Sequence record: PQ433350.1 | Length of the DNA: 45,511 bases | DNA from: Escherichia phage vB_Ec-G8 | Direction: 5' to 3' (one strand) | Shown here: positions 1 to 45,511 of the stretch, one piece after another | Numbering within the stretch: position 1 is the stretch's first letter | How the letters are laid out: every line of letters starts with the position of its first letter | Program-made: the position numbers and the translations under genes | Notes under the pieces: generated by a model | Seen by the model: the letters and a program-made list of their open reading frames with translations, nothing else | The model's database searches: none | What the model was told of the DNA's origin: nothing

Positions 1-3
1 CAT

Positions 4-25
4 ACCCGCCTAGTGCGGGTTTTTT
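4..25 (+). terminator. Rho-independent terminator
   Basis: ACCCGC-ctagt-GCGGGT hairpin + T5. Confidence 0.6.
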
Positions 26-37
26 ATTTAGTGTAGA

Positions 38-3000
38 ATGGCACAAATGATCAAAACAAACATGAGGCTTTGTGATATGGCTGAAGAGATTAAGATTTAT
101 GGTGCCAAAGGCGGAAGCCAGAAGCAGCATCAACCAGTTGAGCAGGAAGATAACCTTATTTCACTTAACAAGGTTAAGGTGTTGCTTGCTGTAGCTGACG
201 GAGAGGTTGACCATAACTTCTCAATGAAGGATTTATACCTTGCTGACGTTCCCGTGCAAAACCAGGATGGTAGCTACAACTACGAAGGTGTTCGCGCTGA
301 GTTCCGCGCTGGTACGCAGTATCAGGATTATATCGCTGGCCTTGATGGTGCAAACTCAGAGATCCAGGCCTCCAGAGAAATCACGAACGACACCCCGTAC
401 ATCATTGCGGTTAACAATACTCAGCTATCAGCAATTCGTGTAAAGCTATACTGGCCTAGACTGGTTAAGCAAGAAAGCAATGGGGACCTGAACGGAACAA
501 CCTGCGAGTATGCAATTGACCTTTCTGTTAATGGTGGAGCATATCAGGAATACACTCGCGGAGTTGCTAACGGCAAGACAACTACAGGTTACGACCGCAG
601 CATTCGCGTGAACCTTCCTGCAGAGTTTGATAGCGCATTGGTTCGCATCCGTAAGATTACAGCAGATTCAACAAGTAGCACGCTGGTTAACGGAATGCAG
701 ATTACAACCTATCAGGAAGTAATAGACGCTAAATTCCGCTACCCGCTTACAGCACTTGTTTACGTTGAGTTCGGCTCTGACCTGTTCCCTAACGGAATTC
801 CAACAATCTCAATCAAGAAGCGATGGAAGTTAATTCAGGTCCCAACGAACTATGATCCTGAGACTAGAACCTACAGCGGCACGTGGAATGGCCTGTTCAA
901 GATGGCATGGTCAAACAACCCTGCGTGGGTTCTCTATGACTTGGTAACAAACCGCCGCTACGGCCTTGATCAGCGAGAGTTGGGTGTAGAAATTGATAAA
1001 TGGGGACTGTATGAAGCTGCGCAATTCTGCGACCAGATGGTGCCTGATGGTAAGGGTGGAATGGAACCGCGATATCTATGCGACATGGTTGTACAGAACA
1101 AGGTTGAGGCCTACACACTAATTCGTGACATTTGCTCAATCTTTCGTGGACTGACTTTCTATGATGGCGAAAAGATTGGTATCGTTGTTGATAAACCTCG
1201 CAATCCATCTTACATCTTCACTAATGATAACGTTGTAAACGGATTGTTCAGCCGCACTTTTGCCAGCGATAAAAGCCTTTACACTACGGCAAACGTTCAG
1301 TTTGATGATGTGGAGAACAACTATCAGCAGGATGTTGAGCCAGTATTTGAGCTCGAGGCTACTCGCCGATTTGGTTTTAACCCGGTCGACCTAACGGCAA
1401 TTGGATGTACGCGAAGAAGTGAAGCAAACAGACGCGGAAGATGGCTACTGAAAACCAACCTGAGAAGCGAAACTATCAGCTTCACTACCGGGTTGGAAGG
1501 CATGATTCCGATGATTGGTGAGGTGATTGCGGTCAATGACGCGGCATGGTCAAGCAACTATCAGTTAAACCTTTCTGGTCGCATTGAATCAGTTCAGGGA
1601 TTGCAGGTTTTCACCCCGTTTAAAGTTGACGCAGCGCCGGGTGACAGAATTCTTTTGAACAAGCCTGACGGAAGTCCGGAGGCAAGAACTATTGCCAGTG
1701 TTTCGGAAGATGGTAGAACAATCAACCTTAACACTGCCTTTAGCTTCGTCGCTCAACCTGATACTGTTTTTGCAATCGATAAGGATAACCTTGCTCTTCA
1801 GCAGTACGTTGTGACCGGGATTCAAAAGGCAGATACTGACGGCTCGGATTCATTCCAGTATACGATTACCGCCGTAGAGTATGACCCGAACAAGTATGAT
1901 GAGATTGACTACGGCGTTAACATCGTTGACCGCCCAACTTCAATTGTTGAGCCTGACAGATTGTCGCCACCAGAAAACCTGACCGCGTCAAGTTATAGTA
2001 AGGTTGTTCAAGGCTTATCAGTTGAGACGATGGTTATTGGATGGGATAAAGCGCCATACGCTAAAACATACAATGTTCAGTGGAGAAAAGAGAATGGCAA
2101 CTGGATTAACGTACCAAGAACAGCTAGCACAGAAGTTGATATTGAAGGTATTTACGCAGGAATCTATGACGTTAGGGTTCGCAGTGTATCAGATACTGAA
2201 AACGTGTCTGCCTGGTCTGGCATTGTAACTGTATCACTAACTGGCAAGATTGGTAGCCCATCGGCACCTACGGTTATAACGGCATCAACTGATGAAGTAT
2301 TTGGCATCCGTGTTAAATGGGGATTCCCTGAAGGATCTGGTGACACTGCTTACACTGAACTTCAGCAGGTTCCAGATAATGGTGATGGTACTTACAATCC
2401 TGATAACGCAAGTTTGCTGACGTTGCTTCCATACCCAGCCTATGAATACTGGCATACGCCAATTCAGCCAGGTAAGGTGATTTGGTATCGCGCAAGATTG
2501 ATTGACAGAATCGGGAACACATCTGATTGGTCTGATTTCGCCAGAGGCATGAGTACTGATGACGCCAACATTATCAATGATTACATCAAGGTTGATATTG
2601 AGAGCTCAGAGGGATTCAAATATCTCGAGCAGAATGCGATTCAAAAGAATCAGGACATTCAGAATCAAGCTGAGGCAATTATCGAGAACGCATTAGCTAA
2701 TGACACTGATGTGCGTCGTATGACTAAGGAGAACGGCAAACGTAAGGCCGAATATGTTCAGGCAGTGAATCTTATAGCTGATGAAACTCAGGCGCGTGTA
2801 GAAGCTCTTACGCAGCTTAAAGCGCAGATAGATGATGAAGTTGTAGCATCGATTACAGAAGTTCAGACAGCGCTAGCCACCGAGACAGAAGCAAGGACTA
2901 CTGCAGACACGGCTCTATCAGCAAGATTGGGTGATAACGAGGCGGCTCTAAGCCAGAAGTTAGACGCATTCTCCAATGCGACATCTACTGGCGTGCAATA

Positions 3001-3463
3001 CGGAATTAGTTTGGGTCTTAAATATAACGGCCAGACTTATTCATCTGGCATGAGCATGGAGCTTGTCGGCACTGGTGGAAATGTTCGTAGTCAATTCATT
3101 TTTGATGCAAACAGATTCGCAATCAGTAATGGAATTGGTTCTGGTTCTGGTCAGTGGCAACTCCCCTTCGTTGTCGAGAACGGAAACGTAATCATCCAAA
3201 GTGCAGTAATTGGTGATGGTTCAATCAGTAACGCGAAGATTGGTAACTTCATTCAGTCCAATAACTACGTAGCAGGAACCACAGGTTGGAGGATTGATAA
3301 GTCTGGAAGTGCAGAGCTAAGCAACGCCACTGTAAGAGGTAATCTTTACGCTAACAATGGTAACTTCGCATTCAACGGAACCAATAACACTGTTCAGATT
3401 AACAACAATGGAATTACGGTAAACTTACCGAACGGAGGTAGAGTTGTAGTTGGAGTGTGGTAA
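38..3463 (+). CDS. Tail tip / central tail fibre protein, lambda gpJ-like host specificity protein
   Basis: 1141-aa ORF; ATG at 38 directly after hairpin+T-run (4-25); gpJ-type conserved block (AWSNNPAWVLYDLVTNRRYGLDQ); follows the gpM/L/K/I-like genes at the window end when read circularly. Confidence 0.9.
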   Translation: MAQMIKTNMRLCDMAEEIKIYGAKGGSQKQHQPVEQEDNLISLNKVKVLLAVADGEVDHNFSMKDLYLADVPVQNQDGSYNYEGVRAEFRAGTQYQDYIAGLDGANSEIQASREITNDTPYIIAVNNTQLSAIRVKLYWPRLVKQESNGDLNGTTCEYAIDLSVNGGAYQEYTRGVANGKTTTGYDRSIRVNLPAEFDSALVRIRKITADSTSSTLVNGMQITTYQEVIDAKFRYPLTALVYVEFGSDLFPNGIPTISIKKRWKLIQVPTNYDPETRTYSGTWNGLFKMAWSNNPAWVLYDLVTNRRYGLDQRELGVEIDKWGLYEAAQFCDQMVPDGKGGMEPRYLCDMVVQNKVEAYTLIRDICSIFRGLTFYDGEKIGIVVDKPRNPSYIFTNDNVVNGLFSRTFASDKSLYTTANVQFDDVENNYQQDVEPVFELEATRRFGFNPVDLTAIGCTRRSEANRRGRWLLKTNLRSETISFTTGLEGMIPMIGEVIAVNDAAWSSNYQLNLSGRIESVQGLQVFTPFKVDAAPGDRILLNKPDGSPEARTIASVSEDGRTINLNTAFSFVAQPDTVFAIDKDNLALQQYVVTGIQKADTDGSDSFQYTITAVEYDPNKYDEIDYGVNIVDRPTSIVEPDRLSPPENLTASSYSKVVQGLSVETMVIGWDKAPYAKTYNVQWRKENGNWINVPRTASTEVDIEGIYAGIYDVRVRSVSDTENVSAWSGIVTVSLTGKIGSPSAPTVITASTDEVFGIRVKWGFPEGSGDTAYTELQQVPDNGDGTYNPDNASLLTLLPYPAYEYWHTPIQPGKVIWYRARLIDRIGNTSDWSDFARGMSTDDANIINDYIKVDIESSEGFKYLEQNAIQKNQDIQNQAEAIIENALANDTDVRRMTKENGKRKAEYVQAVNLIADETQARVEALTQLKAQIDDEVVASITEVQTALATETEARTTADTALSARLGDNEAALSQKLDAFSNATSTGVQYGISLGLKYNGQTYSSGMSMELVGTGGNVRSQFIFDANRFAISNGIGSGSGQWQLPFVVENGNVIIQSAVIGDGSISNAKIGNFIQSNNYVAGTTGWRIDKSGSAELSNATVRGNLYANNGNFAFNGTNNTVQINNNGITVNLPNGGRVVVGVW

Positions 3464-3469
3464 ATGATT

Positions 3470-3495
3470 AGGCCCCTGGTGGGGCCTTTTCTTTT
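3470..3495. terminator. Bidirectional intrinsic terminator after gpJ
   Basis: AGGCCCC-tggt-GGGGCCT hairpin + TTTTCTTTT. Confidence 0.7.
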
Positions 3496-4456
3496 AGTAG
3501 AAGTTTGGAATGAATGGAAGTGCCATTGATATATTTGTGTCGAAAGGGAACTGAGCGCCTGATTGCGTCGAGTAGTTACCAATTACAGTACCTGGCACTG
3601 CTCTAACGTTACCACCAGACATGCAAATGCCCTTGTATCGCAAGTTGTTATACCCTCCAGTAACTCTAGTCGTAGCGCCACATCTAAGAAGCGGGAAGAA
3701 TCCACCATTTATTGACTGATATACATTGCTTATTTGTATAAATCCACTAAGTACAAATGGTCGCCTAACGCTGGAGAAAACAATCTGACCAGAGCTATTT
3801 GACATTGTAAGACCAGGTCCAGCTACTGGAGGTTCATTCCTGAATATCACCAACTGAACGTAAGTGCTTGCCGCCACATCATCTATACCACCATAGTTTA
3901 CATCACGGCACCATATCGTACTCCCATCACTCTCCAGAGACACGTTTGGATTATCCCACTTACCGAATGGTATTCCACTGACTGGCAGTGCTGATGATCC
4001 GTTAACCTGAATACCACCAACCCATGCCGCTGACATTAGCCGTGAGTTGCTTGATATTGCCAAGAAGTCAGTTGAGTTTTCAACTAGTATTCCTGGGCTT
4101 GATGAAGATGAGGCTGGTAGAATTTCAAAACAATTACCAGCAAAGTCAATTATTCGACCATTGGCTCCGTTAAAGTTACTAAGTGTTATCCTGCCAGTGC
4201 CGTCATTTACCTTTTGGAATCCGTTCATGTAATAAACTTCTGGTATAACATCGTAAGCGTCAACGTGGACTGCCTTCGTTGGTAGGCAGAAAGCCGTAGA
4301 GCCATGAGACATTGTCAATCCAAAATCCCACGAACTTGCTGGGGTTGAAAGTCCATTGGTATTTATTGATCCAGTCACAGCAGGTGCCCTTAACCCTGCC
4401 GTAATCTCCATCGCTGGCCTTCCGTCATTAAGGTCAATCAATATACCCTGCGGCAT
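3494..4456 (-). CDS. Putative receptor-binding / tail-associated protein (320 aa), Gly/Ser/Asn-rich
   Basis: ORF-track start is GTG; first ATG at 4456 overlaps the TAA of the upstream lipoprotein gene (TAATG coupling); sits immediately downstream of gpJ on the opposite strand; function inferred from position only. Confidence 0.5.
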   Translation of the reverse strand: MPQGILIDLNDGRPAMEITAGLRAPAVTGSINTNGLSTPASSWDFGLTMSHGSTAFCLPTKAVHVDAYDVIPEVYYMNGFQKVNDGTGRITLSNFNGANGRIIDFAGNCFEILPASSSSSPGILVENSTDFLAISSNSRLMSAAWVGGIQVNGSSALPVSGIPFGKWDNPNVSLESDGSTIWCRDVNYGGIDDVAASTYVQLVIFRNEPPVAGPGLTMSNSSGQIVFSSVRRPFVLSGFIQISNVYQSINGGFFPLLRCGATTRVTGGYNNLRYKGICMSGGNVRAVPGTVIGNYSTQSGAQFPFDTNISMALPFIPNFY

Positions 4457-4701
4457 TATTTCCACTCCTTGCTGCCATGATCTGCAATAGAGCCACCGTA
4501 ACCTCCGCCAGCCTTGCTTTCAATTCCGGCGTAGCGAACATCAACCTCACCAGCCGGAACAACTACGCCACCTTTCCATTTAGCTACGCACACACCATTT
4601 GCTTGTGTTGCACACCAACCATCCGGGCGAGGACCAGATGAGCAACCTACCATCATGATTGCTGCTGCGGCGATGATTACTGATTTGATTAAGTTAGTCA
4701 T
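4456..4701 (-). CDS. cor: Cor/Llp-like superinfection-exclusion lipoprotein (81 aa)
   Basis: N-terminal hydrophobic signal ending in lipobox MVGC-SS, small Gly-rich mature part; AAGGA RBS 9 nt upstream; coupled to the downstream 320-aa ORF. Confidence 0.7.
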
Positions 4702-4767
4702 TTTTAAATCCTTAGTAAGTTCGTTTCGTTTCGATGTGGTAATAGTATCGCATCCCTGAGATCAGTG

Positions 4768-4787
4768 TTTAGCAATTAGTGCTATTT
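4768..4787 (-). promoter_or_regulatory. Boundary element copy (AATAGCAC-N5-TGCTAAA core), precedes cor
   Basis: Minus-oriented core; Rha TAG stop inside; leader ...CCACATCGAAACGAAACGAA then cor ATG. Confidence 0.6.
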
Positions 4788-5429
4788 CTTTTCGAGTAAC
4801 ATCTTGATGTCAATGCCGAGATTATTTTCAATCAATCCAGTCAGTGCATCCGTCTTTTCTTTAAGGGCAAAACACTGAGCTTCATACTTAAATCTTTCCT
4901 CCATCTCGTCAGAGCGACTAACCCAGCACTGGCGAGCCTCGCAAGCCAGTATGTCGAGTTTTTCATCGGTATTCTTATCCATGAGTAAGATCTCATTTAT
5001 TCTTTGCTCTGCAACAATGCGCTGACTAAGGTGTGCATTTTGCGCATTAGCCACACCAAGCATCATTCGCACTTCTTTTAACTCATCAATGCTTACCATC
5101 TGACTGATTACTTCTGCTTGTTTTTTAACTAACGCCTCAAGCTCATGAAGTCTTTTAACTACCGCGTATCGAAGTGCGGGGCTGTAACCCATAACCAATG
5201 TTTCAGTTAAATCGCGGTTAAGAAGAACTTCAGAAACAAAGCCGCGATAGTCTATAAGTGCTTGATAATCCTCATGACCCAAATTTGGGTTATGCCCCGA
5301 CGCTAGGATGTCGATTATCATATCCTCACAGTCACGAATAACGTGACCATGTCTTTTCCCAGTTAATTCCGCAATTTCTTTCGTGCTCATCATGGTTTTC
5401 GGCTGTTCTTTGTACAATTTAATCTTCAT
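4782..5429 (-). CDS. Rha-family phage regulatory protein (antirepressor-like)
   Basis: Rha-type N-terminal block (MSTKEIAELTGKRHGHVIRDCEDMI); ORF track begins at 5534 but a purine-rich SD precedes the in-frame ATGs at 5435/5429; start ambiguous; TAG stop lies inside a boundary element. Confidence 0.7.
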   Translation of the reverse strand: MKIKLYKEQPKTMMSTKEIAELTGKRHGHVIRDCEDMIIDILASGHNPNLGHEDYQALIDYRGFVSEVLLNRDLTETLVMGYSPALRYAVVKRLHELEALVKKQAEVISQMVSIDELKEVRMMLGVANAQNAHLSQRIVAEQRINEILLMDKNTDEKLDILACEARQCWVSRSDEMEERFKYEAQCFALKEKTDALTGLIENNLGIDIKMLLEKK

Positions 5430-5526
5430 TTTCATCTCTCTTTGGTTTTGTGATACGAAATTTTCGTAGCGCAAGCGGCACCATTTCCGCCATGCGCCTA
5501 AATATACGTAAAGATAGTCAGTTGTC

Positions 5527-5545
5527 TTTAGCAAATCGTGCTATT
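5527..5545 (-). promoter_or_regulatory. Boundary element copy, upstream of Rha-like gene
   Basis: Minus-oriented core AATAGCACGATTTGCTAAAG. Confidence 0.55.
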
Positions 5546-5626
5546 CATCGCCAATTTCACCATAAGTCACGGTTACACGTAACCGATGTAACTCGATGTA
5601 TACAATCTCATCCGCGGAAAATGATA

Positions 5627-5895
5627 TACGCGATGTTACGCCAATTTACGCATTTGTTACATTAAAATATCTATATATATCAACCTTTTACTCTTATTAT
5701 TATTATTATATATATTACTGTGTATATCATGTAACTACTTCTATAGAGTGTTCCGGTTATAATTTTAATATCATGTGGATTTATACAGTATTGCGCGGCA
5801 GCTATACCAATGCACCATCAGCAATAAATGATATACACGATATACACACTGGTTACATTGAGCTATAGCTGGGCTGGAACACCATTTTACGTAAC
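5627..5895. repeat. Divergent control region A (homologous to 24666-24990)
   Basis: Colinear shared blocks 5646-5685, 5694-5733 (TTA microsatellite + GTGTATATCATGTA), 5863-5877 (CTATAGCTGGGCTGG); palindrome CGGTTACACGTAACCG at 5569-5584. Confidence 0.7.
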
Positions 5896-6031
5896 GAGTG
5901 CCAATGCCTACACGGAATTACAGAGATTCACACGTAAATTCAAATCAACGATTGGCTAAACCAATTGGACTGGATACTTCGCTGAATATATAGTTAACCC
6001 ATCGAAAGCAAACAACCAGAGAGATAGAGAA

Positions 6032-6226
6032 ATGACCTACTACATTATCAAAGAGAAAAACAACGCACTTTTCGGCGACTGCTACTTTGGCGGCCCTGCG
6101 GGATACACCACAGATAAGAGCGAAGCTGACCGATTCGATACCAAAGAAGAAGCCCGGGATGTGCTGACTGGTTACTTCACTGAAGAAGATTTGAAGTATG
6201 TTAAAGTAGTTAAGGTTAAGGAATAA
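6032..6226 (+). CDS. Hypothetical small acidic protein (64 aa)
   Basis: ORF with purine-rich RBS; first rightward gene after the divergent control region. Confidence 0.5.
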   Translation: MTYYIIKEKNNALFGDCYFGGPAGYTTDKSEADRFDTKEEARDVLTGYFTEEDLKYVKVVKVKE

Positions 6227-6229
6227 AAT

Positions 6230-7195
6230 ATGAGCTTTAAAGTTTTTACGCGAGAGGAACTAAGCAACGAGGCTTACCACGCTGAAACTGATCACATCTC
6301 CGGTAGCTCACTTGTCGAGATTATCCAGGGCTCACCGGCTAAGTGGAAATTCAAACAGAGAAATAGCGATAGTAAGGCGCTTAAGTTTGGAACCCTAAGT
6401 CACACTATGATTTTGGAGCAAGATGTATTCGATAAAGAATACCTTCGAGAAACAGACTTTGATGCGATTGAGGGCTTAATTACAAGTCAAACAGGCTTAG
6501 CTTCAGCGCTTAAGAAAGTTGGTGTAGCTGGCGCGTCTGGGAAGGCCTATAGCGAGCTTGTGGAGATGATGTATCGATCTTCTGAGGATTGGCCTGTTAA
6601 GTGGCTAATTGAACAGCAGGAGAGCGCGCAGGCGCTTGTAGAGGGTAAGGAGCTAGTTAGCGCATCAGACTACGACAAGGTGGCGGCGATGCGTGAAGTT
6701 CTCTGCAACATTCCGGCATATAATGCAATTGTGAACAGCGAGACAGCGCAGAAAGAGCTATCAATCTTCGGTGAGATTCTGGGAGTTGGTGTTAAGATTC
6801 GAATTGACAACGTTGATGTTATTGATGGCGCTGTTCGGATCACAGATTATAAAACTACCGCAGACGCAAGCCCGGAAGGGTTCGGTAAATCGGCATTCTC
6901 GCACGGATACCTTGCAAAAATGGCGCTTCAGCGCGATCTTTTTGTGAAGGCATTTAACGAGAAGCGCAAGGTTGTTGTAGGCTTGCTGGCTCAGGAGAAA
7001 GTAGAGCCATATCTGCCAATGCTTTATACCTTGACGGACGAGCAGCTACGAATCGGTAGGTTGCAGTATCTTGAGGCGCTGGCTACTTACAAGAAGTGCA
7101 AGGAGCTGGATATTTGGCCTGGCTACTCGAATGGCATTACAGAGCAAGAGCTATTAGTTCCTGAGTGGGCGATTAAACAATATAGAGAGATATAA
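6230..7195 (+). CDS. PD-(D/E)xK recombination exonuclease (RecE/YqaJ/Cas4-like)
   Basis: 321 aa; D...D-Y-K nuclease motif (IRIDNVDVIDGAVRITDYKTT); AAGGA RBS; adjacent to Erf and SSB. Confidence 0.75.
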   Translation: MSFKVFTREELSNEAYHAETDHISGSSLVEIIQGSPAKWKFKQRNSDSKALKFGTLSHTMILEQDVFDKEYLRETDFDAIEGLITSQTGLASALKKVGVAGASGKAYSELVEMMYRSSEDWPVKWLIEQQESAQALVEGKELVSASDYDKVAAMREVLCNIPAYNAIVNSETAQKELSIFGEILGVGVKIRIDNVDVIDGAVRITDYKTTADASPEGFGKSAFSHGYLAKMALQRDLFVKAFNEKRKVVVGLLAQEKVEPYLPMLYTLTDEQLRIGRLQYLEALATYKKCKELDIWPGYSNGITEQELLVPEWAIKQYREI

Positions 7196-7196
7196 A

Positions 7197-7661
7197 ATGA
7201 ATAAAGATTGCTGGCAGACTCCTTTAGAGTTATTCAAACAAGTAGATGATAAATACAACTTCGAGGTTGACGTGTGCGCAAGTCCAGATAATGCTCTTTG
7301 TGAATATTTCTGGACTGAAGATGATGACTGCTTACAACAAGATTGGGGTGATGATTTCGGTTTCGTTTGGTGCAATCCTCCATATAGTAACCAACTTCCA
7401 TTTGTCGAAAAGTGCCAGCAATATGGTTATGCAGTCATGCTGTTGAATCAGGACACATCAACAAAATGGGCTAAGATAGTCTTTGAAAAGGCTTCAAAGG
7501 TTATACTCTTATCAGACAGGGTTAGGTTTATAAATCCATTAACATTGGAGGTTGGTAAGTCCAACCCCAAATGCCAGATGATCGTGATTTTCGACAAGAG
7601 AAGTAATTCTGGAGTTGATATACGTTGGTGCTCAATAAAAGAAATTCATAAGCACATATAA
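7197..7661 (+). CDS. dam: DNA N6-adenine methyltransferase (phage Dam type)
   Basis: 154 aa; motif IV NPPY (VWCNPPY) and N-terminal WQTP block typical of small phage Dam methylases. Confidence 0.85.
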   Translation: MNKDCWQTPLELFKQVDDKYNFEVDVCASPDNALCEYFWTEDDDCLQQDWGDDFGFVWCNPPYSNQLPFVEKCQQYGYAVMLLNQDTSTKWAKIVFEKASKVILLSDRVRFINPLTLEVGKSNPKCQMIVIFDKRSNSGVDIRWCSIKEIHKHI

Positions 7662-7680
7662 ATAGCACGAATCGCTAAAG
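7662..7680 (+). promoter_or_regulatory. Boundary element copy, between dam and erf
   Basis: TAA-ATAGCACGAATCGCTAAAG; downstream hairpin and CAACAACGAACGAGG leader. Confidence 0.6.
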
Positions 7681-7734
7681 ACAAAATTAAAAGGTGGGGT
7701 ATGATTACCCCATCAACAACGAACGAGGTTAAAG

Positions 7735-8385
7735 ATGCAAATTTCAGATTCATGCAAGTCAATTTTAAACGCGCTACACACTGCTAAATCGCTATTTGCG
7801 AAGGCTGAAAAGTCAAAGCAGAACTCGCACCTTAAGAACAAATACGCCACCCTAGAAGACGTATTGGCGGCTGTTGAGCCAGGACTTGATGAGTGCGGTT
7901 TGGTTATGTTCCAGAGTGTCCTAGATGATGATCAAACAAACCGCATGAAGGTTGAGACAAAGCTTTTCCATGCGGAGTCAGGCGAATGGGTTAGCTTCTT
8001 AATGATTGTCCCAATCAGCAAGAATGATGCACAAGGTTACGGCTCAGCACTTACATACGCTAGACGTTACGGAATTACGGCAGCTTTAGGTCTCAGCCAG
8101 GCAGATGATGATGGAAATCTCGCAGCAAAAGGCGTCAAGGACTTTAAAAGAGAGCTTGAGAAGTGCAATACGCTCGATGAGCTTCGTAATGTATGGAAAG
8201 AGGCAAAGCAATCACTTGATGCGGCAGGATGGAAGGTTTTCGAACCACACATCATAGAGCGCAAGGCAGAGATTGAAACAAATGCAGCAACTGGCTTCAA
8301 CCCTGCTACACCTAAGAAAGTCGCAGAAAAAAGTAGTCCTGAAGAAAAGATTGAAGTAGAATCACAACAAATCGACACATTCTAA
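7735..8385 (+). CDS. erf: ERF-family single-strand annealing protein
   Basis: 216 aa; ERF signature region (GSALTYARRYGITAALG); GAGG RBS. Confidence 0.8.
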   Translation: MQISDSCKSILNALHTAKSLFAKAEKSKQNSHLKNKYATLEDVLAAVEPGLDECGLVMFQSVLDDDQTNRMKVETKLFHAESGEWVSFLMIVPISKNDAQGYGSALTYARRYGITAALGLSQADDDGNLAAKGVKDFKRELEKCNTLDELRNVWKEAKQSLDAAGWKVFEPHIIERKAEIETNAATGFNPATPKKVAEKSSPEEKIEVESQQIDTF

Positions 8386-8426
8386 ATTTAACGGGGCTTC
8401 GGCCCCAGCAATAGAGAGATAAAAAC

Positions 8427-8843
8427 ATGCACGTAATTACTGGTCAGATTCGCCGCGCTCCGTTCACCAAAGAAGGCGCAAACTCCAATGGTACATGGAA
8501 AATGTTTGCGGTTGATTTGAGTGAGAGACACAAAGATAAAGATGGTAAGACTCAGTATAGTAACTATCGCGCCGTCTTCTTTGCTAAAGAGTCAATGTTA
8601 GATTGGTACAACGAAGCATTTCAAGAGGGTAAAGTTGTTAGCGTTAGCGCAGAGACTCTTTCTGTTGATGTTCGTGATAAAGATGGCAAGACTTACGTAA
8701 CCATCAATATGAACAACCCGCGACTTGAATTTGGTCAGCGTGGTGATGCTGGAAGTCAGCAGCAGCAACAGCAGCAACAGCAACAGCAGAAGCAAAGACA
8801 ACCGCAGCAGCAACAGCAGTTTGATGACTCTATTCCATTCTAA
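8427..8843 (+). CDS. ssb: Single-stranded DNA-binding protein with poly-Gln linker
   Basis: 138 aa; OB-fold-like N-terminus; canonical acidic SSB tail DDSIPF; long poly-Q linker; followed by terminator. Confidence 0.85.
   Translation: MHVITGQIRRAPFTKEGANSNGTWKMFAVDLSERHKDKDGKTQYSNYRAVFFAKESMLDWYNEAFQEGKVVSVSAETLSVDVRDKDGKTYVTINMNNPRLEFGQRGDAGSQQQQQQQQQQQKQRQPQQQQQFDDSIPF
8757..8820 (+). repeat. CAG/CAA trinucleotide tract encoding the SSB poly-Gln linker
   Basis: About 20 consecutive Gln codons with Lys/Arg/Pro interruptions. Confidence 0.8.
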
Positions 8844-8849
8844 AGATAA

Positions 8850-8871
8850 GGCCCCTTTCGGGGCCTTTTTT
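8850..8871. terminator. Bidirectional intrinsic terminator (ssb / tail fibre convergence)
   Basis: GGCCCC-tttc-GGGGCC + T6. Confidence 0.75.
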
Positions 8872-11701
8872 ACGAAGCTGTATTTACCTGAAGATATGCA
8901 CCATTAGTTGCACCAAACCATGCGTAAGCAGATCCGTAAGCAGATCCGTAAGTTGTTGGGTTGTCATTTAAAATGAAATCACCCGCTCTAATTACGCACT
9001 TTGCTCCATATGTATCAGTGGGTCTTGCACTAAACCCATAATCAACATATCTAAAACCAACCTTCGTTACGTTATCGTTAAGCGGGAAGATCCTTAAGAA
9101 GCTGGAATCTCTAAAGTCATTGTTCCTGAAAATTCCTCCTGTAAAGTTATCCATATCAAACATTGTGGTTAAACTTGAGGCAACAGTATTCCTGAACTTG
9201 TTGCCTTCATATGTCGGAGCTACTACTTCATAGCCAACTCTTAGCTGAACAAACCCCCCATCAATAATATTGTCCTTGACTATTGGATATTGCCCGCCGA
9301 TTGCTAAGCCACCAAACCCAGGTGTAAATTTGCAACTATTATTACTAAATATAGTGCCAACCCACGCCTGATTTGTAAGGTATGGTGCCTTGGTGTCGGT
9401 CATGGTGTTTCCGGTGATAATCAATCCATTCTTAGCCTGGGTTCCCTCCTGGCAACCCTGAATCGCTACGCCTCCACCAATCATAATGTTGTCTGATATA
9501 AGAATGTTACTTAACCCATCATTAACACCCCAATCGCTTGATGCATCATTTGTTATCAGTAGGTAGTGAGAAGAAGCTCTACCAGTAGCGTCCGTACTTA
9601 TAATACTTGTATTGCCTTTGCATATAACATTGTTTGCCGCAAAAACCTCAACAAATATACCAGCACCTTCGTAGTAGTTATCCGTAACCGTTACGTTATT
9701 GCCAGCCGGGGTTATCCTTGACTGGATAGATATTGGATAATAGAACTTGTTGGCGTGAGCGTAAGACCTTCGGCTTCTCTCGGATATTGCATAATCCTCC
9801 GCGAAAGTATGCCATGCCCTTCCTGACTGTTTTGTTGTGTTTCCTATAAACTCTGAGTAGTCACAGTTTCTTGTGATTAAGCAGTAGTTAACGTTGTATC
9901 TGAAGCTTGAATTTCTAAGAGATACGAATGCATTAGGTAAGCCATTAAGAGCATCGGCATTAACAAAGGCCCTCGAGGCATTAACCTCCATACCCTCGAT
10001 CACAACTGATGCGCATCCTTCAACCATAAAACCAAACCAGTCTTCTCTTGGTTTATGCTCTGTATCCGTTGGTTGGATTGAGTAATCTGAAAAGTCACTA
10101 TTCCAGTTTAGGCCGCTAGCTTTAAGTGTGCAATTCTTTGCGCCGAAAACAACCCTCTCAGGTGATGAACTTCCAGATATATCGATCTCAACATCATTAT
10201 TGGCAAAAATATCAACATTAAGGCCATTAAGGAAGAATGCCGTCTTCCTTAATACGTTGTACTTATCATTGTACTGAATATCAGTGGAGAATGAGACCTT
10301 CAGTCTTCCTGCGCTAATCCTTACCTTCCTGTTTGTGTTGTGACCAAGATTTATACACGCCATCACTGATGCGTTTGATTCATTAACTCCAGAAACATCA
10401 TGCCCAGCCCACTCAGTATGGATATCATCGATCCCTCCTGTAAACCTAACCCAGCAACCATTCCCCCCTGGTGATGGCTCACCAACTCCTCCAAGGAAGT
10501 CTGAAAGCGTGGAATAAGTACCATCAAATGGAACCGTTGGGCTAAAAACAGTAATCCCGTTATGTTCGCTCTTACTTACTAACGGACTCCAGTAGAACAG
10601 ACCGCCACCAGAGTTTGCTCCAGAAATGTAAGACCTTACATTTGCTAAATTTTTATTCTCATTTGTTTGTTTGATTAGTTCGTAAATTGAATCAACTGAA
10701 GATAGTCCTAAATTGCTCCTGGCAAGGCTTTTATCTGCAACATCAGATAAATTCAATGATTTTTGAAAAGTCTCATTTTTTGAGTAAACATCAAGCAAGC
10801 CTCTTACTCGCTGGGCGCTAGCGCCGCCAACCCGACTTCCTGATGCGACATAAAGAGCCTCTCTTGAATAGTAAGTTTTGTTTGGTGCCGTGCCAGTCTG
10901 AGTTAAATCAATCACCCTGTACGTATTATCGGATCCGGTTGATGCTGACACTTGTATGTTCTTAACACCAGTAATCCCCCTTGCTGACTTAACCTCAATC
11001 GCACAAAGCGCGCTATCGGAGTAGGTTATATTTATCACCTCTGGAGCGTTGATCATTGCTGACTTTTGGCATAGGTATCTAGCTCCTGATTTGAAATCAA
11101 ACGTATTCCAGTCAAGTTCTGTCAACTGAGGTGTAAGCGAGCCACCGATACCCATATTGGCAAGAGTTACCATTGTGCCAGCATCACCAGCACTATTAAT
11201 TGCCTCAATAGTAGCATCTCTCGCTGATGTGGTTGTATCCCTTGCGCTAACGGCAGTAGCGGCGCTCTCTGCGGCAGCAATCTGGCTAGCTAAAGACTCG
11301 GCAGCCCCTGTTACTGATTGGTTTGCTAATTGCTCGAAGCGAGGCCAATCGAAATTATCTTGCCCGATAAATTGCAGCAAACTTTCAATAGAAGTCTCCT
11401 TTGACTGATAGTAACGCAGAGTCTCAGCAACATCCTGAGCTAAACCCTGAACGGTAATGCCATCGTGAGCAAGAATCGCGTAACCAGTTCCGGCAGGAAC
11501 AGTTTCAGAATTAGGGTTGTAAACATTAATCTGAGTGTCGCTGATGATTTCAGAGATGGTATAAATTTTAAGTGGACTGGTTTTAAAAATAATGGTTGCA
11601 CCTACACGAATCAGTGTAAGTGGTGCTTTCCATGTTGTCCCGACGCCAGTTACCTCGCCATTTGCGGATAGCGACGCTGTTCCCAAGTCATAAATTGCCA
11701 T
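8870..11701 (-). CDS. Tail fibre / tailspike with right-handed beta-helix (pectate-lyase-like) domain
   Basis: 943 aa from ATG 11701 (GGAG upstream; ORF-track start 11731 is GTG); N-terminal adaptor-like segment, Asn/Gly-rich repetitive beta-helix-like middle; boundary element immediately upstream. Confidence 0.8.
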   Translation of the reverse strand: MAIYDLGTASLSANGEVTGVGTTWKAPLTLIRVGATIIFKTSPLKIYTISEIISDTQINVYNPNSETVPAGTGYAILAHDGITVQGLAQDVAETLRYYQSKETSIESLLQFIGQDNFDWPRFEQLANQSVTGAAESLASQIAAAESAATAVSARDTTTSARDATIEAINSAGDAGTMVTLANMGIGGSLTPQLTELDWNTFDFKSGARYLCQKSAMINAPEVINITYSDSALCAIEVKSARGITGVKNIQVSASTGSDNTYRVIDLTQTGTAPNKTYYSREALYVASGSRVGGASAQRVRGLLDVYSKNETFQKSLNLSDVADKSLARSNLGLSSVDSIYELIKQTNENKNLANVRSYISGANSGGGLFYWSPLVSKSEHNGITVFSPTVPFDGTYSTLSDFLGGVGEPSPGGNGCWVRFTGGIDDIHTEWAGHDVSGVNESNASVMACINLGHNTNRKVRISAGRLKVSFSTDIQYNDKYNVLRKTAFFLNGLNVDIFANNDVEIDISGSSSPERVVFGAKNCTLKASGLNWNSDFSDYSIQPTDTEHKPREDWFGFMVEGCASVVIEGMEVNASRAFVNADALNGLPNAFVSLRNSSFRYNVNYCLITRNCDYSEFIGNTTKQSGRAWHTFAEDYAISERSRRSYAHANKFYYPISIQSRITPAGNNVTVTDNYYEGAGIFVEVFAANNVICKGNTSIISTDATGRASSHYLLITNDASSDWGVNDGLSNILISDNIMIGGGVAIQGCQEGTQAKNGLIITGNTMTDTKAPYLTNQAWVGTIFSNNSCKFTPGFGGLAIGGQYPIVKDNIIDGGFVQLRVGYEVVAPTYEGNKFRNTVASSLTTMFDMDNFTGGIFRNNDFRDSSFLRIFPLNDNVTKVGFRYVDYGFSARPTDTYGAKCVIRAGDFILNDNPTTYGSAYGSAYAWFGATNGAYLQVNTAS

Positions 11702-11724
11702 TGTGTAAAGTCTCCATTTGTAAA

Positions 11725-11742
11725 ATAGCACGAATTGCTAAG
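11725..11742. promoter_or_regulatory. Boundary element core upstream of tail fibre gene (orientation ambiguous)
   Basis: ATAGCACGAATTGCTAAG, 21 nt upstream of the minus-strand ATG 11701. Confidence 0.5.
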
Positions 11743-11766
11743 TTGGATTGTATCATCTTTCAGGCA

Positions 11767-11789
11767 TAAAAAAACCTCCCGAAGGAGGT
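11767..11789 (-). terminator. Intrinsic terminator after primase (minus strand)
   Basis: ACCTCC-cgaa-GGAGGT hairpin with A7 on plus (T-run on minus). Confidence 0.65.
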
Positions 11790-12712
11790 TAGTCTAGTAA
11801 TTCGCTTGCTTTGTATATTCGCTTTCTTATGCCTGACTTGAAAAAATTATCATCATTTGGCATTACCACATCAAGATTGCGATCGTCAGCAACAGCGAGT
11901 AAATCAAAATCGTGGCGAGTACAAGCGATGCGTAACTTGTAGTTTCTAAGCGCGTAGGCAACCATTTCCATGTTGTAGCTGGAGTGGCAAACAAGCACGC
12001 AGCGGTTGCCAGTAGCAAGATGAACGCGAACACCATCAATCCAATTATCGACCAGATAAGCGTACTCATCACTTTTAAGGGCACCAATAACAGCAATAGA
12101 CTGGCGAGTGTAATCTTTTGCAGCATAGCTAACATCCCCCTCCTCATTGATAAACATTACATTGCACATCTCATCGGACAACCCATCACTATAGGCCATA
12201 AAACACGGTATTGCGTGTATTAGTTCGCCTGACTTCGTCCTGCCAACATCAAAACCAAACTCGCTGTAAATACCCTCGTATATACTGAGAGGAGTTGATT
12301 CTACTCTTTCCGTCCTTTCCATTATCTCTAAGCATCTTTCGTGGTCAATCTGCGCGCCCATTTTGTATGGTGATGTTCTTGAAGCTCTTTTGTTTGCTTT
12401 TGATATAACCTCTACTGGAACTAGATTCAGCCAATCACCAAGCGTATCTATTGTTTCGCTATAACTCATTCCCGAGCATTTCATAACCCAGCCAACACCA
12501 GAATCGTTGCCGCACTGGTTACATATTGCTGCGCCATTTCCCTTTTCCTGACCTAACTCATCAGTGAAGCGAAACCTATCCTTGCCAAAGCAGTGGGGGC
12601 ACGGACCATGCTTCTTGCTGAGATTCTCCTTTGTCCATCCAAGGTGCGATGAGTAGAATTCGCCCCACATTCCACTCATTTTTGCTATCACTTCATTTTT
12701 ATCATGGTGCAT
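11789..12712 (-). CDS. DNA primase (zinc-ribbon + TOPRIM)
   Basis: 307 aa; Cys/His zinc-binding cluster (HGPCPHCFGKDRF...CNQCG) followed by a TOPRIM-like acidic core; minus-strand terminator right after the stop. Confidence 0.8.
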   Translation of the reverse strand: MHHDKNEVIAKMSGMWGEFYSSHLGWTKENLSKKHGPCPHCFGKDRFRFTDELGQEKGNGAAICNQCGNDSGVGWVMKCSGMSYSETIDTLGDWLNLVPVEVISKANKRASRTSPYKMGAQIDHERCLEIMERTERVESTPLSIYEGIYSEFGFDVGRTKSGELIHAIPCFMAYSDGLSDEMCNVMFINEEGDVSYAAKDYTRQSIAVIGALKSDEYAYLVDNWIDGVRVHLATGNRCVLVCHSSYNMEMVAYALRNYKLRIACTRHDFDLLAVADDRNLDVVMPNDDNFFKSGIRKRIYKASELLD

Positions 12713-12732
12713 ATCAATCTATCTCTTAGTAA

Positions 12733-12766
12733 ATAAAAAAAGGATGTACCGATTATGGCACATCCA
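12733..12766 (-). terminator. Terminator-like hairpin after HTH gene (minus strand)
   Basis: GGATGT...ACATCC hairpin with A-run on plus. Confidence 0.45.
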
Positions 12767-12771
12767 ATTAT

Positions 12772-13245
12772 TTACTCTTTAGCTTTTCGTGCTGCTTCGT
12801 TGGCTGCCTTAATTTTGCGCCATGAGCGACACTCTGGTTTAGTTGCTAGCTCAGCCTCAGTAACAACACGCAGCATATGACGCTTCTTGCAACGTAGAGT
12901 TAGCGGTTTCCCGTTACCGTCGAATTGCAGATCTGGTCGGCAGAATGTAGCGCGAAAACCTTCTCCATTTCGCTTATAGTAGTTGTGCGACAACTGAGCG
13001 CCGCGCGCAGAAATCATCCCACGCTTAAACCATTCTTCTACAGCCTGAGGTGTCACCTTTAACTGCTTTGCGATATTTGCCTTTGTGCCGAAGAAATCAA
13101 GAACAATCTCCAGTCGCGCACGTAAACCCGCCCTTACCTCATCTTTCAAAACGTAGTAACCTGAAGGTCGTTTACGTTGCTTCTTATCTTGTGTGCGGAC
13201 GGTCCCGTTATTGCCGTTAATTGTTCGCTTGTCAACTGCATTCAT
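12772..13245 (-). CDS. Putative HTH DNA-binding protein
   Basis: Basic protein with helix-turn-helix-like segment (NIAKQLKVTPQAVEEWFKRG); start placed at ATG 13245 with GAGGT SD rather than ORF-track start 13281. Confidence 0.55.
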   Translation of the reverse strand: MNAVDKRTINGNNGTVRTQDKKQRKRPSGYYVLKDEVRAGLRARLEIVLDFFGTKANIAKQLKVTPQAVEEWFKRGMISARGAQLSHNYYKRNGEGFRATFCRPDLQFDGNGKPLTLRCKKRHMLRVVTEAELATKPECRSWRKIKAANEAARKAKE

Positions 13246-13346
13246 TTCATTACCTCGATAGCATTTTTTGTTAAAAGTCATTCTGATTTGATAGTATTAT
13301 TGTACTCAATTAAACGCTACAAGACAATTTTTATAGGAATTTAGAT

Positions 13347-15341
13347 ATGTTGCCTATCGAAAAGCTGGTTGCAAACTTCGATAAAGAAAGAATCAAGCAG
13401 ATTCAGAAAGACTATCAGTTTGGTGAGATAACCCCTTACGAGTTTCAGTGCGTGACATTTGATGCAATCGGAAAGGCTATTGGGAAGTACGAAGCACCAT
13501 TTATCGCAGACCTTTCCGTATCGGCTGGTAAGACAATCATCCTGGCTATGATTGGAAAGCGTATGGAGCAGCTTGGTCTTCCTTATATGGTTCTATCTCG
13601 ACAGTCAGAGATAATCAGCCAGAACTCAGAAGAGCTTCGTAATTTCGGCATCCGTAACAGCGTCTATTGCGCTGGCCTTAACGTTAAATCGGTTTACTAT
13701 CCAACCATAGTTGCCAGCGAGGGTACGGCTGCTAACGGATTGTTTAAGGGGCTTGGTGACTATGTTCCGGCAGTTATCGCTATCGATGAATGCCACATGC
13801 TTGATGCTATGGATATCGTTGAAGCCGAGGAGAACGAGGAAACTTTTGAGCAAATGAGCACAAAGAAGGGCGAAATGGTTTTCAAGGATGGCGTTAACAC
13901 TGGATTAATTGGTACAGGTCGCGCGCAGTACACGCTAATCATCACTGAGATGAAGCGTCGTTGTCGCGAAAAGTATGGGCGGGAGCTTCGTATATTCGGT
14001 CTTACTGGCAGCCCATATCGCAACAACGACCACATAGTCGTTAGTAATCCTAATATCCGTGGTTTCTGGCGCAAAACAGTTATTCAGGTACCGACCAATT
14101 ACCTGGTTGATTTGGGGTTCGTTGTACCAACAGTTTACGGTGAAGTTGGTGATTTGGGCTATGACCTTGCTGAGTTTACGCCAGATGGCAGCGATGGGGT
14201 TAAAGATTTTAGCAAAAAAGAAATGGACGCGATGCAGGAAAAAATTCATCAAAACCAGTCCATGACTCAAAAGATTATGCAGTTCGCAGCCAAGTTTATG
14301 GAAACTCGTAACGCAGCACTAGTAACTTGCTCAGGCAAGCGGCATTGCGAGGAAGCAGCCGCGGCGCTTCCTGATGGTGTAACCTGGGCTATAGTAACTG
14401 ACTCTACTGGTGAGAAAAAGCGTCGTGAGATTCTTTCTGACGCAGCTGAAGGTAAGTATAAATTCATCTTTCAGATTGGCTGCCTCACGACCGGCGTGAA
14501 CGTTCCGCCATGGGACACGTCAATAATTCTTCGCAAGGTTGGTAGCATCACGTTACTGATTCAGCTTTTGGGGCGAGGTATGCGAATTCTTAAGAATAAG
14601 CATAAGGAAATGGGAATGGTTAAGGATGATCACGTGGTGCTGGACTTCGCTGGTACTCTTGATGACATGGCGGAATTGTACTTTGACCCAATCATAGAGG
14701 AAGTGCAGGACCAGAAATTTAAGTCTTCACGCAAAGGCGGCGATGAGCCAAGAGTGTGCCCCGCATGCTCTTATGAGAATTCTCCTTTTGCCCGTCGTTG
14801 CAATAACGTAATTGATGGAAAGCGTTGCGAACATTTTTTTACATTTCGCTTGTGTGAAGACATAGAGGACCCGCAGACAAAGGTTATTATTAAGAAAGGT
14901 TGTGGCGAGAAGAATGACATTGCTGCTAAAAACTGTCGGTGCTGTGGCGAGATGCTAATAGACCCGAATGCAAAGTTATCTGGGAAAATGTATCGTAAAG
15001 GCGACTGGTTGAGAGTCTACGACTTTAAGATTGGATTAACAAAGAATCAATCAGGGATTGTTGCCTCATACGAGGTCATGGCTCATAGTGGGGATAGGTT
15101 CCGGGCCTATGAGACGTTTTTTCCAGAGTCAGACCATCGCGTTTGCTCTGTAAAATGGAAAGCATTTTGCTCGAGTCACATAGAGAACAGGACTGAGGCT
15201 TTTAGAATTGGCAGATTGCGTAATGCTAAGATGATTATGACTAATGCTCACCTTTTCCGTGCGCCATTAAGGATTACACACCGTAAGAACCAGAAGTCTC
15301 AAGATATTATCGCAAACAAATCATTTACTATGGAAGACTGA
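13347..15341 (+). CDS. SF2 DNA helicase (DEAD/DEAH-like) with C-terminal zinc ribbons
   Basis: 664 aa; Walker A (SAGKT), Walker B (DECH); C-terminal CxxC clusters. Confidence 0.8.
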   Translation: MLPIEKLVANFDKERIKQIQKDYQFGEITPYEFQCVTFDAIGKAIGKYEAPFIADLSVSAGKTIILAMIGKRMEQLGLPYMVLSRQSEIISQNSEELRNFGIRNSVYCAGLNVKSVYYPTIVASEGTAANGLFKGLGDYVPAVIAIDECHMLDAMDIVEAEENEETFEQMSTKKGEMVFKDGVNTGLIGTGRAQYTLIITEMKRRCREKYGRELRIFGLTGSPYRNNDHIVVSNPNIRGFWRKTVIQVPTNYLVDLGFVVPTVYGEVGDLGYDLAEFTPDGSDGVKDFSKKEMDAMQEKIHQNQSMTQKIMQFAAKFMETRNAALVTCSGKRHCEEAAAALPDGVTWAIVTDSTGEKKRREILSDAAEGKYKFIFQIGCLTTGVNVPPWDTSIILRKVGSITLLIQLLGRGMRILKNKHKEMGMVKDDHVVLDFAGTLDDMAELYFDPIIEEVQDQKFKSSRKGGDEPRVCPACSYENSPFARRCNNVIDGKRCEHFFTFRLCEDIEDPQTKVIIKKGCGEKNDIAAKNCRCCGEMLIDPNAKLSGKMYRKGDWLRVYDFKIGLTKNQSGIVASYEVMAHSGDRFRAYETFFPESDHRVCSVKWKAFCSSHIENRTEAFRIGRLRNAKMIMTNAHLFRAPLRITHRKNQKSQDIIANKSFTMED

Positions 15342-15342
15342 C

Positions 15343-15762
15343 ATGCAAATTACAGACAAAGAAGATTACATTGAGTTTTACCCAGGCCCGGTTAAGTCAT
15401 GCCCGAAAGAGGATGACGAACAAATCTTTTGCTCTGATTGGGTTAAGTATAACTACCCGGAGATGGTATTTTTCCACTGCGTAAATGAGGGCAAGAAAAC
15501 CATTGGTCAAGCAAGAAAAGATCAGGCGAAGGGGTTGCTTAAGGGCGTATCAGACTGCTTATTCCTGATACCTGAATCGCTGCGAGGGAAATATCCTTTC
15601 GGGGCTATAGAGCTAAAGAGGGCTGGTAAAACTCAAGCAAGTCCAGTCAGCGAAGAACAGAAAGCATTTCTGAAAAGTGTAATGGAATCAGGCGGTTTCT
15701 CGGCAGTCGCCTACGGACGTGAGGGTTTTCTTGCAGCATTCAAAGAAATGATTTCAAAATAG
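15343..15762 (+). CDS. VRR-NUC domain nuclease
   Basis: 139 aa; PD-(D/E)xK-type motif (SDCLFLIP...GAIELKR); start overlaps the helicase stop; TAG stop inside a boundary element. Confidence 0.7.
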   Translation: MQITDKEDYIEFYPGPVKSCPKEDDEQIFCSDWVKYNYPEMVFFHCVNEGKKTIGQARKDQAKGLLKGVSDCLFLIPESLRGKYPFGAIELKRAGKTQASPVSEEQKAFLKSVMESGGFSAVAYGREGFLAAFKEMISK

Positions 15763-15777
15763 CACGAATTGCTAAAG
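15759..15777 (+). promoter_or_regulatory. Boundary element copy, precedes 15839 ORF
   Basis: ATAGCACGAATTGCTAAAG with upstream TAG stop inside. Confidence 0.6.
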
Positions 15778-15838
15778 ACGTTTCGGTGAGTTGGTGTATT
15801 ATCTATTCATCGAAACGAAACTCAGAGAGAGAAACAAA

Positions 15839-16033
15839 ATGACCACTATCTATACCGGTAAAATCTACGAATCACGCAAAACTGGTTATGAATATGAATT
15901 AGTAATCACCGCTGATTGTTATGTTCTTGATGATGGTGAAGGTTATGCTTTCGAAGTTAGTCCAACCTACAAAGATGATTTAGAAACTGTTAAAAACGCA
16001 TTTGGCGAAAAATTTGATGAGGTGTCAGAATGA
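15839..16033 (+). CDS. Hypothetical protein (64 aa)
   Basis: ATG 15839 preceded by the conserved element leader (CATCGAAACGAAA...GAGAGAGA); ORF-track start 15791 is TTG. Confidence 0.5.
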   Translation: MTTIYTGKIYESRKTGYEYELVITADCYVLDDGEGYAFEVSPTYKDDLETVKNAFGEKFDEVSE

Positions 16034-16188
16034 GAGAGGCAATCGTAAACTGGAAAACTGGAGAGGATTCAAAATTCCTCTTCAATACATTCACGCAATA
16101 CATTGACAAGTTTGTTTTCGTAATTGATGGTGGATGTGAGGTTGTTGTGCCTATTAAGCTAATTGATGGATTTGGGGTTACGGAGTAA
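16030..16188 (+). CDS. Hypothetical small protein (52 aa)
   Basis: ATGA overlap with the upstream stop and TAATG overlap with the downstream start; below the ORF-track size cut-off. Confidence 0.35.
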   Translation: MREAIVNWKTGEDSKFLFNTFTQYIDKFVFVIDGGCEVVVPIKLIDGFGVTE

Positions 16189-16409
16189 TGAAAAAATTAA
16201 CTTTTGATAAGCAATGGGAGCTATTTCAGGCAATGGCGGCTCAGGAGTTGACTAAGGCTGGATATAAACATGATGTTTGGGATTTGGCGTGGTGCCTTGA
16301 TTATAGTTTTGAAGAAGACTACCTAAACACTGATATTGAAACATGGCGCGACCGTATAGTTGCTGATATCGAAGAAATGAAAAAAGATTGCCAGGAGGAT
16401 TTCTTATGA
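16188..16409 (+). CDS. Hypothetical acidic protein (73 aa)
   Basis: Translationally coupled ORF; strongly Asp/Glu-rich. Confidence 0.5.
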   Translation: MKKLTFDKQWELFQAMAAQELTKAGYKHDVWDLAWCLDYSFEEDYLNTDIETWRDRIVADIEEMKKDCQEDFL

Positions 16410-16606
16410 TTAACGAACGACCATTATTTATTAAATTCAAACCAAGAAATAATAAACCTAGAATTGATATTGACGAATACTTACTTAAATCAGGTGAAGA
16501 ATATTTTGTTCTTGAAATATCCCCAAATTCAGACGGGTTCATAGTTAAAAATGGCGCTGGGATATTAGTTAGAGTATCAGTATTAGACGCGGAGATTGTA
16601 AGATGA
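16406..16606 (+). CDS. Hypothetical protein (66 aa)
   Basis: ATG 16406 with GGAGGA RBS, overlapping the upstream stop (ATGA). Confidence 0.45.
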   Translation: MINERPLFIKFKPRNNKPRIDIDEYLLKSGEEYFVLEISPNSDGFIVKNGAGILVRVSVLDAEIVR

Positions 16607-16728
16607 AAATCGTAGATAAAGAGATGTTTATGGTTGCCCAGCATTTTGCTGAATTTGCAGTTGAGTTTCAATCAGAAGAGCATTGGATGTGTGCCCGTGA
16701 GTATTTGAAACTGGCATATGGCTTATGA
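16603..16728 (+). CDS. Hypothetical small protein (41 aa)
   Basis: ATGA-coupled micro-ORF between two listed ORFs. Confidence 0.3.
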   Translation: MKIVDKEMFMVAQHFAEFAVEFQSEEHWMCAREYLKLAYGL

Positions 16729-16967
16729 TAGTTGAAACAGGAAGGGCCGCAGTCTGGGCCCACTGCGCAGAGGCCGGACTTCAGGATGACATAAAGATGA
16801 TATCTAAGTATTTCGATATAAAAGATATCAGTGTCATTTTTAACGGTAAGTTTACTTACATGGATGAAAGGCCGCGTAAGTATGTCAGGGTTAAGCCTGG
16901 TATCACGATAAACACGAATGAGTTCCTTAGAGAGCAGGGATTCAAATTTAAGATAACAAAGGGTTAG
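16725..16967 (+). CDS. Hypothetical protein (80 aa)
   Basis: ATGA-coupled ORF. Confidence 0.5.
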   Translation: MIVETGRAAVWAHCAEAGLQDDIKMISKYFDIKDISVIFNGKFTYMDERPRKYVRVKPGITINTNEFLREQGFKFKITKG

Positions 16968-16969
16968 TT

Positions 16970-17221
16970 ATGTTGGGATTAGATTTTCAGCCTGAGCATT
17001 ATGATTTAGTACATGGGCAAAGTGGCGCAAAGTTTAGGGCGATACCTATTGCTGATTGGTTCCCTCCTGATTATGTAGATGTGAATGCAAAAACTAAAGA
17101 CGGTAAGTGGGTGCAGATTTACTACTCAGCAGCTTGCGGAAACCTGTGCATGACTGACCTTGACCAGAAGTTAACAATTAGTGCTGATTTGATTGACTAC
17201 TGGTTGAAAGAAGTTGAATGA
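16970..17221 (+). CDS. Hypothetical protein (83 aa)
   Basis: ORF with AAGGG RBS. Confidence 0.5.
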   Translation: MLGLDFQPEHYDLVHGQSGAKFRAIPIADWFPPDYVDVNAKTKDGKWVQIYYSAACGNLCMTDLDQKLTISADLIDYWLKEVE

Positions 17222-17304
17222 ATATCCTAATACTAGTAGCATTAGTCCCACTGTTTAGCTTTACTATCTTATATTTTATCGTAATGAATTAAGGAACTTA
17301 TATA

Positions 17305-18459
17305 ATGGCAACTGCAAAAATCACCAACGAACAATTGCGCGAAGAGCTGGAAAATGGCATGACCAACAAGGCCATCGCAGAGAAGTACGGAATGAACATT
17401 CGCAATGTTGAGTTGCGTCGCAGTAAATTGGCGAAGCAGGGTGAAGGTCACGGTCGTGATGTTAGTAACCTAATCCCTCAAGGGTATGCTGTAAAAGGTG
17501 TGTCTAGCTTAATTGGTGCAGATGGTGAGATTAAAGGGCAGTGGGTTAAATCAGAGGTTGACAAGGAACGCCAGCAAGAACTAATGCAAATTGTTGTTGA
17601 GGAGCTTAAGAAGGATTTACCTAAGTATAAGGCTGTCAACCACTCAGGAGAGATTACTAATTCTGAAATTCTCAACCTCTACACCATCACCGACCATCAC
17701 ATTGGGATGCTTGCCTGTTCAGAGGAGGGTGGTGATAATTATGACACCAAGATTGCTGAGAAATTAGCATTAGACTGGTTCAGTAGTGCCGTTGCAATGA
17801 GTCCGAACAGCGATGAGTGCATAATTAACTTTTTGGGGGACGAGGCTCACTACGACTCAATGAAAGCCGTAACCCCAATGAGTGGTCACATTCTTTCTGC
17901 TGATACTAGGTTATTCCGAATGATTCGAACTCAGATTAAATTAATCAAGTCAGCTGTAAGCATGTGTCTGGTTAAGCATAAAAAGGTTAAGTTATTGATT
18001 TGTGAGGGAAATCACAACCCGGTATCTTCATTGTGGTTGCGCGAGATGTTTCATGAAGTATTTATTGAAAATGAGCGAGTTGAAGTGAATCGCGAAGTCT
18101 CCCCTTATTACGCATATGAATTTGGAGACGTTATGATTGCTATGCATCACGGGCATTGCGCTAACTTCTCCCGAGTTGAATCAGCAATAATTGCCAAGTA
18201 TCGTGAGATGTTTGGTAAATCAAAGTTCGCATACACACATCTAGGCCACCTGCACCATAGAGCTGTTAAGGAAACTAGCTTGATGATTATTGAGCAGCAC
18301 CAAACGCTTGCTGCAAAAGATGAGTACTCATCCAAAGGTGGGTACTTCTCTGGGCGCAGCGCTAACGTTATTACGTACCACAAGAAGTATGGAGAAGTTA
18401 GTCGAGTGAGCATTCCCGTTGAAATGCTTCGTGACGCAAACCCTGAATCCAAATACTAA
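17305..18459 (+). CDS. Calcineurin-like metallophosphoesterase with N-terminal HTH domain
   Basis: 384 aa; ordered phosphoesterase motifs DHH (TDHHIG), GDxxxxD (GDEAHYD), GNH (EGNHN), HHGH, GHLHH; N-terminal ~50 aa HTH-like. Confidence 0.7.
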   Translation: MATAKITNEQLREELENGMTNKAIAEKYGMNIRNVELRRSKLAKQGEGHGRDVSNLIPQGYAVKGVSSLIGADGEIKGQWVKSEVDKERQQELMQIVVEELKKDLPKYKAVNHSGEITNSEILNLYTITDHHIGMLACSEEGGDNYDTKIAEKLALDWFSSAVAMSPNSDECIINFLGDEAHYDSMKAVTPMSGHILSADTRLFRMIRTQIKLIKSAVSMCLVKHKKVKLLICEGNHNPVSSLWLREMFHEVFIENERVEVNREVSPYYAYEFGDVMIAMHHGHCANFSRVESAIIAKYREMFGKSKFAYTHLGHLHHRAVKETSLMIIEQHQTLAAKDEYSSKGGYFSGRSANVITYHKKYGEVSRVSIPVEMLRDANPESKY

Positions 18460-18477
18460 TAGCACTTTTTGTCAAAA
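18459..18477 (+). promoter_or_regulatory. Boundary element variant, precedes HNH endonuclease
   Basis: ATAGCACTTTTTGTCAAAA followed by GAAA-loop hairpin and GAGAGGAG RBS. Confidence 0.5.
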
Positions 18478-18530
18478 CTATACCCGCGAAAGCGGGTATT
18501 ATTGTTTTATAGAAACGAGAGGAGATTGAA

Positions 18531-19004
18531 ATGAATTGGCACGATTATTACGAATATTCAGATGGTTATTTGTACAGAAAGAACCACAAGGTATCATCTT
18601 ATAACGGAGTTAAGGCCGGGTATGTTGATTTGAGAGGTTATGTTAGGACTAAGCTGTTTTCAAAGATGACTTTTGCCCATCGAGTAATATGGGAAATGCA
18701 TAACGGAGAAGTTCCTGAAGGTATGGAGATCGATCACATTAATGGAGTTAAGCACGATAATCGGATAGAGAATTTGAGATGTGTGGATAGGTTTATCAAC
18801 TGCAAGAACGCATCAAAGAGATCTGACAACAAGAGCGGAACAACTGGAGTTAGTTATTCAAGCTCAAAGCAAAGATGGATAGTGCAATTGCAAAAAGATG
18901 GCGTTAGGGAGTCAAAATCCTTTATGGATAAATTTGACGCAGAAGTCTACGCTAAAAATTTCTACGCAGCAAACCCAGAATTTACAGAGAGGCACGGTAA
19001 ATAG
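18531..19004 (+). CDS. HNH homing endonuclease with AP2-like DNA-binding domain
   Basis: 157 aa; HNH block (AHRVIWEMHNG...IDHINGVKHDNRIENLR); own upstream element and GAGGAG RBS. Confidence 0.85.
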   Translation: MNWHDYYEYSDGYLYRKNHKVSSYNGVKAGYVDLRGYVRTKLFSKMTFAHRVIWEMHNGEVPEGMEIDHINGVKHDNRIENLRCVDRFINCKNASKRSDNKSGTTGVSYSSSKQRWIVQLQKDGVRESKSFMDKFDAEVYAKNFYAANPEFTERHGK

Positions 19005-19020
19005 CACTTTTTGCCTAAAG
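19001..19020 (+). promoter_or_regulatory. Boundary element copy, precedes 19086 ORF
   Basis: ATAGCACTTTTTGCCTAAAG, hairpin, CATAAT, CACATCGAAACGAG leader. Confidence 0.6.
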
Positions 19021-19085
19021 CATGCCGTAGAAATGCGGCATAATCACCACATCGAAACGAGATGAAACAAACGAGGAAACACAAG

Positions 19086-19262
19086 ATGACTAAAATGATT
19101 TATTGCACCAAGAACAACTCCAAGACGCTTCCATTTACAGTTAACCAGCCGTACAATGCAGAGTATCAGGGTGACGGATATTACAAGATTTACGGAGATG
19201 ATATGACGTGGATTTTAGCACCGATTGATGGTTCGCTGGTTGAATTTATTATAGCAGACTAG
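19086..19262 (+). CDS. Hypothetical protein (58 aa)
   Basis: ATG 19086 preceded by the conserved leader (CACATCGAAACGAG...CGAGGA); followed by a strong terminator. Confidence 0.45.
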   Translation: MTKMIYCTKNNSKTLPFTVNQPYNAEYQGDGYYKIYGDDMTWILAPIDGSLVEFIIAD

Positions 19263-19287
19263 CGCATCTAAAACATAGCTTTACAAG

Positions 19288-19316
19288 TGGGGGGCCTTTT
19301 GGCTCCCCTTTTTTTT
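19288..19316 (+). terminator. Rho-independent terminator
   Basis: GGGGGGCC-tttt-GGCTCCCC + T8. Confidence 0.8.
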
Positions 19317-19393
19317 GCTTCTTTTCCGAACAGGGCTACTGTATCATGTTTACACTAACCTAAACATTGACAAATAGACAAATGGAGGATCGC

Positions 19394-19609
19394 ATGAGGG
19401 AGGTAATCAACGCCGCTACGGCGTCAACTGGAGGGGCAGCGGTAACTGGTGCGGCAACTGGTCAAATGACTATAGCAATAATCAGCCTTGTCGCTTTAAT
19501 CATTTTTGGCGCATGGGGTGCTTACTGGAAGTTTAAGGATAGCCAGGCGATTCGCAGAGCGCTTGAATCGGGAGACCTGAAAACAGCAATCAATATAAGG
19601 AGTAAGTAA
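19394..19609 (+). CDS. Holin (single TMD)
   Basis: 71 aa from ATG 19394 (GGAGG SD 5 nt upstream); one hydrophobic helix (IAIISLVALIIFGAWGAYW) with charged C-terminus; immediately upstream of the endolysin. Confidence 0.65.
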   Translation: MREVINAATASTGGAAVTGAATGQMTIAIISLVALIIFGAWGAYWKFKDSQAIRRALESGDLKTAINIRSK

Positions 19610-20095
19610 ATGAAGCAGAAGCTGCTAATTAGCGCGGCTACGACTGCGGCAATATACATCGCAGCGCCGCTTATTGAACTCGTTGAGGGTGTGGAGAACA
19701 AGCCTTACATTGATATTGCTGGGGTGAAAACCGTATGTGCCGGAATTACCGGTCCTGACGTTGTTTGGGGTAAGACTTACAGCAACAGGGAGTGCCGGAA
19801 CCTGCTGGAGAAACACATCCAGATTCATGCTAAGTATGTTCAGGATGCAGTTACCTACCCAATCGCGCAGCAGACAAGGGCAGCGTTAATCAGCTTTAGC
19901 TATAATGTTGGCGGCTCAGCGATGAGGAAGTCTACGGCTGTAAGGCTAATCAACCAGGGTAAAGTGGAGCAAGGTTGTAAGGCTTTGAGTATTTGGAATA
20001 AAGCTACCGTTAATGGCAAGAAGGTTGTGGTTAAGGGCTTGGTAAACCGCAGGAATGAGGAGATTAAGTTATGCTTAAGCGGATTGCAGCGTTAG
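19610..20095 (+). CDS. SAR endolysin (T4-lysozyme-like muramidase)
   Basis: 161 aa; weakly hydrophobic N-terminal signal-anchor-release segment followed by E...D...T catalytic arrangement (ELVEGVE...DIAGV...T); AAGGAG RBS. Confidence 0.85.
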   Translation: MKQKLLISAATTAAIYIAAPLIELVEGVENKPYIDIAGVKTVCAGITGPDVVWGKTYSNRECRNLLEKHIQIHAKYVQDAVTYPIAQQTRAALISFSYNVGGSAMRKSTAVRLINQGKVEQGCKALSIWNKATVNGKKVVVKGLVNRRNEEIKLCLSGLQR

Positions 20096-20460
20096 TAATG
20101 TGCGTAGCTTTATATGGATGTTCAGCAACATCTGCTCTGACCGGATTAATTGGAAGTAAGCCTGAAGTTACGGCTCAGGCTGGTGCCGAGAACAATAAGG
20201 TTGGTGTTGGGTTAACGAACAAGGTTGACTCCAGTAACTCCAGCGATGCCACAGTTAAGGATTCCAGCGTGGGCTCACTTGATAGTTCTAGCGGGAAAAA
20301 GACTGCTGATAATTCGATTAAGGCCTCTACAATCACTGCCGAAAAGATTGAGATTACCAATAACGACTCATCAGCGCTTCCGTGGATTGGAACAGGAGCG
20401 ATGGGTTTGCTTGTTCTGATTCTCCTTGCCTTAATCTTAAGACGTAAAAAAGCCTCCTAA
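20071..20460 (+). CDS. Unimolecular spanin (lipoprotein signal + C-terminal TMD)
   Basis: 129 aa; lipobox LYGC-S at N-terminus, Ser-rich periplasmic region, C-terminal TMD (AMGLLVLILLALIL) and basic tail; overlaps the endolysin 3' end; terminator follows. Confidence 0.8.
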   Translation: MLKRIAALVMCVALYGCSATSALTGLIGSKPEVTAQAGAENNKVGVGLTNKVDSSNSSDATVKDSSVGSLDSSSGKKTADNSIKASTITAEKIEITNNDSSALPWIGTGAMGLLVLILLALILRRKKAS

Positions 20461-20476
20461 TGGAGGCTATATTTTT
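20451..20476. terminator. Bidirectional terminator between lysis cassette and ATPase operon
   Basis: AGCCTCC-taat-GGAGGCT flanked by A6 and ATATTTTT. Confidence 0.7.
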
Positions 20477-20810
20477 AGCTAAATAACTCTTCGTCAGTCA
20501 TTGTCCCTATGTTCATCATCTCTTTTATGTACTGGCTTTCATACCCGTTAAGCGCCTCAAAGTTGAAACCAAATGGCCTCTTCAAGCTACCCTTACTAAC
20601 AAACTCACCGCACTTGCCATCAATGTATCCGGCACTCAACATCTTCGCGCAGAACTCCTTTGAGGCAGCGCTGCAAAACTCTCTATGTGACAATCCTGCC
20701 GCCTTACTGAATCTCTGAGAGTCCTTATGCTGGTAGATGAATCGCGCCAAATGCTGGCGCGTAAAGTATGAATACGACTCACAGAACTTAAATATATCGA
20801 GTATGAACAT
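20475..20810 (-). CDS. Hypothetical protein (111 aa), last gene of the ATPase operon
   Basis: GGAG RBS 8 nt upstream; start is 2 nt after the stop of the upstream micro-ORF. Confidence 0.5.
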   Translation of the reverse strand: MFILDIFKFCESYSYFTRQHLARFIYQHKDSQRFSKAAGLSHREFCSAASKEFCAKMLSAGYIDGKCGEFVSKGSLKRPFGFNFEALNGYESQYIKEMMNIGTMTDEELFS

Positions 20811-20812
20811 AT

Positions 20813-20899
20813 TCAGCTCCAGATTATGTCTAATACAAATATAAGCAGTGAGATTAAAATAAGGAACCCCAAAATTACAAGAAGTATTGTTTCAAGCAT
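20813..20899 (-). CDS. Putative 28-aa single-TMD hydrophobic peptide
   Basis: MLETILLVILGFLILISLLIFVLDIIWS; ATG 3 nt after the ATPase stop, GGGGTGA SD-like upstream; not in the ORF track (below cut-off). Confidence 0.25.
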   Translation of the reverse strand: MLETILLVILGFLILISLLIFVLDIIWS

Positions 20900-20902
20900 A
20901 AA

Positions 20903-22486
20903 TCACCCCAGCAGTCGCGGATTAATGTAAACTTTATCACCAATCAGGCACGTATAGTTTTTCTCATCAAGCATTGGCAGTAAGTGATCTTTAATCTTCG
21001 TCATCACTCCAGCCTGAGCCTCGAACGGCTTAACCTTGCGAGCAGCTTCATACAATGAGCGAATACCAACTACGCCCTTACCGTTTTTGCCTTGCTTGAT
21101 CAGAATATCAATCAGCTTATTCATCTCGGCATTGTCGCCAGCGTGACCAGCTGCGTTAGCAGATGACAAATAAGTCTTGCTCAGTTCCTGAAACATAATA
21201 ACAGCTTCTTGCATCGTATCTAGCTCGATCTCTCTAGACTTACGCGGACTCCCGCCATTTGGGTTAAACCAGTTACGCACGGTATGAAGAACCGCCGCAA
21301 TTCGGATGGCCTGCTTGTCGAATTTACCCAGGGCGCCGCGCAACATTGTGTGTGAATACTTACCGCCGTCAGCAAGGTGAGGTTCCATTTCCTGACGCGC
21401 GCGGTTGAGATACTTCATTGCTGAGTTGCTCACTGTCAACTTAACATCCTGCTCATTCATTATTTCGTGAACAAGTCGGAAGTAATCAGCCTTCAATGCG
21501 CCATCAATTGGCTCGTAAGTTGAATCTCCATTTTCATCAACGAATACACGTTCGCCAAGGAATGACTTCTCGCGGACCAAAAGGAAGCGCTCAGATACAC
21601 CGATACCACGCGCACCAGCGTTCATAATAGCGTTGATTGTCTCATCCTGCGCAATTACGGAGATACAGCCCATGGCAACGAAGCTCATGTTGTTTTCTGC
21701 ATTAGCACGCGCGATAGATACGTTACCAGCATCCCATGCTTTAAGCACAAGCTCGCTGTTCGTTTTCTTTGAGCCGTCACCATAGGTCATACCAAGCAGT
21801 GAGTTTACGCTAGTCGCCTCATCAGAGATCACTGCGAAATTACCCTGGCGATTGTTTATTCGCGCAAGACCCTCAGGTGTTGTATCTGATACCGGGAATA
21901 CGATATCACATAGTTTCTCCAGTTTTTCCTCCAGCTCTTCTTTTTCCTCAAAAAGAGAGGCCATCTCTGACGGAGATTTTTCCTGCTTCATCTCTTTTGA
22001 TAACGCAGATAGTTTGGCCATAATCTTTTTGCGCTCACGCTTTCTAACTTCATTCAGCCGCTCAGTCTCAGCGATCATTGGAGAAATCGAAAGTGAGTTG
22101 ATTGCTGATTTACCAGTCGAAGGAGGCTGGCTAGTCACGACGTAAAGAGATGTTGGCTGCTGAGTCCCGTGATACTCGACAGTGAATCGGCCCAGCATAG
22201 CAGCGGAAATACACCCAAGGAAGTGCATGTATGCTGAAGACTCTGGGAACTGAACAGAGCGGGCAATATTTGCTGACAGCTTACCAACAACATCAATGTC
22301 ATTACCTAGTGAGATTACAGGGTATTTATCATTAGCCGCATCAATCTCGACCGGAGCCTTCCAGAATGATTGAGACTGGCGATAGCCATTGGCATTAATG
22401 GCGACTCGCAGTGGCGGGAGGTTGTCAGCAGCAGCAATTGCCATAACCTGTTCAACAGATAGTTTATCTTCGTTGAAATCAAACAT
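20903..22486 (-). CDS. P-loop NTPase (Walker A/B), replication-associated ATPase-like
   Basis: 527 aa; Walker A (QPPSTGKS), Walker B (FAVISDEA); GGAGAG RBS; upstream element variant with TGaTATAAT extended -10. Confidence 0.7.
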   Translation of the reverse strand: MFDFNEDKLSVEQVMAIAAADNLPPLRVAINANGYRQSQSFWKAPVEIDAANDKYPVISLGNDIDVVGKLSANIARSVQFPESSAYMHFLGCISAAMLGRFTVEYHGTQQPTSLYVVTSQPPSTGKSAINSLSISPMIAETERLNEVRKRERKKIMAKLSALSKEMKQEKSPSEMASLFEEKEELEEKLEKLCDIVFPVSDTTPEGLARINNRQGNFAVISDEATSVNSLLGMTYGDGSKKTNSELVLKAWDAGNVSIARANAENNMSFVAMGCISVIAQDETINAIMNAGARGIGVSERFLLVREKSFLGERVFVDENGDSTYEPIDGALKADYFRLVHEIMNEQDVKLTVSNSAMKYLNRARQEMEPHLADGGKYSHTMLRGALGKFDKQAIRIAAVLHTVRNWFNPNGGSPRKSREIELDTMQEAVIMFQELSKTYLSSANAAGHAGDNAEMNKLIDILIKQGKNGKGVVGIRSLYEAARKVKPFEAQAGVMTKIKDHLLPMLDEKNYTCLIGDKVYINPRLLG

Positions 22487-22543
22487 TACTTCTCTCCGTG
22501 TTGTTTCTGAGCGGCCATTATATCAGCGACCGCTTATAATTCA

Positions 22544-22562
22544 TTATCAATTTGTGCTATTT
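22544..22562 (-). promoter_or_regulatory. Boundary element variant, precedes P-loop ATPase gene
   Basis: Minus-strand AAATAGCACAAATTGATAA followed by TGaTATAAT extended -10. Confidence 0.6.
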
Positions 22563-22911
22563 ACAGGTATTGAGCCTCGAAGTGGTACGTCTGGCAAAGA
22601 GTGTAGAAACCAACATCCTCGCTACGGTAGAGCTGCCAGGCATTACCATCCTCATCGTAAATGTAACCAGCATTTTGCCCCAATCCTGCATGAAGTGCCA
22701 CCTGGTAACGTTTCTCTTCTTTAAAGTCTTTTTTAACTCCTGATTTATGGTTAACCTTCGTGCAGTAAATAGTTTTGGTCTTAATGTATTTGCCGCGCTC
22801 TTCCAGGTTAATCCATTTGCCATCTTTCTTGATTTGTTCTACACCATCTTTAACTCGAGCTTTGTATAATACGTTATCGTTGCTAATGAAGTTTTTAGTA
22901 ATCGTTGTCAT
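22561..22911 (-). CDS. Hypothetical protein (116 aa)
   Basis: ORF preceded on the minus strand by element leader (TCATCGAAACGAAACACAAAAAGG); TAA stop abuts an element. Confidence 0.5.
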   Translation of the reverse strand: MTTITKNFISNDNVLYKARVKDGVEQIKKDGKWINLEERGKYIKTKTIYCTKVNHKSGVKKDFKEEKRYQVALHAGLGQNAGYIYDEDGNAWQLYRSEDVGFYTLCQTYHFEAQYL

Positions 22912-22973
22912 TTTGTTTGCCTTTTTGTGTTTCGTTTCGATGAGATGAATATATAGGAAAAGCCCAGAAGGGC

Positions 22974-22993
22974 TTTAGCAATTAGTGCTATTT
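22974..22993 (-). promoter_or_regulatory. Boundary element copy, precedes 22911 ORF
   Basis: Minus-strand AAATAGCACTAATTGCTAAA + hairpin + TCATCGAAACGAAAC leader. Confidence 0.6.
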
Positions 22994-23047
22994 CGTTACT
23001 TTTCTATCGTGCCATGAAAGTTGTCGAGCATTTTAATGTACGCCTTG

Positions 23048-23230
23048 CTATCTATAAAATTCGGCCTCTTCTGTAGTTACTGGTATTGTGTAATTATTTA
23101 CCTTAATAATCCATGTATAACCATCATAATCAATCGCATCATAAACATCACCAACATTAACGCCTATTTTGTCAAGACTATCTGAACTTGTTTCATATGT
23201 TACTGTATTATCTGTAATTATTACTTTCAT
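23048..23230 (-). CDS. Hypothetical protein (60 aa)
   Basis: ATG 23230 preceded by element leader (CCATCGAAACGTGAGG); ORF-track start 23290 rejected. Confidence 0.45.
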   Translation of the reverse strand: MKVIITDNTVTYETSSDSLDKIGVNVGDVYDAIDYDGYTWIIKVNNYTIPVTTEEAEFYR

Positions 23231-23282
23231 TTTGTACCTCACGTTTCGATGGAAAGATAATAGCGCATCCTTGCGACTCTGT

Positions 23283-23301
23283 TTTAGCAATTCGTGCTAT
23301 T
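23283..23301 (-). promoter_or_regulatory. Boundary element copy, precedes 23230 ORF
   Basis: Minus-strand AATAGCACGAATTGCTAAA; upstream ORF stops at the internal TAA. Confidence 0.6.
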
Positions 23302-23448
23302 ACGCGCCTTTTCTATCGCCTTGAGCATGACTTCATGACTTTCTAGCAAGTCCTCGCGGAACCAGTCGCCGCAAGGCCAGCCCTTTCCGCTGTAGGCGCT
23401 GATTACCTCCAGATCGAAATAATTTATTTCAGATGGCAGAAGCATCAT
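23284..23448 (-). CDS. Hypothetical small protein (54 aa)
   Basis: ATGA-coupled to the upstream gene; reads into the element and stops at the TAA inside TTGCTAAA. Confidence 0.35.
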   Translation of the reverse strand: MMLLPSEINYFDLEVISAYSGKGWPCGDWFREDLLESHEVMLKAIEKARNSTNC

Positions 23449-23687
23449 TTCACCTCGTCAAAAGTTGCAATCCCAGGAATAAACATCCAAACCTTCCAAC
23501 CAGCGATGGCAATCCAGCAAGAATCGTGCTTGTGCGGTCGCTCAGCGCCATTAATCACCCATTCGTTCGGGATTGCCTTGCCGTTAATGATTAGCGGATC
23601 AGCGTCGTATACAGAGCCTTTAACGAACGGTGTTAACACTTTCTTGTCGGTGCTATTGATAACGTTAGTGCAGATTATTTTAGTCAT
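23445..23687 (-). CDS. Hypothetical protein (80 aa)
   Basis: ORF with GAGG RBS. Confidence 0.5.
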   Translation of the reverse strand: MTKIICTNVINSTDKKVLTPFVKGSVYDADPLIINGKAIPNEWVINGAERPHKHDSCWIAIAGWKVWMFIPGIATFDEVK

Positions 23688-23871
23688 TTACAACCTCGTA
23701 CTCACCTTTATAAACAGCGACCTCTTCATTCACATTGTTGACAATCACTGCTAAACAAAGAGCACCCAAATATTTTACCACTTCGTACTCGCATCCAAAC
23801 GTCAGACCATAGTCCTCACATGAACGTCCACTGCAATCTAAATCTTCGAATTTAACTAGCTTAATTTTCAT
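23680..23871 (-). CDS. Hypothetical protein (63 aa)
   Basis: ATG 23871 with GAGGA RBS; N-terminal extension in the ORF track overlaps the next micro-ORF. Confidence 0.45.
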   Translation of the reverse strand: MKIKLVKFEDLDCSGRSCEDYGLTFGCEYEVVKYLGALCLAVIVNNVNEEVAVYKGEYEVVND

Positions 23872-23881
23872 ACCTAAATCC

Positions 23882-24058
23882 TCAAAATGGAATGCAGTGA
23901 TTACAACCTTCACCACTACAACATAAATCTTCATCTTCTGACTGGAATTGCTTTGCCAGATCAATATCCAACTTTCCGCGCAACACAAGGTCTGTATAAT
24001 CTTCGTTCAGCCCAATCAGTGTGCATTCGTGGCGTAACTCGTCTTTATTCTCTTTCAT
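23882..24058 (-). CDS. Hypothetical Cys-rich small protein (58 aa)
   Basis: ATGA-coupled; C-terminal CCSGEGCNHC cluster. Confidence 0.35.
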   Translation of the reverse strand: MKENKDELRHECTLIGLNEDYTDLVLRGKLDIDLAKQFQSEDEDLCCSGEGCNHCIPF

Positions 24059-24255
24059 TTCTCTTCACCTTTTAAATTATGACGCTTGATCAGAACTTCA
24101 ACCCATTCTTGCGCGTCTTCCTCTCTCATGAAGAAGCTTAACTTTGGGTACTTGTGAAAACCTTTAAGTTCAACAATCCAATGACCACCTTCGTAACTAT
24201 AACTAACTTTCTTCTCTGTCATTTCGTTACCTTTTGAGTTTTTTATTATCGACAT
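24055..24255 (-). CDS. Hypothetical protein (start uncertain: 24255 or 24222)
   Basis: First leftward ORF after the divergent control region; ORF-track N-terminus (to 24357) covers hairpin-rich probable leader. Confidence 0.35.
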   Translation of the reverse strand: MSIIKNSKGNEMTEKKVSYSYEGGHWIVELKGFHKYPKLSFFMREEDAQEWVEVLIKRHNLKGEEK

Positions 24256-24459
24256 CTCTTCAACGTACTCGCTACAACTCGGGATTTTACTCCCGGCCCG
24301 GCATCCTAACAAAAGGACCCGCTCGGCGCTTTGGTGGGTGAGGTAACGCTTCCTCACATTGCGCGGTAGTATTTACCCTTTTTAGTCTCTTTCGAGAGTG
24401 ACTCAGAGTCTGCTACCGTGTCGATGAGATTAAGTATACGCATAGTTATCCACACTGTC

Positions 24460-24478
24460 TTTAGCAAAAAGTGCTATT
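24460..24478 (-). promoter_or_regulatory. Boundary element copy at the leftward edge of control region B
   Basis: Minus-strand AATAGCACTTTTTGCTAAAG. Confidence 0.55.
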
Positions 24479-24492
24479 CGTTAGATTTATGT

Positions 24493-24577
24493 ATTGTTGC
24501 AGATATTGCAATGATTCACATGATTATTGCACATATAGCAATATTGTTTCAGATGCAATGATGTTTTTGATTGTTGC
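24493..24577. repeat. Iteron-like cluster of TTGCA-core repeats
   Basis: ATTGTTGC at both ends (24494, 24570), TGCAATGAT twice (24507, 24554), further ATTGCA/AGCAAT units at about 10-11 bp spacing. Confidence 0.5.
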
Positions 24578-24665
24578 GAAAAGTGAAATGAAGTGGTGAG
24601 TGAGTGAATGAAAGATGGATGGGCTACCATACAAGTTGATTTTGATTCTGGCTGAGCCATTTTTG

Positions 24666-24990
24666 CGTATACGCGTTATAAAAGTTATGCCTTGTAGATG
24701 ATGCCACCCTCCGTAGGAATCGTGTACGCCTATAACGCTGAATTACGCAATGGTTACACTATAATATCTATACATAACAACCATTTAGTAGTATTATTAT
24801 TATTATATATATTACTATGTATATCATGTATATCCCCCTTGCGGGGAGGGTCGATAGTTTTTCTATGAAAATGACATTTTCTATATATATAAGGATAGGT
24901 ATATACCCTCCGCGTTTTCCGCGGAAATTAATCTACAGGCAAATTACATGCACTATAGCTGGGCTGAGGTGGCAAAAAACGTAACCAGGG
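24666..24990. repeat. Divergent control region B (homologous to 5627-5895)
   Basis: Shared blocks 24743-24782, 24794-24830, 24953-24966; extra hairpins (CCCC-ttgc-GGGG; CCGCG-ttttc-CGCGG). Confidence 0.7.
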
Positions 24991-25082
24991 CCAATATAAA
25001 CACGAAATAACACTTGATAACGTGTATATGTGTGTTATTATGGATTCATCTTAACGAAGGGCAACCAATCAGGAGTAATGAA

Positions 25083-25601
25083 ATGTCAGAACATAAAGAA
25101 GTAGTAAGTCTCGGTGAAGTGGTTCGTTACATGGCTACCAAGGCTTTGAATGACGATACTAAATCATTTGCTGTCCCACTGCGCATGATTGCACAACAGG
25201 TGTACGGACTTGATAAGACAGAGATGACGAGAGTGTACGAAGAAGACCTGGCGCCCGGAGGCAAGTATCACCTCAAGAAGCTGAAGGCGTCATACGTTTC
25301 AAACACAGTAAGCCGGATGCCAGAAGTCAAGGCTGCTAACGTCCGGTCAATGTTCTCACTGAAGGACATGGAGTTTAATGAGAAGGAGGTTCGATGTGCG
25401 GTAATCTCACTCGTACCAGGCGCTATCAATACCGGGTCGCGCAATAAAGCAGAAGCAGAGAAGGAGGCAGCTATCATTGAAAAATTCAAATCTCGATTGC
25501 TCAAGCTGTCACCAAGCGTTGCTGGACTTGAAGGTGAAGAACTTAAGGGCGCGGTGACAATGATTAACGCTTATCAGGAAATGATTAAGGAGACTAAGTA
25601 G
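25083..25601 (+). CDS. Hypothetical early protein (172 aa)
   Basis: ATG 25083 with AGGAG SD 7 nt upstream; first rightward gene after control region B. Confidence 0.55.
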   Translation: MSEHKEVVSLGEVVRYMATKALNDDTKSFAVPLRMIAQQVYGLDKTEMTRVYEEDLAPGGKYHLKKLKASYVSNTVSRMPEVKAANVRSMFSLKDMEFNEKEVRCAVISLVPGAINTGSRNKAEAEKEAAIIEKFKSRLLKLSPSVAGLEGEELKGAVTMINAYQEMIKETK

Positions 25602-25691
25602 TAGACTACCATACCACTTGCGGTACAGTGAGGAGGAGGTTGAGAAGGCGATTGAGTTCTACCGGAAAGCTAAATCACTCCTGAATGGTAA

Positions 25692-25710
25692 ATAGCACTT
25701 TTTGCCTAAC
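25692..25710 (+). promoter_or_regulatory. Boundary element copy, precedes 25772 ORF
   Basis: ATAGCACTTTTTGCCTAAC, GCCA-agga-TGGC hairpin, TGgCATAAT, CATCGAAACGAGAG leader. Confidence 0.65.
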
Positions 25711-25771
25711 GCGGTAATGCCAAGGATGGCATAATAGCCTCATCGAAACGAGAGATACCAAGGAAAACAAA

Positions 25772-25960
25772 ATGTCTAAGCGCATCACTAAAGAACTTAA
25801 AGTACTGAACAAAGAAAACGTAATCACCATCCTGACAATGTTTGGCTACAACGAAGAATCTGCCATTGCAAAGGTTGAATCTGGTTACGATGTTGCGGTA
25901 CGAAGCATGCCGGAAGCAACCTCAAAAGGTATCGCCGACTTCCTGGCTACATGTTACTAA
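25772..25960 (+). CDS. Hypothetical protein (62 aa)
   Basis: Preceded by a complete boundary element and leader. Confidence 0.5.
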   Translation: MSKRITKELKVLNKENVITILTMFGYNEESAIAKVESGYDVAVRSMPEATSKGIADFLATCY

Positions 25961-26015
25961 GTTATCTTACAAGGCATCTCGTGGGGTGCCTCAGTAAGAC
26001 AACCGGAGATAGAGC

Positions 26016-26201
26016 ATGAAAACCAAAATGATTCACAAGTCAGAAGTAAAAATTGGCGACACGGTAATTCACTGCGGTGAGATGAAGACGGTTGGCATGG
26101 AAACATTTGGCAAGGATGAGTTTATGGGACTCCTACTGTGGGGTGATAGCTATCGCTGCGGCTACAAGATGGTTGAGGTTGTAACTGATGTTAAGTTTTG
26201 A
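26016..26201 (+). CDS. Hypothetical protein (61 aa)
   Basis: GGAGA RBS; TGA stop abuts an element. Confidence 0.5.
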   Translation: MKTKMIHKSEVKIGDTVIHCGEMKTVGMETFGKDEFMGLLLWGDSYRCGYKMVEVVTDVKF

Positions 26202-26219
26202 ATAGCACGAATTGCTAAA
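26202..26219 (+). promoter_or_regulatory. Boundary element copy, precedes 26287 ORF
   Basis: TGA-ATAGCACGAATTGCTAAA; TGaTATAGT extended -10 downstream. Confidence 0.6.
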
Positions 26220-26286
26220 CCTTCCGCAAGGCCATTTGATATAGTGGTCTTGTTGAAGCAAAACAATCAATCATGGGGTTACACAA

Positions 26287-26469
26287 ATGCAAGTTTATAA
26301 ATCACCTGGCGGCGCTCGTTACGTTGTTGTTGATGGCAGGGTGTACTGCAAGCCGCTAACCGGATTCACATTTCGCTCGTCAATGACGGTGGATCGATAC
26401 CTTGAGTTGATAGGTTGGGGATTTCTTAGGTTTGAAAAGGTAATCAAGCCTATAATGACCGTCAAATAG
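26287..26469 (+). CDS. Hypothetical protein (60 aa)
   Basis: ORF between two element copies; weak RBS. Confidence 0.45.
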   Translation: MQVYKSPGGARYVVVDGRVYCKPLTGFTFRSSMTVDRYLELIGWGFLRFEKVIKPIMTVK

Positions 26470-26484
26470 CACGAATTGTTAAAA
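26466..26484 (+). promoter_or_regulatory. Boundary element variant
   Basis: ATAGCACGAATTGTTAAAA; leader CCACACATCAACCACAAG. Confidence 0.5.
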
Positions 26485-26661
26485 TGGGATTCATCCTGAA
26501 TGGTATGATCCACACATCAACCACAAGAATGGAAGTTAAGTGACGATATACGAACATAAATTCAGCAGTAGGGGTATTGATATGCTCCTGCACTATGTAG
26601 ACGAAAAATACGCAAATCTCATGCTTAATACGCATGGCGGCACAATAACGAGGATTGAGAT

Positions 26662-26925
26662 ATGAGTAAGTACAACCGTGAGATTATCGGCCTGGATGGG
26701 GAAGTAACCACAGTGGATGTATATCGAGTCCTGGATGCATTCCAGGTAACAGACCCAGCTATACAGCACGCAATCAAGAAGATGCTGTGCACTGGACTTA
26801 GAGGGCATAAGGACTATCTTACTGACATTGAAGACTCCATTGAATCACTGCAAAAAGCCAGGGAACTTTACGATCAGCGCAAGAGTTACGAGCGGCGATA
26901 CAATTTATCTTTTACAGATAAATAG
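26662..26925 (+). CDS. Hypothetical protein (87 aa)
   Basis: CGAGGA RBS; TAG stop lies inside an element. Confidence 0.5.
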   Translation: MSKYNREIIGLDGEVTTVDVYRVLDAFQVTDPAIQHAIKKMLCTGLRGHKDYLTDIEDSIESLQKARELYDQRKSYERRYNLSFTDK

Positions 26926-26939
26926 CACGAATTGCTAAA
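26922..26939 (+). promoter_or_regulatory. Boundary element copy, precedes 26995 ORF
   Basis: ATAGCACGAATTGCTAAA, hairpin, TGtTATAGT extended -10, CACACCAAACGAGAGG. Confidence 0.65.
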
Positions 26940-26994
26940 CCCGCTCAGAAGGGTTTTGTTATAGTTAGTTCACACCAAACGAGAGGAAATAAAG

Positions 26995-27213
26995 ATGATT
27001 ACTATTAACCTGTCAGATAAACAAGCAGCAGAACTCAAGTCCATGCTTTCAATCTTTGAGAAGCCAAATGACCAGGTAATTGCCAAAGAGGTAGTGGCTC
27101 AGATTAACAACCAGCAATTCGACGTAAGTGACTTCGAGTCATCGCGCCAGTACGAGGTAATGAGTGTTAATGCTGCATACCTGACTAACTGGGATAATGC
27201 GACTAAGAAATGA
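26995..27213 (+). CDS. Hypothetical protein (72 aa)
   Basis: Preceded by element + leader (CACACCAAACGAGAGG). Confidence 0.5.
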   Translation: MITINLSDKQAAELKSMLSIFEKPNDQVIAKEVVAQINNQQFDVSDFESSRQYEVMSVNAAYLTNWDNATKK

Positions 27214-27359
27214 TTTTATACATACATGAGTACTGGACGGGGAAGTTTAACACAGTTCGACATGTCCGGGTTTACGAATATTATGTAAATGCATTCAATC
27301 AGCAGAAGGTTCTTGGTGGCACCATCAAGGTTTGCGATGTTGTGGATGAGATTTACTAA
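27210..27359 (+). CDS. Hypothetical small protein (49 aa)
   Basis: ATGA-coupled; TAA stop immediately precedes an element. Confidence 0.35.
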   Translation: MILYIHEYWTGKFNTVRHVRVYEYYVNAFNQQKVLGGTIKVCDVVDEIY

Positions 27360-27378
27360 ATAGCACGAATTGCTAAAG
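27360..27378 (+). promoter_or_regulatory. Boundary element copy, precedes 27434 ORF
   Basis: TAA-ATAGCACGAATTGCTAAAG, TGtTATAGT, CCACATCAAAACTAACGAGG. Confidence 0.65.
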
Positions 27379-27433
27379 CAGTCTTGTGGTAATTTGTTAT
27401 AGTTACCACATCAAAACTAACGAGGTTATAAGA

Positions 27434-27538
27434 ATGAGTGAATTAATTAAAACTATCGCGGACTATCCATTTGCTTCGCTTTTTCTTGCTCTTGCAATAT
27501 ATGAAATTGTAAAGATTATTGTCAAATGTATTAAATAG
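27434..27538 (+). CDS. Putative 34-aa membrane peptide
   Basis: Hydrophobic core FASLFLALAIYEIVKIIV; bounded by elements on both sides. Confidence 0.3.
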   Translation: MSELIKTIADYPFASLFLALAIYEIVKIIVKCIK

Positions 27539-27553
27539 CACTAATTTCTAAAA
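27535..27553 (+). promoter_or_regulatory. Boundary element variant, precedes 27609 ORF
   Basis: ATAGCACTAATTTCTAAAA, TGcTATAGT, CCACATCAAAACGAAACAGG. Confidence 0.6.
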
Positions 27554-27608
27554 CATTATCGGGGTATCTTGCTATAGTTACCACATCAAAACGAAACAGG
27601 AAGCAGAA

Positions 27609-27788
27609 ATGAGATTTCAACAATCAGAACCTAAACTCCAGGCTAACCACTTCGACGGATACGCAACATTCATCATCGCTCAGGCGTGCGGTGTGCGTGA
27701 GGAGCCACAGGTTCACACCATCCACTTAACCGAAGAGCAAGCTCGAGAACTGGCTTACGAAATTCTTGAGCAATTGAATCGAATTTAA
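27609..27788 (+). CDS. Hypothetical small protein (59 aa)
   Basis: Preceded by element + leader (CACATCAAAACGAAACAGGAAG). Confidence 0.4.
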   Translation: MRFQQSEPKLQANHFDGYATFIIAQACGVREEPQVHTIHLTEEQARELAYEILEQLNRI

Positions 27789-27837
27789 TTGGCCCAAGGC
27801 GCATTATAACGAACGATAATTTAAGTAAGGTGATTCT

Positions 27838-27999
27838 ATGATTAAGGTTGTTTATGTAGGCGAGAGTGATTATGTGGCACTAATTCAGCGTGGTGACGTG
27901 TTATTTGCAGAGCTGAGTGATGATGGTAATTGCTACATCGTAAAGAACAAGAATGGCGAGGATATTTACCTCTCAAAAGATGAGGTCATTATTTACTAA
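27838..27999 (+). CDS. Hypothetical small protein (53 aa)
   Basis: AAGGTGA RBS. Confidence 0.4.
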   Translation: MIKVVYVGESDYVALIQRGDVLFAELSDDGNCYIVKNKNGEDIYLSKDEVIIY

Positions 28000-28121
28000 T
28001 GGATAACTACGAATCACCAAGTCAGTGGGCCAGGCGAATGCAGGACGAAGCCAAAACTGGTGAAGAGGCGATGGCTTACTACGAGCTGGCGAAAATGTGG
28101 CAAGGACGGAGTGCAGAATGA
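27999..28121 (+). CDS. Hypothetical small protein (40 aa)
   Basis: TAATG-coupled micro-ORF. Confidence 0.3.
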   Translation: MDNYESPSQWARRMQDEAKTGEEAMAYYELAKMWQGRSAE

Positions 28122-28261
28122 GCTTCATTGAATACGCAATTGCATGTGAACGACTGGTCTTTGATATGAAGACCTTCCACTGGTTCATCATCAAGGATTT
28201 AATCAAGCCGTACAAGCAAGGTGTTACGCCAGAGGCTTTTGTTAAGTCATTCTATAAATAG
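28118..28261 (+). CDS. Hypothetical small protein (47 aa)
   Basis: ATGA-coupled; TAG stop inside an element. Confidence 0.35.
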   Translation: MSFIEYAIACERLVFDMKTFHWFIIKDLIKPYKQGVTPEAFVKSFYK

Positions 28262-28275
28262 CACGAATTGCTAAA
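28258..28275 (+). promoter_or_regulatory. Boundary element copy, precedes 28332 ORF
   Basis: ATAGCACGAATTGCTAAA, GCCA-tgga-TGGC hairpin, TATAAT, CCACATCAACACAACGAGAG. Confidence 0.65.
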
Positions 28276-28331
28276 CGCAGTCGCCATGGATGGCATATAA
28301 TTACCACATCAACACAACGAGAGATTGAGAA

Positions 28332-28571
28332 ATGTTCGGACTAAATGAAGCGATGTTCAATGCTGTAAAGCGCCAGGCCGCAAAGTTGAACGAAGAGTAC
28401 ACCAATCTATCGCCAAAGCAGCGTAAGGACGATAAGCAGGTTGCGGCATTGATTTCAAAGATGTGGGAGCCGGTTTTCACAATCATTAGTAGAGATCGAT
28501 TTGTGTGGGTATCTGGTTATCTTAAGGGCCGTGTTGGTCATGACGAAAATGGGAATAGCCTTTATGAGTGA
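28332..28571 (+). CDS. Hypothetical protein (79 aa)
   Basis: Preceded by element + leader (CACATCAACACAACGAGAGATTGAG). Confidence 0.5.
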   Translation: MFGLNEAMFNAVKRQAAKLNEEYTNLSPKQRKDDKQVAALISKMWEPVFTIISRDRFVWVSGYLKGRVGHDENGNSLYE

Positions 28572-28650
28572 GTTAACAATCTGGTTTATCGCTGGGTTGA
28601 TTACGTGGGCTTATTTTTTAATCGTTTAGACGGATATTGTTAAAAAGAGC

Positions 28651-28679
28651 TTGCATCACTGACTGGAAGTGCATAATAT
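28651..28679 (+). promoter_or_regulatory. Sigma70-like promoter upstream of the tRNA region
   Basis: TTGCAT - 17 nt - TAATAT, with TG upstream of the -10 (TGcATAATA). Confidence 0.45.
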
Positions 28680-28845
28680 TAACCACGTAGGCAAACGAGG
28701 CCACCAAGTGGCAACGGCGCACGGAGCGCAACTACTAAGTCCGTTGCTCATTAAGTAGCGTATGCGGCATTAAGACCTAGCGCAAATAGGCAGATTAACC
28801 GGCTGTATCAGGCAGCCCCGGAGCCGTAACCGGGACTCATTCAAA

Positions 28846-28923
28846 GCTCTGCTAGCTCAACGGGAAAGAAGCAACGACCTTCTAAGTCGTAGGTTACTGG
28901 TTCGAATCCAGTGCGGAGCGCCA
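28846..28923 (+). tRNA. tRNA-Arg (anticodon UCU)
   Basis: Cloverleaf folded by hand: 7-bp acceptor stem (GCTCTGC/GCGGAGC with one G-U), anticodon stem ACGAC/GTCGT, loop CTTCTAA (anticodon TCT at 28881-28883), T-arm ACTGG-TTCGAAT-CCAGT, discriminator G and encoded CCA. Confidence 0.85.
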
Positions 28924-29024
28924 ATAAAACGCCAGATTAGCTATCTGGAAGTCTTCGAGTGCAAGCCGCTGGTTATCCTTGTGGTAATTAAGCTTGCAGC
29001 GGAGCGCCAATTAAGGAGCTCATT

Positions 29025-29207
29025 ATGTGGGATGTGAAGTTGTCCATTCGCTTAATGGGCCGCTCATGCAAAAATTGCACTCAAGAATACATCGCGTCAG
29101 TTGCCGCAATCAGCGCTGAGGATGCGGTAGCAAAAGTAAAGGAGATGTCAGGCGCTGACCCTGACACCCACAAATTCCTGGTAGCTTACGTTCGTGAGCG
29201 AAAGTAA
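29025..29207 (+). CDS. Hypothetical protein (60 aa)
   Basis: AAGGAG RBS; followed by terminator. Confidence 0.5.
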   Translation: MWDVKLSIRLMGRSCKNCTQEYIASVAAISAEDAVAKVKEMSGADPDTHKFLVAYVRERK

Positions 29208-29251
29208 AAAGTGTTATACCCTCGTTAAGTTTAGTTTCTCTCGTTGTTTTG

Positions 29252-29274
29252 GCCCTCGCTTGAGGGCTTTTTTT
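29252..29274 (+). terminator. Rho-independent terminator before terminase genes
   Basis: GCCCTC-gctt-GAGGGC + T7. Confidence 0.75.
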
Positions 29275-29294
29275 CGTCTGTAATATGGTATAAT
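29268..29294 (+). promoter_or_regulatory. Promoter-like extended -10 (TGgTATAAT) upstream of the terminase genes
   Basis: TGGTATAAT at 29286-29294 directly after the terminator T-run; CGTCTGTA box shared with 35863-35870. Confidence 0.4.
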
Positions 29295-29317
29295 CTGACC
29301 TCAACAAAGGAGGATTT

Positions 29318-29824
29318 ATGAGCAAAGCAGCATTAAAGATGGGTGAGGGAAATTTCAAGGCGCTATACAACAAGAAGTATGGCGACATTGCTATGGTGGC
29401 AATCAACCGCAAGTACACGCCTGAGGAAGTTTTCGATTTCGCCGTTAGATACTTCTCCTGGGCTGAGAGCGAGGCAATTAAGGCTATTGAGACGGCTGCT
29501 TTCCAGGGTGTGGTTAGCGAGAGCCTCGTACACAAGCCTAGAGTATTCACCTTAACTGGGCTGGCGCTCTTTATGGGTGTCAATATCAATAGATTCGCTC
29601 GCTGGCGTACTGAGGCTGGATACTCTGATGTGATGGAATTCATTGATAACGTTATTTACGAGCAGAAGTACCAGCTTGGTGTCGCAGGCATCATCAACTC
29701 TACCATCGTTGGTAAAGAGCTAGGAATTGATAAGCCGCAGGAGATTAAGATTAGCAACAACTCAACAGCTAACGATGTTGACAGTATGAAGGAAGCTCTG
29801 GAATCTGTAATTAGCAAGCTATAA
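29318..29824 (+). CDS. Terminase small subunit
   Basis: 168 aa ORF immediately upstream of the large terminase; AAGGAGGA RBS; assignment by position and size. Confidence 0.7.
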   Translation: MSKAALKMGEGNFKALYNKKYGDIAMVAINRKYTPEEVFDFAVRYFSWAESEAIKAIETAAFQGVVSESLVHKPRVFTLTGLALFMGVNINRFARWRTEAGYSDVMEFIDNVIYEQKYQLGVAGIINSTIVGKELGIDKPQEIKISNNSTANDVDSMKEALESVISKL

Positions 29825-29841
29825 CAATAAGAGGGTATAAC

Positions 29842-31407
29842 ATGTCTTTAGTATGGGAAGAAATGACCATTCAGGAAAAGATGGCTGTTAAGGCGATATC
29901 AGAACACAGCTTCGAGGGTTTCCTTCGTTGCTGGTTCCAGATTACACAAGGCGAACGATACATCCCTAACTGGCATCACAAGTACTTGTGCAGAATCATT
30001 GACGAGATTATTGCAGGCGAAAGAAAGGACACCATTATCAACATAGCACCAGGCAGCGGAAAGACGGAAATTGCCTCAATCCACTTCCCGGCCTATTCGA
30101 TGGTTAAGCTTAGGAAGGTGCGCAACCTTAACATCTCTTTTGCTGACTCCCTGGTTAAGCGTAACTCGAAGCGAGTGCGTGACCTTATCAAGTCTCAAGA
30201 ATTTCAGTCACTCTGGCCATGCAAGTTTGGCACTTGCAAAGACGATGAGCTTCAGGTTCTTGATGAGAGTGGCAAGGTTAGATTTGAGTCAATATCAAAG
30301 GCGGCTGGAGGCCAGATTACTGGCGCTCGCGGTGGGTACATAACCGAAACATACAGCGGAGCCGTTCTTTTGGATGACTTTGACAAACCCGCAGATATGT
30401 TATCAGCAGTGTACCGCTCGAATAATCACGTAATGCTTAAAAATACGATTCGCTCACGTCGAGCCAGTTCTGTAAAAGGCAAAGCGACACCAATCATTTC
30501 GATACAGCAGCGGCTTCACGTCAATGACTCAACCTGGTTCATGATGGAGGGGGGTATGGGTATCGACTTTGACTTGGTTAAGATACCGGCTCTGGTTACT
30601 GAGGATTACATCGACTCGCTCCCTGACTGGATTAAAGATCAGTTTGCTGAGGACGTACTAAGCAGCGAATATATTGAGCGAGATGGCGTAAAGTACTACA
30701 GCTACTTTCCTAAAAAGGAATCCGTAAACGACCTGGTGGCAATGTGGGATAGCGACCCCTACACTTTCCTCAGCCAGTATCAGCAGGAGCCAGTAGCGCT
30801 GGGTGGCAACCTAATTAACGTGGACTGGTTCCAGCGAATCAGTGATACGTTCAGACCTCCAGCTAAGTACGACTATCGATTCATAACTTGCGATACCGCA
30901 ATGACCACTAAAAGTTACAGCGACTTCTCTGTTCTTCAGTTGTGGGGCTATAAAGATGCTAAGATTTACCTTATTGATCAGCGCAGGGGTAAATGGGAGG
31001 CCCCAGAGTTGGAGGCTGAACTGCTGGACTTCGAGAAGAAATCAAGGGCAACCAGTCAGTCAGATGGTATCCTCAGAAAGATTATTATCGAGAAGAAAGC
31101 GTCTGGTATCGGCCTGATTCAATCAGCTGGCAGGGTTATGCGAACACCGATAGAGCCATACGTACCGGATAATGACAAGCTAACCAGGGTGATGAGTGCA
31201 CTACCACAGATTAAGGCTGGTAACGTAGTTCTTCCAGAGTCATCGCCGTGGCTAAACGGATTGCTCACTGAGGTTGCGGCTTTTACGGCAGATGACTCGC
31301 ATAAGCACGACGACCAAATTGACTGTCTAACAATGGCGGTAAACCTTGTGCTTAACATCGCGGATGATCCTAAGGCGAGACTGATGCGCATAGCGGGAAT
31401 GAAATAG
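29842..31407 (+). CDS. Terminase large subunit
   Basis: 521 aa; N-terminal ATPase with Walker A (APGSGKT), C-terminal nuclease-like acidic residues; TAG stop inside an element. Confidence 0.9.
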   Translation: MSLVWEEMTIQEKMAVKAISEHSFEGFLRCWFQITQGERYIPNWHHKYLCRIIDEIIAGERKDTIINIAPGSGKTEIASIHFPAYSMVKLRKVRNLNISFADSLVKRNSKRVRDLIKSQEFQSLWPCKFGTCKDDELQVLDESGKVRFESISKAAGGQITGARGGYITETYSGAVLLDDFDKPADMLSAVYRSNNHVMLKNTIRSRRASSVKGKATPIISIQQRLHVNDSTWFMMEGGMGIDFDLVKIPALVTEDYIDSLPDWIKDQFAEDVLSSEYIERDGVKYYSYFPKKESVNDLVAMWDSDPYTFLSQYQQEPVALGGNLINVDWFQRISDTFRPPAKYDYRFITCDTAMTTKSYSDFSVLQLWGYKDAKIYLIDQRRGKWEAPELEAELLDFEKKSRATSQSDGILRKIIIEKKASGIGLIQSAGRVMRTPIEPYVPDNDKLTRVMSALPQIKAGNVVLPESSPWLNGLLTEVAAFTADDSHKHDDQIDCLTMAVNLVLNIADDPKARLMRIAGMK

Positions 31408-31421
31408 CACAAATTGCTAAA
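31404..31421 (+). promoter_or_regulatory. Boundary element copy inside late operon, precedes moron 31477
   Basis: ATAGCACAAATTGCTAAA, GCCA-cgga-TGGC, TATAGT, TTCACACAAAAGAGAGGAG. Confidence 0.65.
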
Positions 31422-31476
31422 CACTAAAGCCACGGATGGCGTATAGTTACTTCACACAAAAGAGAGGAGAAGAAAG

Positions 31477-31809
31477 ATGAAGGCAGTATTTAAAGGTTAT
31501 AAAAAAGCTGGTCGTTTGGAATTTACTATTGGTAAGATTTATGAGTTATCAGAAACACGCGGAGTGGGTGGATATATGGGGGTGACTGATGACGGTGGCT
31601 TTCGGGCAATATTTATCCCAGACAACATCTATGATTTCGAGGTGTTGATCCCAGATGAATTTATCGGTAAAGAAAGGCAATTCAAATATTACATCAATGG
31701 CGAAGCTGTTTCTAAAGTCAAGTTCGATGATACACTGTTATGCGTCAAGGAATTTAAATCTGATGGCATTGATACATCATCAATCAAGTTCGAAGTAAAA
31801 TTCGAGTAA
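31477..31809 (+). CDS. Hypothetical moron protein (110 aa), paralog of 43772-44137
   Basis: Own element + leader upstream and terminator downstream; shares GYKK N-terminal and FEV-x-FE C-terminal blocks with the 43772 ORF. Confidence 0.55.
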   Translation: MKAVFKGYKKAGRLEFTIGKIYELSETRGVGGYMGVTDDGGFRAIFIPDNIYDFEVLIPDEFIGKERQFKYYINGEAVSKVKFDDTLLCVKEFKSDGIDTSSIKFEVKFE

Positions 31810-31830
31810 CCACAAAAGCTATGATAAACT

Positions 31831-31853
31831 AGCCCCTAAATGGGGCTTTTTTA
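31831..31853 (+). terminator. Terminator-RBS module before portal
   Basis: AGCCCC-taaat-GGGGCT + T6 then ATTGGAGA RBS. Confidence 0.75.
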
Positions 31854-31865
31854 TTGGAGAAAAAC

Positions 31866-33092
31866 ATGGTCAAGACAGACAGCTACGCCAATATCTTTCT
31901 AGGCGGCAGTGATGGTAGTGAGATTTACGGGAGCTTGCAGAACCAATCGCCTACAATTCTGGCTTCGCTTTATGCGGATAATGCACTGGTGCGTCGAATT
32001 ATCGACACAATCCCGGAGACGGCATTAGCGGCAGGATTCCACATTGACGGCATTGATGACGAGCCTGCATTCTGGTCTCGCTGGGACTATCTGGAGTTGA
32101 CAAGGCACATCAACGAAGCGTGGTCGTGGGCTAGATTGTTCGGTGGAGCGGCAATTGTCGCTATCGTTAAGGACAACAGAGCTCTAACAAGCCCAGTCAG
32201 AGAAGGTTCTGAGCTTGAAACTGTTCGCGTATACGACCGCACACAAGTAAAAGTCCAAACTCGAGAGGAGAATCCGCGCAACGCACGTTTTGGTAATCCA
32301 CTAACCTATCGCATCACCACTAATGAGAGCGATATGTTTTACGATGTGCATTACAGCCGCATTCATATCATCGACGGAGAGCGAATCCCTAACGTAATGC
32401 GTCGGCAAAATGATGGCTGGGGCCGTAGCGTTCTCTCCAGTGATATTCTTGACTCAATCAAGGATTACACCAACTGCGAACGACTAGCGACTCAACTGCT
32501 CAAGCGTAAACAGCAAGCGGTCTGGAAAGTCAAGGACCTGGCATTGCTTTGTGATGATAGTGAAGGAGTTGGCGCGGCTCGTTTACGTCTCGCTCAAGTT
32601 GATAACAACAGCGGAGTTGGTCAGGCAATTGGCATTGATGCGGAATCGGAAGAATACAGCATTCTGAACTCTGATATTGGTGGGATTGATGCGTTTCTGG
32701 ATAAGAAGTTTGATAGAATCGTTGCGCTGAGCGGTATTCATGAAATCATCTTGAAGAACAAAAACGTCGGCGGCTTATCATCAAGCCAGAATACAGCGCT
32801 TGAGACATTCCATAAGCTAGTAGATCGAAAGCGTAACGCTGAACTGCTGCCGATTCTCGGGTTCCTGATTCCGTTCATTTCAGACGAGCAAGAATGGTCA
32901 GTGGAGTTTAATCCTCTGGCTCAGGAATCAAGTAAAGATAAAGCGGAGACCCTTGAGAAGAACGTAAACAGTATAGCAACACTAATTGCAGCTGGCGCTA
33001 TGGATACTAGCGAAGCGCGTGATACACTACGAACTATCGCGCCAGAGATTAAGATTGGCGATGGCAATATCGAACCTAAAGAAACAGTCTAG
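31866..33092 (+). CDS. Portal protein
   Basis: 408 aa from ATG 31866 (GGAGA SD; ORF-track start 31854 is TTG); position after terminase. Confidence 0.85.
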   Translation: MVKTDSYANIFLGGSDGSEIYGSLQNQSPTILASLYADNALVRRIIDTIPETALAAGFHIDGIDDEPAFWSRWDYLELTRHINEAWSWARLFGGAAIVAIVKDNRALTSPVREGSELETVRVYDRTQVKVQTREENPRNARFGNPLTYRITTNESDMFYDVHYSRIHIIDGERIPNVMRRQNDGWGRSVLSSDILDSIKDYTNCERLATQLLKRKQQAVWKVKDLALLCDDSEGVGAARLRLAQVDNNSGVGQAIGIDAESEEYSILNSDIGGIDAFLDKKFDRIVALSGIHEIILKNKNVGGLSSSQNTALETFHKLVDRKRNAELLPILGFLIPFISDEQEWSVEFNPLAQESSKDKAETLEKNVNSIATLIAAGAMDTSEARDTLRTIAPEIKIGDGNIEPKETV

Positions 33093-33161
33093 GAAGCAAT
33101 GTCGACGACAGAGGAACCTAATGAATGATGAATTTGATGGCTTTTAGTGAGGAGAATTGGG

Positions 33162-34247
33162 ATGTCTAAAGCCCGCTATGACAGTGTAAAGTTTAAAGCA
33201 ACAATCGACGAGAATGGATTCTTAGTTGACACTCCGGTAGTCGCTCGTCTCGGCGTGCAAGTCTACTACATGGAAGATGGTCGAACGGTTCGAGAGTTTC
33301 GCCCGGCAGAGGAGGTTTTCAATGATGAATCTCTGGCAAGCTACCAGGGTAAGCCAATGACTCTTGATCATGTTTTCGTTAACTCAGAGAACGCTAAAGA
33401 GGTAGTAGTCGGCTCAGTTGCTGGAAAGGCAGAGCCATTAGGCAGCTCCGTGGTTGCTCCAATTGTTATTTACGATAATGCCGCCATTCAGGAAGCTATG
33501 TCAGGTAACGCAAAGGAGTTATCCGTTGGATACTCATCAGTCATTGATTACACCCCAGGTTGGGGTGACCCTGTTACTGGTGAGTACTTCCTTAAGTCTG
33601 AAAGTGAGCTATTCGACGTACCAGAAGGATGGCAGGAGTTCGACGCAATTCAGCGTGACATTAAAGTGAACCATCTCGCAATGGTATATCGCGGTCGCGC
33701 AGGTATTGCCAAATTGAATATGGACGGTGAGCAGGAAAACCCGTATACTACTGACGTTGATATCAATAAAGAGGATAAACAGGAAATGATTAAGATTAAA
33801 CTCGACGGCGCGCAGGAATTCGAAGTCGCCCCGGAAATCGCTTCTCACATCGAAGCGCTGAACGCAAAGGCTGACACCGCAATCGCAGAGCGCGACTCGC
33901 TGAAAGCTAAGGTAGATGCAATGCCAGCTGAAATCGAGAAAGCAGTAGCTAAAGCTAAAGCTGATGCCGATGCCCTAGCCGCTCTGGTTGCTGTTGCTGC
34001 TGAAGCTGGTGTTAAGGCTGACGGCCTGGATGCTAAAGGCATTAAAGTTGCTTACGTTAAAGAAGTCTCCGGTCTTGATGTTTCCGAGAAGTCTGACGCT
34101 TACATCGACGCAGCGTTCGACATTGCCAAAGAATCTGATAAAATGGCTGAAGTACGTAAAGCGACTACCGCTTCCGACAAATCTGACAGCGCCGAAGAGC
34201 CTAAGAAATTAGACCCGCGTGCTCGTTTAGCTAAAATTAAGAAATAA
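33162..34247 (+). CDS. Head morphogenesis protein (putative prohead protease / scaffold)
   Basis: 361 aa from ATG 33162 (GAGGAG SD; ORF-track start is GTG); C-terminal Ala/Lys/Glu/Asp-rich coiled-coil-like scaffold tail. Confidence 0.55.
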   Translation: MSKARYDSVKFKATIDENGFLVDTPVVARLGVQVYYMEDGRTVREFRPAEEVFNDESLASYQGKPMTLDHVFVNSENAKEVVVGSVAGKAEPLGSSVVAPIVIYDNAAIQEAMSGNAKELSVGYSSVIDYTPGWGDPVTGEYFLKSESELFDVPEGWQEFDAIQRDIKVNHLAMVYRGRAGIAKLNMDGEQENPYTTDVDINKEDKQEMIKIKLDGAQEFEVAPEIASHIEALNAKADTAIAERDSLKAKVDAMPAEIEKAVAKAKADADALAALVAVAAEAGVKADGLDAKGIKVAYVKEVSGLDVSEKSDAYIDAAFDIAKESDKMAEVRKATTASDKSDSAEEPKKLDPRARLAKIKK

Positions 34248-34259
34248 GGAGTTATAAAC

Positions 34260-34769
34260 ATGGCAATTCGTTCCGTAGCACTGGCTGGTATGGTTTCTGA
34301 TACTTCTCTGTATAACATCGACGGCGCTTGCGTAGTTGGCGGCAGCGATGCAATTCCGGTTGGTACTGTTGTTGGTGTAACAGCCGCTCAGCCTATAGAT
34401 GGTCACAAAGTTGTTGGCCTTCCAGCTGTAACTGGCACGGCAGTTAAACCTTATGGTGTTGTTGTTAAATCTCATTACGAGACTCCAGATGGCACAGCTC
34501 GCGTAAATGAAGCAGTTAACGTAATGACTCATGGTCGCATCTGGGTTCGCACCACTTTAGCAGCCGCGCCAGTTTTTGGTAGCAAGGTTTTCGTAAACGC
34601 AAGTGGTGTAGTTGTTGCTGAAGCGGCTACTACTACTTGGGAAACTGGTTTTACATTTGCTGGCGGTTACATCGCAAACACTGGCACAGACCCACAAAAC
34701 CTGAGCGTTGATGGTGCCCTAGTTGAGGTTCAGCTTATCCAATCCACGGACTCAACCGTTGCAGCATAA
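34260..34769 (+). CDS. Head protein (possible decoration protein)
   Basis: 169 aa, Gly/Val/Ala/Thr-rich beta-type composition; AAGGAG RBS; between scaffold-like gene and major capsid gene. Confidence 0.5.
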   Translation: MAIRSVALAGMVSDTSLYNIDGACVVGGSDAIPVGTVVGVTAAQPIDGHKVVGLPAVTGTAVKPYGVVVKSHYETPDGTARVNEAVNVMTHGRIWVRTTLAAAPVFGSKVFVNASGVVVAEAATTTWETGFTFAGGYIANTGTDPQNLSVDGALVEVQLIQSTDSTVAA

Positions 34770-34786
34770 TAGTTAAGACTAAACTA

Positions 34787-34808
34787 ACCCGCTTCGGCGG
34801 GTTTTTTA
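34787..34808 (+). terminator. Rho-independent terminator (UUCG loop)
   Basis: ACCCGC-ttcg-GCGGGT + T6. Confidence 0.75.
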
Positions 34809-34892
34809 TTGCCTATCATCTCATCATTGCGTGGTCTAAAAACTCGTGTATAATGAACACGTAGACACCTAACTGAAAAGGAACAATAAAGA

Positions 34893-35834
34893 ATGGCCAT
34901 TAAATTTGATGCAGAACAAGCAAAAATCACCGCTCATCTCGAGCAAATGGGCGTAGACAAAGCTGATGCCGCTGGTATCTGGACCGTTAAGCAACTGACC
35001 GCCAATCTGGCACGTGCTTACGAAAAAGAATATCCAGACAACTCCGTTGTTAATATCTTCCCTGTAACCAATGAAATCCCAGGTCATGCGAAATATTTCG
35101 AATATCCAGAATTTGACGGCGTTGGCATTGCTCAGATTATCGCTGATTACTCTGACGACTTGCCGCTGGTTGATGCGTTTATGACCGAGAAACAAGGTAA
35201 AGTGTTCCGCTTCGGTAACGCGTTCCTGATCTCTACTGATGAAATCAAAGCTGGCGCTGCTACTGGTCAATCGCTGTCATCTCGTAAGCAGGCGTTGGCA
35301 TTCGAAGCGCACGATAACCTGTTGGATAAACTGGTATGGTCCGGCTCTACACCGCACGGCATTCCTAGCGTATTCGACCATCCGAACATCAACAACGTTG
35401 TTGCTGGTACGTGGAACTCCGCAGCTGCCGCCATGACTGATATTACCGCACTTATTGATGCAATCGAGACTTCGACTAATGGCACTCACACCGCAACTGA
35501 TATTCTGCTGCCTGCTTCCGCTCGCCGCCTGATGCAAGAGCTGGTTCCTAACACCTCTATCAGTTACGCGCAGCTGTTCGCCACCAACAACTCGGGTATC
35601 AATCTGCGTTACCTTCAGTTCCTGGATAACTACGATGGCGCAGGCGGCAAGGCTGCTCTGGCTTTTGAGAAGGATCCGCTGAACGCTAGCATCGAGATTC
35701 CAGAAGCTACCAACGTACTTCCTGGTCAACCGAAAGATTTGCACTTTAAGTACCCGGTAACTTCTAAAGCGACAGGTTTGATTTTATATCGTCCTCTGAC
35801 GATGGCAGTAATGAAAGGCATTACCTACCAGTAA
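34893..35834 (+). CDS. Major capsid protein
   Basis: 313 aa; strong codon usage; position and size; bracketed by terminators. Confidence 0.8.
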   Translation: MAIKFDAEQAKITAHLEQMGVDKADAAGIWTVKQLTANLARAYEKEYPDNSVVNIFPVTNEIPGHAKYFEYPEFDGVGIAQIIADYSDDLPLVDAFMTEKQGKVFRFGNAFLISTDEIKAGAATGQSLSSRKQALAFEAHDNLLDKLVWSGSTPHGIPSVFDHPNINNVVAGTWNSAAAAMTDITALIDAIETSTNGTHTATDILLPASARRLMQELVPNTSISYAQLFATNNSGINLRYLQFLDNYDGAGGKAALAFEKDPLNASIEIPEATNVLPGQPKDLHFKYPVTSKATGLILYRPLTMAVMKGITYQ

Positions 35835-35840
35835 TAAATG

Positions 35841-35862
35841 GCCCTCTTCGGAGGGCTTTTTT
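35841..35862 (+). terminator. Rho-independent terminator after major capsid gene (UUCG loop)
   Basis: GCCCTC-ttcg-GAGGGC + T6. Confidence 0.8.
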
Positions 35863-35926
35863 ACGTCTGTACCAAATGGATTTGTTGAGTTATAATCACT
35901 CAATCAGATAAACAAAGGAGACAAAA

Positions 35927-36172
35927 ATGATTCGTTTAGAACACACTGGCGCTTGCCTTATCGTTTATAAGGGTGAGAAATATCTGCCTGGTGACACTTT
36001 CGAGGCTGATGCAATTTGCGACGGACTCAAGCGCTTAATCGCAGAGGGTAAGCTCACCATTGAGGGTGACGCAAAAGCAACCAAGCAAATCGCGCAAGAA
36101 ATTGTTAGCAAGAAAAAGCGCAAAGAACCGAAAACCATCTCCGAAGCTGAGACTGGTAACGAGTACAAATAA
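35927..36172 (+). CDS. Hypothetical head-tail region protein (81 aa)
   Basis: AAGGAG RBS; terminator-like hairpin downstream. Confidence 0.5.
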   Translation: MIRLEHTGACLIVYKGEKYLPGDTFEADAICDGLKRLIAEGKLTIEGDAKATKQIAQEIVSKKKRKEPKTISEAETGNEYK

Positions 36173-36213
36173 TAAACAGGGCGCTTCGGCGTCCTTTATT
36201 GTATGGAGCTAAT

Positions 36214-36615
36214 ATGAATGATGCAATTTTGGCGTTTATGCGATCGCTTGTTCCTGCGCTCAAAGCGGTGGATGACGAATCAATTAATGTATGGATTGAT
36301 TTGGCACGTCTATACGTATGCGAAAGCAAGTTTGGCGCAGACAAAGACAAGGCTACCGCGCTTTATGCACTGCACCTGATGCTTTCTGATGGCGCGTTTA
36401 AGGGCGAGAGCGAAGGCCTTGAAGCATACAGTCGTAGAATGGCAAGTTATGCACTGAGCGGTGAATTCTCTATCACCTATGATAACCAATCAGCAATCCA
36501 AGGTGATTTATCATCTTCCTCCTGGGGCCGTATGTACAAAGCACTTCTCCGCAAGAAAGGTGGCGGCTTTGGACTGATTACTTCCGCTCGTGGCGGTGGG
36601 TGCGGTTGCCGATGA
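36214..36615 (+). CDS. Head-tail connector/adaptor protein (putative)
   Basis: 133 aa from ATG 36214 with GGAG SD (ORF-track start is TTG); position. Confidence 0.5.
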   Translation: MNDAILAFMRSLVPALKAVDDESINVWIDLARLYVCESKFGADKDKATALYALHLMLSDGAFKGESEGLEAYSRRMASYALSGEFSITYDNQSAIQGDLSSSSWGRMYKALLRKKGGGFGLITSARGGGCGCR

Positions 36616-36983
36616 ACTACAACGAAATCGAATCAATTACTCGCGCTGGCATTAACTTCTTTAGTGATGCCAATGGCTTTTACGAGATGAGCACGGGTGC
36701 TGGATATGTTGAAATCGTTAACGGCGTTGAAGTAGATGTTCCTTCGCAGACATTCCAGCTAAAAGGCTTGGTGCGAGAAATCAAGACGCGCGATATCGAT
36801 GGTGAGTTTATCCAGTTTGGCGATAAGCGCGGAATCTTCACAGCACAGGCGGAAATTAAGCAGGGTTATCAGATTAAAGTTGATGGCGAGACTTTCGTTG
36901 TTGTTGACCCTCGGCCTGTAAAACCAACCGGCACAGTTGTTGGTTATAGACCGATTCTTCGTAGGGTGGCTACTTATGGCTAG
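36612..36983 (+). CDS. Head-tail joining protein (putative)
   Basis: ATGA-coupled to the upstream gene. Confidence 0.5.
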   Translation: MNYNEIESITRAGINFFSDANGFYEMSTGAGYVEIVNGVEVDVPSQTFQLKGLVREIKTRDIDGEFIQFGDKRGIFTAQAEIKQGYQIKVDGETFVVVDPRPVKPTGTVVGYRPILRRVATYG

Positions 36984-37413
36984 AAATATTGGAAGTGTCG
37001 CTACGTTTGAGAAATCTATTGCTGACTGGATTAACAGAGCAGATAAGGGATTTGAAATTGTAGTCGCCAACACGGTTACCAAGACAGCCAACGCAATTGT
37101 TGACCTTTCTCCTGTCGACACTGGTAGGTTCAAGGCTAACTGGCAAATCACCGCAAACTCACCAGCCAAGCAGTCGCTAAATGAGTACGATCAGACTGGT
37201 GGACAGACCAAAACATATCTCTCAAGACAGGCCAGGGCTGTCGCAAACTCGCCGGCAACAAGAGTTATTTATATAACTAACCGACTTGATTACGCAGCCG
37301 ACCTTGAGTATGGCGCTTCAAACCAGGCTCCTGCTGGTGTATTAGGCGTGGTGCAAGCAAGGTTGGGCAGGTATTTTCAGGAAGCGGTGGAGGAGGCTCG
37401 TCGTGCAATATGA
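36976..37413 (+). CDS. Tail completion / head-tail joining protein (putative)
   Basis: ATG 36976 with AGGGTGG SD, 8-nt overlap with the upstream gene. Confidence 0.5.
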   Translation: MARNIGSVATFEKSIADWINRADKGFEIVVANTVTKTANAIVDLSPVDTGRFKANWQITANSPAKQSLNEYDQTGGQTKTYLSRQARAVANSPATRVIYITNRLDYAADLEYGASNQAPAGVLGVVQARLGRYFQEAVEEARRAI

Positions 37414-37804
37414 ATTGTCATTAGCAGCAAGGAAGTTCGTCAACGATTTGTTGGTGAATGAATTTCCGGTCAGGTATCCAGTTGCGTGGGAGAATACTGC
37501 ATTCACCCCTCCTGCGGATGGATCAATCTGGCTTAAGTACGACTACACGGAAGTTGATACTGTAACCTACGGATTAAGCAGGAAGTGCAAATACTACGTA
37601 GGCATGGTGCAGATTTCTGTTTTCTTCAGCCCTGGCACTGGAATTGATAGACCCAGACAAATCGCTAATCAATTGGCAGAATCTATCGTTGATGGTACAA
37701 TGCTTGACAGCGGGACCATTTATGAGTCTGGAGTTGTTAACCCCGTTATCAAATCCAAGTCTGGGTGGTTTATCCCGGTTCGTTTTTATGTTCGTCTAGA
37801 CTAA
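37403..37804 (+). CDS. Tail terminator-like protein (putative)
   Basis: GTG start with GGAGG SD; precedes the major tail gene. Confidence 0.45.
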   Translation: MQYELSLAARKFVNDLLVNEFPVRYPVAWENTAFTPPADGSIWLKYDYTEVDTVTYGLSRKCKYYVGMVQISVFFSPGTGIDRPRQIANQLAESIVDGTMLDSGTIYESGVVNPVIKSKSGWFIPVRFYVRLD

Positions 37805-37819
37805 CAAAAGGAAAAATAC

Positions 37820-38476
37820 ATGGCCCATCTCAGCAATGGCACGCAGGTCTTCGTAGAAGGCTCTCGCGGAGCTGCAATTGACGTAACAGCAATTTCTAAC
37901 GCAGTTACCCCTGTTTTAACTGTATCTGACGCATCAGGCTTGGTTGTTGGTGATTACCTGCTTTTCACCTTCTCTGCTTCGACGCTTCTGGCTGACAAGC
38001 AGGTTCGCGTAACTGCAATCTCTGGCACGTCAGTAACTGTTGAAGGTATTGATACCTCCAGCACTACCAAGTTCCCAGCTGGTTTAACTGGTGAAGTTGT
38101 TAAGATCACTTCATGGTTCGAAGTTCCGTGCGTTCAGGACGTATCCACTGATGGCGGCGAGCAGCAGTTCGTTAACTTCCAGTGTCTTTCTGATGACCGT
38201 GAACAGCAGATTCCGACTTATAAATCTGCCGTAACAAACACCTTTACATTTGCTCATGAGTACACTAACCCGGTTTATCCGGTTCTTCGCAACTACGATG
38301 AGTCGGGTCAGGTTGTTGCGATTCGACTGTTCGTACCTCGCGCTAGCGAAATGCGTTTGCAGTCTGGTACTATCGCTTTCAACGACACCCCTACCATTGG
38401 TGTTAACGAAATCGAAACGGTATCCATCGCGGTATCAATCCGCGGTCGACTGTCTTCGGTGGCGGCTGAAGTTTAA
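37820..38476 (+). CDS. Major tail protein
   Basis: 218 aa; position between connector genes and chaperones/tape measure; followed by terminator. Confidence 0.75.
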   Translation: MAHLSNGTQVFVEGSRGAAIDVTAISNAVTPVLTVSDASGLVVGDYLLFTFSASTLLADKQVRVTAISGTSVTVEGIDTSSTTKFPAGLTGEVVKITSWFEVPCVQDVSTDGGEQQFVNFQCLSDDREQQIPTYKSAVTNTFTFAHEYTNPVYPVLRNYDESGQVVAIRLFVPRASEMRLQSGTIAFNDTPTIGVNEIETVSIAVSIRGRLSSVAAEV

Positions 38477-38482
38477 AACACA

Positions 38483-38506
38483 AACCCTCTTCGGAGGGTT
38501 TTTTAT
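38483..38506 (+). terminator. Rho-independent terminator after major tail gene (UUCG loop)
   Basis: AACCCTC-ttcg-GAGGGTT + T6. Confidence 0.8.
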
Positions 38507-38509
38507 TAC

Positions 38510-38528
38510 ATAGCACTTTTTGCTAAAG
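38510..38528 (+). promoter_or_regulatory. Boundary element copy inside tail operon, precedes moron 38587
   Basis: ATAGCACTTTTTGCTAAAG, TGTATAGT, CTCATCGAAAAGAAATGAGAG. Confidence 0.65.
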
Positions 38529-38586
38529 CCTTGATTCAATCTTACTGTATAGTTATCTCATCGAAAAGAAATGAGAGATTAAAGAA

Positions 38587-38835
38587 ATGAATAACGTTAA
38601 AAACATCATCAAGCTTGCTGCAGTTCTGGTTGCTTTTTATGCAGCAGTTCAGATCGTCAACCCAACTGGCGAGGCTGATGCGAATAGCAAGGCAAAAAAA
38701 TATACTGTTGAGTTTGCTAAAGCTGAGCGAACATGCAAGGAACTTGTAGGTGGTAAAGTTGACCAAATAATGAAATATGGCAAAGAGGTTTGTAAGGACT
38801 CGGCTGCTAAGATTGCAAAAGAAAACACTAAGTAA
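38587..38835 (+). CDS. Small secreted/membrane-anchored moron protein (82 aa)
   Basis: N-terminal signal-like hydrophobic segment (IIKLAAVLVAFYAAVQIV), Lys-rich with 2 Cys; own element + leader upstream. Confidence 0.5.
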   Translation: MNNVKNIIKLAAVLVAFYAAVQIVNPTGEADANSKAKKYTVEFAKAERTCKELVGGKVDQIMKYGKEVCKDSAAKIAKENTK

Positions 38836-38874
38836 TAGAATACATACTCACAAACAATAAGAGGATTAACTAAG

Positions 38875-39189
38875 ATGGCAAAGTTCAAACTTTCACTGGC
38901 GGCACTGCCAGACTTCAAGCTACCAGTAAAATTCAAACTGGCTAACGACCAGGATGTAGAAGTTATTTTTACAGTTAAGCACAAGAAGACCTCCGAGCTT
39001 CAGGAGTTACTTCAAAAAGAAGACTTGAGTACTAAAGAATTGATTATGGCAATTGCCTCTGACTGGGACCTGGAAGAGGAGTACAACGAGGATAACGTTA
39101 ATGAGTTCTCAGACCTATTCCCAGCCTCAACAGTTGCGCTTACTACAGCTTACATGCAGGCGCTTGCTGGTCAGCGAGTAAAAAACTAA
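38875..39189 (+). CDS. Tail assembly chaperone (gpG-like)
   Basis: 104 aa acidic protein immediately upstream of the tape measure gene; ends at slippery A_AAA_AAC. Confidence 0.7.
   Translation: MAKFKLSLAALPDFKLPVKFKLANDQDVEVIFTVKHKKTSELQELLQKEDLSTKELIMAIASDWDLEEEYNEDNVNEFSDLFPASTVALTTAYMQALAGQRVKN
39180..39186 (+). other. Programmed -1 ribosomal frameshift slippery heptamer A_AAA_AAC
   Basis: X_XXY_YYZ heptamer in the G frame directly before the G stop; -1 frame continues open for 103 codons. Confidence 0.6.
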
Positions 39190-39197
39190 AACGAGCG

Positions 39198-39509
39198 GTG
39201 TATCTACAGTACCAGTCAGAGCCAACTGATGCCGAGCTGGAAGCTATTGGGATGCGCCGCTCTGATTACGAAGATGAAGAGCCTGAAGTTTTGCACTTCG
39301 ACGACAATATGATGAAGGCGTGGGACATTTACTGTTCAATGGCTACACAATGGAGAGTCGGGGCTAACGGAGCTACAGGGTTAGATTACAACGTGCTAAA
39401 TTTCCTCTTTAGAGTGTATAATGTCTCAGAAGAAGAATTGGTGCTCAGCGATTTACGCATCCTTGAAGCTAAGGCTCTTGAGATGATGGATAACCTGAGA
39501 AAAAAATAA
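39198..39509 (+). CDS. Tail assembly chaperone -1 frameshift extension (gpGT-like C-terminal part)
   Basis: -1 frame ORF with no credible independent start, reachable by -1 slip at A_AAA_AAC (39180-39186). Confidence 0.6.
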   Translation: MYLQYQSEPTDAELEAIGMRRSDYEDEEPEVLHFDDNMMKAWDIYCSMATQWRVGANGATGLDYNVLNFLFRVYNVSEEELVLSDLRILEAKALEMMDNLRKK

Positions 39510-39530
39510 CCCGCTTCGGCGGGTTTTCTA
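39509..39530 (+). terminator. Terminator/attenuator hairpin before tape measure (UUCG loop)
   Basis: ACCCGC-ttcg-GCGGGT + TTTTCT. Confidence 0.55.
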
Positions 39531-39544
39531 TTATGGAGGCTTAG

Positions 39545-42523
39545 ATGGCAACAAATGAATTAGCCGGAATCACACTAGCCGTAGACGTCTCGCAGGTAGA
39601 CAGGGGAACGCAATCCCTACAAAAGTTCAGACAGGCCAACCAACAGGCTGCATCTGGGATTAGTGAGTTCGTCAATGCTGAGCAGGTTGCTAAAAACCAG
39701 GCTAGAGATACCGCTCGCGCACTTGCTGAGCAACAGGCATCTTTAGCTAAATTGCAAACAGCTATTGACCCAACTGCGGCAAAATTCCGCAAGCTGCAGG
39801 AGGCTGCTGTAGGTCTTGATAAGGCGTTCGCTGCTGGAGTGGTTCCCGATGAGGAGTTTTTCCGCTTAGGCGAGGCACTTGAAACGCAGAATGCAAAACT
39901 TGCTCGTTCACGTGCGGCGCTAACTGAAGAGGGTAGAGCAGCTGCTCAGGCTGCAAAAGATAAAGCAAAGGCAAAGGCTGAAGCTGACAGGTTCATTGCT
40001 TCACTTGAGCGCCAGGCTCAAGCGGCAACATTGACGCGCGAGGAGTACTTAAAGTTACAGGCTGCTCAGCTTGGTGTAAGTTCCCAGGCAGCACCCATCA
40101 TTGACAGAATCGCCGATGCATCACAGAAGGCAAACACCCAGCTAATTGCTCAGAGCAAGGCTTTTCAGCGCTCTGGCTTAAGCGCAGGTCAATACAAGAA
40201 TGCCATATCTCAACTACCAGCGCAGATTACTGATATTGGCACGTCGCTTGCTGGAGGCATTCCGATTTGGCTTATTGCAATTCAGCAGGGTGGGCAGATC
40301 AAGGATGCATTTGGCGGTATTGGTAACACCTTTAGATTCGCGCTTGAAGCCTTAAACCCATTTAATGTAGCTGTTGGTGTTTTGGGTGGGGCGCTTGTAG
40401 CTCTTGGTGTTGGTGCAGCTCAGGCTGAGAGTGAATTCAGGGCGTTAAACTCCGCGATTGTGTTCTCCAACAACTCTACAATCGCATCAATCTCGCAGGT
40501 TAGAGAGTTGGTTAGCTCTGTTTCTGATGCAACAGGTGCTACCAGAGGACTTGTGACTAGCATCGCAACAAGCCTTATTGAGCAAGGGAACCTTACGCTG
40601 ACGCAGATTGACAAGATTACTAAATCGACCGCAAGATGGGCGCAGTTGACAGGTAAGGATGCGAAGGAGATTACTGGTTACTATAACCAGATTGCAAGCG
40701 ACCCAATCCAGGGTTTAGTTGATTTGGATAAGCGCTTTAACTTCCTCACACAGGGGCAGTTGACGACAATCGAAAACCTGAGAAAGACAAAGGGAGAAGT
40801 TGAGGCCGTTACTGCTGCGATTGATATTTTCAGCAAGTCTCAGGAAGCCAACCTTAACGACATAGCTGCGCAGTTAACTCCGCTTGAGCTAGCCTGGAAT
40901 GATTTCAGAAAGTACATCTCTGATATCTGGGATGCAATTAGTCGTAGAACGGTCGGGGCGCTGAACCTATTTGTTGACGTAATCGCCGGAACGATTGAAC
41001 AGATCAGGGTATTCATTAACCAGGGTGATGTTCTGATTGGTGAATTCGTAATTAGCGCAACTCAGGCATTGCAGAACATTCCTGGTCTTGATGGCGTTGG
41101 TGATGATGTTATCAAGGGGCAGCAGAAGATTATCGATGCCGCCAAGAAGCAAAACCTTGAGCTAGAGAAGTCAATCAAGGAGCGAGATGCCAGAATCAGA
41201 GAGGGAGAGCTTGGTTACGTTACTCGCAGAGAAAATCAGAATACCAATGAGCAGTCAGGTACTGATGAGGAATTTGCAAAAAGGAAGAAGGCGCTTCAGG
41301 ATGAGCTTGATGCGATCAAGAAGAACAGGAAAGAAGAAAATAGTAGGGTTAAGGAGCAAAGAGATTTAACAATTGGTTATGAATCTGGCGTTCTGGCGCT
41401 TCAGGCTCAACTCAAGGTGCTTCAGGAAAACAGGGATATTGGCGCAGTAATAAGCAATGAGCGCAAGCAGTATCTTCAGGAGGAGGCCAAATTCAGGATT
41501 CTTGAGCAGAGACAACTTGATGGCTCAATTACCAAAGAGCAAGCAAGACTTCTCATTGAAAAGGATAAAGTTCTTGAGTTAGCCAGACAGAAGGCTGAGC
41601 TAGGTGATCAGATTGTTTTGCAGGAGCGAGCTAATAAGTTAGCTGAAGATAACCGCAAGAAGATTCTTCAGATTAACAATGAGGCAAGTAACATTGATTT
41701 GGGTGCTGGTTTATCATCTCGCGAGCAGCAGAGAGCCAAAGAGATTCAGGCTCTTCAATCCAATCAGGTTAATGCTGGTGGTTCTGTTGATGATGTTGAT
41801 TTTCAGCAATTGCTGGAAGCAAGAAAGGAATACTACAAGCAGGAGGATAATCTTAGGTCAGACTGGCAATCCGGTGTAACATCCACTCTCGCCGACTTGA
41901 CAGAGAAGTACACTGACTACAACCAGATTGCTAAGGACTTAACTGTTGCGGCATTCGATGGAATTACAGACCAGATTACAAACCTTGTAACCACTGGTGA
42001 GACCAATTTCAGGGAGTTCACCGCAAGCATCCTCAAAATGATTGCGAAGATTGCAACTCAGTTGCTTTTGGTTAAAGCTATAGAATCAACACTAACTAGT
42101 TTTGGTGGTGGTGGTGGTAACGCGTTTGGCTCGCTTGCATCTGCTATAGGTTTTGCTGGTGGCGGTTACACTGGTGATGGTGGGAAGTATCAGCCAGCAG
42201 GTACGGTTCATCGAGGTGAGTTTGTATTCACAAAAGAAGCGACAAGCCGAATTGGTGTCAAAAACCTTTATGCGCTAATGAAGGGTTACGCAAACGGCGG
42301 CGCGGTTGGTGGTCCTTCAGGATATGCAAATGGCGGCTTGGTTTCTGGTGGTTCAGATGTTAATGTTAGCGGGATTACTGTTAACGTCAATGGTGGCGTT
42401 GGTAGCGACCCAGAGCATGCCAAAGCATTGCAGAGCGGCGTCAAGGCTATCGTAGCGGAAGAAATTGCTCAGTCTTTCCAGCAGGGTGGGCGTGCCTATG
42501 CTTACCTTCGCGGATTCAACTAA
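39545..42523 (+). CDS. Tail tape measure protein
   Basis: 992 aa; coiled-coil Ala/Gln/Lys/Glu-rich; Gly-rich C-terminal region; GGAGG RBS. Confidence 0.9.
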   Translation: MATNELAGITLAVDVSQVDRGTQSLQKFRQANQQAASGISEFVNAEQVAKNQARDTARALAEQQASLAKLQTAIDPTAAKFRKLQEAAVGLDKAFAAGVVPDEEFFRLGEALETQNAKLARSRAALTEEGRAAAQAAKDKAKAKAEADRFIASLERQAQAATLTREEYLKLQAAQLGVSSQAAPIIDRIADASQKANTQLIAQSKAFQRSGLSAGQYKNAISQLPAQITDIGTSLAGGIPIWLIAIQQGGQIKDAFGGIGNTFRFALEALNPFNVAVGVLGGALVALGVGAAQAESEFRALNSAIVFSNNSTIASISQVRELVSSVSDATGATRGLVTSIATSLIEQGNLTLTQIDKITKSTARWAQLTGKDAKEITGYYNQIASDPIQGLVDLDKRFNFLTQGQLTTIENLRKTKGEVEAVTAAIDIFSKSQEANLNDIAAQLTPLELAWNDFRKYISDIWDAISRRTVGALNLFVDVIAGTIEQIRVFINQGDVLIGEFVISATQALQNIPGLDGVGDDVIKGQQKIIDAAKKQNLELEKSIKERDARIREGELGYVTRRENQNTNEQSGTDEEFAKRKKALQDELDAIKKNRKEENSRVKEQRDLTIGYESGVLALQAQLKVLQENRDIGAVISNERKQYLQEEAKFRILEQRQLDGSITKEQARLLIEKDKVLELARQKAELGDQIVLQERANKLAEDNRKKILQINNEASNIDLGAGLSSREQQRAKEIQALQSNQVNAGGSVDDVDFQQLLEARKEYYKQEDNLRSDWQSGVTSTLADLTEKYTDYNQIAKDLTVAAFDGITDQITNLVTTGETNFREFTASILKMIAKIATQLLLVKAIESTLTSFGGGGGNAFGSLASAIGFAGGGYTGDGGKYQPAGTVHRGEFVFTKEATSRIGVKNLYALMKGYANGGAVGGPSGYANGGLVSGGSDVNVSGITVNVNGGVGSDPEHAKALQSGVKAIVAEEIAQSFQQGGRAYAYLRGFN

Positions 42524-42553
42524 TTAACGGGGCCTCGGCCCCTAAGGATTTTT

Positions 42554-42904
42554 ATGGCTATTGATACTTTTAATTACTGCACTCAAGTCCAAAATGGAGG
42601 CGGCTCATTCTCTAACACTAACAACGTGCGAATTGTTAGCTTCGGCAATGGTTACGAGCAGCGTGGGACTGGCGGTTATCGAAGTAACAAGCGAAGCTAC
42701 CAGATGACTTACACAAACAAGGACTGGCGGGAGGTGATGGAATTTTGCTTTAACCACATCATTACCCCGTTCTTCTGGACTACGCCGCATGGTGACACAT
42801 CAATGTTTGTGATTCAGCAAGATAGCATTAGCGTCACGCCACTCAGTAAGGAAGTTCAGACTGTAAACATGCAATTCGTGGAAGTCTTTAGCTCAATGCG
42901 TTAA
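42554..42904 (+). CDS. Minor tail protein (lambda gpM-like)
   Basis: 116 aa; position between tape measure and gpL-like gene. Confidence 0.75.
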   Translation: MAIDTFNYCTQVQNGGGSFSNTNNVRIVSFGNGYEQRGTGGYRSNKRSYQMTYTNKDWREVMEFCFNHIITPFFWTTPHGDTSMFVIQQDSISVTPLSKEVQTVNMQFVEVFSSMR

Positions 42905-42908
42905 ACTA

Positions 42909-42930
42909 AGCCCCATTAGGGGCTTTTTTA
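42909..42930 (+). terminator. Terminator-RBS module before gpL
   Basis: AGCCCC-atta-GGGGCT + T6 then ATTGGAGA. Confidence 0.7.
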
Positions 42931-42942
42931 TTGGAGAAATAT

Positions 42943-43698
42943 ATGTTAAGTCCAAAGTTTGAAAATCAGTTGCAAAGCCTTTTCCCTGGAGAGATTGTGA
43001 CACTAATCCAGGTTGACGGAACGTCCTTCGGGAGTCTCGTTTATTCGTTCCACAATGAGAACATCTCATACACGCCAGAAGAAATCATGCTTGCCCAGAT
43101 GAATGGAGAGCCATTGCCAGAGAAGACGATCACATTTCGTGGTGAAGAGTACGGACCTAGACCATTTGGAATCTCTGGTATCAATATGACTTCTGACGGA
43201 AAAGCCAACAAGGTTACATTAACAGTATCAAACGTAGACCAGCGCATTAGCGCATTGATTCGCACTTACAATGGATTGGTCAAGGCTAAGGTTACAATCT
43301 GGATTACCACGCGCGATAACATCAATGAAGACGGAAGTATTGCTGATGGGGACTATCGCAGATTTGTTTACTTCATTGAGCGACCAAAGCAGGTTGATTA
43401 CAAAACGGCATCATTTGAGCTAAGTAGCCCGATGGATATGGATGGTATTTATATCCCCGCTAGACTTGTTCAGTCTGTTTGTTATTTCGCTTCTCGCGGA
43501 TGGTATCGAAGTGGTAATGGTTGCGACTACGCTGGTAATCGTTACTTTGACAAGGATGATAATCCAGTAGCAGACCCTTCATTAGACTTCTGCGCAGGAA
43601 CTGTTAACAGTTGCAAGCTTAGATTTGGTGAGAATAATCAGCTTTCATTTGGCGGATGCGCAGCAGCAAGCCTTCAGGCAAAGGCGAATCAGAGTTAA
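42943..43698 (+). CDS. Minor tail protein (lambda gpL-like) with C-terminal Cys cluster
   Basis: 251 aa from ATG 42943 (GGAGA SD; ORF-track start is TTG); C-terminal Cys cluster (C-x...C-x...C-x...C) as in Fe-S-binding gpL. Confidence 0.8.
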   Translation: MLSPKFENQLQSLFPGEIVTLIQVDGTSFGSLVYSFHNENISYTPEEIMLAQMNGEPLPEKTITFRGEEYGPRPFGISGINMTSDGKANKVTLTVSNVDQRISALIRTYNGLVKAKVTIWITTRDNINEDGSIADGDYRRFVYFIERPKQVDYKTASFELSSPMDMDGIYIPARLVQSVCYFASRGWYRSGNGCDYAGNRYFDKDDNPVADPSLDFCAGTVNSCKLRFGENNQLSFGGCAAASLQAKANQS

Positions 43699-43717
43699 AT
43701 AGCACTTTTTGCTAAAG
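43699..43717 (+). promoter_or_regulatory. Boundary element copy inside tail operon, precedes moron 43772
   Basis: TAA-ATAGCACTTTTTGCTAAAG, hairpin, TATAGT, CTCACACAAACGAGAGG. Confidence 0.65.
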
Positions 43718-43771
43718 ACGAACAGCAAAGGATGGCGTATAGTTACCTCACACAAACGAGAGGATATAAAA

Positions 43772-44137
43772 ATGTTCTACATTGAATTCAACGGATACAA
43801 AAAAGACAAAGAAGAGTGCGGTGGTTTATTTTCTGTTGGTAAAACTTACGCATGTGATGTTGTTGACTCAGGTGTTTACTATCAGGTTATGGATGATGAA
43901 GGTAAAGCTGTAAAATTTAGAAGCATGTTTTATGATAATTATTACAGCTTTTCACGAGTTGAACATAATGAGGTGGAGGTCAATTTGTTAAGTGATACAA
44001 ATGATGGCAAGATGAAATATAGAATGAATGGTATTGATGTTACTAAGTCATTCTTTGATGAAAAACTGATTGAGGCTGAGGGGCTTAAATCCAAGGGTGT
44101 TTCAGTGCTTATAGATTTTGAGGTTTATTTTGAATAA
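43772..44137 (+). CDS. Hypothetical moron protein (121 aa), paralog of 31477-31809
   Basis: ATG 43772 preceded by full element + leader (CACACAAACGAGAGGATATAAAA); terminator downstream. Confidence 0.5.
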   Translation: MFYIEFNGYKKDKEECGGLFSVGKTYACDVVDSGVYYQVMDDEGKAVKFRSMFYDNYYSFSRVEHNEVEVNLLSDTNDGKMKYRMNGIDVTKSFFDEKLIEAEGLKSKGVSVLIDFEVYFE

Positions 44138-44156
44138 ACTAAATTAGTGTTAAACT

Positions 44157-44184
44157 AGGTCAATCGAAAGGTTGGCCTTTTTTA
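44157..44184 (+). terminator. Terminator-RBS module before gpK
   Basis: AGGTCAA-tcgaaagg-TTGGCCT (one G-U) + T6 then ATTGGAGA. Confidence 0.6.
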
Positions 44185-44195
44185 TTGGAGATAAA

Positions 44196-44954
44196 ATGTT
44201 AACACCAAAAGTTAAGCTGGAAATCTTCCAGCACGCAAAAGAAGTCTTCCCGCATGAGTGCTGCGGGATTGTTACGCAGAAAGGTAGGGCGCAGAAATAC
44301 CACAGAATCAAGAACGCCAGCAAAGACCCTGAAAATGAATTCATCCTTGATTCAAATGAGTATGCAGATGTTCTCTTTGAGTTGGCTCACAATGAATCTA
44401 TTGTTTACGTAGTCCACTCCCATACTGGTGATGGAGCGACAACGAGGCCTAGCCCAGCAGATATCTGTAGCTGCAATGAATGCGAGATCCCTTACGTTAT
44501 TGTAAGCATACCAGAGGGAGATATGCGGATTCTTGAACCATCAACCATGCCGCTGATTGGTCGACCATGGGGGCTTGGTAGCTTTGACTGCTGGGGTCTT
44601 GTGATGGGATTCCACAAGAAATACGGAGTAAAACTGAATGACTACCGAGTCAATTACCCGTGGTGGGAGAAAAGGTACAATGAAAATACCTATGACGACA
44701 ACTGGATTAAGGAAGGATTTGAGCTGGTAAAAACTTCAGATATTCCGATTGGATCAATGATTATGATGCAGGTGCAAAGTGATGTGACAAACCACGCCGG
44801 AATCTACATTGGAAATAACAGATTCATTCATCACCTTTATGGCAAAATGAGTTCAGTTGATATCTACTCCGATTACTGGCGAGAGCGCACTGTGCGAATC
44901 GTTCGCCATAAGGATTTACCAGAGGATGTAATTTATGACCCAGAAACTGATTGA
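44196..44954 (+). CDS. Tail assembly protein (lambda gpK-like; JAMM/MPN + NlpC/P60 domains)
   Basis: 252 aa from ATG 44196; JAMM motif (HSHTGDGATTRPSPADI), C-terminal NlpC/P60-like Cys-His region. Confidence 0.85.
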   Translation: MLTPKVKLEIFQHAKEVFPHECCGIVTQKGRAQKYHRIKNASKDPENEFILDSNEYADVLFELAHNESIVYVVHSHTGDGATTRPSPADICSCNECEIPYVIVSIPEGDMRILEPSTMPLIGRPWGLGSFDCWGLVMGFHKKYGVKLNDYRVNYPWWEKRYNENTYDDNWIKEGFELVKTSDIPIGSMIMMQVQSDVTNHAGIYIGNNRFIHHLYGKMSSVDIYSDYWRERTVRIVRHKDLPEDVIYDPETD

Positions 44955-45507
44955 TATTAAGCTAGGCCTGTCTCTGGGCCGTAAGTTTGGAAAGATTCAC
45001 CAGATGGCAGTGAATAGTGTGCCAGAGGCAATGAGAGCACTTTGTTCTCAGATCCCAGCATTCAAGGAGTTCATGAATAGCCATGTCGGGCAGAACACAA
45101 GGTACGCAGTATTTGTAGATGGTAAAAATGTGAACGAGCATCGAATCTCTGATTTTAGTGCCGTTCAGGAGATACGCATCTTGCCAATCCCGCAAGGCCG
45201 AAAGTCAGGCGGTTTGTTTCAAACAATTTTGGGCGCAGCACTTATCACGGTTGGTATCTTTACTGGCCAGATTTATCTTGTTGGCGCTGGTGTTTCTCTG
45301 GCTGCTGGCGGTATTGCTCAATTACTATCACCGCAAGCAACTGGATTAAAGACCCAGAATAACCAAACAAGCAACAAGGCCTCTTACGCATTCGGATCCG
45401 CAGTAAACACGGTTGCCGCTGGATATCCAGTTTGCCTGCCTTATGGTTATCGAACGGTTGGCGGCTCTGTGTTTAGTGCTGGCAGCTACGCCGAAGACAA
45501 TGCTTAA
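44935..45507 (+). CDS. Tail assembly protein (lambda gpI-like)
   Basis: 190 aa; overlaps gpK 3' end; Gly/Ala-rich hydrophobic C-terminal half; immediately precedes gpJ in the circular order. Confidence 0.8.
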   Translation: MTQKLIDIKLGLSLGRKFGKIHQMAVNSVPEAMRALCSQIPAFKEFMNSHVGQNTRYAVFVDGKNVNEHRISDFSAVQEIRILPIPQGRKSGGLFQTILGAALITVGIFTGQIYLVGAGVSLAAGGIAQLLSPQATGLKTQNNQTSNKASYAFGSAVNTVAAGYPVCLPYGYRTVGGSVFSAGSYAEDNA

Positions 45508-45511
45508 ACAT

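Follow-up and report, generated by a model that had tools for sequence, protein, structure and literature searches.

The biology of modules of the type analysed here was published between 2021 and 2026, with the genetics in 2021, receptor engineering and structures in 2025 and predictive genomics in 2026. A locus of exactly the present architecture has been described for the Drexlerviridae (PMC8594841; bioRxiv 10.64898/2026.04.02.716166), and four unrelated families of receptor-binding protein (RBP) occupy it, directed at FhuA, BtuB, LptD and YncD, each held together by >30% identity and >99% coverage (bioRxiv 10.64898/2026.04.02.716166). Dependence on LptD has been shown experimentally for the phages OzMSK, Bas01, Bas02 and Bas18 (PMC13035648, PMC8594841). 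OzMSK fails to infect two independent lptD loop mutants (PMC13035648), and Bas01 needs both NupG and LptD (bioRxiv 10.64898/2026.04.02.716166). The same preprint flags the C-terminal tip of GpJ as specificity-associated and as possibly requiring compatibility with the RBP.

Structures of both partners have been reported (PMC12685063). The RBP of phage Oekolampad (Bas18) was purified in soluble form, and in its solved complex it sits on the outer face of LptDE, where it engages the open barrel via extracellular loops 3-5 and 11, and where its Gln299 hydrogen-bonds Ser350 of LptD (PMC12685063). Rtp45, the lipoprotein of phage Rtp, binds LptDE from the periplasmic side between LptE and LptM (9RPS; PMC12685063). 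According to the same report, the strand formed by residues 30-35 of Rtp45 pairs with LptD beta6, Cys30 and Cys38 form a disulfide, and a long hairpin climbs through the lumen of the barrel, raising extracellular loop 4 by as much as 20 Å and blocking RBP binding. This mechanism rests on a cryo-EM complex, and AlphaFold is stated there to mispredict Rtp45 (PMC12685063).

Two further systems are alike in logic and target FhuA. In T5, the monomeric tip RBP pb5 acts outside while the periplasmic lipoprotein Llp alters extracellular loops from inside, but the genes lie at a different genomic location from the module described here (bioRxiv 10.64898/2026.04.02.716166). The effect of Llp on its target, a TonB-dependent transporter, is one of long-range allostery; lipoproteins of the Rtp45 type instead displace extracellular loop 4 physically through the barrel lumen (PMC12685063). 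The small lipoprotein Cor of the phages T1, phi80 and N15, whose gene lies close to those for the tail tip, likewise inactivates the receptor that the phage itself uses.

The DNA analysed (the window, 45,511 nucleotides from Escherichia phage vB_Ec-G8, record PQ433350.1) is approximately the whole genome of a T1-like coliphage (Drexlerviridae, Braunvirinae) nearest to Guelphvirus phages. Of the first 25 kb of the window, 82% is matched by CEB_EC3a, at 89.6% nucleotide identity, and ACG-M12 is also near. The exact sequences of the RBP and of the lipoprotein were both absent from a collection of 15 billion proteins; the nearest RBP was that of CEB_EC3a (96.9%). The phage is apparently a new species, and its module is a new allele of an already described system rather than a new kind of system.

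Table 1. Features of the receptor locus, in positions of the window.
Feature	Position	Strand	Basis or remark
gpJ, 1141 aa, phrog_31	38..3463	plus	Pfam FNIII-A_GpJ, Phage-tail_3, Phage_Tail_Tip
gpJ C-terminal tip region: Phage_Tail_Tip domain (aa 971-1109) and C-terminal tail	2948..3463	plus	PF09327, E 5.4e-37
GC-rich hairpin AGGCCCC-TGGT-GGGGCCT between the gpJ and RBP stop codons	3470..3487		T-run 3', plus strand only
RBP of the DUF6453 family, 320 aa, predicted LptD-binding type	3494..4456	minus	
TAATG stop/start overlap of lipoprotein and RBP genes	4454..4458	minus	read directly
Shine-Dalgarno AAGGAG for the RBP, within the 3' end of the lipoprotein gene	4470..4465	minus	8 nt 5' of the ATG
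Superinfection-exclusion lipoprotein (putative), 81 aa, Rtp45 family (PF24052)	4456..4701	minus	Pfam and PDB matches
Lipoprotein signal peptide (aa 1-19), lipobox MVGC (aa 17-20), lipidated Cys20	4644..4642 (Cys20 codon)	minus	predicted
Shine-Dalgarno-like AAGGA for the lipoprotein gene	4709..4713	minus	7 nt 5' of the ATG at 4701

The preliminary description had reported a lipoprotein gene with an MVGC lipobox, joined by TAATG to a 320-aa open reading frame on the strand opposite gpJ, and this layout is real in every element (Table 1). The TAA stop of the lipoprotein gene (4458..4456) and the ATG of the RBP gene (4456..4454) have one base in common, the final A of the stop codon. In the program-made list of open reading frames the RBP begins at an upstream GTG and has 323 aa; from the ATG it has 320, and the ATG with a 1-nt overlap is the start in all seven annotated relatives (OzMSK, CEB_EC3a, ACG-M12, Rtp, JeanPiccard, AugustePiccard and Rogue1). 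A start-codon context ending in TAATG was also found at nine of 14 T1-like loci, and the pair itself, convergent on gpJ and overlapping by 1 nt, is kept in the seven annotated relatives and at most of the 14 loci. The RBP gene directly adjoins its gpJ homologue, the two convergent stop codons lying 30 nt apart, an arrangement seen in all T1-like relatives as well. A terminator is annotated at the position of the intervening hairpin in CEB_EC3a and Rogue1. A consensus scan for a promoter of the pair gave nothing above shuffled expectation. We infer that the two genes form one minus-strand unit, lipoprotein first, with coupled translation. Neither reading frame is a chance one, given the Pfam E-values of 4.7e-139 (DUF6453) and 3.2e-39 (PF24052). 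The label 'Gly/Ser-rich' given earlier to the 320-aa protein is true to a modest degree: Gly (11.6%) and Ser (11.2%) together make up 22.8% of its residues, compared to 14.7% in the long reading frames of the window, and Asn makes up 7.8%.

The 320-aa protein matches Pfam DUF6453 (PF20051) from end to end, with 463 bits against a cut-off of 25. Its sole sequence match in the PDB was 9rpt_C, the Oekolampad RBP (also chain C of 9RPW and 9RQI; E 3.4e-69, 46% identity). Identity was 93.8% to OzMSK_038, 88.8% to Rogue1 gp39, 46.0% to the Oekolampad RBP, 41.6% to JeanPiccard/Bas02 and 40.6% to Rtp44, the values for OzMSK, Oekolampad and JeanPiccard/Bas02 being from end-to-end alignments. Among the LptD-type RBPs of the Oekolampad/DUF6453 family (Rtp44, Bas01/Bas02, OzMSK_038, Rogue1 gp39), the protein is a member of the 320-aa Rogue1/OzMSK/Guelphvirus subclass, and its identity to the 311-aa subclass of Rtp44, Bas01 and Bas02 is about 41%; it lies within the >30% identity and >99% coverage that define LptD-type RBPs. 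An AlphaFold2 model built with 61 family members (pLDDT 87.2, pTM 0.86) is all-beta, with neither helices nor a hydrophobic helix, and has the same fold as the solved RBP in 9RPT. Gln298 aligns with the LptD-contacting Gln299 of the Oekolampad RBP. Comparison with T5 pb5-type RBPs, which had been suggested for this protein, was run on both sequence and fold and revealed no similarity in either, and a pb5 fold was rejected. In proteomic work on Rogue1 and the AHP24 group the RBP homologue was not reported, but only major gel bands were analysed and a low-copy tip protein could be missed.

The partner lipoprotein has a basic N-region followed by a hydrophobic core and the lipobox, and it matches PF24052 ('Phage lipoprotein family') over aa 1-80 of 81 (133.2 bits, cut-off 27). 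The only meaningful PDB match was 9rps_D, which is Rtp45 on LptDE (E 8.1e-37, 84% identity). The first 23 residues differ from Rtp45 at positions 7-8 only, and between aa 20 and 57 the two proteins are identical at 36 of 38 residues (95%). The LptD-contacting strand is nearly unchanged (residues 30-35 are CATQAN, CATQAS in Rtp45), residues 39-57 differ by one substitution (N44G), and the lipobox, Cys20, Cys30, Cys38 and the lumen hairpin are all kept, as judged by sequence conservation; the lipoprotein gene of Rtp likewise overlaps its RBP gene by 1 nt. The difference lies in the C-terminal segment, KGSSGSVRDY in Rtp45, which is five residues longer and Gly-rich here. Ser at position +2, with no Asp, predicts sorting to the outer membrane. 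The earlier term 'Cor-like' is apt as a functional analogy and fails as a family assignment: the receptor of Cor is FhuA, compared to LptD as predicted here, and the Cor profile phrog_1119 matched aa 7-34 only, that is signal peptide and lipobox (E 0.014, 16.8 bits). No Pfam match to Cor was obtained for the lipoprotein even at E <= 10. Similarity to T5 Llp was also rejected, since a PDB sequence search at E <= 10 returned only 9rps_D and chance matches. The comparison with Cor and Llp lipoproteins that had been proposed was carried out, and the mature protein matched neither; its family is Rtp45/PF24052. The T5 pair and the pair described here have no relationship in sequence or fold.

The locus is very probably a terminal-receptor module with LptD as the receptor, the RBP acting from outside and the lipoprotein from inside. 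An RBP and exclusion lipoprotein encoded together next to gpJ and setting the terminal receptor had been expected from the layout; homologues of both proteins in complex with LptDE (9RPT chain C, 9RPS chain D) support that expectation, and homology now specifies LptD among the receptors listed in the preliminary description. The monomeric RBP would insert its distal loops into LptDE, the lipopolysaccharide translocon, at its extracellular mouth and bind the open barrel state through extracellular loops 3-5 and 11, committing the phage to DNA ejection, a binding mode demonstrated for the Oekolampad homologue and extended by inference to this phage. The lipoprotein, after export and lipidation at Cys20, would be directed to the outer membrane's inner leaflet, where it would bind LptDE from the periplasm, between LptE and LptM, and push its beta-hairpin up the barrel lumen. 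Displacement of extracellular loop 4 by about 20 Å, demonstrated for Rtp45 and presumed for its relative here, would leave no site for any LptD-type RBP. Infected cells would in this way exclude superinfecting LptD-dependent phages, and progeny would not be wasted on receptor in the debris of lysed cells.

At the other end, the RBP may dock on gpJ's C-terminal tip domain through its own N-terminal region. The N-terminus is the most conserved part of the RBP family, with a majority-residue frequency of about 0.8 over the first 30 residues compared to 0.3-0.5 over residues 30-110. The differences of gpJ from Rtp43 cluster in aa 1075-1141, beside the swapped RBP allele. Going by conservation and synteny, the gpJ tip is the putative docking platform of the RBP.

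An alternative accepts that the lipoprotein blocks LptD and holds that its selected role is mainly the protection of progeny from receptor in debris, as proposed for T5 Llp. We consider this possible, at somewhat less than even chance. The lipoprotein appears to be co-expressed and translationally coupled with a late structural gene, the RBP gene, and is not among the early genes. Wietzorrek is said to have proposed such a role for Rtp45 in the Rtp genome paper of 2006. Both roles are named for factors of this kind by Dunbar et al. However, in kuravirus-like podoviruses the homologous lipoprotein gene is placed among small genes far from the RBP and tail cluster, possibly in an early region, which would suit exclusion during infection. 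The two roles are, moreover, not mutually exclusive and have the mechanism in common.

That an RBP of this fold uses another or an additional receptor (FhuA, BtuB, YncD or NupG) in the 320-aa Rogue1/OzMSK subclass is improbable. The idea draws on the modest identity (41-46%) to the RBPs of Rtp44/Bas02 and Oekolampad, on the receptor-contacting distal loops, where conservation within the family is lowest, and on the occurrence of a dual-receptor phage, Bas01 with NupG and LptD, in the same subfamily. Against it, OzMSK, whose RBP is the 93.8% identical one, cannot infect the two lptD loop mutants, the RBPs for FhuA, BtuB, LptD and YncD are four unrelated families of which the present protein falls in that for LptD, and the partner lipoprotein is 84% identical to a protein that binds LptDE. 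NupG as a second receptor reached via gpJ, as in Bas01, was also considered, and no sign of it was seen: the gpJ of Bas01 carries a divergent insert around aa 900-1000 (28-48% identity to the gpJ of the window, 33 gap positions), and this segment is absent from the present gpJ, as it is from Rtp43. Because gpJ lacks an insert of the Bas01 type, a single protein receptor is predicted. The reading of the 320-aa frame as a non-structural membrane protein or moron beside a generic lipoprotein unrelated to adsorption, which follows the phrog_1265 label ('membrane protein; moron, auxiliary metabolic gene and host takeover') and the RefSeq name 'membrane protein' for homologues, can be dismissed, since these labels are older than the 2025 structures, the model is all-beta with no hydrophobic helix, and a homologue that is soluble on purification and was solved on the exterior of LptDE (9RPT) contradicts it.

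The locus had been expected to be the most variable part of the genome, and per-ORF tblastn against CEB_EC3a, ACG-M12 and Rtp bears this out in part. Compared to Rtp, gpJ is 97% identical, the RBP 39-41% and the lipoprotein 79-84%, in line with the expectation. Among the closest relatives, RBP identity stays at 94-97%, a divergence not above average, which goes against it. More variable than the RBP are several accessory genes, which relatives either lack or carry at about 40-50% identity, and the lateral tail fibre (8870..11731), which matches Rtp50 over the N-terminal 15% only. In a nucleotide alignment with Rtp the divergent cassette extends from about 3260 to about 4520 and so takes in the final ~65 codons of gpJ and the final ~20 codons of the lipoprotein gene; that it reaches into the end of gpJ fits the preprint's remark on compatibility of the GpJ tip and the RBP (bioRxiv 10.64898/2026.04.02.716166). 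What the locus shows is allele exchange; it does not rank as the genome's most variable part.

Divergence of the RBP and of the lipoprotein was only loosely coupled across the 14 T1-like loci. The pSf-1-like phages combine an RBP of 68% identity with a lipoprotein of about 35%, while the lipoprotein is 84% identical in both DTL and Rtp, where the RBP is 65% and 41% identical, respectively. Loose coupling is expected if both proteins bind LptD and not each other. This suggests that the lipoprotein, previously termed cognate to the RBP, is cognate to the receptor rather than to the RBP allele. Among the seven annotated relatives the Gly-rich C-terminal segment of the lipoprotein travels with the 320-aa RBP allele. 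Strict co-variation of this tail with the RBP subclass was rejected, being broken in both directions: two loci (L022, L025) combine a 320-aa RBP with a 76-aa lipoprotein and two others (L015 and L023, the latter being DTL) a 318-aa RBP with a Gly-rich tail. The association seen in the annotated relatives is equally explained by linkage, since the recombination boundary falls inside the lipoprotein gene.

A tblastn search recovered members of the RBP family from 386 phage records and of the lipoprotein family from 342. In 66 prophage-like contigs, with RBPs 44-47% identical to that of the window, the RBP gene directly follows gpJ on the same strand and often overlaps it. No Rtp45-like gene was found within 2.5 kb of the RBP gene in these contigs, and a search by lipobox pattern found no exclusion lipoprotein within 2 kb 3' of the prophage RBP. 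In one of these prophage relatives (L027) a side tail fibre and an integrase lie downstream of the RBP. Since prophage RBPs are co-oriented and directly after gpJ, the antiparallel layout is a T1-like trait and adjacency of gpJ and RBP is general.

Separately, in kuravirus-like podoviruses (Gordonclarkvirinae) a distant DUF6453 homologue is encoded. The gene immediately before it specifies a 322-aa protein, and the coiled coil and PF09327 tip of that protein can be aligned over their full length with the final 241 residues of gpJ. By gene order, this 322-aa protein, of which the tip domain makes up the C-terminus, is the counterpart of the SU10 tail needle. In the podovirus KBNP1711 the DUF6453 gene comes after a homologous tip domain, and a lipoprotein of the Rtp45 family is encoded elsewhere in the genome of kuravirus-like podoviruses. 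None of the papers searched links kuravirus-like phages to LptD.

For the phage itself, the terminal receptor can be named from its sequence as LptD. As LptD is essential, the host cannot become resistant by a simple knock-out. Between this phage and other LptD-dependent ones, cross-exclusion is predicted, which would be useful in the design of phage cocktails, and deletion of lptD loop 11 could be used in resistant production strains. The importance for the window is small, and the field is not changed by it. Two observations go beyond the literature cited: the loose coupling of RBP and lipoprotein, and the presence of tip domain, RBP and lipoprotein in kuravirus-like podoviruses. We tentatively suggest, while holding it to be rather less probable than its converse, that the gpJ tip (PF09327), the DUF6453 RBP and the Rtp45-type lipoprotein form a self-contained, horizontally moving adsorption set that extends beyond small siphoviruses. 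If true, the kuravirus-like podoviruses as a whole group would have LptD as a terminal receptor that has so far gone unrecognised, and the module of this phage would exemplify a device for targeting LptD whose use is much wider.

The region of low identity to the T1-like phage Rtp (window 3260-4520) extended beyond the receptor-binding protein (RBP) gene. It included the last ~65 codons of gpJ, which hold 16 of the 38 gpJ differences (one of the 16 being a 5-aa indel), as well as ~20 codons at the 3' end of the lipoprotein gene. The extent of this cassette suggests that recombination breakpoints lie within conserved gpJ and lipoprotein sequence and that the gpJ tip moves together with the RBP allele.

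Homologous loci on IMG/VR contigs (66 loci, L026-L091, mostly prophage-like; RBP 44-47% identical) had the DUF6453 gene directly 3' of gpJ on the same strand, with an overlap or a gap of a few nt at the junction, and no Rtp45-like lipoprotein was found within 2.5 kb in any of them. In one (L027), the genes that come next encode a side tail fibre and an integrase. The co-oriented arrangement lacking a nearby Rtp45-like gene in these loci indicates that the antiparallel lipoprotein-RBP unit is a trait specific to T1-like lytic phages.

All three module parts were also present in Gordonclarkvirinae podoviruses (kuravirus-like, genomes of ~76 kb). The PF09327 tail-tip domain lies within a 322-aa protein, encoded where SU10 has its tail needle, that aligned end-to-end (E 8e-7) with the C-terminal 241 aa of gpJ from the window. 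The gene immediately after it encodes a DUF6453 homologue of 344 aa (Pfam E 1.3e-23) matching the LptDE-bound Oekolampad RBP (9rpt_C; E 2.4e-8). The Rtp45-family lipoprotein is encoded at a separate genome site (PF24052, E 3.4e-34) and matched LptDE-bound Rtp45 (9rps_D; E 1.2e-13). A literature search found no connection of kuravirus-like podoviruses to LptD. The presence of tip domain, DUF6453 protein and Rtp45-family lipoprotein leads us to predict, from sequence, LptD as their terminal receptor.

Coordinates of features in the window and in the podovirus loci
Feature	Sequence	Position	Strand	Remarks
Rha/anti-repressor-like gene	Window	4782-5534	minus	phrog_8235, PF09669
154-aa ORF	Window	7197-7661	plus	NPPY motif (FVWCNPPYSNQ)
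ORF at single-stranded DNA-binding protein gene position of relatives	Window	8427-8843	plus	
Lateral tail fibre gene	Window	8870-11731	minus	953 aa
Podovirus module parts	L010 (NC_023593.1, KBNP1711)	2348-4352		
Podovirus module parts	L011	1947-2246		

On the 5' side of the lipoprotein gene is a slot whose content differed between relatives. A Rha/anti-repressor-like gene occupied it in both the window, which comes from a virulent T1-like phage, and CEB_EC3a, a DNA methylase (PF01555) in OzMSK, a Dcm-like cytosine methyltransferase in Bas01 and Bas02, and an unrelated small ORF in ACG-M12.

The T1-like LptD RBP and lipoprotein also occurred in several 'Campylobacter phage' records (H69/H122: MG065667.1, MG065663.1), and a hit labelled 'Pseudomonas phage PsgS01F' (H7, PP134917.1) had 87% identity to the window's locus; its genome and that of Escherichia phage UALMA_PCEc3 are both 44,679 bp. 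These host labels look doubtful.

The NPPY motif of the 154-aa ORF is suggestive of an N6-adenine DNA methyltransferase; tblastn detected no counterpart of this ORF in CEB_EC3a, ACG-M12 or Rtp. The ORF at the single-stranded DNA-binding protein position carries an 11-glutamine run and a Gln-rich tail, followed by a C-terminal DDSIPF motif; its tblastn coverage varied (74% in CEB_EC3a; 100% at 58% identity in ACG-M12).

The preliminary description had expected the RBP locus to be the most variable part of the genome, but the lateral tail fibre gene is more variable. Its product had 85-90% identity to the closest relatives, and similarity to Rtp50 was confined to the N-terminal ~15%. The lateral tail fibre is probably the main host-range determinant on O-antigen-bearing strains.

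Follow-up and report, generated by a model that had tools for sequence, protein, structure and literature searches.

The genome of Escherichia phage vB_Ec-G8 carries two homologous non-coding modules, A and B, of ~350 bp each and 19 kb apart, which are so far the strongest candidates for replication origins in the T1 family or, on another reading, for a shared early control site. The window, by which we mean the whole stretch of 45,511 nucleotides that was analysed, is an essentially complete 45.5-kb genome of a T1-like E. coli siphophage (Drexlerviridae, Braunvirinae). Module A (5568-5925, plus strand) is located upstream of the recE-erf-ssb operon, and module B (24664-25012, plus strand) is located directly to the right of the pac region. 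Judging from their sequences, A and B may be a pair of origin-type elements, each built of an unwinding core and iteron-like boxes; this is the reading we favour, at somewhat less than an even chance. No origin is known for T1-like phages, and the 2024 re-annotation of phage TLS could identify none and found only three sigma-70 promoters (PMC11447400). Our literature searches found no description of the duplicated regions or of a T1-family origin, an earlier mention still being possible, and no transcriptome, transcription start map or TSS study of a Drexlerviridae phage.

The match between the modules was the strongest self-match of the window in self-blastn (5574-5922 versus 24670-25012; 63% identity over 355 columns, E 3e-25), and they were aligned with MAFFT. 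Local alignment of the whole modules gave z=33 relative to dinucleotide shuffles. Taken singly, each part was significant, the core itself with 14.9 and the parts to its left and right with 6.7 and 11.8; four control AT-rich intergenic regions reached z<=4.4 at most in the same test. The original prediction had described colinear homologous intergenic regions at 5627-5895 and 24666-24990, and the alignment upholds this, the similarity going beyond what is expected of AT-rich sequence. The limits given for the regions were too narrow, as the non-coding spans extend over ~5436-6031 around A and ~24360-25082 around B; the latter takes in ORF 24487-24660, which matches no family and lies on top of the conserved pac region. 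Core A (5636-5733, plus strand) and core B (24733-24830, plus strand) are both 98 nt long and are identical at 83 of the 98 positions, with no gap and a constant offset of 19097. Every one of the four copies of the exact 9-mer ATGATATAC in the window is inside A or B, the only exact copies of the 14-mer CTATAGCTGGGCTG are at 5863 and 24953, and runs of at least four TTA units are found in the two cores only. On this sequence comparison, the duplication is real. Open reading frames at 5596-5868, 24698-24868 and 24817-24984 were considered as coding sequences and set aside, since their orthologues show 1-nt microsatellite indels and have no coding support. A structured non-coding RNA or hairpin was likewise rejected, with no Rfam family and a folding z-score of -0.08 versus shuffles; Rfam, searched at gathering and E-value thresholds, gave nothing in A and, left of B, only a match below threshold.

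The two modules share one order of elements. At the left end are palindromic GTTAC or TACGCG boxes, followed by sub-repeat 1, which consists of the palindrome TCCGCGGA, AAAT, GATATAC and TTACGC-N4-TTACGC-N5-GTTACA phased at 10-11 bp. In A, sub-repeat 1 spans 5609-5670 (plus strand), has GTTACAT after the TTACGC repeats and was delimited from repeat families D1 and D2 and from k-mer enrichment; in core B the phased series reads TAACGC-N4-TTACGC-N5-GTTACA. A -10-like hexamer comes next, TAAAAT in A and TATAAT in B, and then an AT-only tract of ~55 nt, which contains TATCAACCTTTTA and (TTA)n(TA)3 and is followed by TGTATATCATGTA. To the right of TGTATATCATGTA there are ~100 weakly shared bases, sub-repeat 2 ending in CTATAGCTGGGCTG, and finally ACGTAAC and GCCAAT. 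Sub-repeat 2 of A (5816-5876, plus strand) comprises AAAT, two copies of GATATAC, GGTTACAT and the terminal 14-mer, and its counterpart in B is at 24906-24966.

The microsatellites are (TTA)5(TA)3 in core A (5694-5714, plus strand) and GTA(TTA)4(TA)3 in core B (24791-24811, plus strand). The blocks 5694-5733 and 24794-24830 read as originally described. The suggested difference of one TTA unit between them is instead a substitution, T5694 versus G24791 (TTA to GTA), the two microsatellites being equal in length. Length polymorphism of the repeat, which had been suggested as something to test, exists between phages, with 4-6 TTA units in copies of A and 4-7 in copies of B; the repeat is thus hypervariable from phage to phage and constant between A and B of the window. 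The left edge of A holds a perfect 16-bp palindrome, CGGTTACACGTAACCG, which had been reported one base too far left; it lies at 5570-5585 rather than 5569-5584, outside the interval 5627-5895, and belongs to the cluster of GTTACR boxes. This cluster has eight boxes between 5572 and 5895 (324 bp), compared to ~0.45 expected at the genome-wide rate, and module B has two of the 63 in the window. GATATAC and TCCGCGGA are enriched in the modules by k-mer analysis, and 10 of the 15 TATATA hexamers of the window are in the two modules. Clustered short sites thus accompany the AT-rich element in each module (GTTACR, TTACGC, GATATAC and TCCGCGGA), and the flanking boxes are numerous, present in both orientations and lineage-specific.

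The closest relatives of the window are CEB_EC3a, Veterinaerplatzvirus and Rtp, at ~85-89% identity across ~60-75% of the sequence. Searches for related loci with single proteins gave only 5-7 close relatives, and whole genomes from a phage collection were therefore compared. Comparison with Rtp and CEB_EC3a showed that region A has on its left a leftward unit encoding a Rha-like anti-repressor, a Cor-type lipoprotein and a DUF6453 protein, and on its right the rightward recE-erf-ssb operon. Region B has on its left leftward small early genes, with the DUF3987 helicase gene last in the block, and on its right rightward small early genes that lead to the terminase and structural genes. Both regions therefore part leftward from rightward transcription units, as had been proposed. 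The start of the Rha-like gene is ATG 5429/5435 rather than TTG 5534, which sits upstream of the gene's own promoter. This gene (4782-5435, minus strand) is a movable insert: it is leftward of module A in the window and in CEB_EC3a, rightward and on the opposite side in Rogunavirus AHS24, and absent from Rtp. A third, short divergent region (13282-13346), between the gene for a Cro-like HTH protein and that for an SNF2-type helicase, is unrelated in sequence to A and B; it holds a good leftward promoter of the sigma-70 type (13327-13299, TTGTCT-17-TACAAT; 11.5 bits). The second-best self-match of the window (31397-31888 versus 43692-44217; 60% over 540 columns, E 3e-16) starts at two dispersed promoters of the kind described below and extends into the downstream genes, which may be paralogous. 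The window has one tRNA gene (28846-28920; Rfam, 56.6 bits), as reported for other T1-like phages.

Calculation of duplex stability singled out the same two places. Core A is the least stable 60-mer and 100-mer of the window (z 4.8-5.1), and core B is the second least stable 60-mer and 100-mer and the least stable 40-mer (z 4.2-4.8). The comparison covered the window and five other complete genomes, four from Braunvirinae and one Webervirus, and in all six the two cores were the two least stable 60-mers, with z of 4.5-5.8 compared to 3.6 or less for the third segment. Each module therefore has an AT-rich element of exceptionally low stability, at 40, 60 and 100 bp in the window and as 60-mers elsewhere. 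GC skew merely tracks the direction of transcription and is uninformative on an origin.

We found module A in 133 phage records, all of them Drexlerviridae in sequence, and a search of a plasmid collection returned no homologue of it. In a scan of IMG/VR for exact 14-mers, nearly all of the 88 matches were chance matches in unrelated contigs, and only a CEB_EC3a contig was informative. Both modules occur in the same two contexts in several Braunvirinae genera, in Rogunavirus AHS24, in T1 and in the Webervirus mtp31 of Klebsiella, in which RecE identity is only 45%. The presence of the blocks in related phages, which the original prediction required, extends across Drexlerviridae lineages, the pair being kept in four lineages of subfamily level. 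Compared with four related genomes, module A ranks in the 82nd-96th percentile of 350-bp windows for conservation, above recE and a capsid-region gene in all four comparisons and above the primase gene in three of four. Core A is 97-99% identical to its orthologues, in the top percentile. Module B is well conserved in its core and poorly conserved between phages outside it (13th-63rd percentile). Chance or neutral duplication is ruled out by this conservation. The record of phage JK06 (NC_007291.1, 45908-46072) ends inside module A, perhaps because the assembly broke at the A/B repeat or because the record was opened at an arbitrary place.

The sequence of the core changes with lineage: Braunvirinae and Rogunavirus have (TTA)4-7(TA)n, Webervirus has (TAA)4T(ATT)3 and T1 has a TA-rich tract, and the length is variable. 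The boxes change as well, and in mtp31 the flanking box is GTAAGAT, with 10 copies in A, three in B and 21 in the genome. Within each genome, A and B match one another, with z of 33 in the window, 17.7 in AHS24, 10.1 in T1 and 51.7 in mtp31. Since cores and boxes differ between lineages yet match within a genome, the two modules evolve in concert. What is constant across lineages is a physical property, the instability of the duplex, and not a sequence. In mtp31 (L135), the modules are at 15150-15660 and at 48050-end plus 1-130 and are mutually inverted in the record; module A is flanked there by co-oriented genes, so it is not always set between divergent units. Collectively, these comparisons support the view that A and B are true paralogues under selection and that something must recognise both.

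One possibility, to which we give a modest share of the probability, is that the modules are a shared early transcription control site, at which a common regulator such as the Cro-like HTH protein binds the boxes and switches divergent early transcription. The AT tract would then work as an UP-like element, by curvature or by sensitivity to supercoiling, or else as a weak promoter that is bidirectional and depends on an activator. The setting is typical for this, as both modules lie between divergent units with early-type genes. In most copies, the phased TTACGC repeats are followed by the -10-like TAAAAT or TATAAT, and core promoters have been annotated by program in CEB_EC3a and in AHP24, AHP42 and AKS96. 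In addition, the repeat offers TATTAT every 3 nt, so that a -10-like hexamer is in register at any repeat length, and the palindromes TCCGCGGA and CGGTTACACGTAACCG resemble operators. However, the best hexamer pairs within the core scored 7-9.3 bits, which is background in a window with 272 hits of at least 7.5 bits, and the counts from the sigma-70 scan were close to the shuffle expectation and not clearly above it. The shared core thus has no -35/-10 pair at 16-18 bp spacing that rises above background. The weight matrix was built from approximate published frequencies and is valid for ranking only. Hexamers picked by hand in the AT-rich core gave many mutually inconsistent candidates and were discarded. 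Key positions of the -10-like hexamer are lost in some copies (TGAAAT in A of Msk, TATAAA in A of Rogunavirus). Palindromes are present at 5570-5585, 5611-5618 and 24918-24925, at positions outside the predicted promoters.

Good promoters for all four flanking units were found outside the shared core. A leftward promoter of a family type (5501-5546, minus strand; TAGCA-N5-TGCTA, 22 nt, -10 TATATT) abuts module A and is predicted to serve the Rha-like gene, and another, identified by repeat alignment, is on the far side of the pac region (24418-24479, minus strand). The promoter of the recE operon (5951-5994, plus strand; 10.3 bits) consists of the palindrome ATTGG-N5-CCAAT followed by TGGACT-17-TATAGT (5966-5994). 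It is kept in all A orthologues, and T1 has TTGACT-16-TATAAT at the same place. To the right of B, the rightward early promoter (25014-25041, plus strand; TTGATA-16-TATTAT with a TG extension) is the third best of the window at 12.4 bits, and every B orthologue has a canonical -35/-10 pair there despite sequence divergence. Transcription of the flanking genes can be accounted for by these promoters without the core. In its general terms, the original interpretation of a shared binding site or of paired replication or recombination sites holds up, while the early divergent promoters that it assigned to the site lie outside the near-identical block. A stretch of 350 bp as conserved as A, with 8-10 boxes, also exceeds the usual needs of a promoter and its operators. 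We nevertheless keep the control site among the credible readings, because its location is typical and most copies have the -10-like hexamer.

The leftward promoters belong to a family of ~20 dispersed intergenic repeats, which self-comparison revealed and which are always co-oriented with the downstream gene. Each repeat is ~80-100 nt long and consists of AAATAGCAC-N3-TTGCTAAA (TAGCA-N5-TGCTA), 22 nt, a -10 of TATAGT or TATAAT, the leader CCACATCGAAACGA and a ribosome-binding site. Anchors on the minus strand are at 4787, 5546, 22562, 22993, 23302 and 24479, and those on the plus strand are at 7660, 11723, 15757, 18999, 25690, 26200, 26464, 26920, 27358, 27533, 28256, 31402, 38508 and 43697. 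The palindrome is centred near -42, the geometry of a class II activator site, and the conserved Cro-like HTH protein (12772-13281) is a natural candidate for its binder. Phage TLS has a 21-nt intergenic repeat whose function is listed as an open question (PMC11447400). Those direct repeats (aaATAGCACnnnTTGnTAAAA) are of the same family as the ~20 copies found here, two of which flank the modules on the left (PMC11447400). They are separate promoter-associated palindromes outside the A/B homology. The palindrome upstream of recE (ATTGG-N5-CCAAT, 5951-5965) has the same 5-N5-5 geometry and the same position with a different sequence, which suggests that the recE operon may have a different regulator from the TAGCA-N5-TGCTA sites. 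GCCAAT half-sites are also present at 5550, 5640, 5900 and 24990.

Module B adjoins what is probably the pac site. The stretch 24480-24660 has conserved non-coding TTGCAATGAT / GATTGTTGC repeats, and ORF 24487-24660 (minus strand) on it is probably spurious, as it has no family match. In phage MSK, PhageTerm placed a single packaging terminus at position 36,862, with forward packaging (PMC8421802). By alignment, this position corresponds to 24627 of the window, the approximate packaging end, which is ~35 bp left of module B. The GenBank records of T1 and Rtp begin within the same stretch. The modules might be accessory sites of packaging or recombination. They would then load terminase or a recombinase, B being the right arm of pac and A a copy that is secondary or cryptic, or they would be hotspots that promote concatemers. 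This would agree with the start of B ~35 bp right of the mapped pac end, where the T1 and Rtp records begin (PMC8421802), with the position of A directly upstream of recE-erf-ssb, and with the end of the JK06 record inside A. We consider it improbable, however, because the sole MSK terminus falls near B and none near A (PMC8421802), the terminus is inside neither module, and the TTGCAATGAT / GATTGTTGC repeats of pac are absent from module A. Moreover, A, which is far from pac, is the better conserved and more box-rich copy.

Equally doubtful is that the modules act solely as structural or topological devices, in which case they would be supercoil sinks between divergent promoters, or sites for H-NS, IHF or Fis, with no phage protein involved. 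The extreme and conserved instability of the cores between divergent units would suit such a role, as would TATCAACCTTTTA in core A (5678-5690, plus strand), which fits the IHF core consensus WATCAANNNNTTR at every position. This match is weak evidence: the copy in B (24775-24787) has one mismatch, the five matches in the window compare with 3.4 expected and are not significant alone, and the site is not conserved, being missing from A of Rogunavirus and from Webervirus. Boxes that contain GC and are specific to a lineage, their enrichment, and the matching of A to B within each genome would be left unexplained.

We therefore return to the origin reading, which fits because the conserved feature is a property rather than a sequence, lineage-specific boxes surround a meltable tract, this arrangement is independent of the promoters, and the phage has helicase and primase gear. 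The replication genes comprise a separate primase and an SF3-type DUF3987 helicase (20903-22486, minus strand), whose C-terminal domain is a predicted winged helix. We infer binding, melting and initiation in the following order. A phage DNA-binding protein would coat the iteron-like, lineage-specific boxes on either side of the core (GTTACR, the helically phased TTACGC, GATATAC and TCCGCGGA), and the AT-only microsatellite core would serve as the DNA unwinding element of each module. The best candidate for the binder is the DUF3987 helicase, through its predicted winged-helix C-terminus, and the alternative is the Cro-like HTH protein. The (TTA)n(TA)n tract may then melt through binding and negative supercoiling, perhaps helped by transcription from TAAAAT/TATAAT at the left edge of the core. 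Next, the phage helicase and primase would load and bring in the polymerase of the host, as these phages have no polymerase gene. The main site would be module A, which is extremely conserved and has 8-10 boxes, and module B, with 2-3 boxes and adjoining pac, would be a second or auxiliary one. The Rha-like protein, which the original prediction had proposed to test for binding, is an unlikely common binder, as Rtp has both modules without a Rha gene.

Many relatives encode a stand-alone protein of ~175 aa, which consists of the N-terminal ~50 aa of the helicase and its C-terminal domain, without the ATPase. Examples are gp73 of phiEB49, gp70 of AHS24, gp21 of IME253 and a protein of Msk, and coordinates in the compared records are 533-1072 (L101), 2125-2667 (L111), 37870-38406 (L105) and 40538-41062 (L104). 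The gene for this truncated paralogue is the second gene rightward of module B and is absent from the window and from Rtp. Searches of PDB sequences with the DUF3987 helicase and the HTH protein returned nothing useful. A fuller proposal, which we regard as rather unlikely as a whole, is that A and B are the T1-family origins and co-evolve, with a selected AT-only trinucleotide microsatellite as unwinding element; that the place of B beside pac would couple initiation to the start of packaging; and that the winged-helix tail of the helicase would recognise the pair, with the truncated paralogue perhaps modulating binding.

Several observations argue against origins. Divergent early promoter regions, too, normally have AT-rich tracts and clusters of operators, and the predicted winged helix implies only that the helicase may be able to bind DNA, not where. 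Many phage origins sit within or beside a helicase or primase gene, and neither module is within or adjoins either gene. Concerted evolution could partly result from gene conversion by RecE/Erf, whatever the function of the modules. The IHF match is neither significant nor family-wide, and the modules contain no DnaA boxes (TTWTNCACA). The sole DnaA box of the window, at 24446-24454, lies outside them, within the spacer of the leftward promoter next to pac; this perfect TTATCCACA, for which 5.5 are expected by chance, is absent from Msk and Rtp and is probably fortuitous. A DnaA-dependent origin was accordingly rejected, there being no DnaA boxes in or beside the AT-rich region.

T1 is a classical T phage and a notorious contaminant of laboratories and fermentations, yet its replication origin, early promoters and regulatory logic are still unmapped. 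The modules narrow this question to two exact targets per genome of <100 bp each, which are under stronger constraint than most genes. They also give a rule for finding the counterparts in other Drexlerviridae, namely to take the two segments of lowest stability, of which one is beside pac and the other upstream of recE. With candidate binding proteins and lineage-specific boxes named, the question can be tested directly. Should the modules be origins, phage engineering could make use of them, for example in origin-dependent plasmid amplification and minimal replicons, and they would help to explain how the host replisome is recruited by a phage that lacks a polymerase of its own.

Known systems offer parallels to both main readings. 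In phage lambda, OL and OR are likewise two homologous control regions that face divergent early transcription and share the same regulators. The lambda operators overlap their promoters and have no microsatellite or unwinding-type core, whereas the core of the present modules is 130-300 bp from the predicted promoters. At oriF and oriG of T4 and at the primary origin of T7, a promoter is followed by an AT-rich unwinding element. The modules resemble these in that a -10-like hexamer, placed after factor-type boxes, abuts the AT tract, so that transcription into the tract could prime replication; the promoter score here, in contrast, is at background. The satellite phage P4 has two homologous iteron-bearing cis sites kilobases apart, ori and crr, and its alpha protein provides a primase/SF3-helicase system, with a DNA-binding winged-helix domain at the end of the helicase. 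Paired iteron sites, of which one is richer in boxes, and an SF3 helicase with a winged-helix end, predicted in our case, are common to both phages. The Bacillus phage SPP1, also a pac-type siphophage of ~44-46 kb, has two distant and non-identical origins, oriL and oriR, in which repeats lie beside an AT-rich unwinding element (PMC6316719). As with A and B, these are two separate copies of one architecture, and few islands of the genome are more AT-biased (PMC6316719). The modules have no similarity to SPP1 in sequence. That phage uses the origin-binding protein gp38 with a DnaB-type helicase and its loader, compared to an SF3-type DUF3987 helicase and a separate primase here, and its oriL is part of gene 38, whereas A and B both lie between genes. 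Origin activity has been proven for SPP1 and is proposed for the modules. SPP1 is a direct precedent for a pac siphophage of this size that has two origins of similar build.

Follow-up and report, generated by a model that had tools for sequence, protein, structure and literature searches.

The DNA analysed here, referred to as the window, is the whole 45,511 nt stretch from Escherichia phage vB_Ec-G8 (PQ433350.1), a T1-like coliphage of the Drexlerviridae (Braunvirinae). Its closest GenBank genome is Guelphvirus EC3a (Drexlerviridae, Braunvirinae), which is 89.6% identical across 82% of the first 25 kb. The window encodes a single-strand DNA-binding protein (SSB), and its ssb gene lies directly downstream of an exonuclease-Dam-Erf block, a recombination module. 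The 3′ part of ssb contains a tract of CAG and CAA codons. The genes and features at the locus are as follows.

6230..7195, plus strand: PD-(D/E)XK exonuclease, exonuclease VIII-like (Pfam DUF3799, E = 3e-22; PHROG 412, E = 9.8e-98)
7197-7661, upstream of ssb: Dam methylase
7735..8385, plus strand: Erf-family single-strand annealing protein (Pfam ERF, E = 1.4e-27; PHROG 155, E = 2.6e-47)
8427..8843, plus strand: SSB gene, 138 aa and a TAA stop (open reading frame list, PHROG 44, GenBank annotation of relatives)
8427..8741, plus strand: predicted OB-fold ssDNA-binding domain, residues 1-105 (AlphaFold2, Foldseek, family profile)
8733..8819, plus strand: intrinsically disordered linker, residues 103-131, composed of GQRGDAGS and a Gln-rich core (pLDDT, length variation)
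8757..8819, plus strand: CAG/CAA tract, 21 codons with 18 Gln (sequence, Tandem Repeats Finder, codon counts)
8820..8840, plus strand: tip FDDSIPF, resembling the host SSB C-terminus, with the stop directly after it at 8841-8843 (sequence)
8848..8871, no strand assigned: hairpin AAGGCCCC-TTTC-GGGGCCTT and a T run, between the convergent ssb and tail-fibre genes

The tract occupies codons 111-131 of the plus-strand reading frame. It reads CAG CAG CAG CAA CAG CAG CAA CAG CAA CAG CAG over its codons 1-11 and AAG CAA AGA CAA CCG CAG CAG CAA CAG CAG over its codons 12-21, translating as Q11-K-Q-R-Q-P-Q5 before FDDSIPF and the TAA stop. The original prediction of a CAG/CAA tract in the SSB at 8757-8820 is confirmed, with its true end at 8819, since the Phe codon of the tip starts at base 8820. 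The estimate of about 20 Gln codons was right about the Gln-rich character of the tract and wrong in the exact count, which is 18 (12 CAG and 6 CAA, interrupted by AAG, AGA and CCG). The tract was also correctly called imperfect: its longest pure runs are 3 units of CAG and 1 unit of CAA, and the longest pure codon run among the relatives examined is 6 units. Tandem Repeats Finder reports the tract with periods of 3, 12 and 18. Relative to a Gln background of 4.0% in the window's long open reading frames, the binomial probability of at least 18 Gln in 21 codons is about 7e-23; the other long reading frames of the window have no comparable Gln-rich stretch, and the sole other six-frame match is interrupted by a stop codon. 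Further, CAG accounts for 67% of the tract's Gln codons and for 71% genome-wide, a similarity indicating that the tract is old and has been kept at the amino-acid level, rather than being a recent expansion of one codon. The RNA structure of the tract does not rise above that of shuffled sequences (z = +1.6), and a role in RNA structure was rejected on this basis.

Downstream of ssb, the hairpin at 8848-8871 (RNA fold of -17.6 kcal/mol, z = -2.9) is likely a bidirectional terminator. In EC3a, a terminator is annotated at the matching position on both strands; a consensus terminator scan of the window failed to flag the hairpin because the T residues at the start of the run are taken up in its stem. 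The 41 nt gap between erf and ssb contains a further hairpin (GGGGCTTCGGCCCC, 8393-8406), which is GC-rich and has a UUCG loop. It has no T run on the plus strand, the scan finds it terminator-like on the minus strand only, and it may be an mRNA-stability or processing element. On the other side of ssb, the tail-fibre gene (8870..11731, minus strand) contains a perfect 12 nt tandem repeat, CGTAAGCAGATC, in 2.5 copies at 8923-8952, which encodes YGSAYGSAYA near the C-terminus of the tail fibre and lies 80 nt from the SSB tract. The tail-fibre homolog at a related locus (L009) has a single YGSA, which makes this another repeat-encoded length difference near the SSB tract.

Elsewhere in the window, no DNA polymerase turned up in the non-structural long reading frames, which code for a primase, two helicases, a repair exonuclease, an HNH endonuclease, regulators and an endolysin; EC3a has none annotated either. 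This is consistent with a dependence on host replication proteins. The HNH endonuclease is free-standing (18531-19004, plus strand; PHROG 99, E = 6e-48) and sits between the repair exonuclease and the lysis genes; the HNH gene of EC3a is placed elsewhere, beside the primase, and these differing positions suggest mobile homing endonucleases in this phage group.

Predicted fold and tip of the phage SSB

The assignment of the gene begins with its match to PHROG 44, 'single strand DNA binding protein' (E = 2.1e-27), and with GenBank, where relatives of the reading frame carry an SSB annotation. Searches of Pfam and the PDB with the single sequence gave no SSB: the window protein does not match the Pfam SSB family (PF00436) at E <= 0.1 and stays below its gathering threshold, and phmmer against the PDB found no solved SSB. 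A profile and a predicted structure were needed, and both were derived from an alignment of 40 sequences (A1) that includes relatives down to 43% identity. PF00436 is matched by one of 40 family members (E = 2.5e-4), which indicates a divergent SSB lineage beyond the reach of Pfam; with matches to PF00436 weak or missing, the classification rests on PHROG, the family profile and the predicted fold. Two members of the SSB family in A1 also weakly match DUF3127. The family profile matches the Klebsiella SSB 7f2n over the OB domain and tail (E = 3.7e-5), the tail of E. coli SSB 1eqq (E = 2.9e-4) and yeast Rim1 (E = 0.006).

AlphaFold2, run on the same alignment, predicts the N-terminal domain as a beta-barrel with one helix; residues 1-100 have a pLDDT of 88-95 when averaged in blocks of 10. 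Foldseek's leading matches in the PDB include one phage SSB and are otherwise OB folds of the bacterial SSB/PriB type (E down to 3e-5; target-normalised TM of 0.5-0.64), and the N-terminal domain is thereby modelled as an SSB-type OB fold. In residues 107-131, the pLDDT drops below 50, and the linker is a low-complexity segment, predicted to be disordered, with few charged or hydrophobic residues, though it is Gln-rich rather than Gly/Pro-rich. Overall, the predicted fold, the profile and the Foldseek matches agree with the earlier placement of the tract as the linker between an OB fold and an acidic IPF tip. As a presumed SSB of the bacterial type, the window protein would form tetramers or dimers, bind ssDNA and contact SSB-interacting proteins through its tip.

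The protein ends in an acidic tip of the form ...D-(D/x)-I-P-F with a free terminal Phe. The family profile aligns its tail to the end of E. coli SSB, NEPPMDFDDDIPF, DFDDDIPF, and IPF is terminal in 278 collected family proteins of at least 125 aa.

Separately, 10 of 343 family proteins extend past IPF by a conserved 15 aa, A[PSY]xGL[QM][YH]x4[IVL]x[ASC][LIM] (for example, ...DDIPFASLGLQYGKHRIYAL), and these occur in lineages as distant as about 30-60% identity. The extension loci are L009 (1501-1962), L025 (1501-1959) and L026 (1501-2001); the window, with its stop at 8841-8843, lacks the extension. An internal IPF tip in the extended proteins would have lost the free carboxylate of the terminal Phe. 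In two of these loci the next gene is a Cys-rich HNH-like reading frame whose ATG overlaps the end of the extension, and in the third it encodes a 63-aa HTH protein. The explanation that the extension is part of a downstream HNH-like cassette therefore holds in two loci and fails in the third, and a single cassette does not account for the extension.

Linker length and composition among related phages

Across 121 sequences, which include 120 close homologs with 82-94% identity to the window protein, the OB part (up to NNPRLEF) is 102 aa long in every case, whereas the linkers range from 25 to 37 aa and comprise 99 distinct sequences. A larger set of 197 proteins, combining the close homologs with cluster members and the results of a second search, has the same constant 102 aa OB part and 173 distinct tails. 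With the window's own tail included, the 174 distinct tails have linkers of 20-46 aa (mean 31.7, sd 3.6), and protein lengths vary from 129 to 154 aa inside single 90%-identity clusters. Moreover, among protein pairs whose OB parts differ by 2-3 amino acids, 88% differ in linker length, a proportion equal to that of the most divergent pairs. The same statistic for identical-OB pairs (0-1 differences) is biased by a database from which duplicate sequences are absent; the bin of 2-3 differences and a series of DNA alleles were used in its place.

Some of the database labels encountered are themselves doubtful. For example, PP134917.1, 'Pseudomonas phage PsgS01F' (44,679 bp), has the same length and match statistics as PQ314493.1, Escherichia phage vB_EcoS_UALMA_PCEc3, and this T1-like coliphage genome with a Pseudomonas host label looks like a mislabel or contamination. 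A family protein (P0241) is likewise named as a protein of Streptomyces lividans.

The DNA alleles (L012-L019) belong to one lineage and were recovered from metagenomes. The tract of L012 reads ...CAG CAA CAA CAA CAG AGA...; L014 equals L012 with one CAA added, L015 and L016 equal L014 with a 12 nt unit added (CAACAACAACAG; CAA CAA CAA CAG), and L017 has one CAA more than L015 and L016. Apart from the 12 nt indel, L014 and L015 show 4 nt differences in the 306 nt OB part. Similar steps are found elsewhere: one allele (L004) has an 18 nt tandem duplication, and two proteins with identical OB parts (P0013 and P0154) are one PQQ unit apart. Among 30 pairs of tails that differ by a single indel only, the indel is an exact tandem copy of neighbouring residues in 15. 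Related genomes thus differ by in-frame indels in repeat units. The original prediction had expected in-frame changes in tract length and had named an invariant tract across related genomes as the contrary outcome. The comparison across related genomes refutes invariance, and the spread of linker lengths, the variety of tails and the steps of one CAA and of 12 nt bear the expectation out.

The linker core of the 174 tails is composed of 70% Gln, 8.9% Pro, 5.3% Arg, 3.4% Lys and 3.1% His, with 0.16% Glu, 0.23% Leu, and Asp and aromatic residues near zero; the net charge of the linker is mostly +2. Glu and Leu are one transversion away from CAA or CAG, as are Lys, His and Pro, yet they are nearly missing, and linker composition is, judging from these sequences, constrained. 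The window's own linker has 29 aa with 62% Gln overall, and its Q11 run is among the longest of the clade, where a run of 11 is reached by 5 of 121 sequences. Within the wider family (about 99 representatives at 50% identity), most tails are rich in Gln and Pro and end in IPF. The more distant members have E. coli-like tails with Gly/Pro/Gln linkers, such as ...GGWGQPQQPQ...NEPPMDFDDDIPF, which suggests that the poly-Gln of the window's clade is a derived, shortened and Gln-enriched form of linker.

Recombination has also contributed to this diversity. The allele nearest to that of the window (L027, 124-540) has 21 differences in the 306 nt of the OB part (6.9%) and 4 in the 111 nt of the tail (3.6%), with an equal tract length and an identical terminator. 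This mosaic allele points to recombination, with a probable junction within or close to the 3′ portion of ssb. Because tract length was kept over a 6.9% divergence of the OB part, the rate of change is either uneven or dominated by module exchange. Further, linker heads are paired with tips in many ways, and all four gametes were present in 50 of the 420 head-pair by tip-pair combinations tested; part of the linker variation comes from recombination that reshuffles heads and tips, and not from slippage only.

Probable drift of a disordered spacer and its alternatives

Within strains, the tract is constant. In particular, 43 GenBank records of one phage (vB_EcoS-..., host DSM 12242; one of them a RefSeq copy) are 100% identical over the whole gene, and the tracts of Veterinaerplatzvirus T145P1 are identical in 4 records with differing genome lengths. 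No length polymorphism among near-identical isolates occurs in these 43 + 4 consensus genome records. Similarly, contigs from different samples with identical OB DNA have equal tract lengths (L012 and L013; L018 and L019). An invariant tract within strains indicates slow drift rather than a tuning switch. The further idea in the original prediction, that changes in length would tune the interaction linker, found no support in these comparisons.

The reading that we favour, with a probability of about 0.7, is that the tract encodes the disordered spacer of a host-mimicking phage SSB, whose length drifts between lineages and is stable within a strain. The N-terminal OB domain would bind ssDNA, and FDDSIPF would imitate the tip of the host SSB and presumably dock host SSB-interacting proteins, with the phage's own Erf, helicase or primase as possible further partners. 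We infer this partner binding, as well as a role for the Gln-rich segment as a flexible spacer, uncharged to slightly basic, which would set the reach of the tip and the ease with which it folds back onto the OB domain, and which may also add to SSB-SSB association. Short CAG/CAA repeats, interleaved with one another, encode the spacer, which would allow whole codons or units of 9-18 nt to be gained or lost through slippage during replication and through recombination of an unequal or mosaic kind. Selection would keep the composition (Gln, Pro, Arg, Lys and His, without acidic or hydrophobic residues) and a broad window of lengths rather than a particular length, so that length would drift over the time in which sequences diverge by about 1% and remain stable within a strain.

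Near-neutral drift of length under selection for composition fits the data best. Given that E. coli SSB tolerates edits of its linker, small steps, of one to a few residues on a length of some 30 aa, are the more likely to be near-neutral, and the bounded range of lengths could equally reflect stabilising selection on length. In SSB, the tip is the cause of partner binding; a shorter linker increases the competition between the tip and the OB domain in E. coli SSB, and bacterial SSB linkers range from 16 to 126 aa (PMC7145534). The E. coli SSB linker is needed for condensation, and linker length and composition together set condensation behaviour and the compatibility between SSB variants (PMC12143593). 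According to these published effects, large changes in length could matter.

In an adaptive account, selection on the length and sequence of the linker would vary from phage to phage, for example by matching host partner sets, by assembly properties relative to the host SSB or by evading defence systems that sense SSBs. In favour of this account are the many tails (173 distinct ones among 197 proteins) next to an OB domain that is conserved, and linker lengths that are randomised as soon as OB parts differ by 2-3 amino acids. In E. coli SSB variants, linker length and composition govern condensation as well as compatibility in co-condensation (PMC12143593), shorter linkers alter the availability of the tip (PMC7145534), and phage SSBs repeatedly trigger defence systems. 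However, indels accumulate in low-complexity repeats without selection, the identical-OB pairs are biased by the non-redundant database, no association of linker length with a phenotype was found, and the distributions of linker length overlap across tip types. Moreover, SSB sensing has been documented for phage SSBs of the T7 gp2.5 type and for others, from T5 and T4, that are likewise unrelated, and tests with T7 gp2.5 show that sensing needs the OB fold and ssDNA binding, with the C-terminal tail dispensable. We therefore regard adaptive tuning as unlikely. A specific link to Retron-Eco8, DARNA, Hachiman or AbpAB was considered and rejected, as it involves unrelated SSBs and a dispensable C-terminal tail in T7 gp2.5, and no basis for it was found.

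The Gln-rich segment could instead act mainly as a self-association module, prion-like or condensate-forming, that drives SSB clustering on ssDNA or in replication foci. The uninterrupted Q11, the strong selection for Gln itself over other polar residues and the requirement of the linker for E. coli SSB condensation (PMC12143593) speak for such a module. The elements responsible for condensation in E. coli SSB, however, are Gly-rich segments, aromatic residues and Arg (PMC12143593), which are largely missing here, and the segment of 29 aa is short. As a main function, self-association is quite improbable; as a contribution, it is compatible with the spacer model and does not exclude it.

A more speculative proposal, to which we give little credence, is that the poly-Gln linker serves as a fast-evolving identity tag, by which the phage SSB would keep the host tip, and with it the capture of replication and repair proteins of the host, and assemble separately from the SSBs of the host or of co-infecting relatives. 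If this were true, selection rather than drift would maintain the diversity of linkers, acting on compatibility in condensates or co-assembly or on the ability to escape defences that sense SSBs. A search of the literature on T1 replication or SSB turned up nothing useful.

A hypermutable contingency locus, with frequent changes of tract length within a population and a standing heterogeneity of SSBs, is highly improbable. In-frame slippage is possible for triplet repeats, and lineages do differ by single-codon steps where pure runs are longest, at (CAA)3-5; however, the window has no long perfect repeat array, its longest pure run being just 3 units, and the tracts are identical in the 43 + 4 near-identical genome records and equal in length in identical-OB contigs from different samples. 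As far as consensus genomes can resolve it, hypermutability is largely refuted. Finally, that the tract is an artefact or a non-coding repeat, or that the real gene is the 71-aa minus-strand reading frame overlapping it (8598..8813) with a poly-Leu run, can be dismissed, as the plus-strand frame is kept from its start to its IPF-stop in hundreds of independent assemblies with all indels in frame, the poly-Leu run is the mirror image of CAG, and the tract RNA has no more structure than shuffled sequences.

Comparison with known systems

The tract is a real but ordinary feature: the known layout of an SSB, with a linker that is unusually rich in Gln and variable in length. Its importance is modest. 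The linkers form a natural allelic series (20-46 aa), dominated by Gln and joined to a host-type tip, which could be material for testing tip availability, cooperativity and condensation, all current questions for E. coli SSB. The tract also calls for caution, in that imperfect triplet tracts in phage genes should not be read as switches, because this one is stable within strains and variable only between lineages.

The bacterial simple-sequence contingency loci share with the tract short tandem repeats inside a coding region. They differ in that the triplets of the tract cannot switch the reading frame, its repeats are imperfect and no within-strain polymorphism was found. The poly-Gln tracts of eukaryotic proteins such as TBP and huntingtin likewise consist of a Gln run encoded by interleaved CAG and CAA with length polymorphism through slippage, and CAA interruptions limit the instability of such tracts. 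In contrast to those of TBP and huntingtin, the phage tract has much shorter pure runs, a viral and bacterial context and no evidence of expansion dynamics, and it would serve as a spacer between two defined modules.

Among phage SSBs, T7 gp2.5 and others whose acidic C-terminal tails end in Phe resemble the window protein in having an acidic C-terminus with a terminal aromatic residue that mediates protein contacts. However, T7 gp2.5 belongs to a different and larger OB-fold family, has no Gln-rich spacer and uses its tail to bind its own polymerase and helicase, whereas the phage studied here has no recognisable polymerase and its tip copies a host motif.

A further close likeness is to the SSB of E. 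coli and other enterobacteria, in which an OB domain, a 56-aa disordered linker and a 9-aa acidic tip, MDFDDDIPF, are arranged in the same layout. The two tips have F-D-D-x-I-P-F and the terminal Phe in common, and both linkers are of low complexity, nearly without acidic or hydrophobic residues, and predicted to be disordered. The differences are that the window linker is about half as long (29 versus 56 aa) and has almost no Gly in its core, where bacterial SSB linkers are described as Gly/Pro-rich (PMC7145534); that the window tip has Ser at -4 and lacks the NEPPM lead-in; that its OB domain is too divergent for PF00436; and that its gene is phage-encoded and adjoins those of Erf and the exonuclease. 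In more distant members of the phage family, the tail can be aligned to that of E. coli SSB position by position.

Follow-up and report, generated by a model that had tools for sequence, protein, structure and literature searches.

What is the role of a large, fibre-like protein whose gene lies among the recombination and replication genes of a phage instead of in its tail module? We addressed this question in Escherichia phage vB_Ec-G8 (PQ433350.1), whose 45,511 nucleotides were analysed as a whole and are called the window here. The window matches Drexlerviridae genomes and derives from a Drexlerviridae (Braunvirinae, Guelphvirus-like) coliphage. On one side of the gene, a PDDEXK exonuclease, Dam, Erf and SSB are all encoded on the plus strand and converge on it; on the other lie primase and a Cro-like regulator on the minus strand, followed by a helicase on the plus strand. 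The tail module occupies the plus strand, with the tape measure gene at 39545–42523 and gpJ at 38–3463, and the fibre gene is found ~5.4 kb away from gpJ on the opposite strand. The initial annotation had described a tail fibre encoded outside the tail module, on the other strand and between recombination and replication genes. That placement is correct, because the flanking genes are Erf/SSB and primase while the tail module is on the plus strand.

The open reading frame consists of 943 codons and a TAA stop at 8870–8872 on the minus strand (Table 1). The list of open reading frames gave a longer version (8870..11731, minus strand, 953 aa) with a GTG start, which was rejected because the GTG at 11731 is not preceded by a ribosome-binding site and every homologue begins with MAIYD. 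Starting at the ATG at 11701, the protein has 943 aa (MAIYDLG...) and a GGAG ribosome-binding site is present at 11712–11715; with a start shared by all homologues, the 943-aa frame originally proposed is real. The protein matched PHROG 24092 ('tail fiber protein') over its full length (E=0), and 865 homologues were found.

Table 1 Features of the fibre gene and its surroundings in the window.
Feature	Positions	Strand	Residues	Basis or location
Lateral tail fibre / tailspike gene	8870..11701	-		ORF list, PHROG 24092, synteny, homologues
N-terminal anchor domain	11327..11701	-	1-125	Conserved across Drexlerviridae lateral fibres
Ala-rich helical segment	11153..11326	-	126-183	Helices in model; DpK2 homology
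Exchangeable internal beta-rich cassette	10802..11152	-	184-300	Identity profiles; full-length model
Fibre junction motif NLSDVADKSLARSNLGL	10703..10753	-	317-333	Boundary with distal domain
Distal receptor-binding domain	8873..10711	-	331-943 (613 aa)	
Cap			about 355-470	Within distal domain
Right-handed parallel beta-helix (predicted)	9122-10309		about 465-860	Within distal domain
Small C-terminal beta domain			861-943	Within distal domain
Terminator-like hairpin and T7 run at primase gene end	11773..11790	-		Terminator scan; directly upstream of fibre gene
Extended -10-like box TGATACAAT	11747..11755	-		Sequence reading; candidate fibre promoter
Copy of recurrent palindromic element, ATAGCAC GAATT GCTAA	11725..11741	+		Between -10-like box and ribosome-binding site
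GC-rich hairpin AAGGCCCC-TTTC-GGGGCCTT	8848..8867	.		Between converging SSB and fibre genes

Phages ~89–90% identical to the window in DNA carry the same gene between SSB and primase, annotated as 'tail fiber protein', and syntenic genes with this annotation are present in CEB_EC3a and ACG-M12. The arrangement SSB -> <- fibre <- primase is shared with the Guelphviruses ACG-M12 (gp31, YP_006987866), ECH1 and CEB_EC3a (gp40, YP_009789340), whose fibres fall in the same length class (936–939 aa), follow the same three-module plan and are 85–90% identical in amino acids overall and 91–93% identical in the distal domain. A lateral-fibre locus has already been reported for Drexlerviridae in the BASEL paper (Maffei et al. 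2021; PMC8594841), where, as here, it lies between recombination and primase/helicase genes of a T1-like genome. Conservation of these fibres is limited to the far N-terminus, beyond which they are hypervariable (PMC8594841), a pattern also displayed by the protein studied here. We therefore consider the gene ordinary, since both it and its odd position are already described for the phage family. The discovery value is small, as the gene, placement and presumed role are annotated in close relatives and described family-wide. The gene most probably encodes a lateral tail fibre, in its 'tailspike' form, of a T1-like (Drexlerviridae, Braunvirinae) siphovirus. The suggestion that it provides lateral fibres or a polysaccharide-degrading spike is supported by the PHROG match and the annotation of relatives, by an anchor of the DpK2/Depo32 type and by a beta-helix.

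Alignment columns of the homologues are nearly invariant across the anchor, and 66–100% identity is retained there even when the stem or distal domain of the fibre differs. The anchor matches residues 1–102 of the DpK2 and Depo32 depolymerases, while residues 1–181 match the N-termini of DpK2 (7LZJ) and Depo32 (7VYV, 7VZ3) at E about 1e-34. This domain is presumed to be the site of tail attachment. Helices were predicted at residues 119–128, 133–170 and 174–183 in a low-confidence full-length model, and the homologous region of DpK2 is a triple-helical bundle (PMC8552709), suggesting that the Ala-rich segment is probably a trimeric coiled-coil shaft. DpK2 is a trimer of a size that fits the tail appendages on RAD2 virions (PMC8552709); by analogy, we infer that the fibre protein forms a trimer and is attached to the virion. 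Micrographs of ACG-M12 display 1–2 short terminal fibres, and a literature search for cryo-EM or other direct virion evidence of Drexlerviridae side fibres found nothing direct. A 124-kDa 'tail fiber' was detected by mass spectrometry in T1-like phages of O157, which, judged by mass alone, is probably gpJ.

Identity along the fibre is mosaic. The internal cassette is only 10–50% identical to those of CEB_EC3a, P0011 and P0013, with both flanks at 90–100%, and 90–98% identical to those of ECH1 and ACG-M12; it is thus of the ACG-M12 type and not of the CEB_EC3a type. The cassette was the sole part of the full-length AF2 model to reach a pLDDT of 70–87, and had no Pfam match and no significant PDB sequence match. 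A similarity to a single leaf of the beta-trefoil lectin ThreeFoil (E=0.038, with no individually significant stretch) was rejected as insignificant, and Foldseek on the full-length AF2 model, used to identify the cassette, returned weak beta-helix matches only.

The junction motif matches repeated '..NL.D(V/L).N...AR.NLGL' units in the solved short tail fibre 9zd7. Homology to P22-like and PF18668-type spikes starts exactly at this motif, at residues 331–332, and the 'ARSNLGL' junction is likely a recombination joint. Approximately 340 N-terminal residues are common to hundreds of fibres with other distal domains (PF12708, PF13229, PF13884 or no domain), and a metagenomic Drexlerviridae genome carries the same distal domain at the same locus on a different stem. 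The isolates closest by backbone differ from those closest by fibre, the backbone of the window being nearer to phages other than ACG-M12, ECH1 and CEB_EC3a. Comparison of the C-terminal domain among relatives had been proposed as a check; the mosaic distal part that it revealed, exchanged independently of the genome backbone, supports the view that the fibre is a second host-range determinant separate from gpJ. The window allele itself is new (best match anywhere 93%) and differs from the Guelphvirus fibres by a duplication of 4 aa (YGSA) close to its C-terminal end. The module boundaries (anchor, cassette, ARSNLGL joint and beta-helix) may serve as joining sites for chimeric fibres.

Structure prediction, also proposed as a check, confidently returned a right-handed parallel beta-helix as the core of the distal domain, in agreement with the initial reading. 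The full-length AF2 model, built from a 24-sequence alignment, had a pLDDT of 49, and no conclusions on the fold were drawn from it. Among the top structural neighbours, most are enzymes acting on glycans or enzymatic tailspikes. At E<=1, neither the full protein nor the distal domain matched any Pfam family, including the pectate lyase families PF12708 (Pectate_lyase_3) and PF13229 (Beta_helix), and the pectate-lyase resemblance is at the level of the fold only. Neither the whole protein (Pfam, NCBIfam) nor its N-terminal, middle and distal parts (Pfam) had a direct match, and a PDB profile search returned only N-terminal adaptor domains of other family members and a weak GH110 segment (E=0.012). 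PF27114 (Phage_tail_beta) was not matched in a Pfam copy that apparently lacks this model; membership is nonetheless very likely, because proteins 85–93% identical to the fibre carry a precomputed PF27114 match.

In BASEL phage JakobBernoulli, the fibre is a coiled coil that carries a T5-like tip and an intramolecular chaperone domain, whereas the one studied here terminates in a beta-helix spike and lacks a chaperone domain of this kind; a Pfam scan found no C-terminal S74 chaperone (Peptidase_S74, PF13884), which is present in other Drexlerviridae fibres at the same locus. The distal domains of DpK2 (RAD2) and Depo32 (GH-K3), whose substrate is K2 capsule, are unrelated in sequence, and the fibre here lacks the C-terminal beta-sandwich and helical bundle of these two proteins. 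Likewise, no sequence similarity was detectable to the tailspikes of P22 (gp9), HK620 and Sf6. About 18 clusters (50% identity) from 1.84 billion proteins matched the distal domain at E<=1e-30, most of them spanning the helix body and a few being short fragments; the cap region alone is common to ~530 distant proteins. The domain is carried on at least three types of virion anchor, namely the Drexlerviridae side fibre, the P22 head-binding domain and a TSP1/gp66-type N-terminal domain, and possibly on a fourth, T7-type N-terminus. Our searches yielded neither experiments on this protein or other members of its distal-domain family nor a solved structure in the family.

Ten candidate catalytic residues (D479, E515, E553, D583, E635, E685, R516, R628, H631 and H712) are invariant across homologues of 33–94% identity. 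Because there was no sequence match to characterised glycoside hydrolase or lyase families, the case for catalysis draws on the fold and these conserved residues only. They suggest that the distal domain is probably enzymatic and may cleave a glycan.

Clues to the identity of this glycan come from relatives of the distal domain. The tailspike of a Salmonella prophage (P0020) has a podovirus P22 head-binding anchor (PF09008) in place of the Drexlerviridae fibre N-terminus, and a distal domain 62% identical to that studied here; it sits after gp7/gp20/gp16 and adjoins gtrABC. Salmonella O40, serovar Johannesburg, is the host of this closest prophage spike, and searching the literature for structural ties between O40 and E. 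coli O6 yielded nothing of use. The distal domain of ACG-M12 is 91% identical. This phage lysed 4/4 O6:H1 UPEC strains, CFT073 and most rough strains; spot tests were also positive on O14, O18ac, O25:H1 and O135 and negative on an O6:H25 strain (PMC3347319), so that O6 specificity is not clean. The family literature assigns Drexlerviridae fibres to O-antigen (PMC8594841, PMC13164509), and the BASEL authors propose that lateral fibres recognise it as a non-essential primary receptor, a role never directly demonstrated (PMC8594841). From the lysis pattern of ACG-M12 and the P22-type homologue beside gtrABC, we infer that the fibre recognises O-antigen; judging by the host ranges of its relatives, the likely target is the E. 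coli O6 antigen.

As further observations on hosts, phiEB49 (72% identical) grows on CFT073, and UALMA_PCEc3 was isolated on ATCC 25922; both strains belong to serogroup O6. A blastn search of 5,426 complete E. coli genomes with the DNA of the distal domain, meant to reveal the target serotype through prophages, gave no match. Because O6 ranks among the major serogroups of uropathogenic E. coli, the distal domain, as a candidate O6-antigen spike, could find use in typing, enzymatic O-antigen stripping and phage retargeting. The family-wide O-antigen hypothesis could also be tested conveniently with an allele whose target is plausible and defined.

The beta-helix might instead recognise a surface glycan as an adhesin, without catalysis, as some beta-helix proteins do. 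We regard this as unlikely, given the enzymatic character of most of its structural neighbours and the invariance of the D/E/R/H residue set down to 33% identity. Moreover, the 62%-identical homologue fills the tailspike slot of a P22-like prophage, and the characterised tailspikes in that slot (P22, Sf6 and HK620) are endoglycosidases. If the domain is an enzyme, its substrate could be a capsule or exopolysaccharide (K antigen, colanic acid or ECA) rather than O-antigen. CFT073 and similar UPEC hosts are encapsulated, and the solved proteins that share the anchor, DpK2 and Depo32, come from Klebsiella siphoviruses and depolymerise K2 capsule. Nonetheless, the closest homologue outside Drexlerviridae is a tailspike from a P22-like prophage with the O-antigen modification genes gtrABC, ACG-M12 sensitivity tracks O6:H1 and rough strains with no stated K type (PMC3347319), and the family literature gives these fibres an O-antigen role (PMC8594841, PMC13164509). 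A capsular substrate is therefore decidedly unlikely.

Placement within the replication/recombination block, downstream of primase and on the same strand, would also suit a soluble polysaccharide depolymerase made among early or replication genes and released at lysis, and the fibre gene lacks the standard promoter element found before the structural genes. Such a non-virion protein is extremely improbable. It would not account for the N-terminal 125 aa being better conserved than any other part in hundreds of Drexlerviridae fibres whose distal domains are unrelated, as expected of an attachment domain; alleles of the fibre type, with T5-like tips, are also found at this locus, and the homologous DpK2 fits the tail appendages of RAD2 virions (PMC8552709).

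For a virion-attached O-antigen spike, we hypothesize that the protein trimerises, that its N-terminal ~125 aa dock to the tail and that the Ala-rich coiled coil projects it outward, with the beta cassette and the 'ARSNLGL' joint forming the link to the 613-aa beta-helix distal domain. This domain would bind a host surface polysaccharide, most likely O-antigen, and probably act as an endoglycosidase that cleaves via the conserved carboxylates. In this way the phage would adsorb reversibly in a primary step and penetrate the O-antigen layer, after which the central fibre gpJ and the associated receptor-binding locus could contact an outer-membrane protein and set off DNA ejection. Infection of rough strains should not require the side fibre. 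On smooth ones, it would determine which O-types can be infected, evolving by module swapping, and would thus be a second host-range determinant. The functional analogue is phage T5 pb1/LtfA, siphovirus side fibres whose O-antigen binding speeds adsorption; they are dispensable on rough hosts, and a separate protein binds the outer-membrane receptor (PMC8594841). Unlike the fibre here, that of T5 is long and non-enzymatic, has a chaperone-processed tip and is encoded elsewhere in a 120-kb genome.

Signals around the gene bear on how it might be expressed. The terminator-like hairpin directly upstream (fold energy -10.9 kcal/mol) is identical in four phages, and CEB_EC3a has an annotated terminator at the homologous site. 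Downstream of it, the candidate promoter box reads TGnTACAAT and is retained in four relatives, with n varying. This motif alone is not statistically enriched in the window (2 found vs 2.2 expected), and a sigma-70 consensus scan around the fibre gene, with 10 matches against 10.6 expected, argues neither for nor against a promoter because it revealed no enrichment. The recurrent motif ATAGCAC-N5-GCTAA occurs in 18 copies in the window (0.34 expected) and was not found in the literature searched. While the other 17 copies aim at a downstream gene and are followed by TATAnT, the copy before the fibre gene is the only one that points away from its gene and lacks a TATAnT box. The initial annotation had credited the gene with its own upstream region of this element type; the palindrome is indeed present, but it is reversed relative to the gene and lacks the usual -10. 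The Cro-like product of 12772–13281 is one candidate for a protein that binds TAGCA-N5-TGCTA. Two further readings are possible, though rather unlikely: the distal domain may be an O6-specific endoglycosidase of a new specificity class, and the inverted palindrome may be an operator timing the expression of the fibre or an antisense promoter directed into the primase gene. At the other end of the gene, the GC-rich hairpin has fold energies of -16.3 and -16.8 kcal/mol on the two strands and is a predicted bidirectional terminator; the homologous site of CEB_EC3a likewise carries annotated terminators in both orientations.

The probable lateral fibre gene of vB_Ec-G8 lies on the minus strand between recombination and replication genes, outside the plus-strand tail module, a placement made in the initial annotation and borne out by the mapped coordinates and strands of the flanking genes and tail module. 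The listed reading frame has a GTG start and encodes 953 aa. An ATG at 11701, with GGAG at 11712-11715 ahead of it, gives the 943-aa fibre that had been described, and every fibre homologue starts with MAIYD. The tail module exits the right end of the window (39545-45511) and resumes at the left (1-3463, the central tail fibre gpJ), and the window is therefore a circularly permuted, probably complete genome of ~45.5 kb.

Features of the fibre locus and related regions of vB_Ec-G8
Feature	Position	Strand	Remark
PDDEXK exonuclease	6230-7195	+	converges on fibre gene
Dam methylase	7197-7661	+	converges on fibre gene
Erf	7735-8385	+	converges on fibre gene
SSB	8427-8843	+	converges on fibre gene
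SSB CAG/CAA repeat	8757-8816	+	poly-Q tract
GC-rich hairpin	8848-8867	both	between SSB and fibre genes
Fibre reading frame as listed	8870-11731	-	
12-nt tandem duplication	8927-8950	-	fibre aa 918-925
Cap	~10292-10639		fibre aa ~355-470
Fibre anchor	aa 1-125		nearly invariant among Drexlerviridae fibres
Fibre Ala-rich helices	aa 126-183		
Fibre internal cassette	aa 184-300		from sliding identity profiles
Fibre junction motif NLSDVADKSLARSNLGL	aa 317-333		
Fibre distal domain	aa 331-943		
Fibre upstream 1: primase stop			fibre strand, read 5' to 3'
Fibre upstream 2: hairpin + T7 run	11790-11773	-	
Fibre upstream 3: TGATACAAT	11755-11747	-	resembles extended -10
Fibre upstream 4: palindrome TTAGCAATTCGTGCTAT	11741-11725		
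Fibre upstream 5: GGAG, then ATG		-	
Primase	11789-12712	-	upstream of fibre gene
Cro-like regulator	12772-13281	-	upstream of fibre gene
Helicase	after Cro-like regulator	+	
Tape measure	39545-42523	+	tail module
Minor tail proteins	reach 45507	+	tail module
gpJ central fibre	38-3463	+	tail module
96-nt direct repeat	5638-5733, 24735-24830		
Element copies	4769-4785, 5528-5544, 22544-22560, 22975-22991, 23284-23300, 24461-24477	-	
Element copies	7662-7678, 11725-11741, 15759-15775, 26202-26218, 26466-26482, 26922-26938		
Element copies	27360-27376, 27535-27551, 28258-28274, 31404-31420, 38510-38526, 43699-43715		

Drexlerviridae carry a lateral-fibre locus between conserved recombination and primase/helicase genes, with conservation of the main gene limited to its far 5' end (PMC8594841). 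The fibre region is 89-90% identical at the DNA level to coliphages UALMA_PCEc3, CEB_EC3a, ACG-M12, SCS31 and ECH1; both CEB_EC3a and ACG-M12 (Drexlerviridae, Braunvirinae, Guelphvirus) have a ‘tail fiber protein’ annotated at exactly the same position, and PHROG 24092 (‘tail fiber protein’) matches the fibre over its full length (E=0). The gene is of a known kind at a described locus, and its novelty is at the allele level only (best match 93%). The remaining genome is closest to other isolates, BEK1-1 and the vB_EcoS-12xxx Veterinaerplatzvirus set, and because identity is only ~85% over 75-79%, the phage is likely a new species. With these isolates, only the flanks and the 5' portion of the gene are shared (47% coverage), and the distal part therefore has a separate evolutionary history. 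GenBank PP134917.1 (‘Pseudomonas phage PsgS01F’, listed host P. syringae pv. garcae) matches the coliphage fibre locus at ~90% and, like UALMA_PCEc3, is 44,679 bp long; its host attribution looks doubtful.

Homology searches and sliding identity profiles delimited four modules within the fibre. The anchor and shaft match the N-termini of the Klebsiella phage depolymerases DpK2 of RAD2 (7LZJ) and Depo32 of GH-K3 (7VYV, 7VZ3) at E ~1e-34, and the DpK2 counterpart of the Ala-rich helices is a triple-helical bundle (PMC8552709). The internal cassette is 90-98% identical to ECH1/ACG-M12 and only 10-50% to CEB_EC3a and others, in which its flanks are 90-100% identical; in homologues P0016-18 and phiEB49 gp24 the stretch is replaced by sequence including a PF18668 domain. 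These profiles suggest a cassette that swaps independently. NLSDVADKSLARSNLGL is a repeated fibre junction motif known from a solved short tail fibre, and marks the exact point from which spikes from other kinds of phage are homologous. Near the C-terminus, the tandem duplication produces YGSAYGSA, with a single YGSA (or YGSP) at the counterpart position in the homologues compared (P0016, P0020).

An AlphaFold2 (AF2) model of the full-length fibre reached a pLDDT of only 49 and does not underlie our fold claims. The structure prediction proposed as a check returned a beta-helix for aa 331-943 (57-sequence alignment, identity down to 33%; pLDDT 86.1, pTM 0.86). Structural neighbours of this model, with scores, include AlgE4 (27.8), the cyanophage Pam1 spike (26.5), GH110 (26.4), K1 lyase (25.7), HK620 tailspike (24.5), CBA120 TSP3 (23.6) and TSP2 (23.1), and Depo32 (22.1). 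The beta-helix originally proposed thus stands as a prediction. Judged by sequence, the fibre is no pectate lyase, and no family in the local Pfam and NCBIfam libraries matched it. Near-identical proteins bear a precomputed PF27114 ‘Phage_tail_beta’ match. In an exhaustive HMMER scan of 1.84 billion representatives, no more than 18 clusters reached E<=1e-30, the majority of them spanning the helix body, while several hundred further matches, including nearly all listed past the top ~20, share only the cap ahead of the helix (GGGLFYW...HNGITVFSPTVP...). This disparity argues that the cap is a separate sub-module, either mobile or more slowly evolving than the helix body. D479, E515, E553, D583, E635 and E685, along with R516, R628, H631 and H712, are invariant among distal-domain homologues and are candidate active-site residues.

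Several anchors carry this distal domain: the Drexlerviridae fibre N-terminus, PF18668-type N-terminal domains (one of them in a ‘tail spike’ from a Citrobacter siphovirus), a weakly matching T7-type domain, and the P22 head-binding domain (PF09008, E=1.5e-63) of P0020, a Salmonella prophage tailspike whose distal domain is 62% identical to that of the fibre. The prophage is of the classical P22-like kind: the P0020 gene follows gp7, gp20 and gp16 and adjoins gtrABC and an integrase. In characterised P22-like phages, this tailspike slot holds O-antigen-specific endoglycosidases. ACG-M12 lysed 4/4 O6:H1 uropathogenic strains, CFT073, 4/6 rough strains and some O14, O18ac, O25:H1 and O135 strains (PMC3347319). 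Its distal domain is 91% identical to that of the fibre; phiEB49, at 72% identity, transduces CFT073, and UALMA_PCEc3 was isolated on ATCC 25922. Because these host data point to O6, the serogroup of CFT073 and ATCC 25922, O6 is the leading, though still tentative, candidate substrate. The O6 repeat is not known to contain uronic acid, so a hydrolase rather than a lyase would be expected if O6 is the substrate.

O-antigen is probably the primary, non-essential receptor of Drexlerviridae lateral fibres (PMC8594841; also PMC13164509), a role that ‘has never been directly demonstrated’ (PMC8594841). Recognition of the terminal receptor falls to gpJ together with its downstream locus (PMC8594841), and the suggestion of a second, independent host-range determinant therefore fits the family model. 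Homology and predicted structure support the reading of the protein as a lateral fibre or polysaccharide-degrading spike. Whereas the described BASEL example is a fibre built on a coiled coil, with a chaperone domain and a tip like that of T5, this fibre ends in a beta-helix spike, resembling Klebsiella webervirus depolymerases; many other fibres at the same Drexlerviridae locus also bear beta-helix domains. What remains of interest is a putative enzyme family of PF27114 type, uncharacterised and plausibly directed at O6, together with the cassette and its independent exchange and an inverted regulatory palindrome.

This palindrome belongs to a recurrent element, ATAGCAC-N5-GCTAA, with 18 copies in the window versus 0.34 expected by chance (extended form AAATAGCAC-N5-GCTAAA, then TATAnT(TAC)). 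The other 17 copies occupy intergenic gaps and are directed at the next gene, with TATAnT ~20 nt downstream and often CATCGAAACGA. Some 30 nt separate the centre of the dyad TAGCA-N5-TGCTA from the -10 box downstream, which puts the dyad at about -42, where class II activators typically bind and too far upstream for a sigma-70 -35 box. The element resembles a class of promoters specific to the phage that carry a site for a dimeric factor, and the motif string had no match in the papers searched.

The claim that the fibre gene has its own element-type upstream region is only partly right, because its copy, alone among the 18, faces against its flanking genes and lacks the downstream boxes. The upstream order from primase stop to ATG is kept in four phages of two genera. 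The gene may be transcribed by read-through from the primase operon, or may use the -10-like box TGATACAAT with the palindrome as an operator in its leader. On the plus strand the palindrome is followed by CATAAA (TATAAA in CEB_EC3a), a sequence that the primase terminator's A-run forms, and the palindrome may act as a weak antisense promoter into primase. At the other end of the gene, the hairpin facing SSB (~-16 kcal/mol on either strand) coincides with terminators annotated on both strands in CEB_EC3a.

In SSB, a poly-Q tract (Q11 K Q R Q P Q5) immediately precedes the acidic FDDSIPF tail; no alignment with ACG-M12, SCS31 or ECH1 extends over this gene. The Dam-type N6-adenine methyltransferase (PF05869, E=6e-39) between exonuclease and Erf is missing at the matching CEB_EC3a position. 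An HNH endonuclease between primase and regulator in CEB_EC3a and an endonuclease between SSB and fibre genes in ACG-M12 are both missing in the window, differences that amount to turnover of mobile genes on a small scale near the fibre locus. Elsewhere, gene-poor, promoter-rich regions hold the two copies of an AT-rich direct repeat of 96 nt, 85% identical to each other; each has a (TTA)n/(TA)n tract, and they might mark a regulatory or origin-like region.

Follow-up and report, generated by a model that had tools for sequence, protein, structure and literature searches.

The window analysed here is the whole 45,511-nucleotide stretch of Escherichia phage vB_Ec-G8 (sequence record PQ433350.1) and amounts to an essentially complete genome of a T1-like siphovirus. 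Positions 17305..18459 on the plus strand encode a 384-amino-acid protein with an ATG start codon, in which an N-terminal helix-turn-helix (HTH) domain precedes a metallophosphoesterase (MPE) domain; this HTH-MPE protein is the ortholog of phage T1 Orf16, annotated as an "exonuclease", and falls in PHROG 704. The nearest relative, Escherichia phage BEK1-1 (Drexlerviridae, Braunvirinae, Veterinaerplatzvirus), carries a copy that is 97.7% identical. All stranded features of the gene and its transcription unit lie on the plus strand. A ribosome-binding site, AAGGAA, can be read from the sequence at 17291..17296, 9 nt before the ATG, and an intrinsic-terminator-like hairpin at 18480..18499, 3' of the stop codon, closes the transcription unit at a position matching that of a terminator annotated in T1. 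The predicted unit spans 15757-18499 and comprises a promoter-proximal element, AAATAGCACGAATTGCTAAA (15757..15776), which heads the unit as a putative promoter component, seven small ORFs annotated without a function, the HTH-MPE gene in last place and the terminator.

Upstream of this unit lie a helicase and a VRR-NUC-type protein, which corresponds by position to the annotated Holliday-junction resolvase of T1. Downstream are an HNH endonuclease and a small ORF, and then holin, endolysin and spanin. The synteny in T1 is identical (helicase, resolvase, small ORFs, Orf16, terminator, HNH, small ORF, holin, endolysin, spanin), and the position of the gene 5' of the holin-endolysin-spanin cassette is conserved in both phages and, by published comparison, in 508 of 522 Drexlerviridae genomes (PMC13164509).

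The calcineurin-like MPE domain covers amino acids 118-375 (17656..18429). The first-pass annotation had listed five metal-binding motifs in order (DHH, GDxxxxD, GNH, HHGH, GHLHH), and all of these were found in the translation, each being located by sequence and alignment: motif I, D130-H131-H132, of the DxH[LI]G type, at 17692..17700; motif II, G178-D179-E-A-H182-Y-D184, with the family consensus GDFLHxD, at 17836..17856; motif III, G235-N236-H237, at 18007..18015; motif IV, H281-H282-G283-H284, at 18145..18156; and motif V, G314-H315-L316-H317-H318, at 18244..18258. In an alignment of 47 homologous sequences with pairwise identities down to 41%, D130, H132, G178, D179, H182, D184, N236, H237, H282, G283, H284, G314, H315 and H317 are invariant in all 47. 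An AlphaFold2 model of the protein (mean pLDDT 81, pTM 0.70) places every motif directly after a beta-strand, as the MPE beta-sandwich fold expects. Both the 47-sequence alignment and the strand placement in the model speak against a misalignment of the motifs with metallophosphatase active-site positions, and the observation of an HTH fused to a calcineurin-like MPE at 17305-18459 is confirmed.

Searched singly against Pfam, the HTH-MPE protein gave no significant match and none to Metallophos (PF00149 / PF12850), the sole hit being GerE at E 0.11, with 12.6 bits under a Pfam cut-off of 23.5. When the relatives were scanned member by member, Metallophos was matched weakly by 20 of the 47 (best E 6.8e-5), and one distant relative (P0143) scored 25.1 bits for this domain against a cut-off of 21.5. 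Nothing significant was returned for the single protein by NCBIfam, where only sub-threshold response-regulator HTH hits appeared, or by a PDB sequence search, and the family profile drew only HTH-like noise from the PDB sequences.

The N-terminal HTH-like segment of about 50 residues that had been proposed earlier is seen in the AlphaFold model as a three-helix HTH fold (amino acids 1-48, 17305..17448; helices 8-16, 21-28 and 32-44). It is followed by a glycine-rich linker of low model confidence (amino acids 49-58, 17449..17478), at which relatives carry a GHGRDVS / GFSPEHDM-type motif, and by a family-specific beta-hairpin (amino acids 61-85) and helix (amino acids 87-103) at 17479..17619, with G60, G65, S67, W80 and K82 invariant. 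This conserved hairpin and helix between the HTH and the MPE had been overlooked in the first reading of the sequence; a structure search with the element gave no match. A role like that of TerS was considered for the protein and rejected, as a separate small terminase is encoded at 29318-29824.

Across the family, HTH matches in Pfam are weak and scattered (GerE in 17 and HTH_23 in 14 of the 47 sequences), and among ten N-termini of relatives that had remained unmatched by the profile, five gave weak HTH matches, one of these (P0144) with two HTHs. A genome scan with a 10-sequence alignment yielded 71 bacterial-genome loci, the neighbours of which were clustered. Most of the N-termini at these loci show the HTH-like pattern "HGS..KAA.ALG...R", and at four of them (L021, L025, L035 and L036) a CxxC...CxxC zinc ribbon stands in place of the HTH; the hairpin is duplicated in Rhizobiales versions. 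Judged from sequence, the N-terminus appears to be of nucleic-acid-binding type in most homologues inspected, being formed by varied HTHs and sometimes by a zinc ribbon. That one nucleic-acid binder is swapped for another, rather than lost, is the strongest argument for a nucleic-acid substrate or a nucleic-acid site of action.

By sequence comparison, the HTH-MPE protein is no novelty but a member of an already annotated and very large phage family. Its residues 4-375 align with positions 2-389 of the 390-position profile of PHROG 704, "DNA repair exonuclease", which is a full-length match (E 8.3e-141), and T1 Orf16 (AAP49983.1, CPTT1_064) is 40% identical over the whole length including the HTH (BLASTP, E 3e-96). 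The record of T1 Orf16 gives "exonuclease" on the basis of HHpred, at 99%, to E. coli SbcD 4LTY. Escherichia, Klebsiella, Salmonella and Vibrio phages are among the 2007 phage records in which tblastn detected the protein, and a profile search recovered 6298 clusters at 50% identity, of which the best 150 are nearly all 370-400 amino acids long with the same architecture. With this many records and clusters, the HTH-MPE fusion is no chance occurrence. The gene is described as near-universal in the Drexlerviridae, persisting in 508 of 522 (PMC13164509), and it is also found in many phage-derived regions of Proteobacteria.

Homologues appear in the databases under the names "winged HTH protein", "phosphoesterase", "Ser/Thr phosphatase", "DNA polymerase II small subunit" and "sigma-70 region 4 protein". 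A search of the literature found no experimental work on any member of the HTH-MPE / PHROG 704 / T1 Orf16 family, and the names "exonuclease" and "DNA repair exonuclease" are homology-based labels. An apparent replacement of the gene by an "HKD nuclease" in phage MM01 was rejected, since the helicase is what bears that label, and the MPE gene is present in MM01 too.

The gene is a mosaic of two modules, and in its MPE half it falls into an allele group other than that of the T1-type enzymes. The HTH is 92-96% identical to those of several E. coli Drexlerviridae proteins, whereas the T1-type MPE of these proteins, carried by most E. coli Drexlerviridae, is only 37-41% identical to that of vB_Ec-G8; a Salmonella Jerseyvirus protein shows the reverse, with 79% identity in the MPE and only 54% in the HTH. 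At the nucleotide level, most Veterinaerplatzvirus genomes share 86% identity with the first 283 nt of the gene and no homology with the remainder, which places a recombination junction at 17587..17588, at about codon 94, with homology resuming at about 18997. In a comparison with a 44,219-bp relative that is without the HNH gene, the homologous DNA is interrupted from 17587 to 18997, so the replaced block consists of the MPE C-terminus and the HNH gene. As the block replaced within the genus is exactly this pair, homing-associated co-conversion of the two from some donor is possible. Joint acquisition of the Jersey-like MPE half and the HNH gene from a Jerseyvirus is not supported, as the two HNH proteins share just 32% identity and the DNA is no more than moderately identical to LDW16.

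The same kind of exchange was found in an unrelated lineage, in which two loci (L096 and L121) are 92% identical over residues 1-100 and 43% identical in the MPE. Here the DNA breaks at about nt 300 and homology is back at the gene end, with no HNH gene involved. The HTH/MPE exchange boundary is thus the same in two lineages, and from the swaps in both, the catalytic half acts as a cassette that can be exchanged behind an N-terminal module specific to the lineage.

Beyond the T1 group, the gene was found in several other contexts. A Pseudomonas lambdoid prophage has the order DnaC-like loader, HNH, Ref-like protein, resolvase, small ORF, HTH-MPE gene, Q-like antiterminator, large terminase and portal, and this slot after the resolvase and before Q corresponds to the position of NinI on the lambda map. 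In Vibrio phages the gene follows SSB, and in Jerseyviruses it lies in a small reverse-oriented cassette within the tail genes. Among the 71 bacterial loci, a nucleotide-metabolism gene lies at most 6 kb away in 36, mostly directly downstream and on the same strand, and an endolysin is nearby in 29, usually upstream, with the limit that many of the loci are close kin (Brucella/Ochrobactrum), so that these counts overstate independence. The association with nucleotide metabolism spans Rhizobiales, Xanthomonadales, Burkholderiales, Roseobacter and Marinobacter, and the salvage-type neighbours comprise dNMP kinase, nucleoside-deoxyribosyltransferase-like, HD dNMP phosphatase, HD phosphohydrolase and MazG-like proteins. 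This matches the report that in Drexlerviridae a polynucleotide kinase or dNMP kinase often comes after the gene (PMC13164509).

Comparison with known MPE enzymes points to an Mre11-like catalytic core in a protein that is not a member of the Mre11/SbcD family. The DxH[IL]G form of motif I resembles SDWHLG of E. coli SbcD, and the GDxxH of motif II resembles the GDLFH of Mre11. However, Mre11/SbcD enzymes have a capping domain, for which the HTH-MPE protein leaves no room, as it ends 9 residues past the MPE domain (amino acid 375 of 384). Its C-terminus likewise lacks the Rad50-binding helices of the Mre11/SbcD nucleases (E. coli SbcD, T4 gp47), while the N-terminal HTH and hairpin are present in the HTH-MPE protein and not in Mre11/SbcD. 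About 187 of its residues align with SbcD/Mre11 chains of 319-362 residues. In the PHROG search, E. coli SbcD matched phrog_100 and not phrog_704, and when the family profile was compared by hhalign with one E. coli SbcD sequence alone, a comparison too insensitive to assign a subfamily, 17 columns around GNHD were all that aligned. Foldseek returned near-equal matches to Rv0805 (1.8e-7), PolD DP1 (7e-7), GpdQ (8e-7) and MjMre11 (9e-7), and thus did not single out Mre11.

The phage has no Rad50/SbcC-like ORF among those scanned: of its 13 ORFs of at least 300 amino acids, ten were identified otherwise (central tail fibre, membrane protein, RecE-type exonuclease, tail fibre, primase, two helicases, the HTH-MPE protein itself, large terminase and portal), and the remaining three, in the head-tail module, were outside the scan. 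A stand-alone, Rad50-independent DNA nuclease of MPE fold is encoded in Pseudomonas putida beside the Lhr helicase, its partner, and by analogy this enzyme would conceptually be the closest working model for the HTH-MPE protein.

The first-pass annotation had suggested a DNA-directed nuclease/phosphatase or a self-regulating enzyme. The nuclease part of this suggestion stands as the best reading, in that we give about an even chance to a Rad50-independent, DNA-tethered nuclease acting in end processing and/or host-DNA breakdown; a phosphatase of the PPP type does not stand, its signatures being absent. As a nuclease, the protein would be a stand-alone, presumably metal-dependent DNA phosphodiesterase with a two-metal core of the Mre11/SbcD kind, and its own N-terminal module (HTH, beta-hairpin and helix) would hold the DNA, where Mre11/SbcD uses the Rad50/SbcC clamp and the capping domain. 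With the gene transcribed, as predicted, at the end of the phage replication/recombination unit, the enzyme would most likely process DNA ends or intermediates in support of recombination-dependent replication of the RecE/Erf type. Another role, in addition or instead, may be the degradation of host DNA to 5'-mononucleotides for reuse by the phage, for which T4 gp46/47 together with dNMP kinase, in which host-DNA breakdown feeds nucleotide reuse, provide a parallel. According to the TLS paper (PMC11447400), the host genome is broken down and its nucleotides are reused by T1 and TLS through genes that have not been identified; the HTH-MPE gene is a testable candidate for this T1-group enzyme. 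The papers on sensing of host-DNA degradation concern T-even denA and not T1-like phages. If the nuclease reading is true, the protein represents an Mre11-type active site freed from Rad50 by fusion to a DNA-binding module.

The invariant active site, the SbcD-like motif I, the nucleic-acid-binding type of the N-termini and the replication and salvage neighbours count in favour of a nuclease. Counted against it are the lack of a Foldseek preference for Mre11 and of a sequence link to SbcD, the RecE-type exonuclease that the phage already encodes, and the nucleotide-metabolism neighbours, which fit a small-molecule substrate equally well. An unlikely alternative is a nucleotide-level phosphoesterase, either a phosphodiesterase for cyclic or linear (oligo)nucleotides or a nucleotidase, that would remodel the nucleotide pool or destroy the nucleotide second messengers of host immunity, with the HTH serving localisation or regulation only. 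Rv0805, CpdA/Icc and GpdQ (class III cyclic-nucleotide phosphodiesterases and GpdQ) are at the top of the Foldseek results and are compact MPE proteins without a capping domain, as here. However, the nucleic-acid module is kept at the N-terminus of most homologues inspected, giving way to other DNA binders rather than disappearing, and a persistent core gene of the Drexlerviridae (PMC13164509) would be unusual for an anti-signalling accessory function; the protein also matched none of the PADLOC defence and anti-defence models. A Ser/Thr/Tyr protein phosphatase analogous to lambda NinI would agree with the common superfamily of the two proteins, with the serine/threonine phosphatase label that some records give to homologues, and with the place of the gene between Holliday-junction resolvase and Q antiterminator in the Pseudomonas lambdoid prophage. 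Nevertheless, the PPP signatures (GDxHG, GDxVDRG and GNHE) and the PPP-type fold are not found in the HTH-MPE protein, and structural similarity to PPP enzymes is much lower; NinI is not known to carry an HTH. The protein is clearly not a PPP-type phosphatase, and a NinI-like protein phosphatase is very improbable. Equally slight is the probability of a 3'-5' exonuclease subunit that proofreads alongside a DNA polymerase in the manner of DP1, the small subunit of archaeal PolD, a name used for homologues by some records and by the TLS paper (PMC11447400). PolD DP1 is among the Foldseek matches, but DP1 and the polymerase B-subunits have an OB fold N-terminal to the MPE, where the HTH-MPE protein has an HTH, hairpin and helix instead, and no DNA polymerase was found among the scanned ORFs of the window.

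A further reading concerns the HTH module and a palindrome that recurs near promoters of the phage. The palindrome TAGCA-N5-TGCTA, in full AAATAGCAC and TTGCTAAA separated by GAA, TTT or AAA, has 21 copies in the window at no more than one mismatch, against 2.06 expected, and none of 100 shuffles reached 21. The copies run with transcription and lie about 22 nt 5' of a TATAGT/TATAAT-like -10 box, with their centre near -42, so that across this genome, and throughout T1-group genomes, the AAATAGCAC-N3-TTGCTAAA elements precede predicted transcription starts by about 42 bp. The element corresponds to the "21-nt direct repeat" of TLS, T1, Rtp and Rogue1, for which the literature names no binding protein (PMC11447400). 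The HTH-MPE protein is a long-shot candidate for the binder of these repeated ATAGCAC...TTGCTA elements, as a site-specific regulator that would be an activator, a repressor or a site-tethered enzyme. That its N-terminal module reads AAATAGCAC-N3-TTGCTAAA, making the protein a promoter-tethered phosphoesterase, is likewise quite improbable. If it were true, the protein would be a class-II-type activator or a sigma-region-4-like factor with a second, enzymatic function or, alternatively, a nuclease that uses the element sites to tell phage from host DNA, and the repeated MPE swaps behind a kept HTH would be a sign that the HTH is co-adapted to the sites of its own genome.

Several observations weigh against such a regulator. 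The catalytic site is invariant and would be without an obvious role in a pure regulator, the zinc-ribbon and unrelated-HTH variants of the family argue for generic DNA binding, and no clear full site lies beside the HTH-MPE gene itself. At least two other conserved candidate regulators are encoded in the same phages, at 12772-13281 (phrog_2856) and 20475-20810 (phrog_2794, the T1 homologue of which is annotated as an HTH protein). In favour of the regulator reading, beyond the excess, orientation and fixed spacing of the palindrome, the HTH module was kept and the MPE module swapped in both lineages in which exchange was seen. HTH type and palindrome also occur together in a way that is suggestive but fully confounded by phylogeny: among IMG/VR loci, the element is present in 14 of 14 with the vB_Ec-G8 HTH type, at 0.41-0.83 per kb, and enriched in none of 80 with other HTH types, where it reaches at most 0.24 per kb. 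The second lineage, with its own HTH type, has a palindrome of its own, TTGACG-N4-CGTCAA.

The HTH-MPE gene of the window (17305-18459, + strand) is a mosaic, in which the N-terminal HTH-hairpin module tracks the phage lineage and the metallophosphoesterase (MPE) half is a divergent replacement allele. The replaced block extends from 17587/17588 to ~18997 and also includes an HNH gene that is missing from the closely related genome L079. A breakpoint at the same domain boundary occurs in two unrelated lineages, being found both in the window and at ~nt 300 of the gene when two IMG/VR contigs of another phage lineage, L096 and L121, are compared.

The HNH homing-endonuclease gene (18531-19004, + strand, phrog_99) lies directly 3' of the terminator of the HTH-MPE gene, and an HNH gene occupies the same spot in T1, MM01 and the Jerseyvirus LDW16, with the window and LDW16 HNH proteins sharing just 32% identity. 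Within a 4.4-kb region, nucleotide similarity to T1 is confined to 18458-18557 (91%), a stretch spanning the end of the HTH-MPE gene, its terminator and the start of the HNH gene.

The window is also enriched in a TAGCA-N5-TGCTA palindrome, with 21 sites observed against 2.06 expected; its longer form is AAATAGCAC-N3-TTGCTAAA. Copies include those at 15760-15774, 26923-26937, 27361-27375, 28259-28273, 31405-31419 and 43700-43714, as well as reverse-oriented copies at 4770-4784, 5529-5543, 22976-22990, 23285-23299 and 24462-24476, the orientation being that of transcription. A TATAGT/TATAAT-like box is located ~22 nt downstream, placing the palindrome center near -42. This element is the "21-nt repeat" previously described in TLS, T1, Rtp and Rogue1, for which no binding protein was named (PMC11447400). 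The window-type HTH and the element were found together in 14 of 14 related loci compared to 0 of 80 loci with other HTH types, a comparison that is confounded by phylogeny.

The HTH-MPE gene family is also carried by a different phage lineage, represented by the IMG/VR contigs L093-L097 and L121. These contigs have an HTH sequence type of their own and are enriched in a TTGACG-N4-CGTCAA palindrome (4-8 copies per 12-21 kb). Elsewhere in the family, four prophage versions (L021, L025, L035 and L036) have a CxxC...CxxC zinc-ribbon-like segment in place of the N-terminal HTH, and the beta-hairpin motif is present twice in the versions from Rhizobiales, L022 among them. The MPE gene repeatedly adjoins the gene for a small protein (phrog_35442 / phrog_4521) that is similar to the C-terminal region of certain polynucleotide or nucleotide kinases. 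This arrangement is seen both in Rhizobiales loci (cluster 11) and in L008, where the reading frame of the small protein (5621-6007) overlaps the start of the MPE reading frame.

Several additional elements were detected in the window. Two intergenic copies of a 96-nt AT-rich direct repeat (5638-5733 and 24735-24830; 85% identical), whose sequence includes …TATTATTATTATTATATATATTACTGTGTATATCATGTA, could act as strong early promoters of a different kind from the ATAGCAC-type elements. Between genes of the structural module stands a family of GC-stem hairpins, each followed by a T-run (31821-31855, 34776-34810, 38473-38507, 39498-39532 and 42898-42932). They have the appearance of intrinsic terminators, in keeping with the "transcripton" organization described for T1. 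The HNH gene is separated from the holin gene by a 66-aa reading frame (19062-19262, + strand, phrog_4788), which occupies the spot where a 2026 paper places a stand-alone SH3 (DUF7244) protein belonging to the lysis module of Drexlerviridae. Finally, an inverted-repeat arm at 28883-28913 includes GGTTCGAATCC, which is similar to a tRNA T-arm; a candidate tRNA gene may lie near 28.9 kb.

Follow-up and report, generated by a model that had tools for sequence, protein, structure and literature searches.

Among the described systems closest to the gene analyzed here, I-HmuI of the Bacillus phage SPO1 (PDB 1U3E) is encoded within an intron and carries helical and helix-turn-helix modules in its C-terminal part. 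The HNH-AP2 homing endonucleases of phages, cyanobacteria, and protists combine an N-terminal HNH domain with a C-terminal AP2 domain, and a reference cited in PMC10448857 credits this family as the ancestor of the plant AP2/ERF factors. An intergenic direct repeat of consensus aaATAGCACnnnTTGnTAAAA, described for phage TLS and present also in T1, Rtp, and Rogue1, is a further point of comparison; its describers leave its function between a promoter/UP element, an enhancer site, and a ‘stoperator’, and tie it to neither mobile cassettes nor hairpins (PMC11447400). In the 45,511-nucleotide stretch of Escherichia phage vB_Ec-G8 (PQ433350.1) that we analyzed, hereafter the window, this T1-family repeat is instead the edge of a cassette. 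We interpret the cassette, with good confidence from its sequence and predicted fold, as a free-standing I-HmuI-like HNH_3 homing endonuclease gene (HEG) with a C-terminal AP2-type domain, carried by a Braunvirinae (Rtp/T1-like) coliphage. Thus, it differs from I-HmuI in being free-standing and in ending in an AP2 fold, and has the domain order of the HNH-AP2 family, although it scores under the Pfam cut-off for AP2. The locus comprises the following features, in window coordinates:

17305–18459, plus strand: metallophosphoesterase or ‘DNA repair exonuclease’ gene, 384 amino acids (PHROG 704, E = 8e-141)
18459–18477, plus strand: left T1-family direct repeat, ATAGCACTTTTTGTCAAAA, whose first 13 bp are the left boundary repeat of the cassette
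18480–18499, plus strand: GAAA-loop hairpin with an 8-bp stem, ATACCCGC-GAAA-GCGGGTAT, followed by a T-rich run
18497–18502, plus strand: −10-like hexamer TATTAT, 38 nt after the repeat start, lacking a TG extension and overlapping the 3′ arm of the hairpin
18497–18510, plus strand: T-rich run TATTATTGTTTTAT, 3′ of the HEG hairpin
18519–18524, plus strand: ribosome-binding site GAGGAG, 6 nt 5′ of the HEG ATG, as read from the sequence
18531–19004, plus strand: HEG open reading frame, 157 amino acids, ATG start and a TAG stop inside the next repeat, likewise read from the sequence
19001–19019, plus strand: right direct repeat, ATAGCACTTTTTGCCTAAA, the resident copy and the sole copy at empty sites (EC3a, and the EC3a versus L008 indel)
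19022–19041, plus strand: resident hairpin, ATGCCGTA GAAA TGCGGCAT, spaced from its repeat exactly as the HEG hairpin is from the left copy
19039–19044, plus strand: −10-like CATAAT after the resident hairpin, without a T-run
19086–19262, plus strand: small DUF7244 gene (Pfam DUF7244, E = 2e-29; BEK1-1 annotation and sequence)
19289–19308, plus strand: strong predicted intrinsic terminator, GGGGGGCC TTTT GGCTCCCC then T8, which would end a small transcription unit ahead of the lysis genes
19367–20460: holin, endolysin, and spanin genes, downstream of the HEG

The initial annotation had described a free-standing HEG between the phosphoesterase and the lysis genes, preceded by a variant boundary element and a GAAA-loop hairpin, and each of these statements holds. 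The position is confirmed by the coordinates and the PHROG and Pfam matches; the gene has its own ATG and GAGGAG, and its neighbors are intact both in EC3a, where the site is empty, and in L008, BEK1-1, and the window, where it is occupied. Upstream of the HEG lie the hairpin and a copy of the T1-family intergenic repeat, ATAGCACnnnTTGnTAAAA. The limits given at the time, 18459 and 19004, are the first base of that repeat and the last base of the stop codon, respectively. The DUF7244 gene and the terminator, on both of which the annotation was silent, sit between the HEG and the lysis genes; translation of DUF7244 likely begins at the ATG at 19086, since conservation in BEK1-1 does not extend to the one at 19062. 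An Rfam scan of positions 17200–19700 detected no intron family or known RNA, its only match, to the L20 leader, being at chance level (E = 0.48; 21 bits against a gathering score of 58.7).

The protein is built of three regions and a short tail. Residues 1–47 form I-HmuI-like N-terminal β-hairpins; residues 48–91 are the HNH_3 nuclease core, with D68, H69, N77, N81, N90, and N93; residues 105–147 make up an AP2-fold domain; and the C-terminal end is a conserved FTERHGK tail. The nuclease assignment draws on Pfam HNH_3 (PF13392; E = 5e-21, 74.5 bits against a cut-off of 24.8), PHROG 99 ‘HNH endonuclease’ (E = 6e-48), and a match to I-HmuI (1U3E; E = 1.2e-4) over residues 1–127; the fold agrees with a solved HNH_3, I-HmuI-like member of the His-Me finger group. 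D68, H69, N77, N81, and R83 are invariant in an alignment of 60 homologues, N90 and N93 are conserved in at least 90% of them, and the window HEG has all the catalytic Asp-His and metal-binding Asn residues. The AP2 profile PF00847 matched the window HEG at residues 105–131 under its gathering score (16.4 bits against 33.3, E = 0.011). However, over the aligned region 27 of the 60 full-length homologues match AP2 at E ≤ 0.01, the best at 4.5e-7, and several homologues carry a precomputed PF00847 annotation, many together with PF13392. An AlphaFold model (pLDDT 93.8) folds residues 107–146 into three strands and a helix, that is, a three-stranded antiparallel sheet packed on one helix and superposable on solved AP2 domains. 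Pfam, the AP2 matches of the homologues, and the model thus agree with the earlier description of a complete HNH nuclease with an AP2-like DNA-binding tail. This tail is also the most variable part of the protein. The closest database match is 89% identical, an identical sequence being absent from the databases searched, and a tblastn search of the window with the protein as query yielded no paralogue, making this the single HEG of its family there.

The cassette is 542 bp long, with one copy of ATAGCACTTTTTG at each edge, and the span at the locus in the relatives compared is ~566 bp shorter than in the window. In EC3a, the empty site consists of one repeat and a hairpin, and the comparison of EC3a with the metagenomic contig L008 gives a clean cassette indel in a background of ~92% identity. 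An uninterrupted empty junction was found in 74 phage records, Rtp and EC3a among them, and the site is occupied by an HNH gene only in BEK1-1, DTL, SCS31, and seven metagenomic contigs (L008, L010, L011, L014, L016, L018, and L023). Presence and absence among close relatives, as had been predicted, is therefore seen in 74 empty against about ten occupied junctions, and the gene is clearly not universally conserved at this site. The alleles at the site are 43–89% identical; that of DTL is interrupted by an in-frame TAA 15 codons short of the usual end, and neither record annotates it. The HNH open reading frames of SCS31 and L023, only 43–46% identical, are preceded by the same module as the window HEG (repeat, hairpin, TATTATTGTTTTAT, and ATGAATTGG). 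Homologues of 55–65% identity lie directly 3′ of the same phosphoesterase gene in Jerseyvirus, Rogunavirinae, and Klebsiella phages, with examples in the Jerseyvirus phages CTH7, S4lw, and L019, Klebsiella phage BUCT791, Shigella phage Sf12, and the T1-like L021; in the Jerseyvirus phages and BUCT791, the HEG is translationally coupled and there is no repeat at the junctions. Other accessory genes, including a PNKP-like gene and an 88-amino-acid open reading frame, are found in the same hot spot.

Both repeat copies bounding the cassette fit the TLS-type consensus and are oriented with transcription. The reported distance from repeat to start codon is ‘approximately 76’ nt (PMC11447400); here, 72 nt separate the copy at 18459 from the HEG ATG, and the copy at 19001 precedes the ATG at 19062 by 61 nt and the DUF7244 ATG at 19086 by 85 nt. 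At up to two mismatches, the window contains the 13-mer 13 times against 1.8 expected, a count reached in none of 100 shuffles, and a looser pattern gives 23 copies. A −10-like hexamer follows at about +38 in 21 of these 23 copies (offset 35–41, exactly 38 in 18), which makes the module upstream of the HEG a putative promoter, though this regularity is suggestive only. Seven other copies have a TG extension at the hexamer; that of the HEG does not. A promoter scan called no sigma-70 promoter upstream of the HEG, and we rejected a −35/−10 pair, as the 22 bp separating TATTAT from the TTG of the repeat exceed the normal −35 spacing; a promoter relying on the −10 alone, with the repeat as a distal element, would be an alternative.

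The HEG hairpin folds at −14.4 kcal/mol (z = −4.5, equalled by none of 200 shuffles) and was flagged as terminator-like in a scan. With its T-run, it looks like an intrinsic terminator against read-through from the phosphoesterase gene, which it would probably damp. Three other stem sequences at occupied loci preserve pairing by compensatory changes, with energies of −13.5 to −15.9 kcal/mol, and at occupied loci the plus strand folds at least as well as the minus strand. Hairpins were folded sequence by sequence, as a 5-nt loop in L016 and L018 moves the 5′ arm by one column in the MAFFT alignment. The resident hairpin folds at −11.7 kcal/mol (z = −3.3) and is found in HEG-less relatives too; in L010, its place is taken by an unrelated stem whose loop is GGAA.

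The gene preceding the cassette is itself unusual in its divergence. From about 17453 to its stop codon, the phosphoesterase gene is hyper-divergent between phages that are otherwise ~90% identical: against DTL and EC3a, nucleotide identity is only 30–60% inside the gene and 85–100% in the flanks. At the amino acid level, the window phosphoesterase is 98% identical to that of BEK1-1, 72% to the SETP3-type Jerseyvirus protein, and 42–49% to those of sibling Braunvirinae. The HEGs follow a different pattern. Between the window and L008, they are 89% identical beside phosphoesterases sharing only 49%, whereas between the window and BEK1-1, the phosphoesterases are 98% identical and the HEGs 75%, with AP2 tails at 49%. 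Identity falls sharply at the repeat. Judging by these identities, alleles of the two genes are combined independently of each other, the repeat being the point of the break; because the identity matrices are incongruent, we rejected a joint transfer of HEG and phosphoesterase allele. The cassette lies on a recombination boundary, next to a hypervariable DNA-repair gene, in line with the recent view that borders of phage genetic exchange are occupied by nuclease genes.

These observations bear on how far the nuclease itself explains its distribution. A cassette edged by exactly two ATAGCACTTTTTG copies, with alleles that reassort at the repeat, could arise by ordinary recombination without endonuclease action, and the gene might be a passive passenger, gained and lost through homologous or microhomology recombination between intergenic repeats in the manner of the PeSLs discussed below. 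The module shared with the distant HNH genes of SCS31 and L023 and the other accessory genes at the hot spot favor such passive exchange. We nonetheless consider it unlikely: HEGs of the same clade hold their position behind the phosphoesterase gene in the repeat-less Jerseyvirus and BUCT791 junctions, which points to site targeting by the enzyme; the catalytic residues are intact and conserved; and 13–14 bp is short for efficient homologous exchange. Alternatively, the window copy might be a relic late in the homing cycle, in frame and no longer cutting. The premature stop in DTL and the high divergence of the site's alleles are consistent with this idea, yet the full-length frame with every invariant family residue, the confident AlphaFold model, and the conserved ribosome-binding site and upstream module argue against it, and we rate it as distinctly improbable.

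A third possibility is that the protein has been domesticated, either excluding other phages by acting at unrelated sites or regulating transcription through its AP2 domain, and is not actively homing. I-TevI is known to repress its own expression. The stem AGCCGCG of the BEK1-1-type hairpin presumably resembles the GCC-box to which plant AP2/ERF domains bind, a likeness that we count in favor of this possibility. HNH proteins of such build can be co-opted for other roles, as HEG-like nucleases and DNA-binding domains have been in other systems (PMC10448857). Set against this are the absence of the HEG from at least 74 related phage records, on account of which it is dispensable, the decaying DTL copy, and the fact that the type of AP2 tail does not track that of the hairpin stem: the window and L008 agree in tail type and differ in stem, and BEK1-1 and L008 agree in stem and differ in tail. 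Autoregulation through AP2 binding to the hairpin was rejected because of this lack of co-variation, and domestication as a whole appears very improbable.

In the preferred reading, a homing endonuclease gene, the protein would most likely act as a monomer, its N-terminal β-hairpins and AP2 domain reading a long asymmetric site and its single HNH active site nicking or cutting the cassette-less DNA of co-infecting relatives. Repair from HEG-carrying genomes would then copy the cassette into the cut relative. The target is most likely in or beside the 3′ part of the phosphoesterase gene, because the HEGs of this clade always lie directly behind that gene, even in families sharing nothing else there. 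Within about 100 nt of the insertion, no fixed or consistent difference between occupied and empty sites was found; the insertion alone splits the junction of phosphoesterase 3′ end, repeat, and CCTAAAG. The repeat and the resident hairpin were also considered as targets and judged unlikely: an intact resident copy follows the HEG, about 20 further repeats lie in the window, and these retained copies would be self-cutting. Within the cassette, the HEG is preceded by a separate copy of the module that normally stands in front of genes in this phage (direct repeat, hairpin, −10-like hexamer, leader, and ribosome-binding site), and we propose for this reason that the HEG is expressed as its own small unit. 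The two 13–14-bp repeats would offer a route to precise cassette loss and may allow the cassette to reassort against different phosphoesterase alleles. The decayed copies expected of a homing cycle are represented, to judge from its reading frame, by the DTL allele. For phage engineering and therapy, it is of note that the HEG is dispensable and may bias marker inheritance in mixed infections. The locus offers a clean natural test set, in which numerous empty sites stand beside about ten occupied ones, with alleles of 43% to 89% identity, and a single copy in decay.

A more speculative reading, which we rate as rather unlikely, is that Rtp/T1-like phages have a dedicated HEG socket 3′ of the phosphoesterase gene. 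In it, interchangeable HNH-AP2 genes with fast-diversifying AP2 specificity domains would be framed on the 5′ side by a conserved module for expression (direct repeat, terminator-like hairpin of conserved structure, −10-like hexamer, leader, and ATGAATTGG) and on the 3′ side by a conserved end that encodes FTERHGK and places the stop codon in the next repeat. If so, the divergence of the phosphoesterase (40–50% at the amino acid level in genomes otherwise ~90% identical) would record an ongoing arms race, or co-conversion, between the nucleases and their target, and the direct repeats found throughout the family would also serve as joints at which gene cassettes recombine.

Compared with known systems, the nearest annotated counterpart is the ‘homing endonuclease’ of BEK1-1 (QGH77238), at the same site and 75% identical to the window HEG, with an AP2 tail of only 49% identity. 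T4-type free-standing HEGs (mobE, segG, and others) and the nuclease genes at exchange boundaries in ICP1 and other phages (PMC10448857) are likewise intergenic, sporadic, and adjacent to a conserved DNA-metabolism gene, and the window HEG similarly marks a sharp border, here between the diverged phosphoesterase gene and conserved sequence. It differs from them in its flanking gene, in the phage family, and in cassette ends formed by a family-specific repeat. As outlined in PMC2839356, the promoter-early stem-loop cassettes (PeSLs) that mediate modular shuffling in T4-type phages also have a promoter-like motif and a stem-loop at both edges of an indel, with short homologies for exchange; they are unrelated to the window cassette in sequence and phage family, and a PeSL-like recombination role of the latter would be hypothetical. 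For the T1-family direct repeat, the exact edge of a mobile cassette is a first functional context. In summary, the locus is a real but ordinary mobile cassette, by which a T1-like coliphage joins the known carriers of free-standing HNH-AP2 homing endonucleases.

A search with the region 17300-20500 retrieved 103 phage records, almost all of them from Escherichia siphophages of the Drexlerviridae/Braunvirinae; BEK1-1 (genus Veterinaerplatzvirus) matches best, at 90.5% identity and 95% query coverage. Among the matches listed, the relatives' span is ~566 bp shorter than the window's. In EC3a, the phosphoesterase stop codon is followed by one module only, TAATAGCACTTTTTGCCTAAAGAATGCCGTAGAAATGCGGCATAAT; at that place, the window, BEK1-1 and DTL carry, in order, a repeat, a new hairpin, a leader, the homing endonuclease gene (HEG), a repeat, and the resident hairpin. 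The inserted unit (the 'cassette') is 542 bp long and lies between 13-14-bp direct repeats, with ATAGCACTTTTTG present at 18459 and again at 19001, the right copy containing the HEG stop codon (GGT AAA TAG). Against a background of ~92% identity throughout, a clean cassette indel separates EC3a from the metagenomic contig L008. The presence/absence expected of a mobile gene in the initial annotation is thus borne out: a 400-nt empty-site probe found the uninterrupted junction in 74 phage records, including Rtp, versus ten occupied loci (BEK1-1, DTL, SCS31, and the metagenomic contigs L008, L010, L011, L014, L016, L018, and L023).

Features at the site in the window and its relatives
18531-19004, + strand: HEG ORF, 157 aa
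18480-18499: cassette hairpin ATACCCGC-GAAA-GCGGGTAT, -14.4 kcal/mol, z = -4.5
L002 (NC_047893) 1714-2184: HNH-AP2 gene of DTL at the same site, unannotated in both records
L022 2968-3962; L021; L016 2983-3249; L018 2971-3237; L025 2041-2514: other accessory genes at the hot spot

In DTL, an in-frame TAA at 2140-2142 interrupts the gene 15 codons before its normal end; this copy is probably a pseudogene or encodes a product shortened by 15 residues. The accessory genes at the hot spot are of three kinds: one is PNKP/HAD-like, one is a second HNH-AP2 gene in tandem, and one is an 88-aa ORF in translational coupling with the HEG.

The HEG start codon is preceded, six bases upstream, by GAGGAG. 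Residues 48-87 of its product match Pfam HNH_3 (E=5e-21), and the protein matches PHROG 99 'HNH endonuclease' (E=6e-48); the sole solved relative found by sequence is I-HmuI (1U3E; E=1.2e-4, HEG residues 1-127). The AP2 score of the window protein is below threshold (16.4 bits vs 33.3), while AP2 is matched in 27 of 60 full-length homologues, the best at 4.5e-7. An AlphaFold model built from the homologue alignment is confident (pLDDT 93.8), and its C-terminal part consists of strands 107-110, 115-122, and 125-131 followed by helix 134-146. D68, H69, N77, and N81 are invariant across the family, and N90 and N93 nearly so. Together, the HNH_3 match, the AP2 matches in homologues, the model, and the conserved residues show that the gene was correctly described as a complete HNH nuclease with an AP2-like tail. 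The exact protein is absent from a collection of 5.8 billion proteins, where the best match is 89% identical.

HEG homologues of 55-65% identity lie directly 3' of the ~380-aa phosphoesterase gene in several phage groups, namely Jerseyvirus (CTH7, S4lw, and contig L019), Klebsiella phage BUCT791, Shigella phage Sf12 (Rogunavirinae), and the T1-like contig L021. ATGA-type overlaps couple the HEG translationally to both of its neighbors in Jerseyvirus and BUCT791, and the loci examined there have no repeat. The HEG ORF therefore stays beside the phosphoesterase gene whatever its regulatory context, which is our main argument that the enzyme recognizes something in or beside that gene, its putative target.

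The phosphoesterase/'DNA repair exonuclease' gene is itself hypervariable, over 17453-18459, among otherwise ~90% identical phages. From ~17453 to its stop codon, nucleotide identity is only 30-60% among the window/BEK1-1, DTL, and EC3a types, against 85-100% in the DNA flanking this segment. The window protein is 98% identical to that of BEK1-1, 72% to the SETP3-type Jerseyvirus protein, and 42-49% to those of sibling Braunvirinae; an allele nearer to Salmonella Jerseyvirus than to other Braunvirinae suggests gene replacement across phage families. By pairwise identity, HEG and phosphoesterase alleles are unlinked: the window and L008 share 89% in the HEG versus only 49% in the phosphoesterase, and the window and BEK1-1 share 98% in the phosphoesterase versus only 75% in the HEG. 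Conservation also varies along the cassette, and in SCS31 and L023 the same upstream module fronts HNH ORFs of only 43-46% identity.

Mean pairwise nucleotide identity of cassette segments, ten loci
Upstream module: 80-87%
HNH core: 75-87%
AP2 domain: 46-62%
Last 30 nt: 89%

The repeat at the cassette edges corresponds to the T1-family direct repeat aaATAGCACnnnTTGnTAAAA published for phage TLS, where it has 21 copies, ~76 nt ahead of start codons, with further occurrences noted in T1, Rtp, and Rogue1; its describers weighed a UP-like element, an enhancer site, and a 'stoperator' as possible functions (PMC11447400). In the window, it punctuates the whole genome as ATAGCACnnnTTGnTAAA. With up to two mismatches, ATAGCACTTTTTG occurs 13 times versus 1.8 expected, and a looser pattern yields 23 copies (in the pattern scan, for instance, at 7662, 15759, 22560-, 25692, 26202, 26922, 27360, 28258, 31404, 38510, and 43699). 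The repeat usually starts at, or a few bases from, the preceding gene's stop codon, and its copies can be grouped by their middle triplet (GAA, TTT, TAA, or AAA), much like the grouping reported for TLS. A -10-like hexamer lies 35-41 nt past the repeat start in 21 of the 23 copies (exactly 38 in 18), followed by a conserved leader (CATCGAAACGA...) and a start codon ~60-85 nt past the repeat. The HEG has its own repeat copy with such a hexamer. The repeat TTG is separated from the hexamer by 22 bp, which does not fit a standard -35/-10 promoter, and a consensus scan called no promoter at the HEG upstream element; a TG extension precedes the hexamer in seven copies, and the HEG's copy lacks one. 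The claim in the initial annotation that the HEG has its own promoter can thus be upheld as reasonable, though not as proven.

The GAAA-loop hairpin noted upstream of the HEG is confirmed, and is the most stable structure among all repeat modules in the window, the resident module at 19001 being second (-11.7 kcal/mol). Across ten other occupied loci, from which seven further distinct sequences were folded, three stem versions occur (ATACCCGC/GCGGGTAT, GTAGCCGC/GCGGCTAT, and ATAGCGCC/GGCGCTAT), connected by fully compensated changes, with a G.U-compatible variant in L010. Folding energies range from -13.5 to -15.9 kcal/mol across the versions, and the sense strand folds at least as stably as the antisense strand. 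TATT(A/T)TTG(T/C)(T/C)TT(A/G)T always follows the hairpin, and a scan scored the hairpin as terminator-like; the resident hairpin (19022-19041) has no T-run. The cassette hairpin probably limits read-through from the phosphoesterase gene, and would lie outside the HEG's own mRNA if transcription starts after TATTAT. Its core, CGCGAAAGCG (18484-18495), includes GCGAAAGC, which we take to be an unusually stable DNA mini-hairpin motif; should the structure form in DNA and not in RNA, it could affect replication or recombination where the cassette ends.

Several differences were observed downstream. BEK1-1 has ATA in place of the first ATG of the DUF7244 ORF (19062); 19086, which has GAGGAAA upstream, is the likelier start. 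Some relatives have the 111-aa ORF, others a 55-aa ORF in its place, and ~120 nt at 20794-20913 are unrelated to BEK1-1, DTL, and EC3a (~20% identity). L008 and L011 have a second HNH_3 gene, absent from the window, between the lysis cassette and the DUF3987 helicase gene.

Downstream features
20451-20468: symmetric hairpin AGCCTCC TAAT GGAGGCT between the convergent spanin gene and the 111-aa ORF, reading as a terminator on both strands
20475-20810, - strand: 111-aa ORF
L008 4766-5296; L011 4982-5464: second HNH_3 gene of relatives

The simplest account of the locus is a putative free-standing HNH-AP2 homing endonuclease cassette at a recurrent hot spot, with putative nuclease activity, promoter and terminator functions, and a putative role of the repeats in recombination. 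Elements of this kind are known: PMC10448857 and its cited references cover both HNH-AP2 HEGs and nuclease genes located at exchange boundaries. Our literature search found no description of cassette edges coinciding with the T1-family repeat, nor of a conserved expression module fronting very different HNH-AP2 genes; the repeat-matched edges and the shared expression module are modest extensions of this known kind of element.
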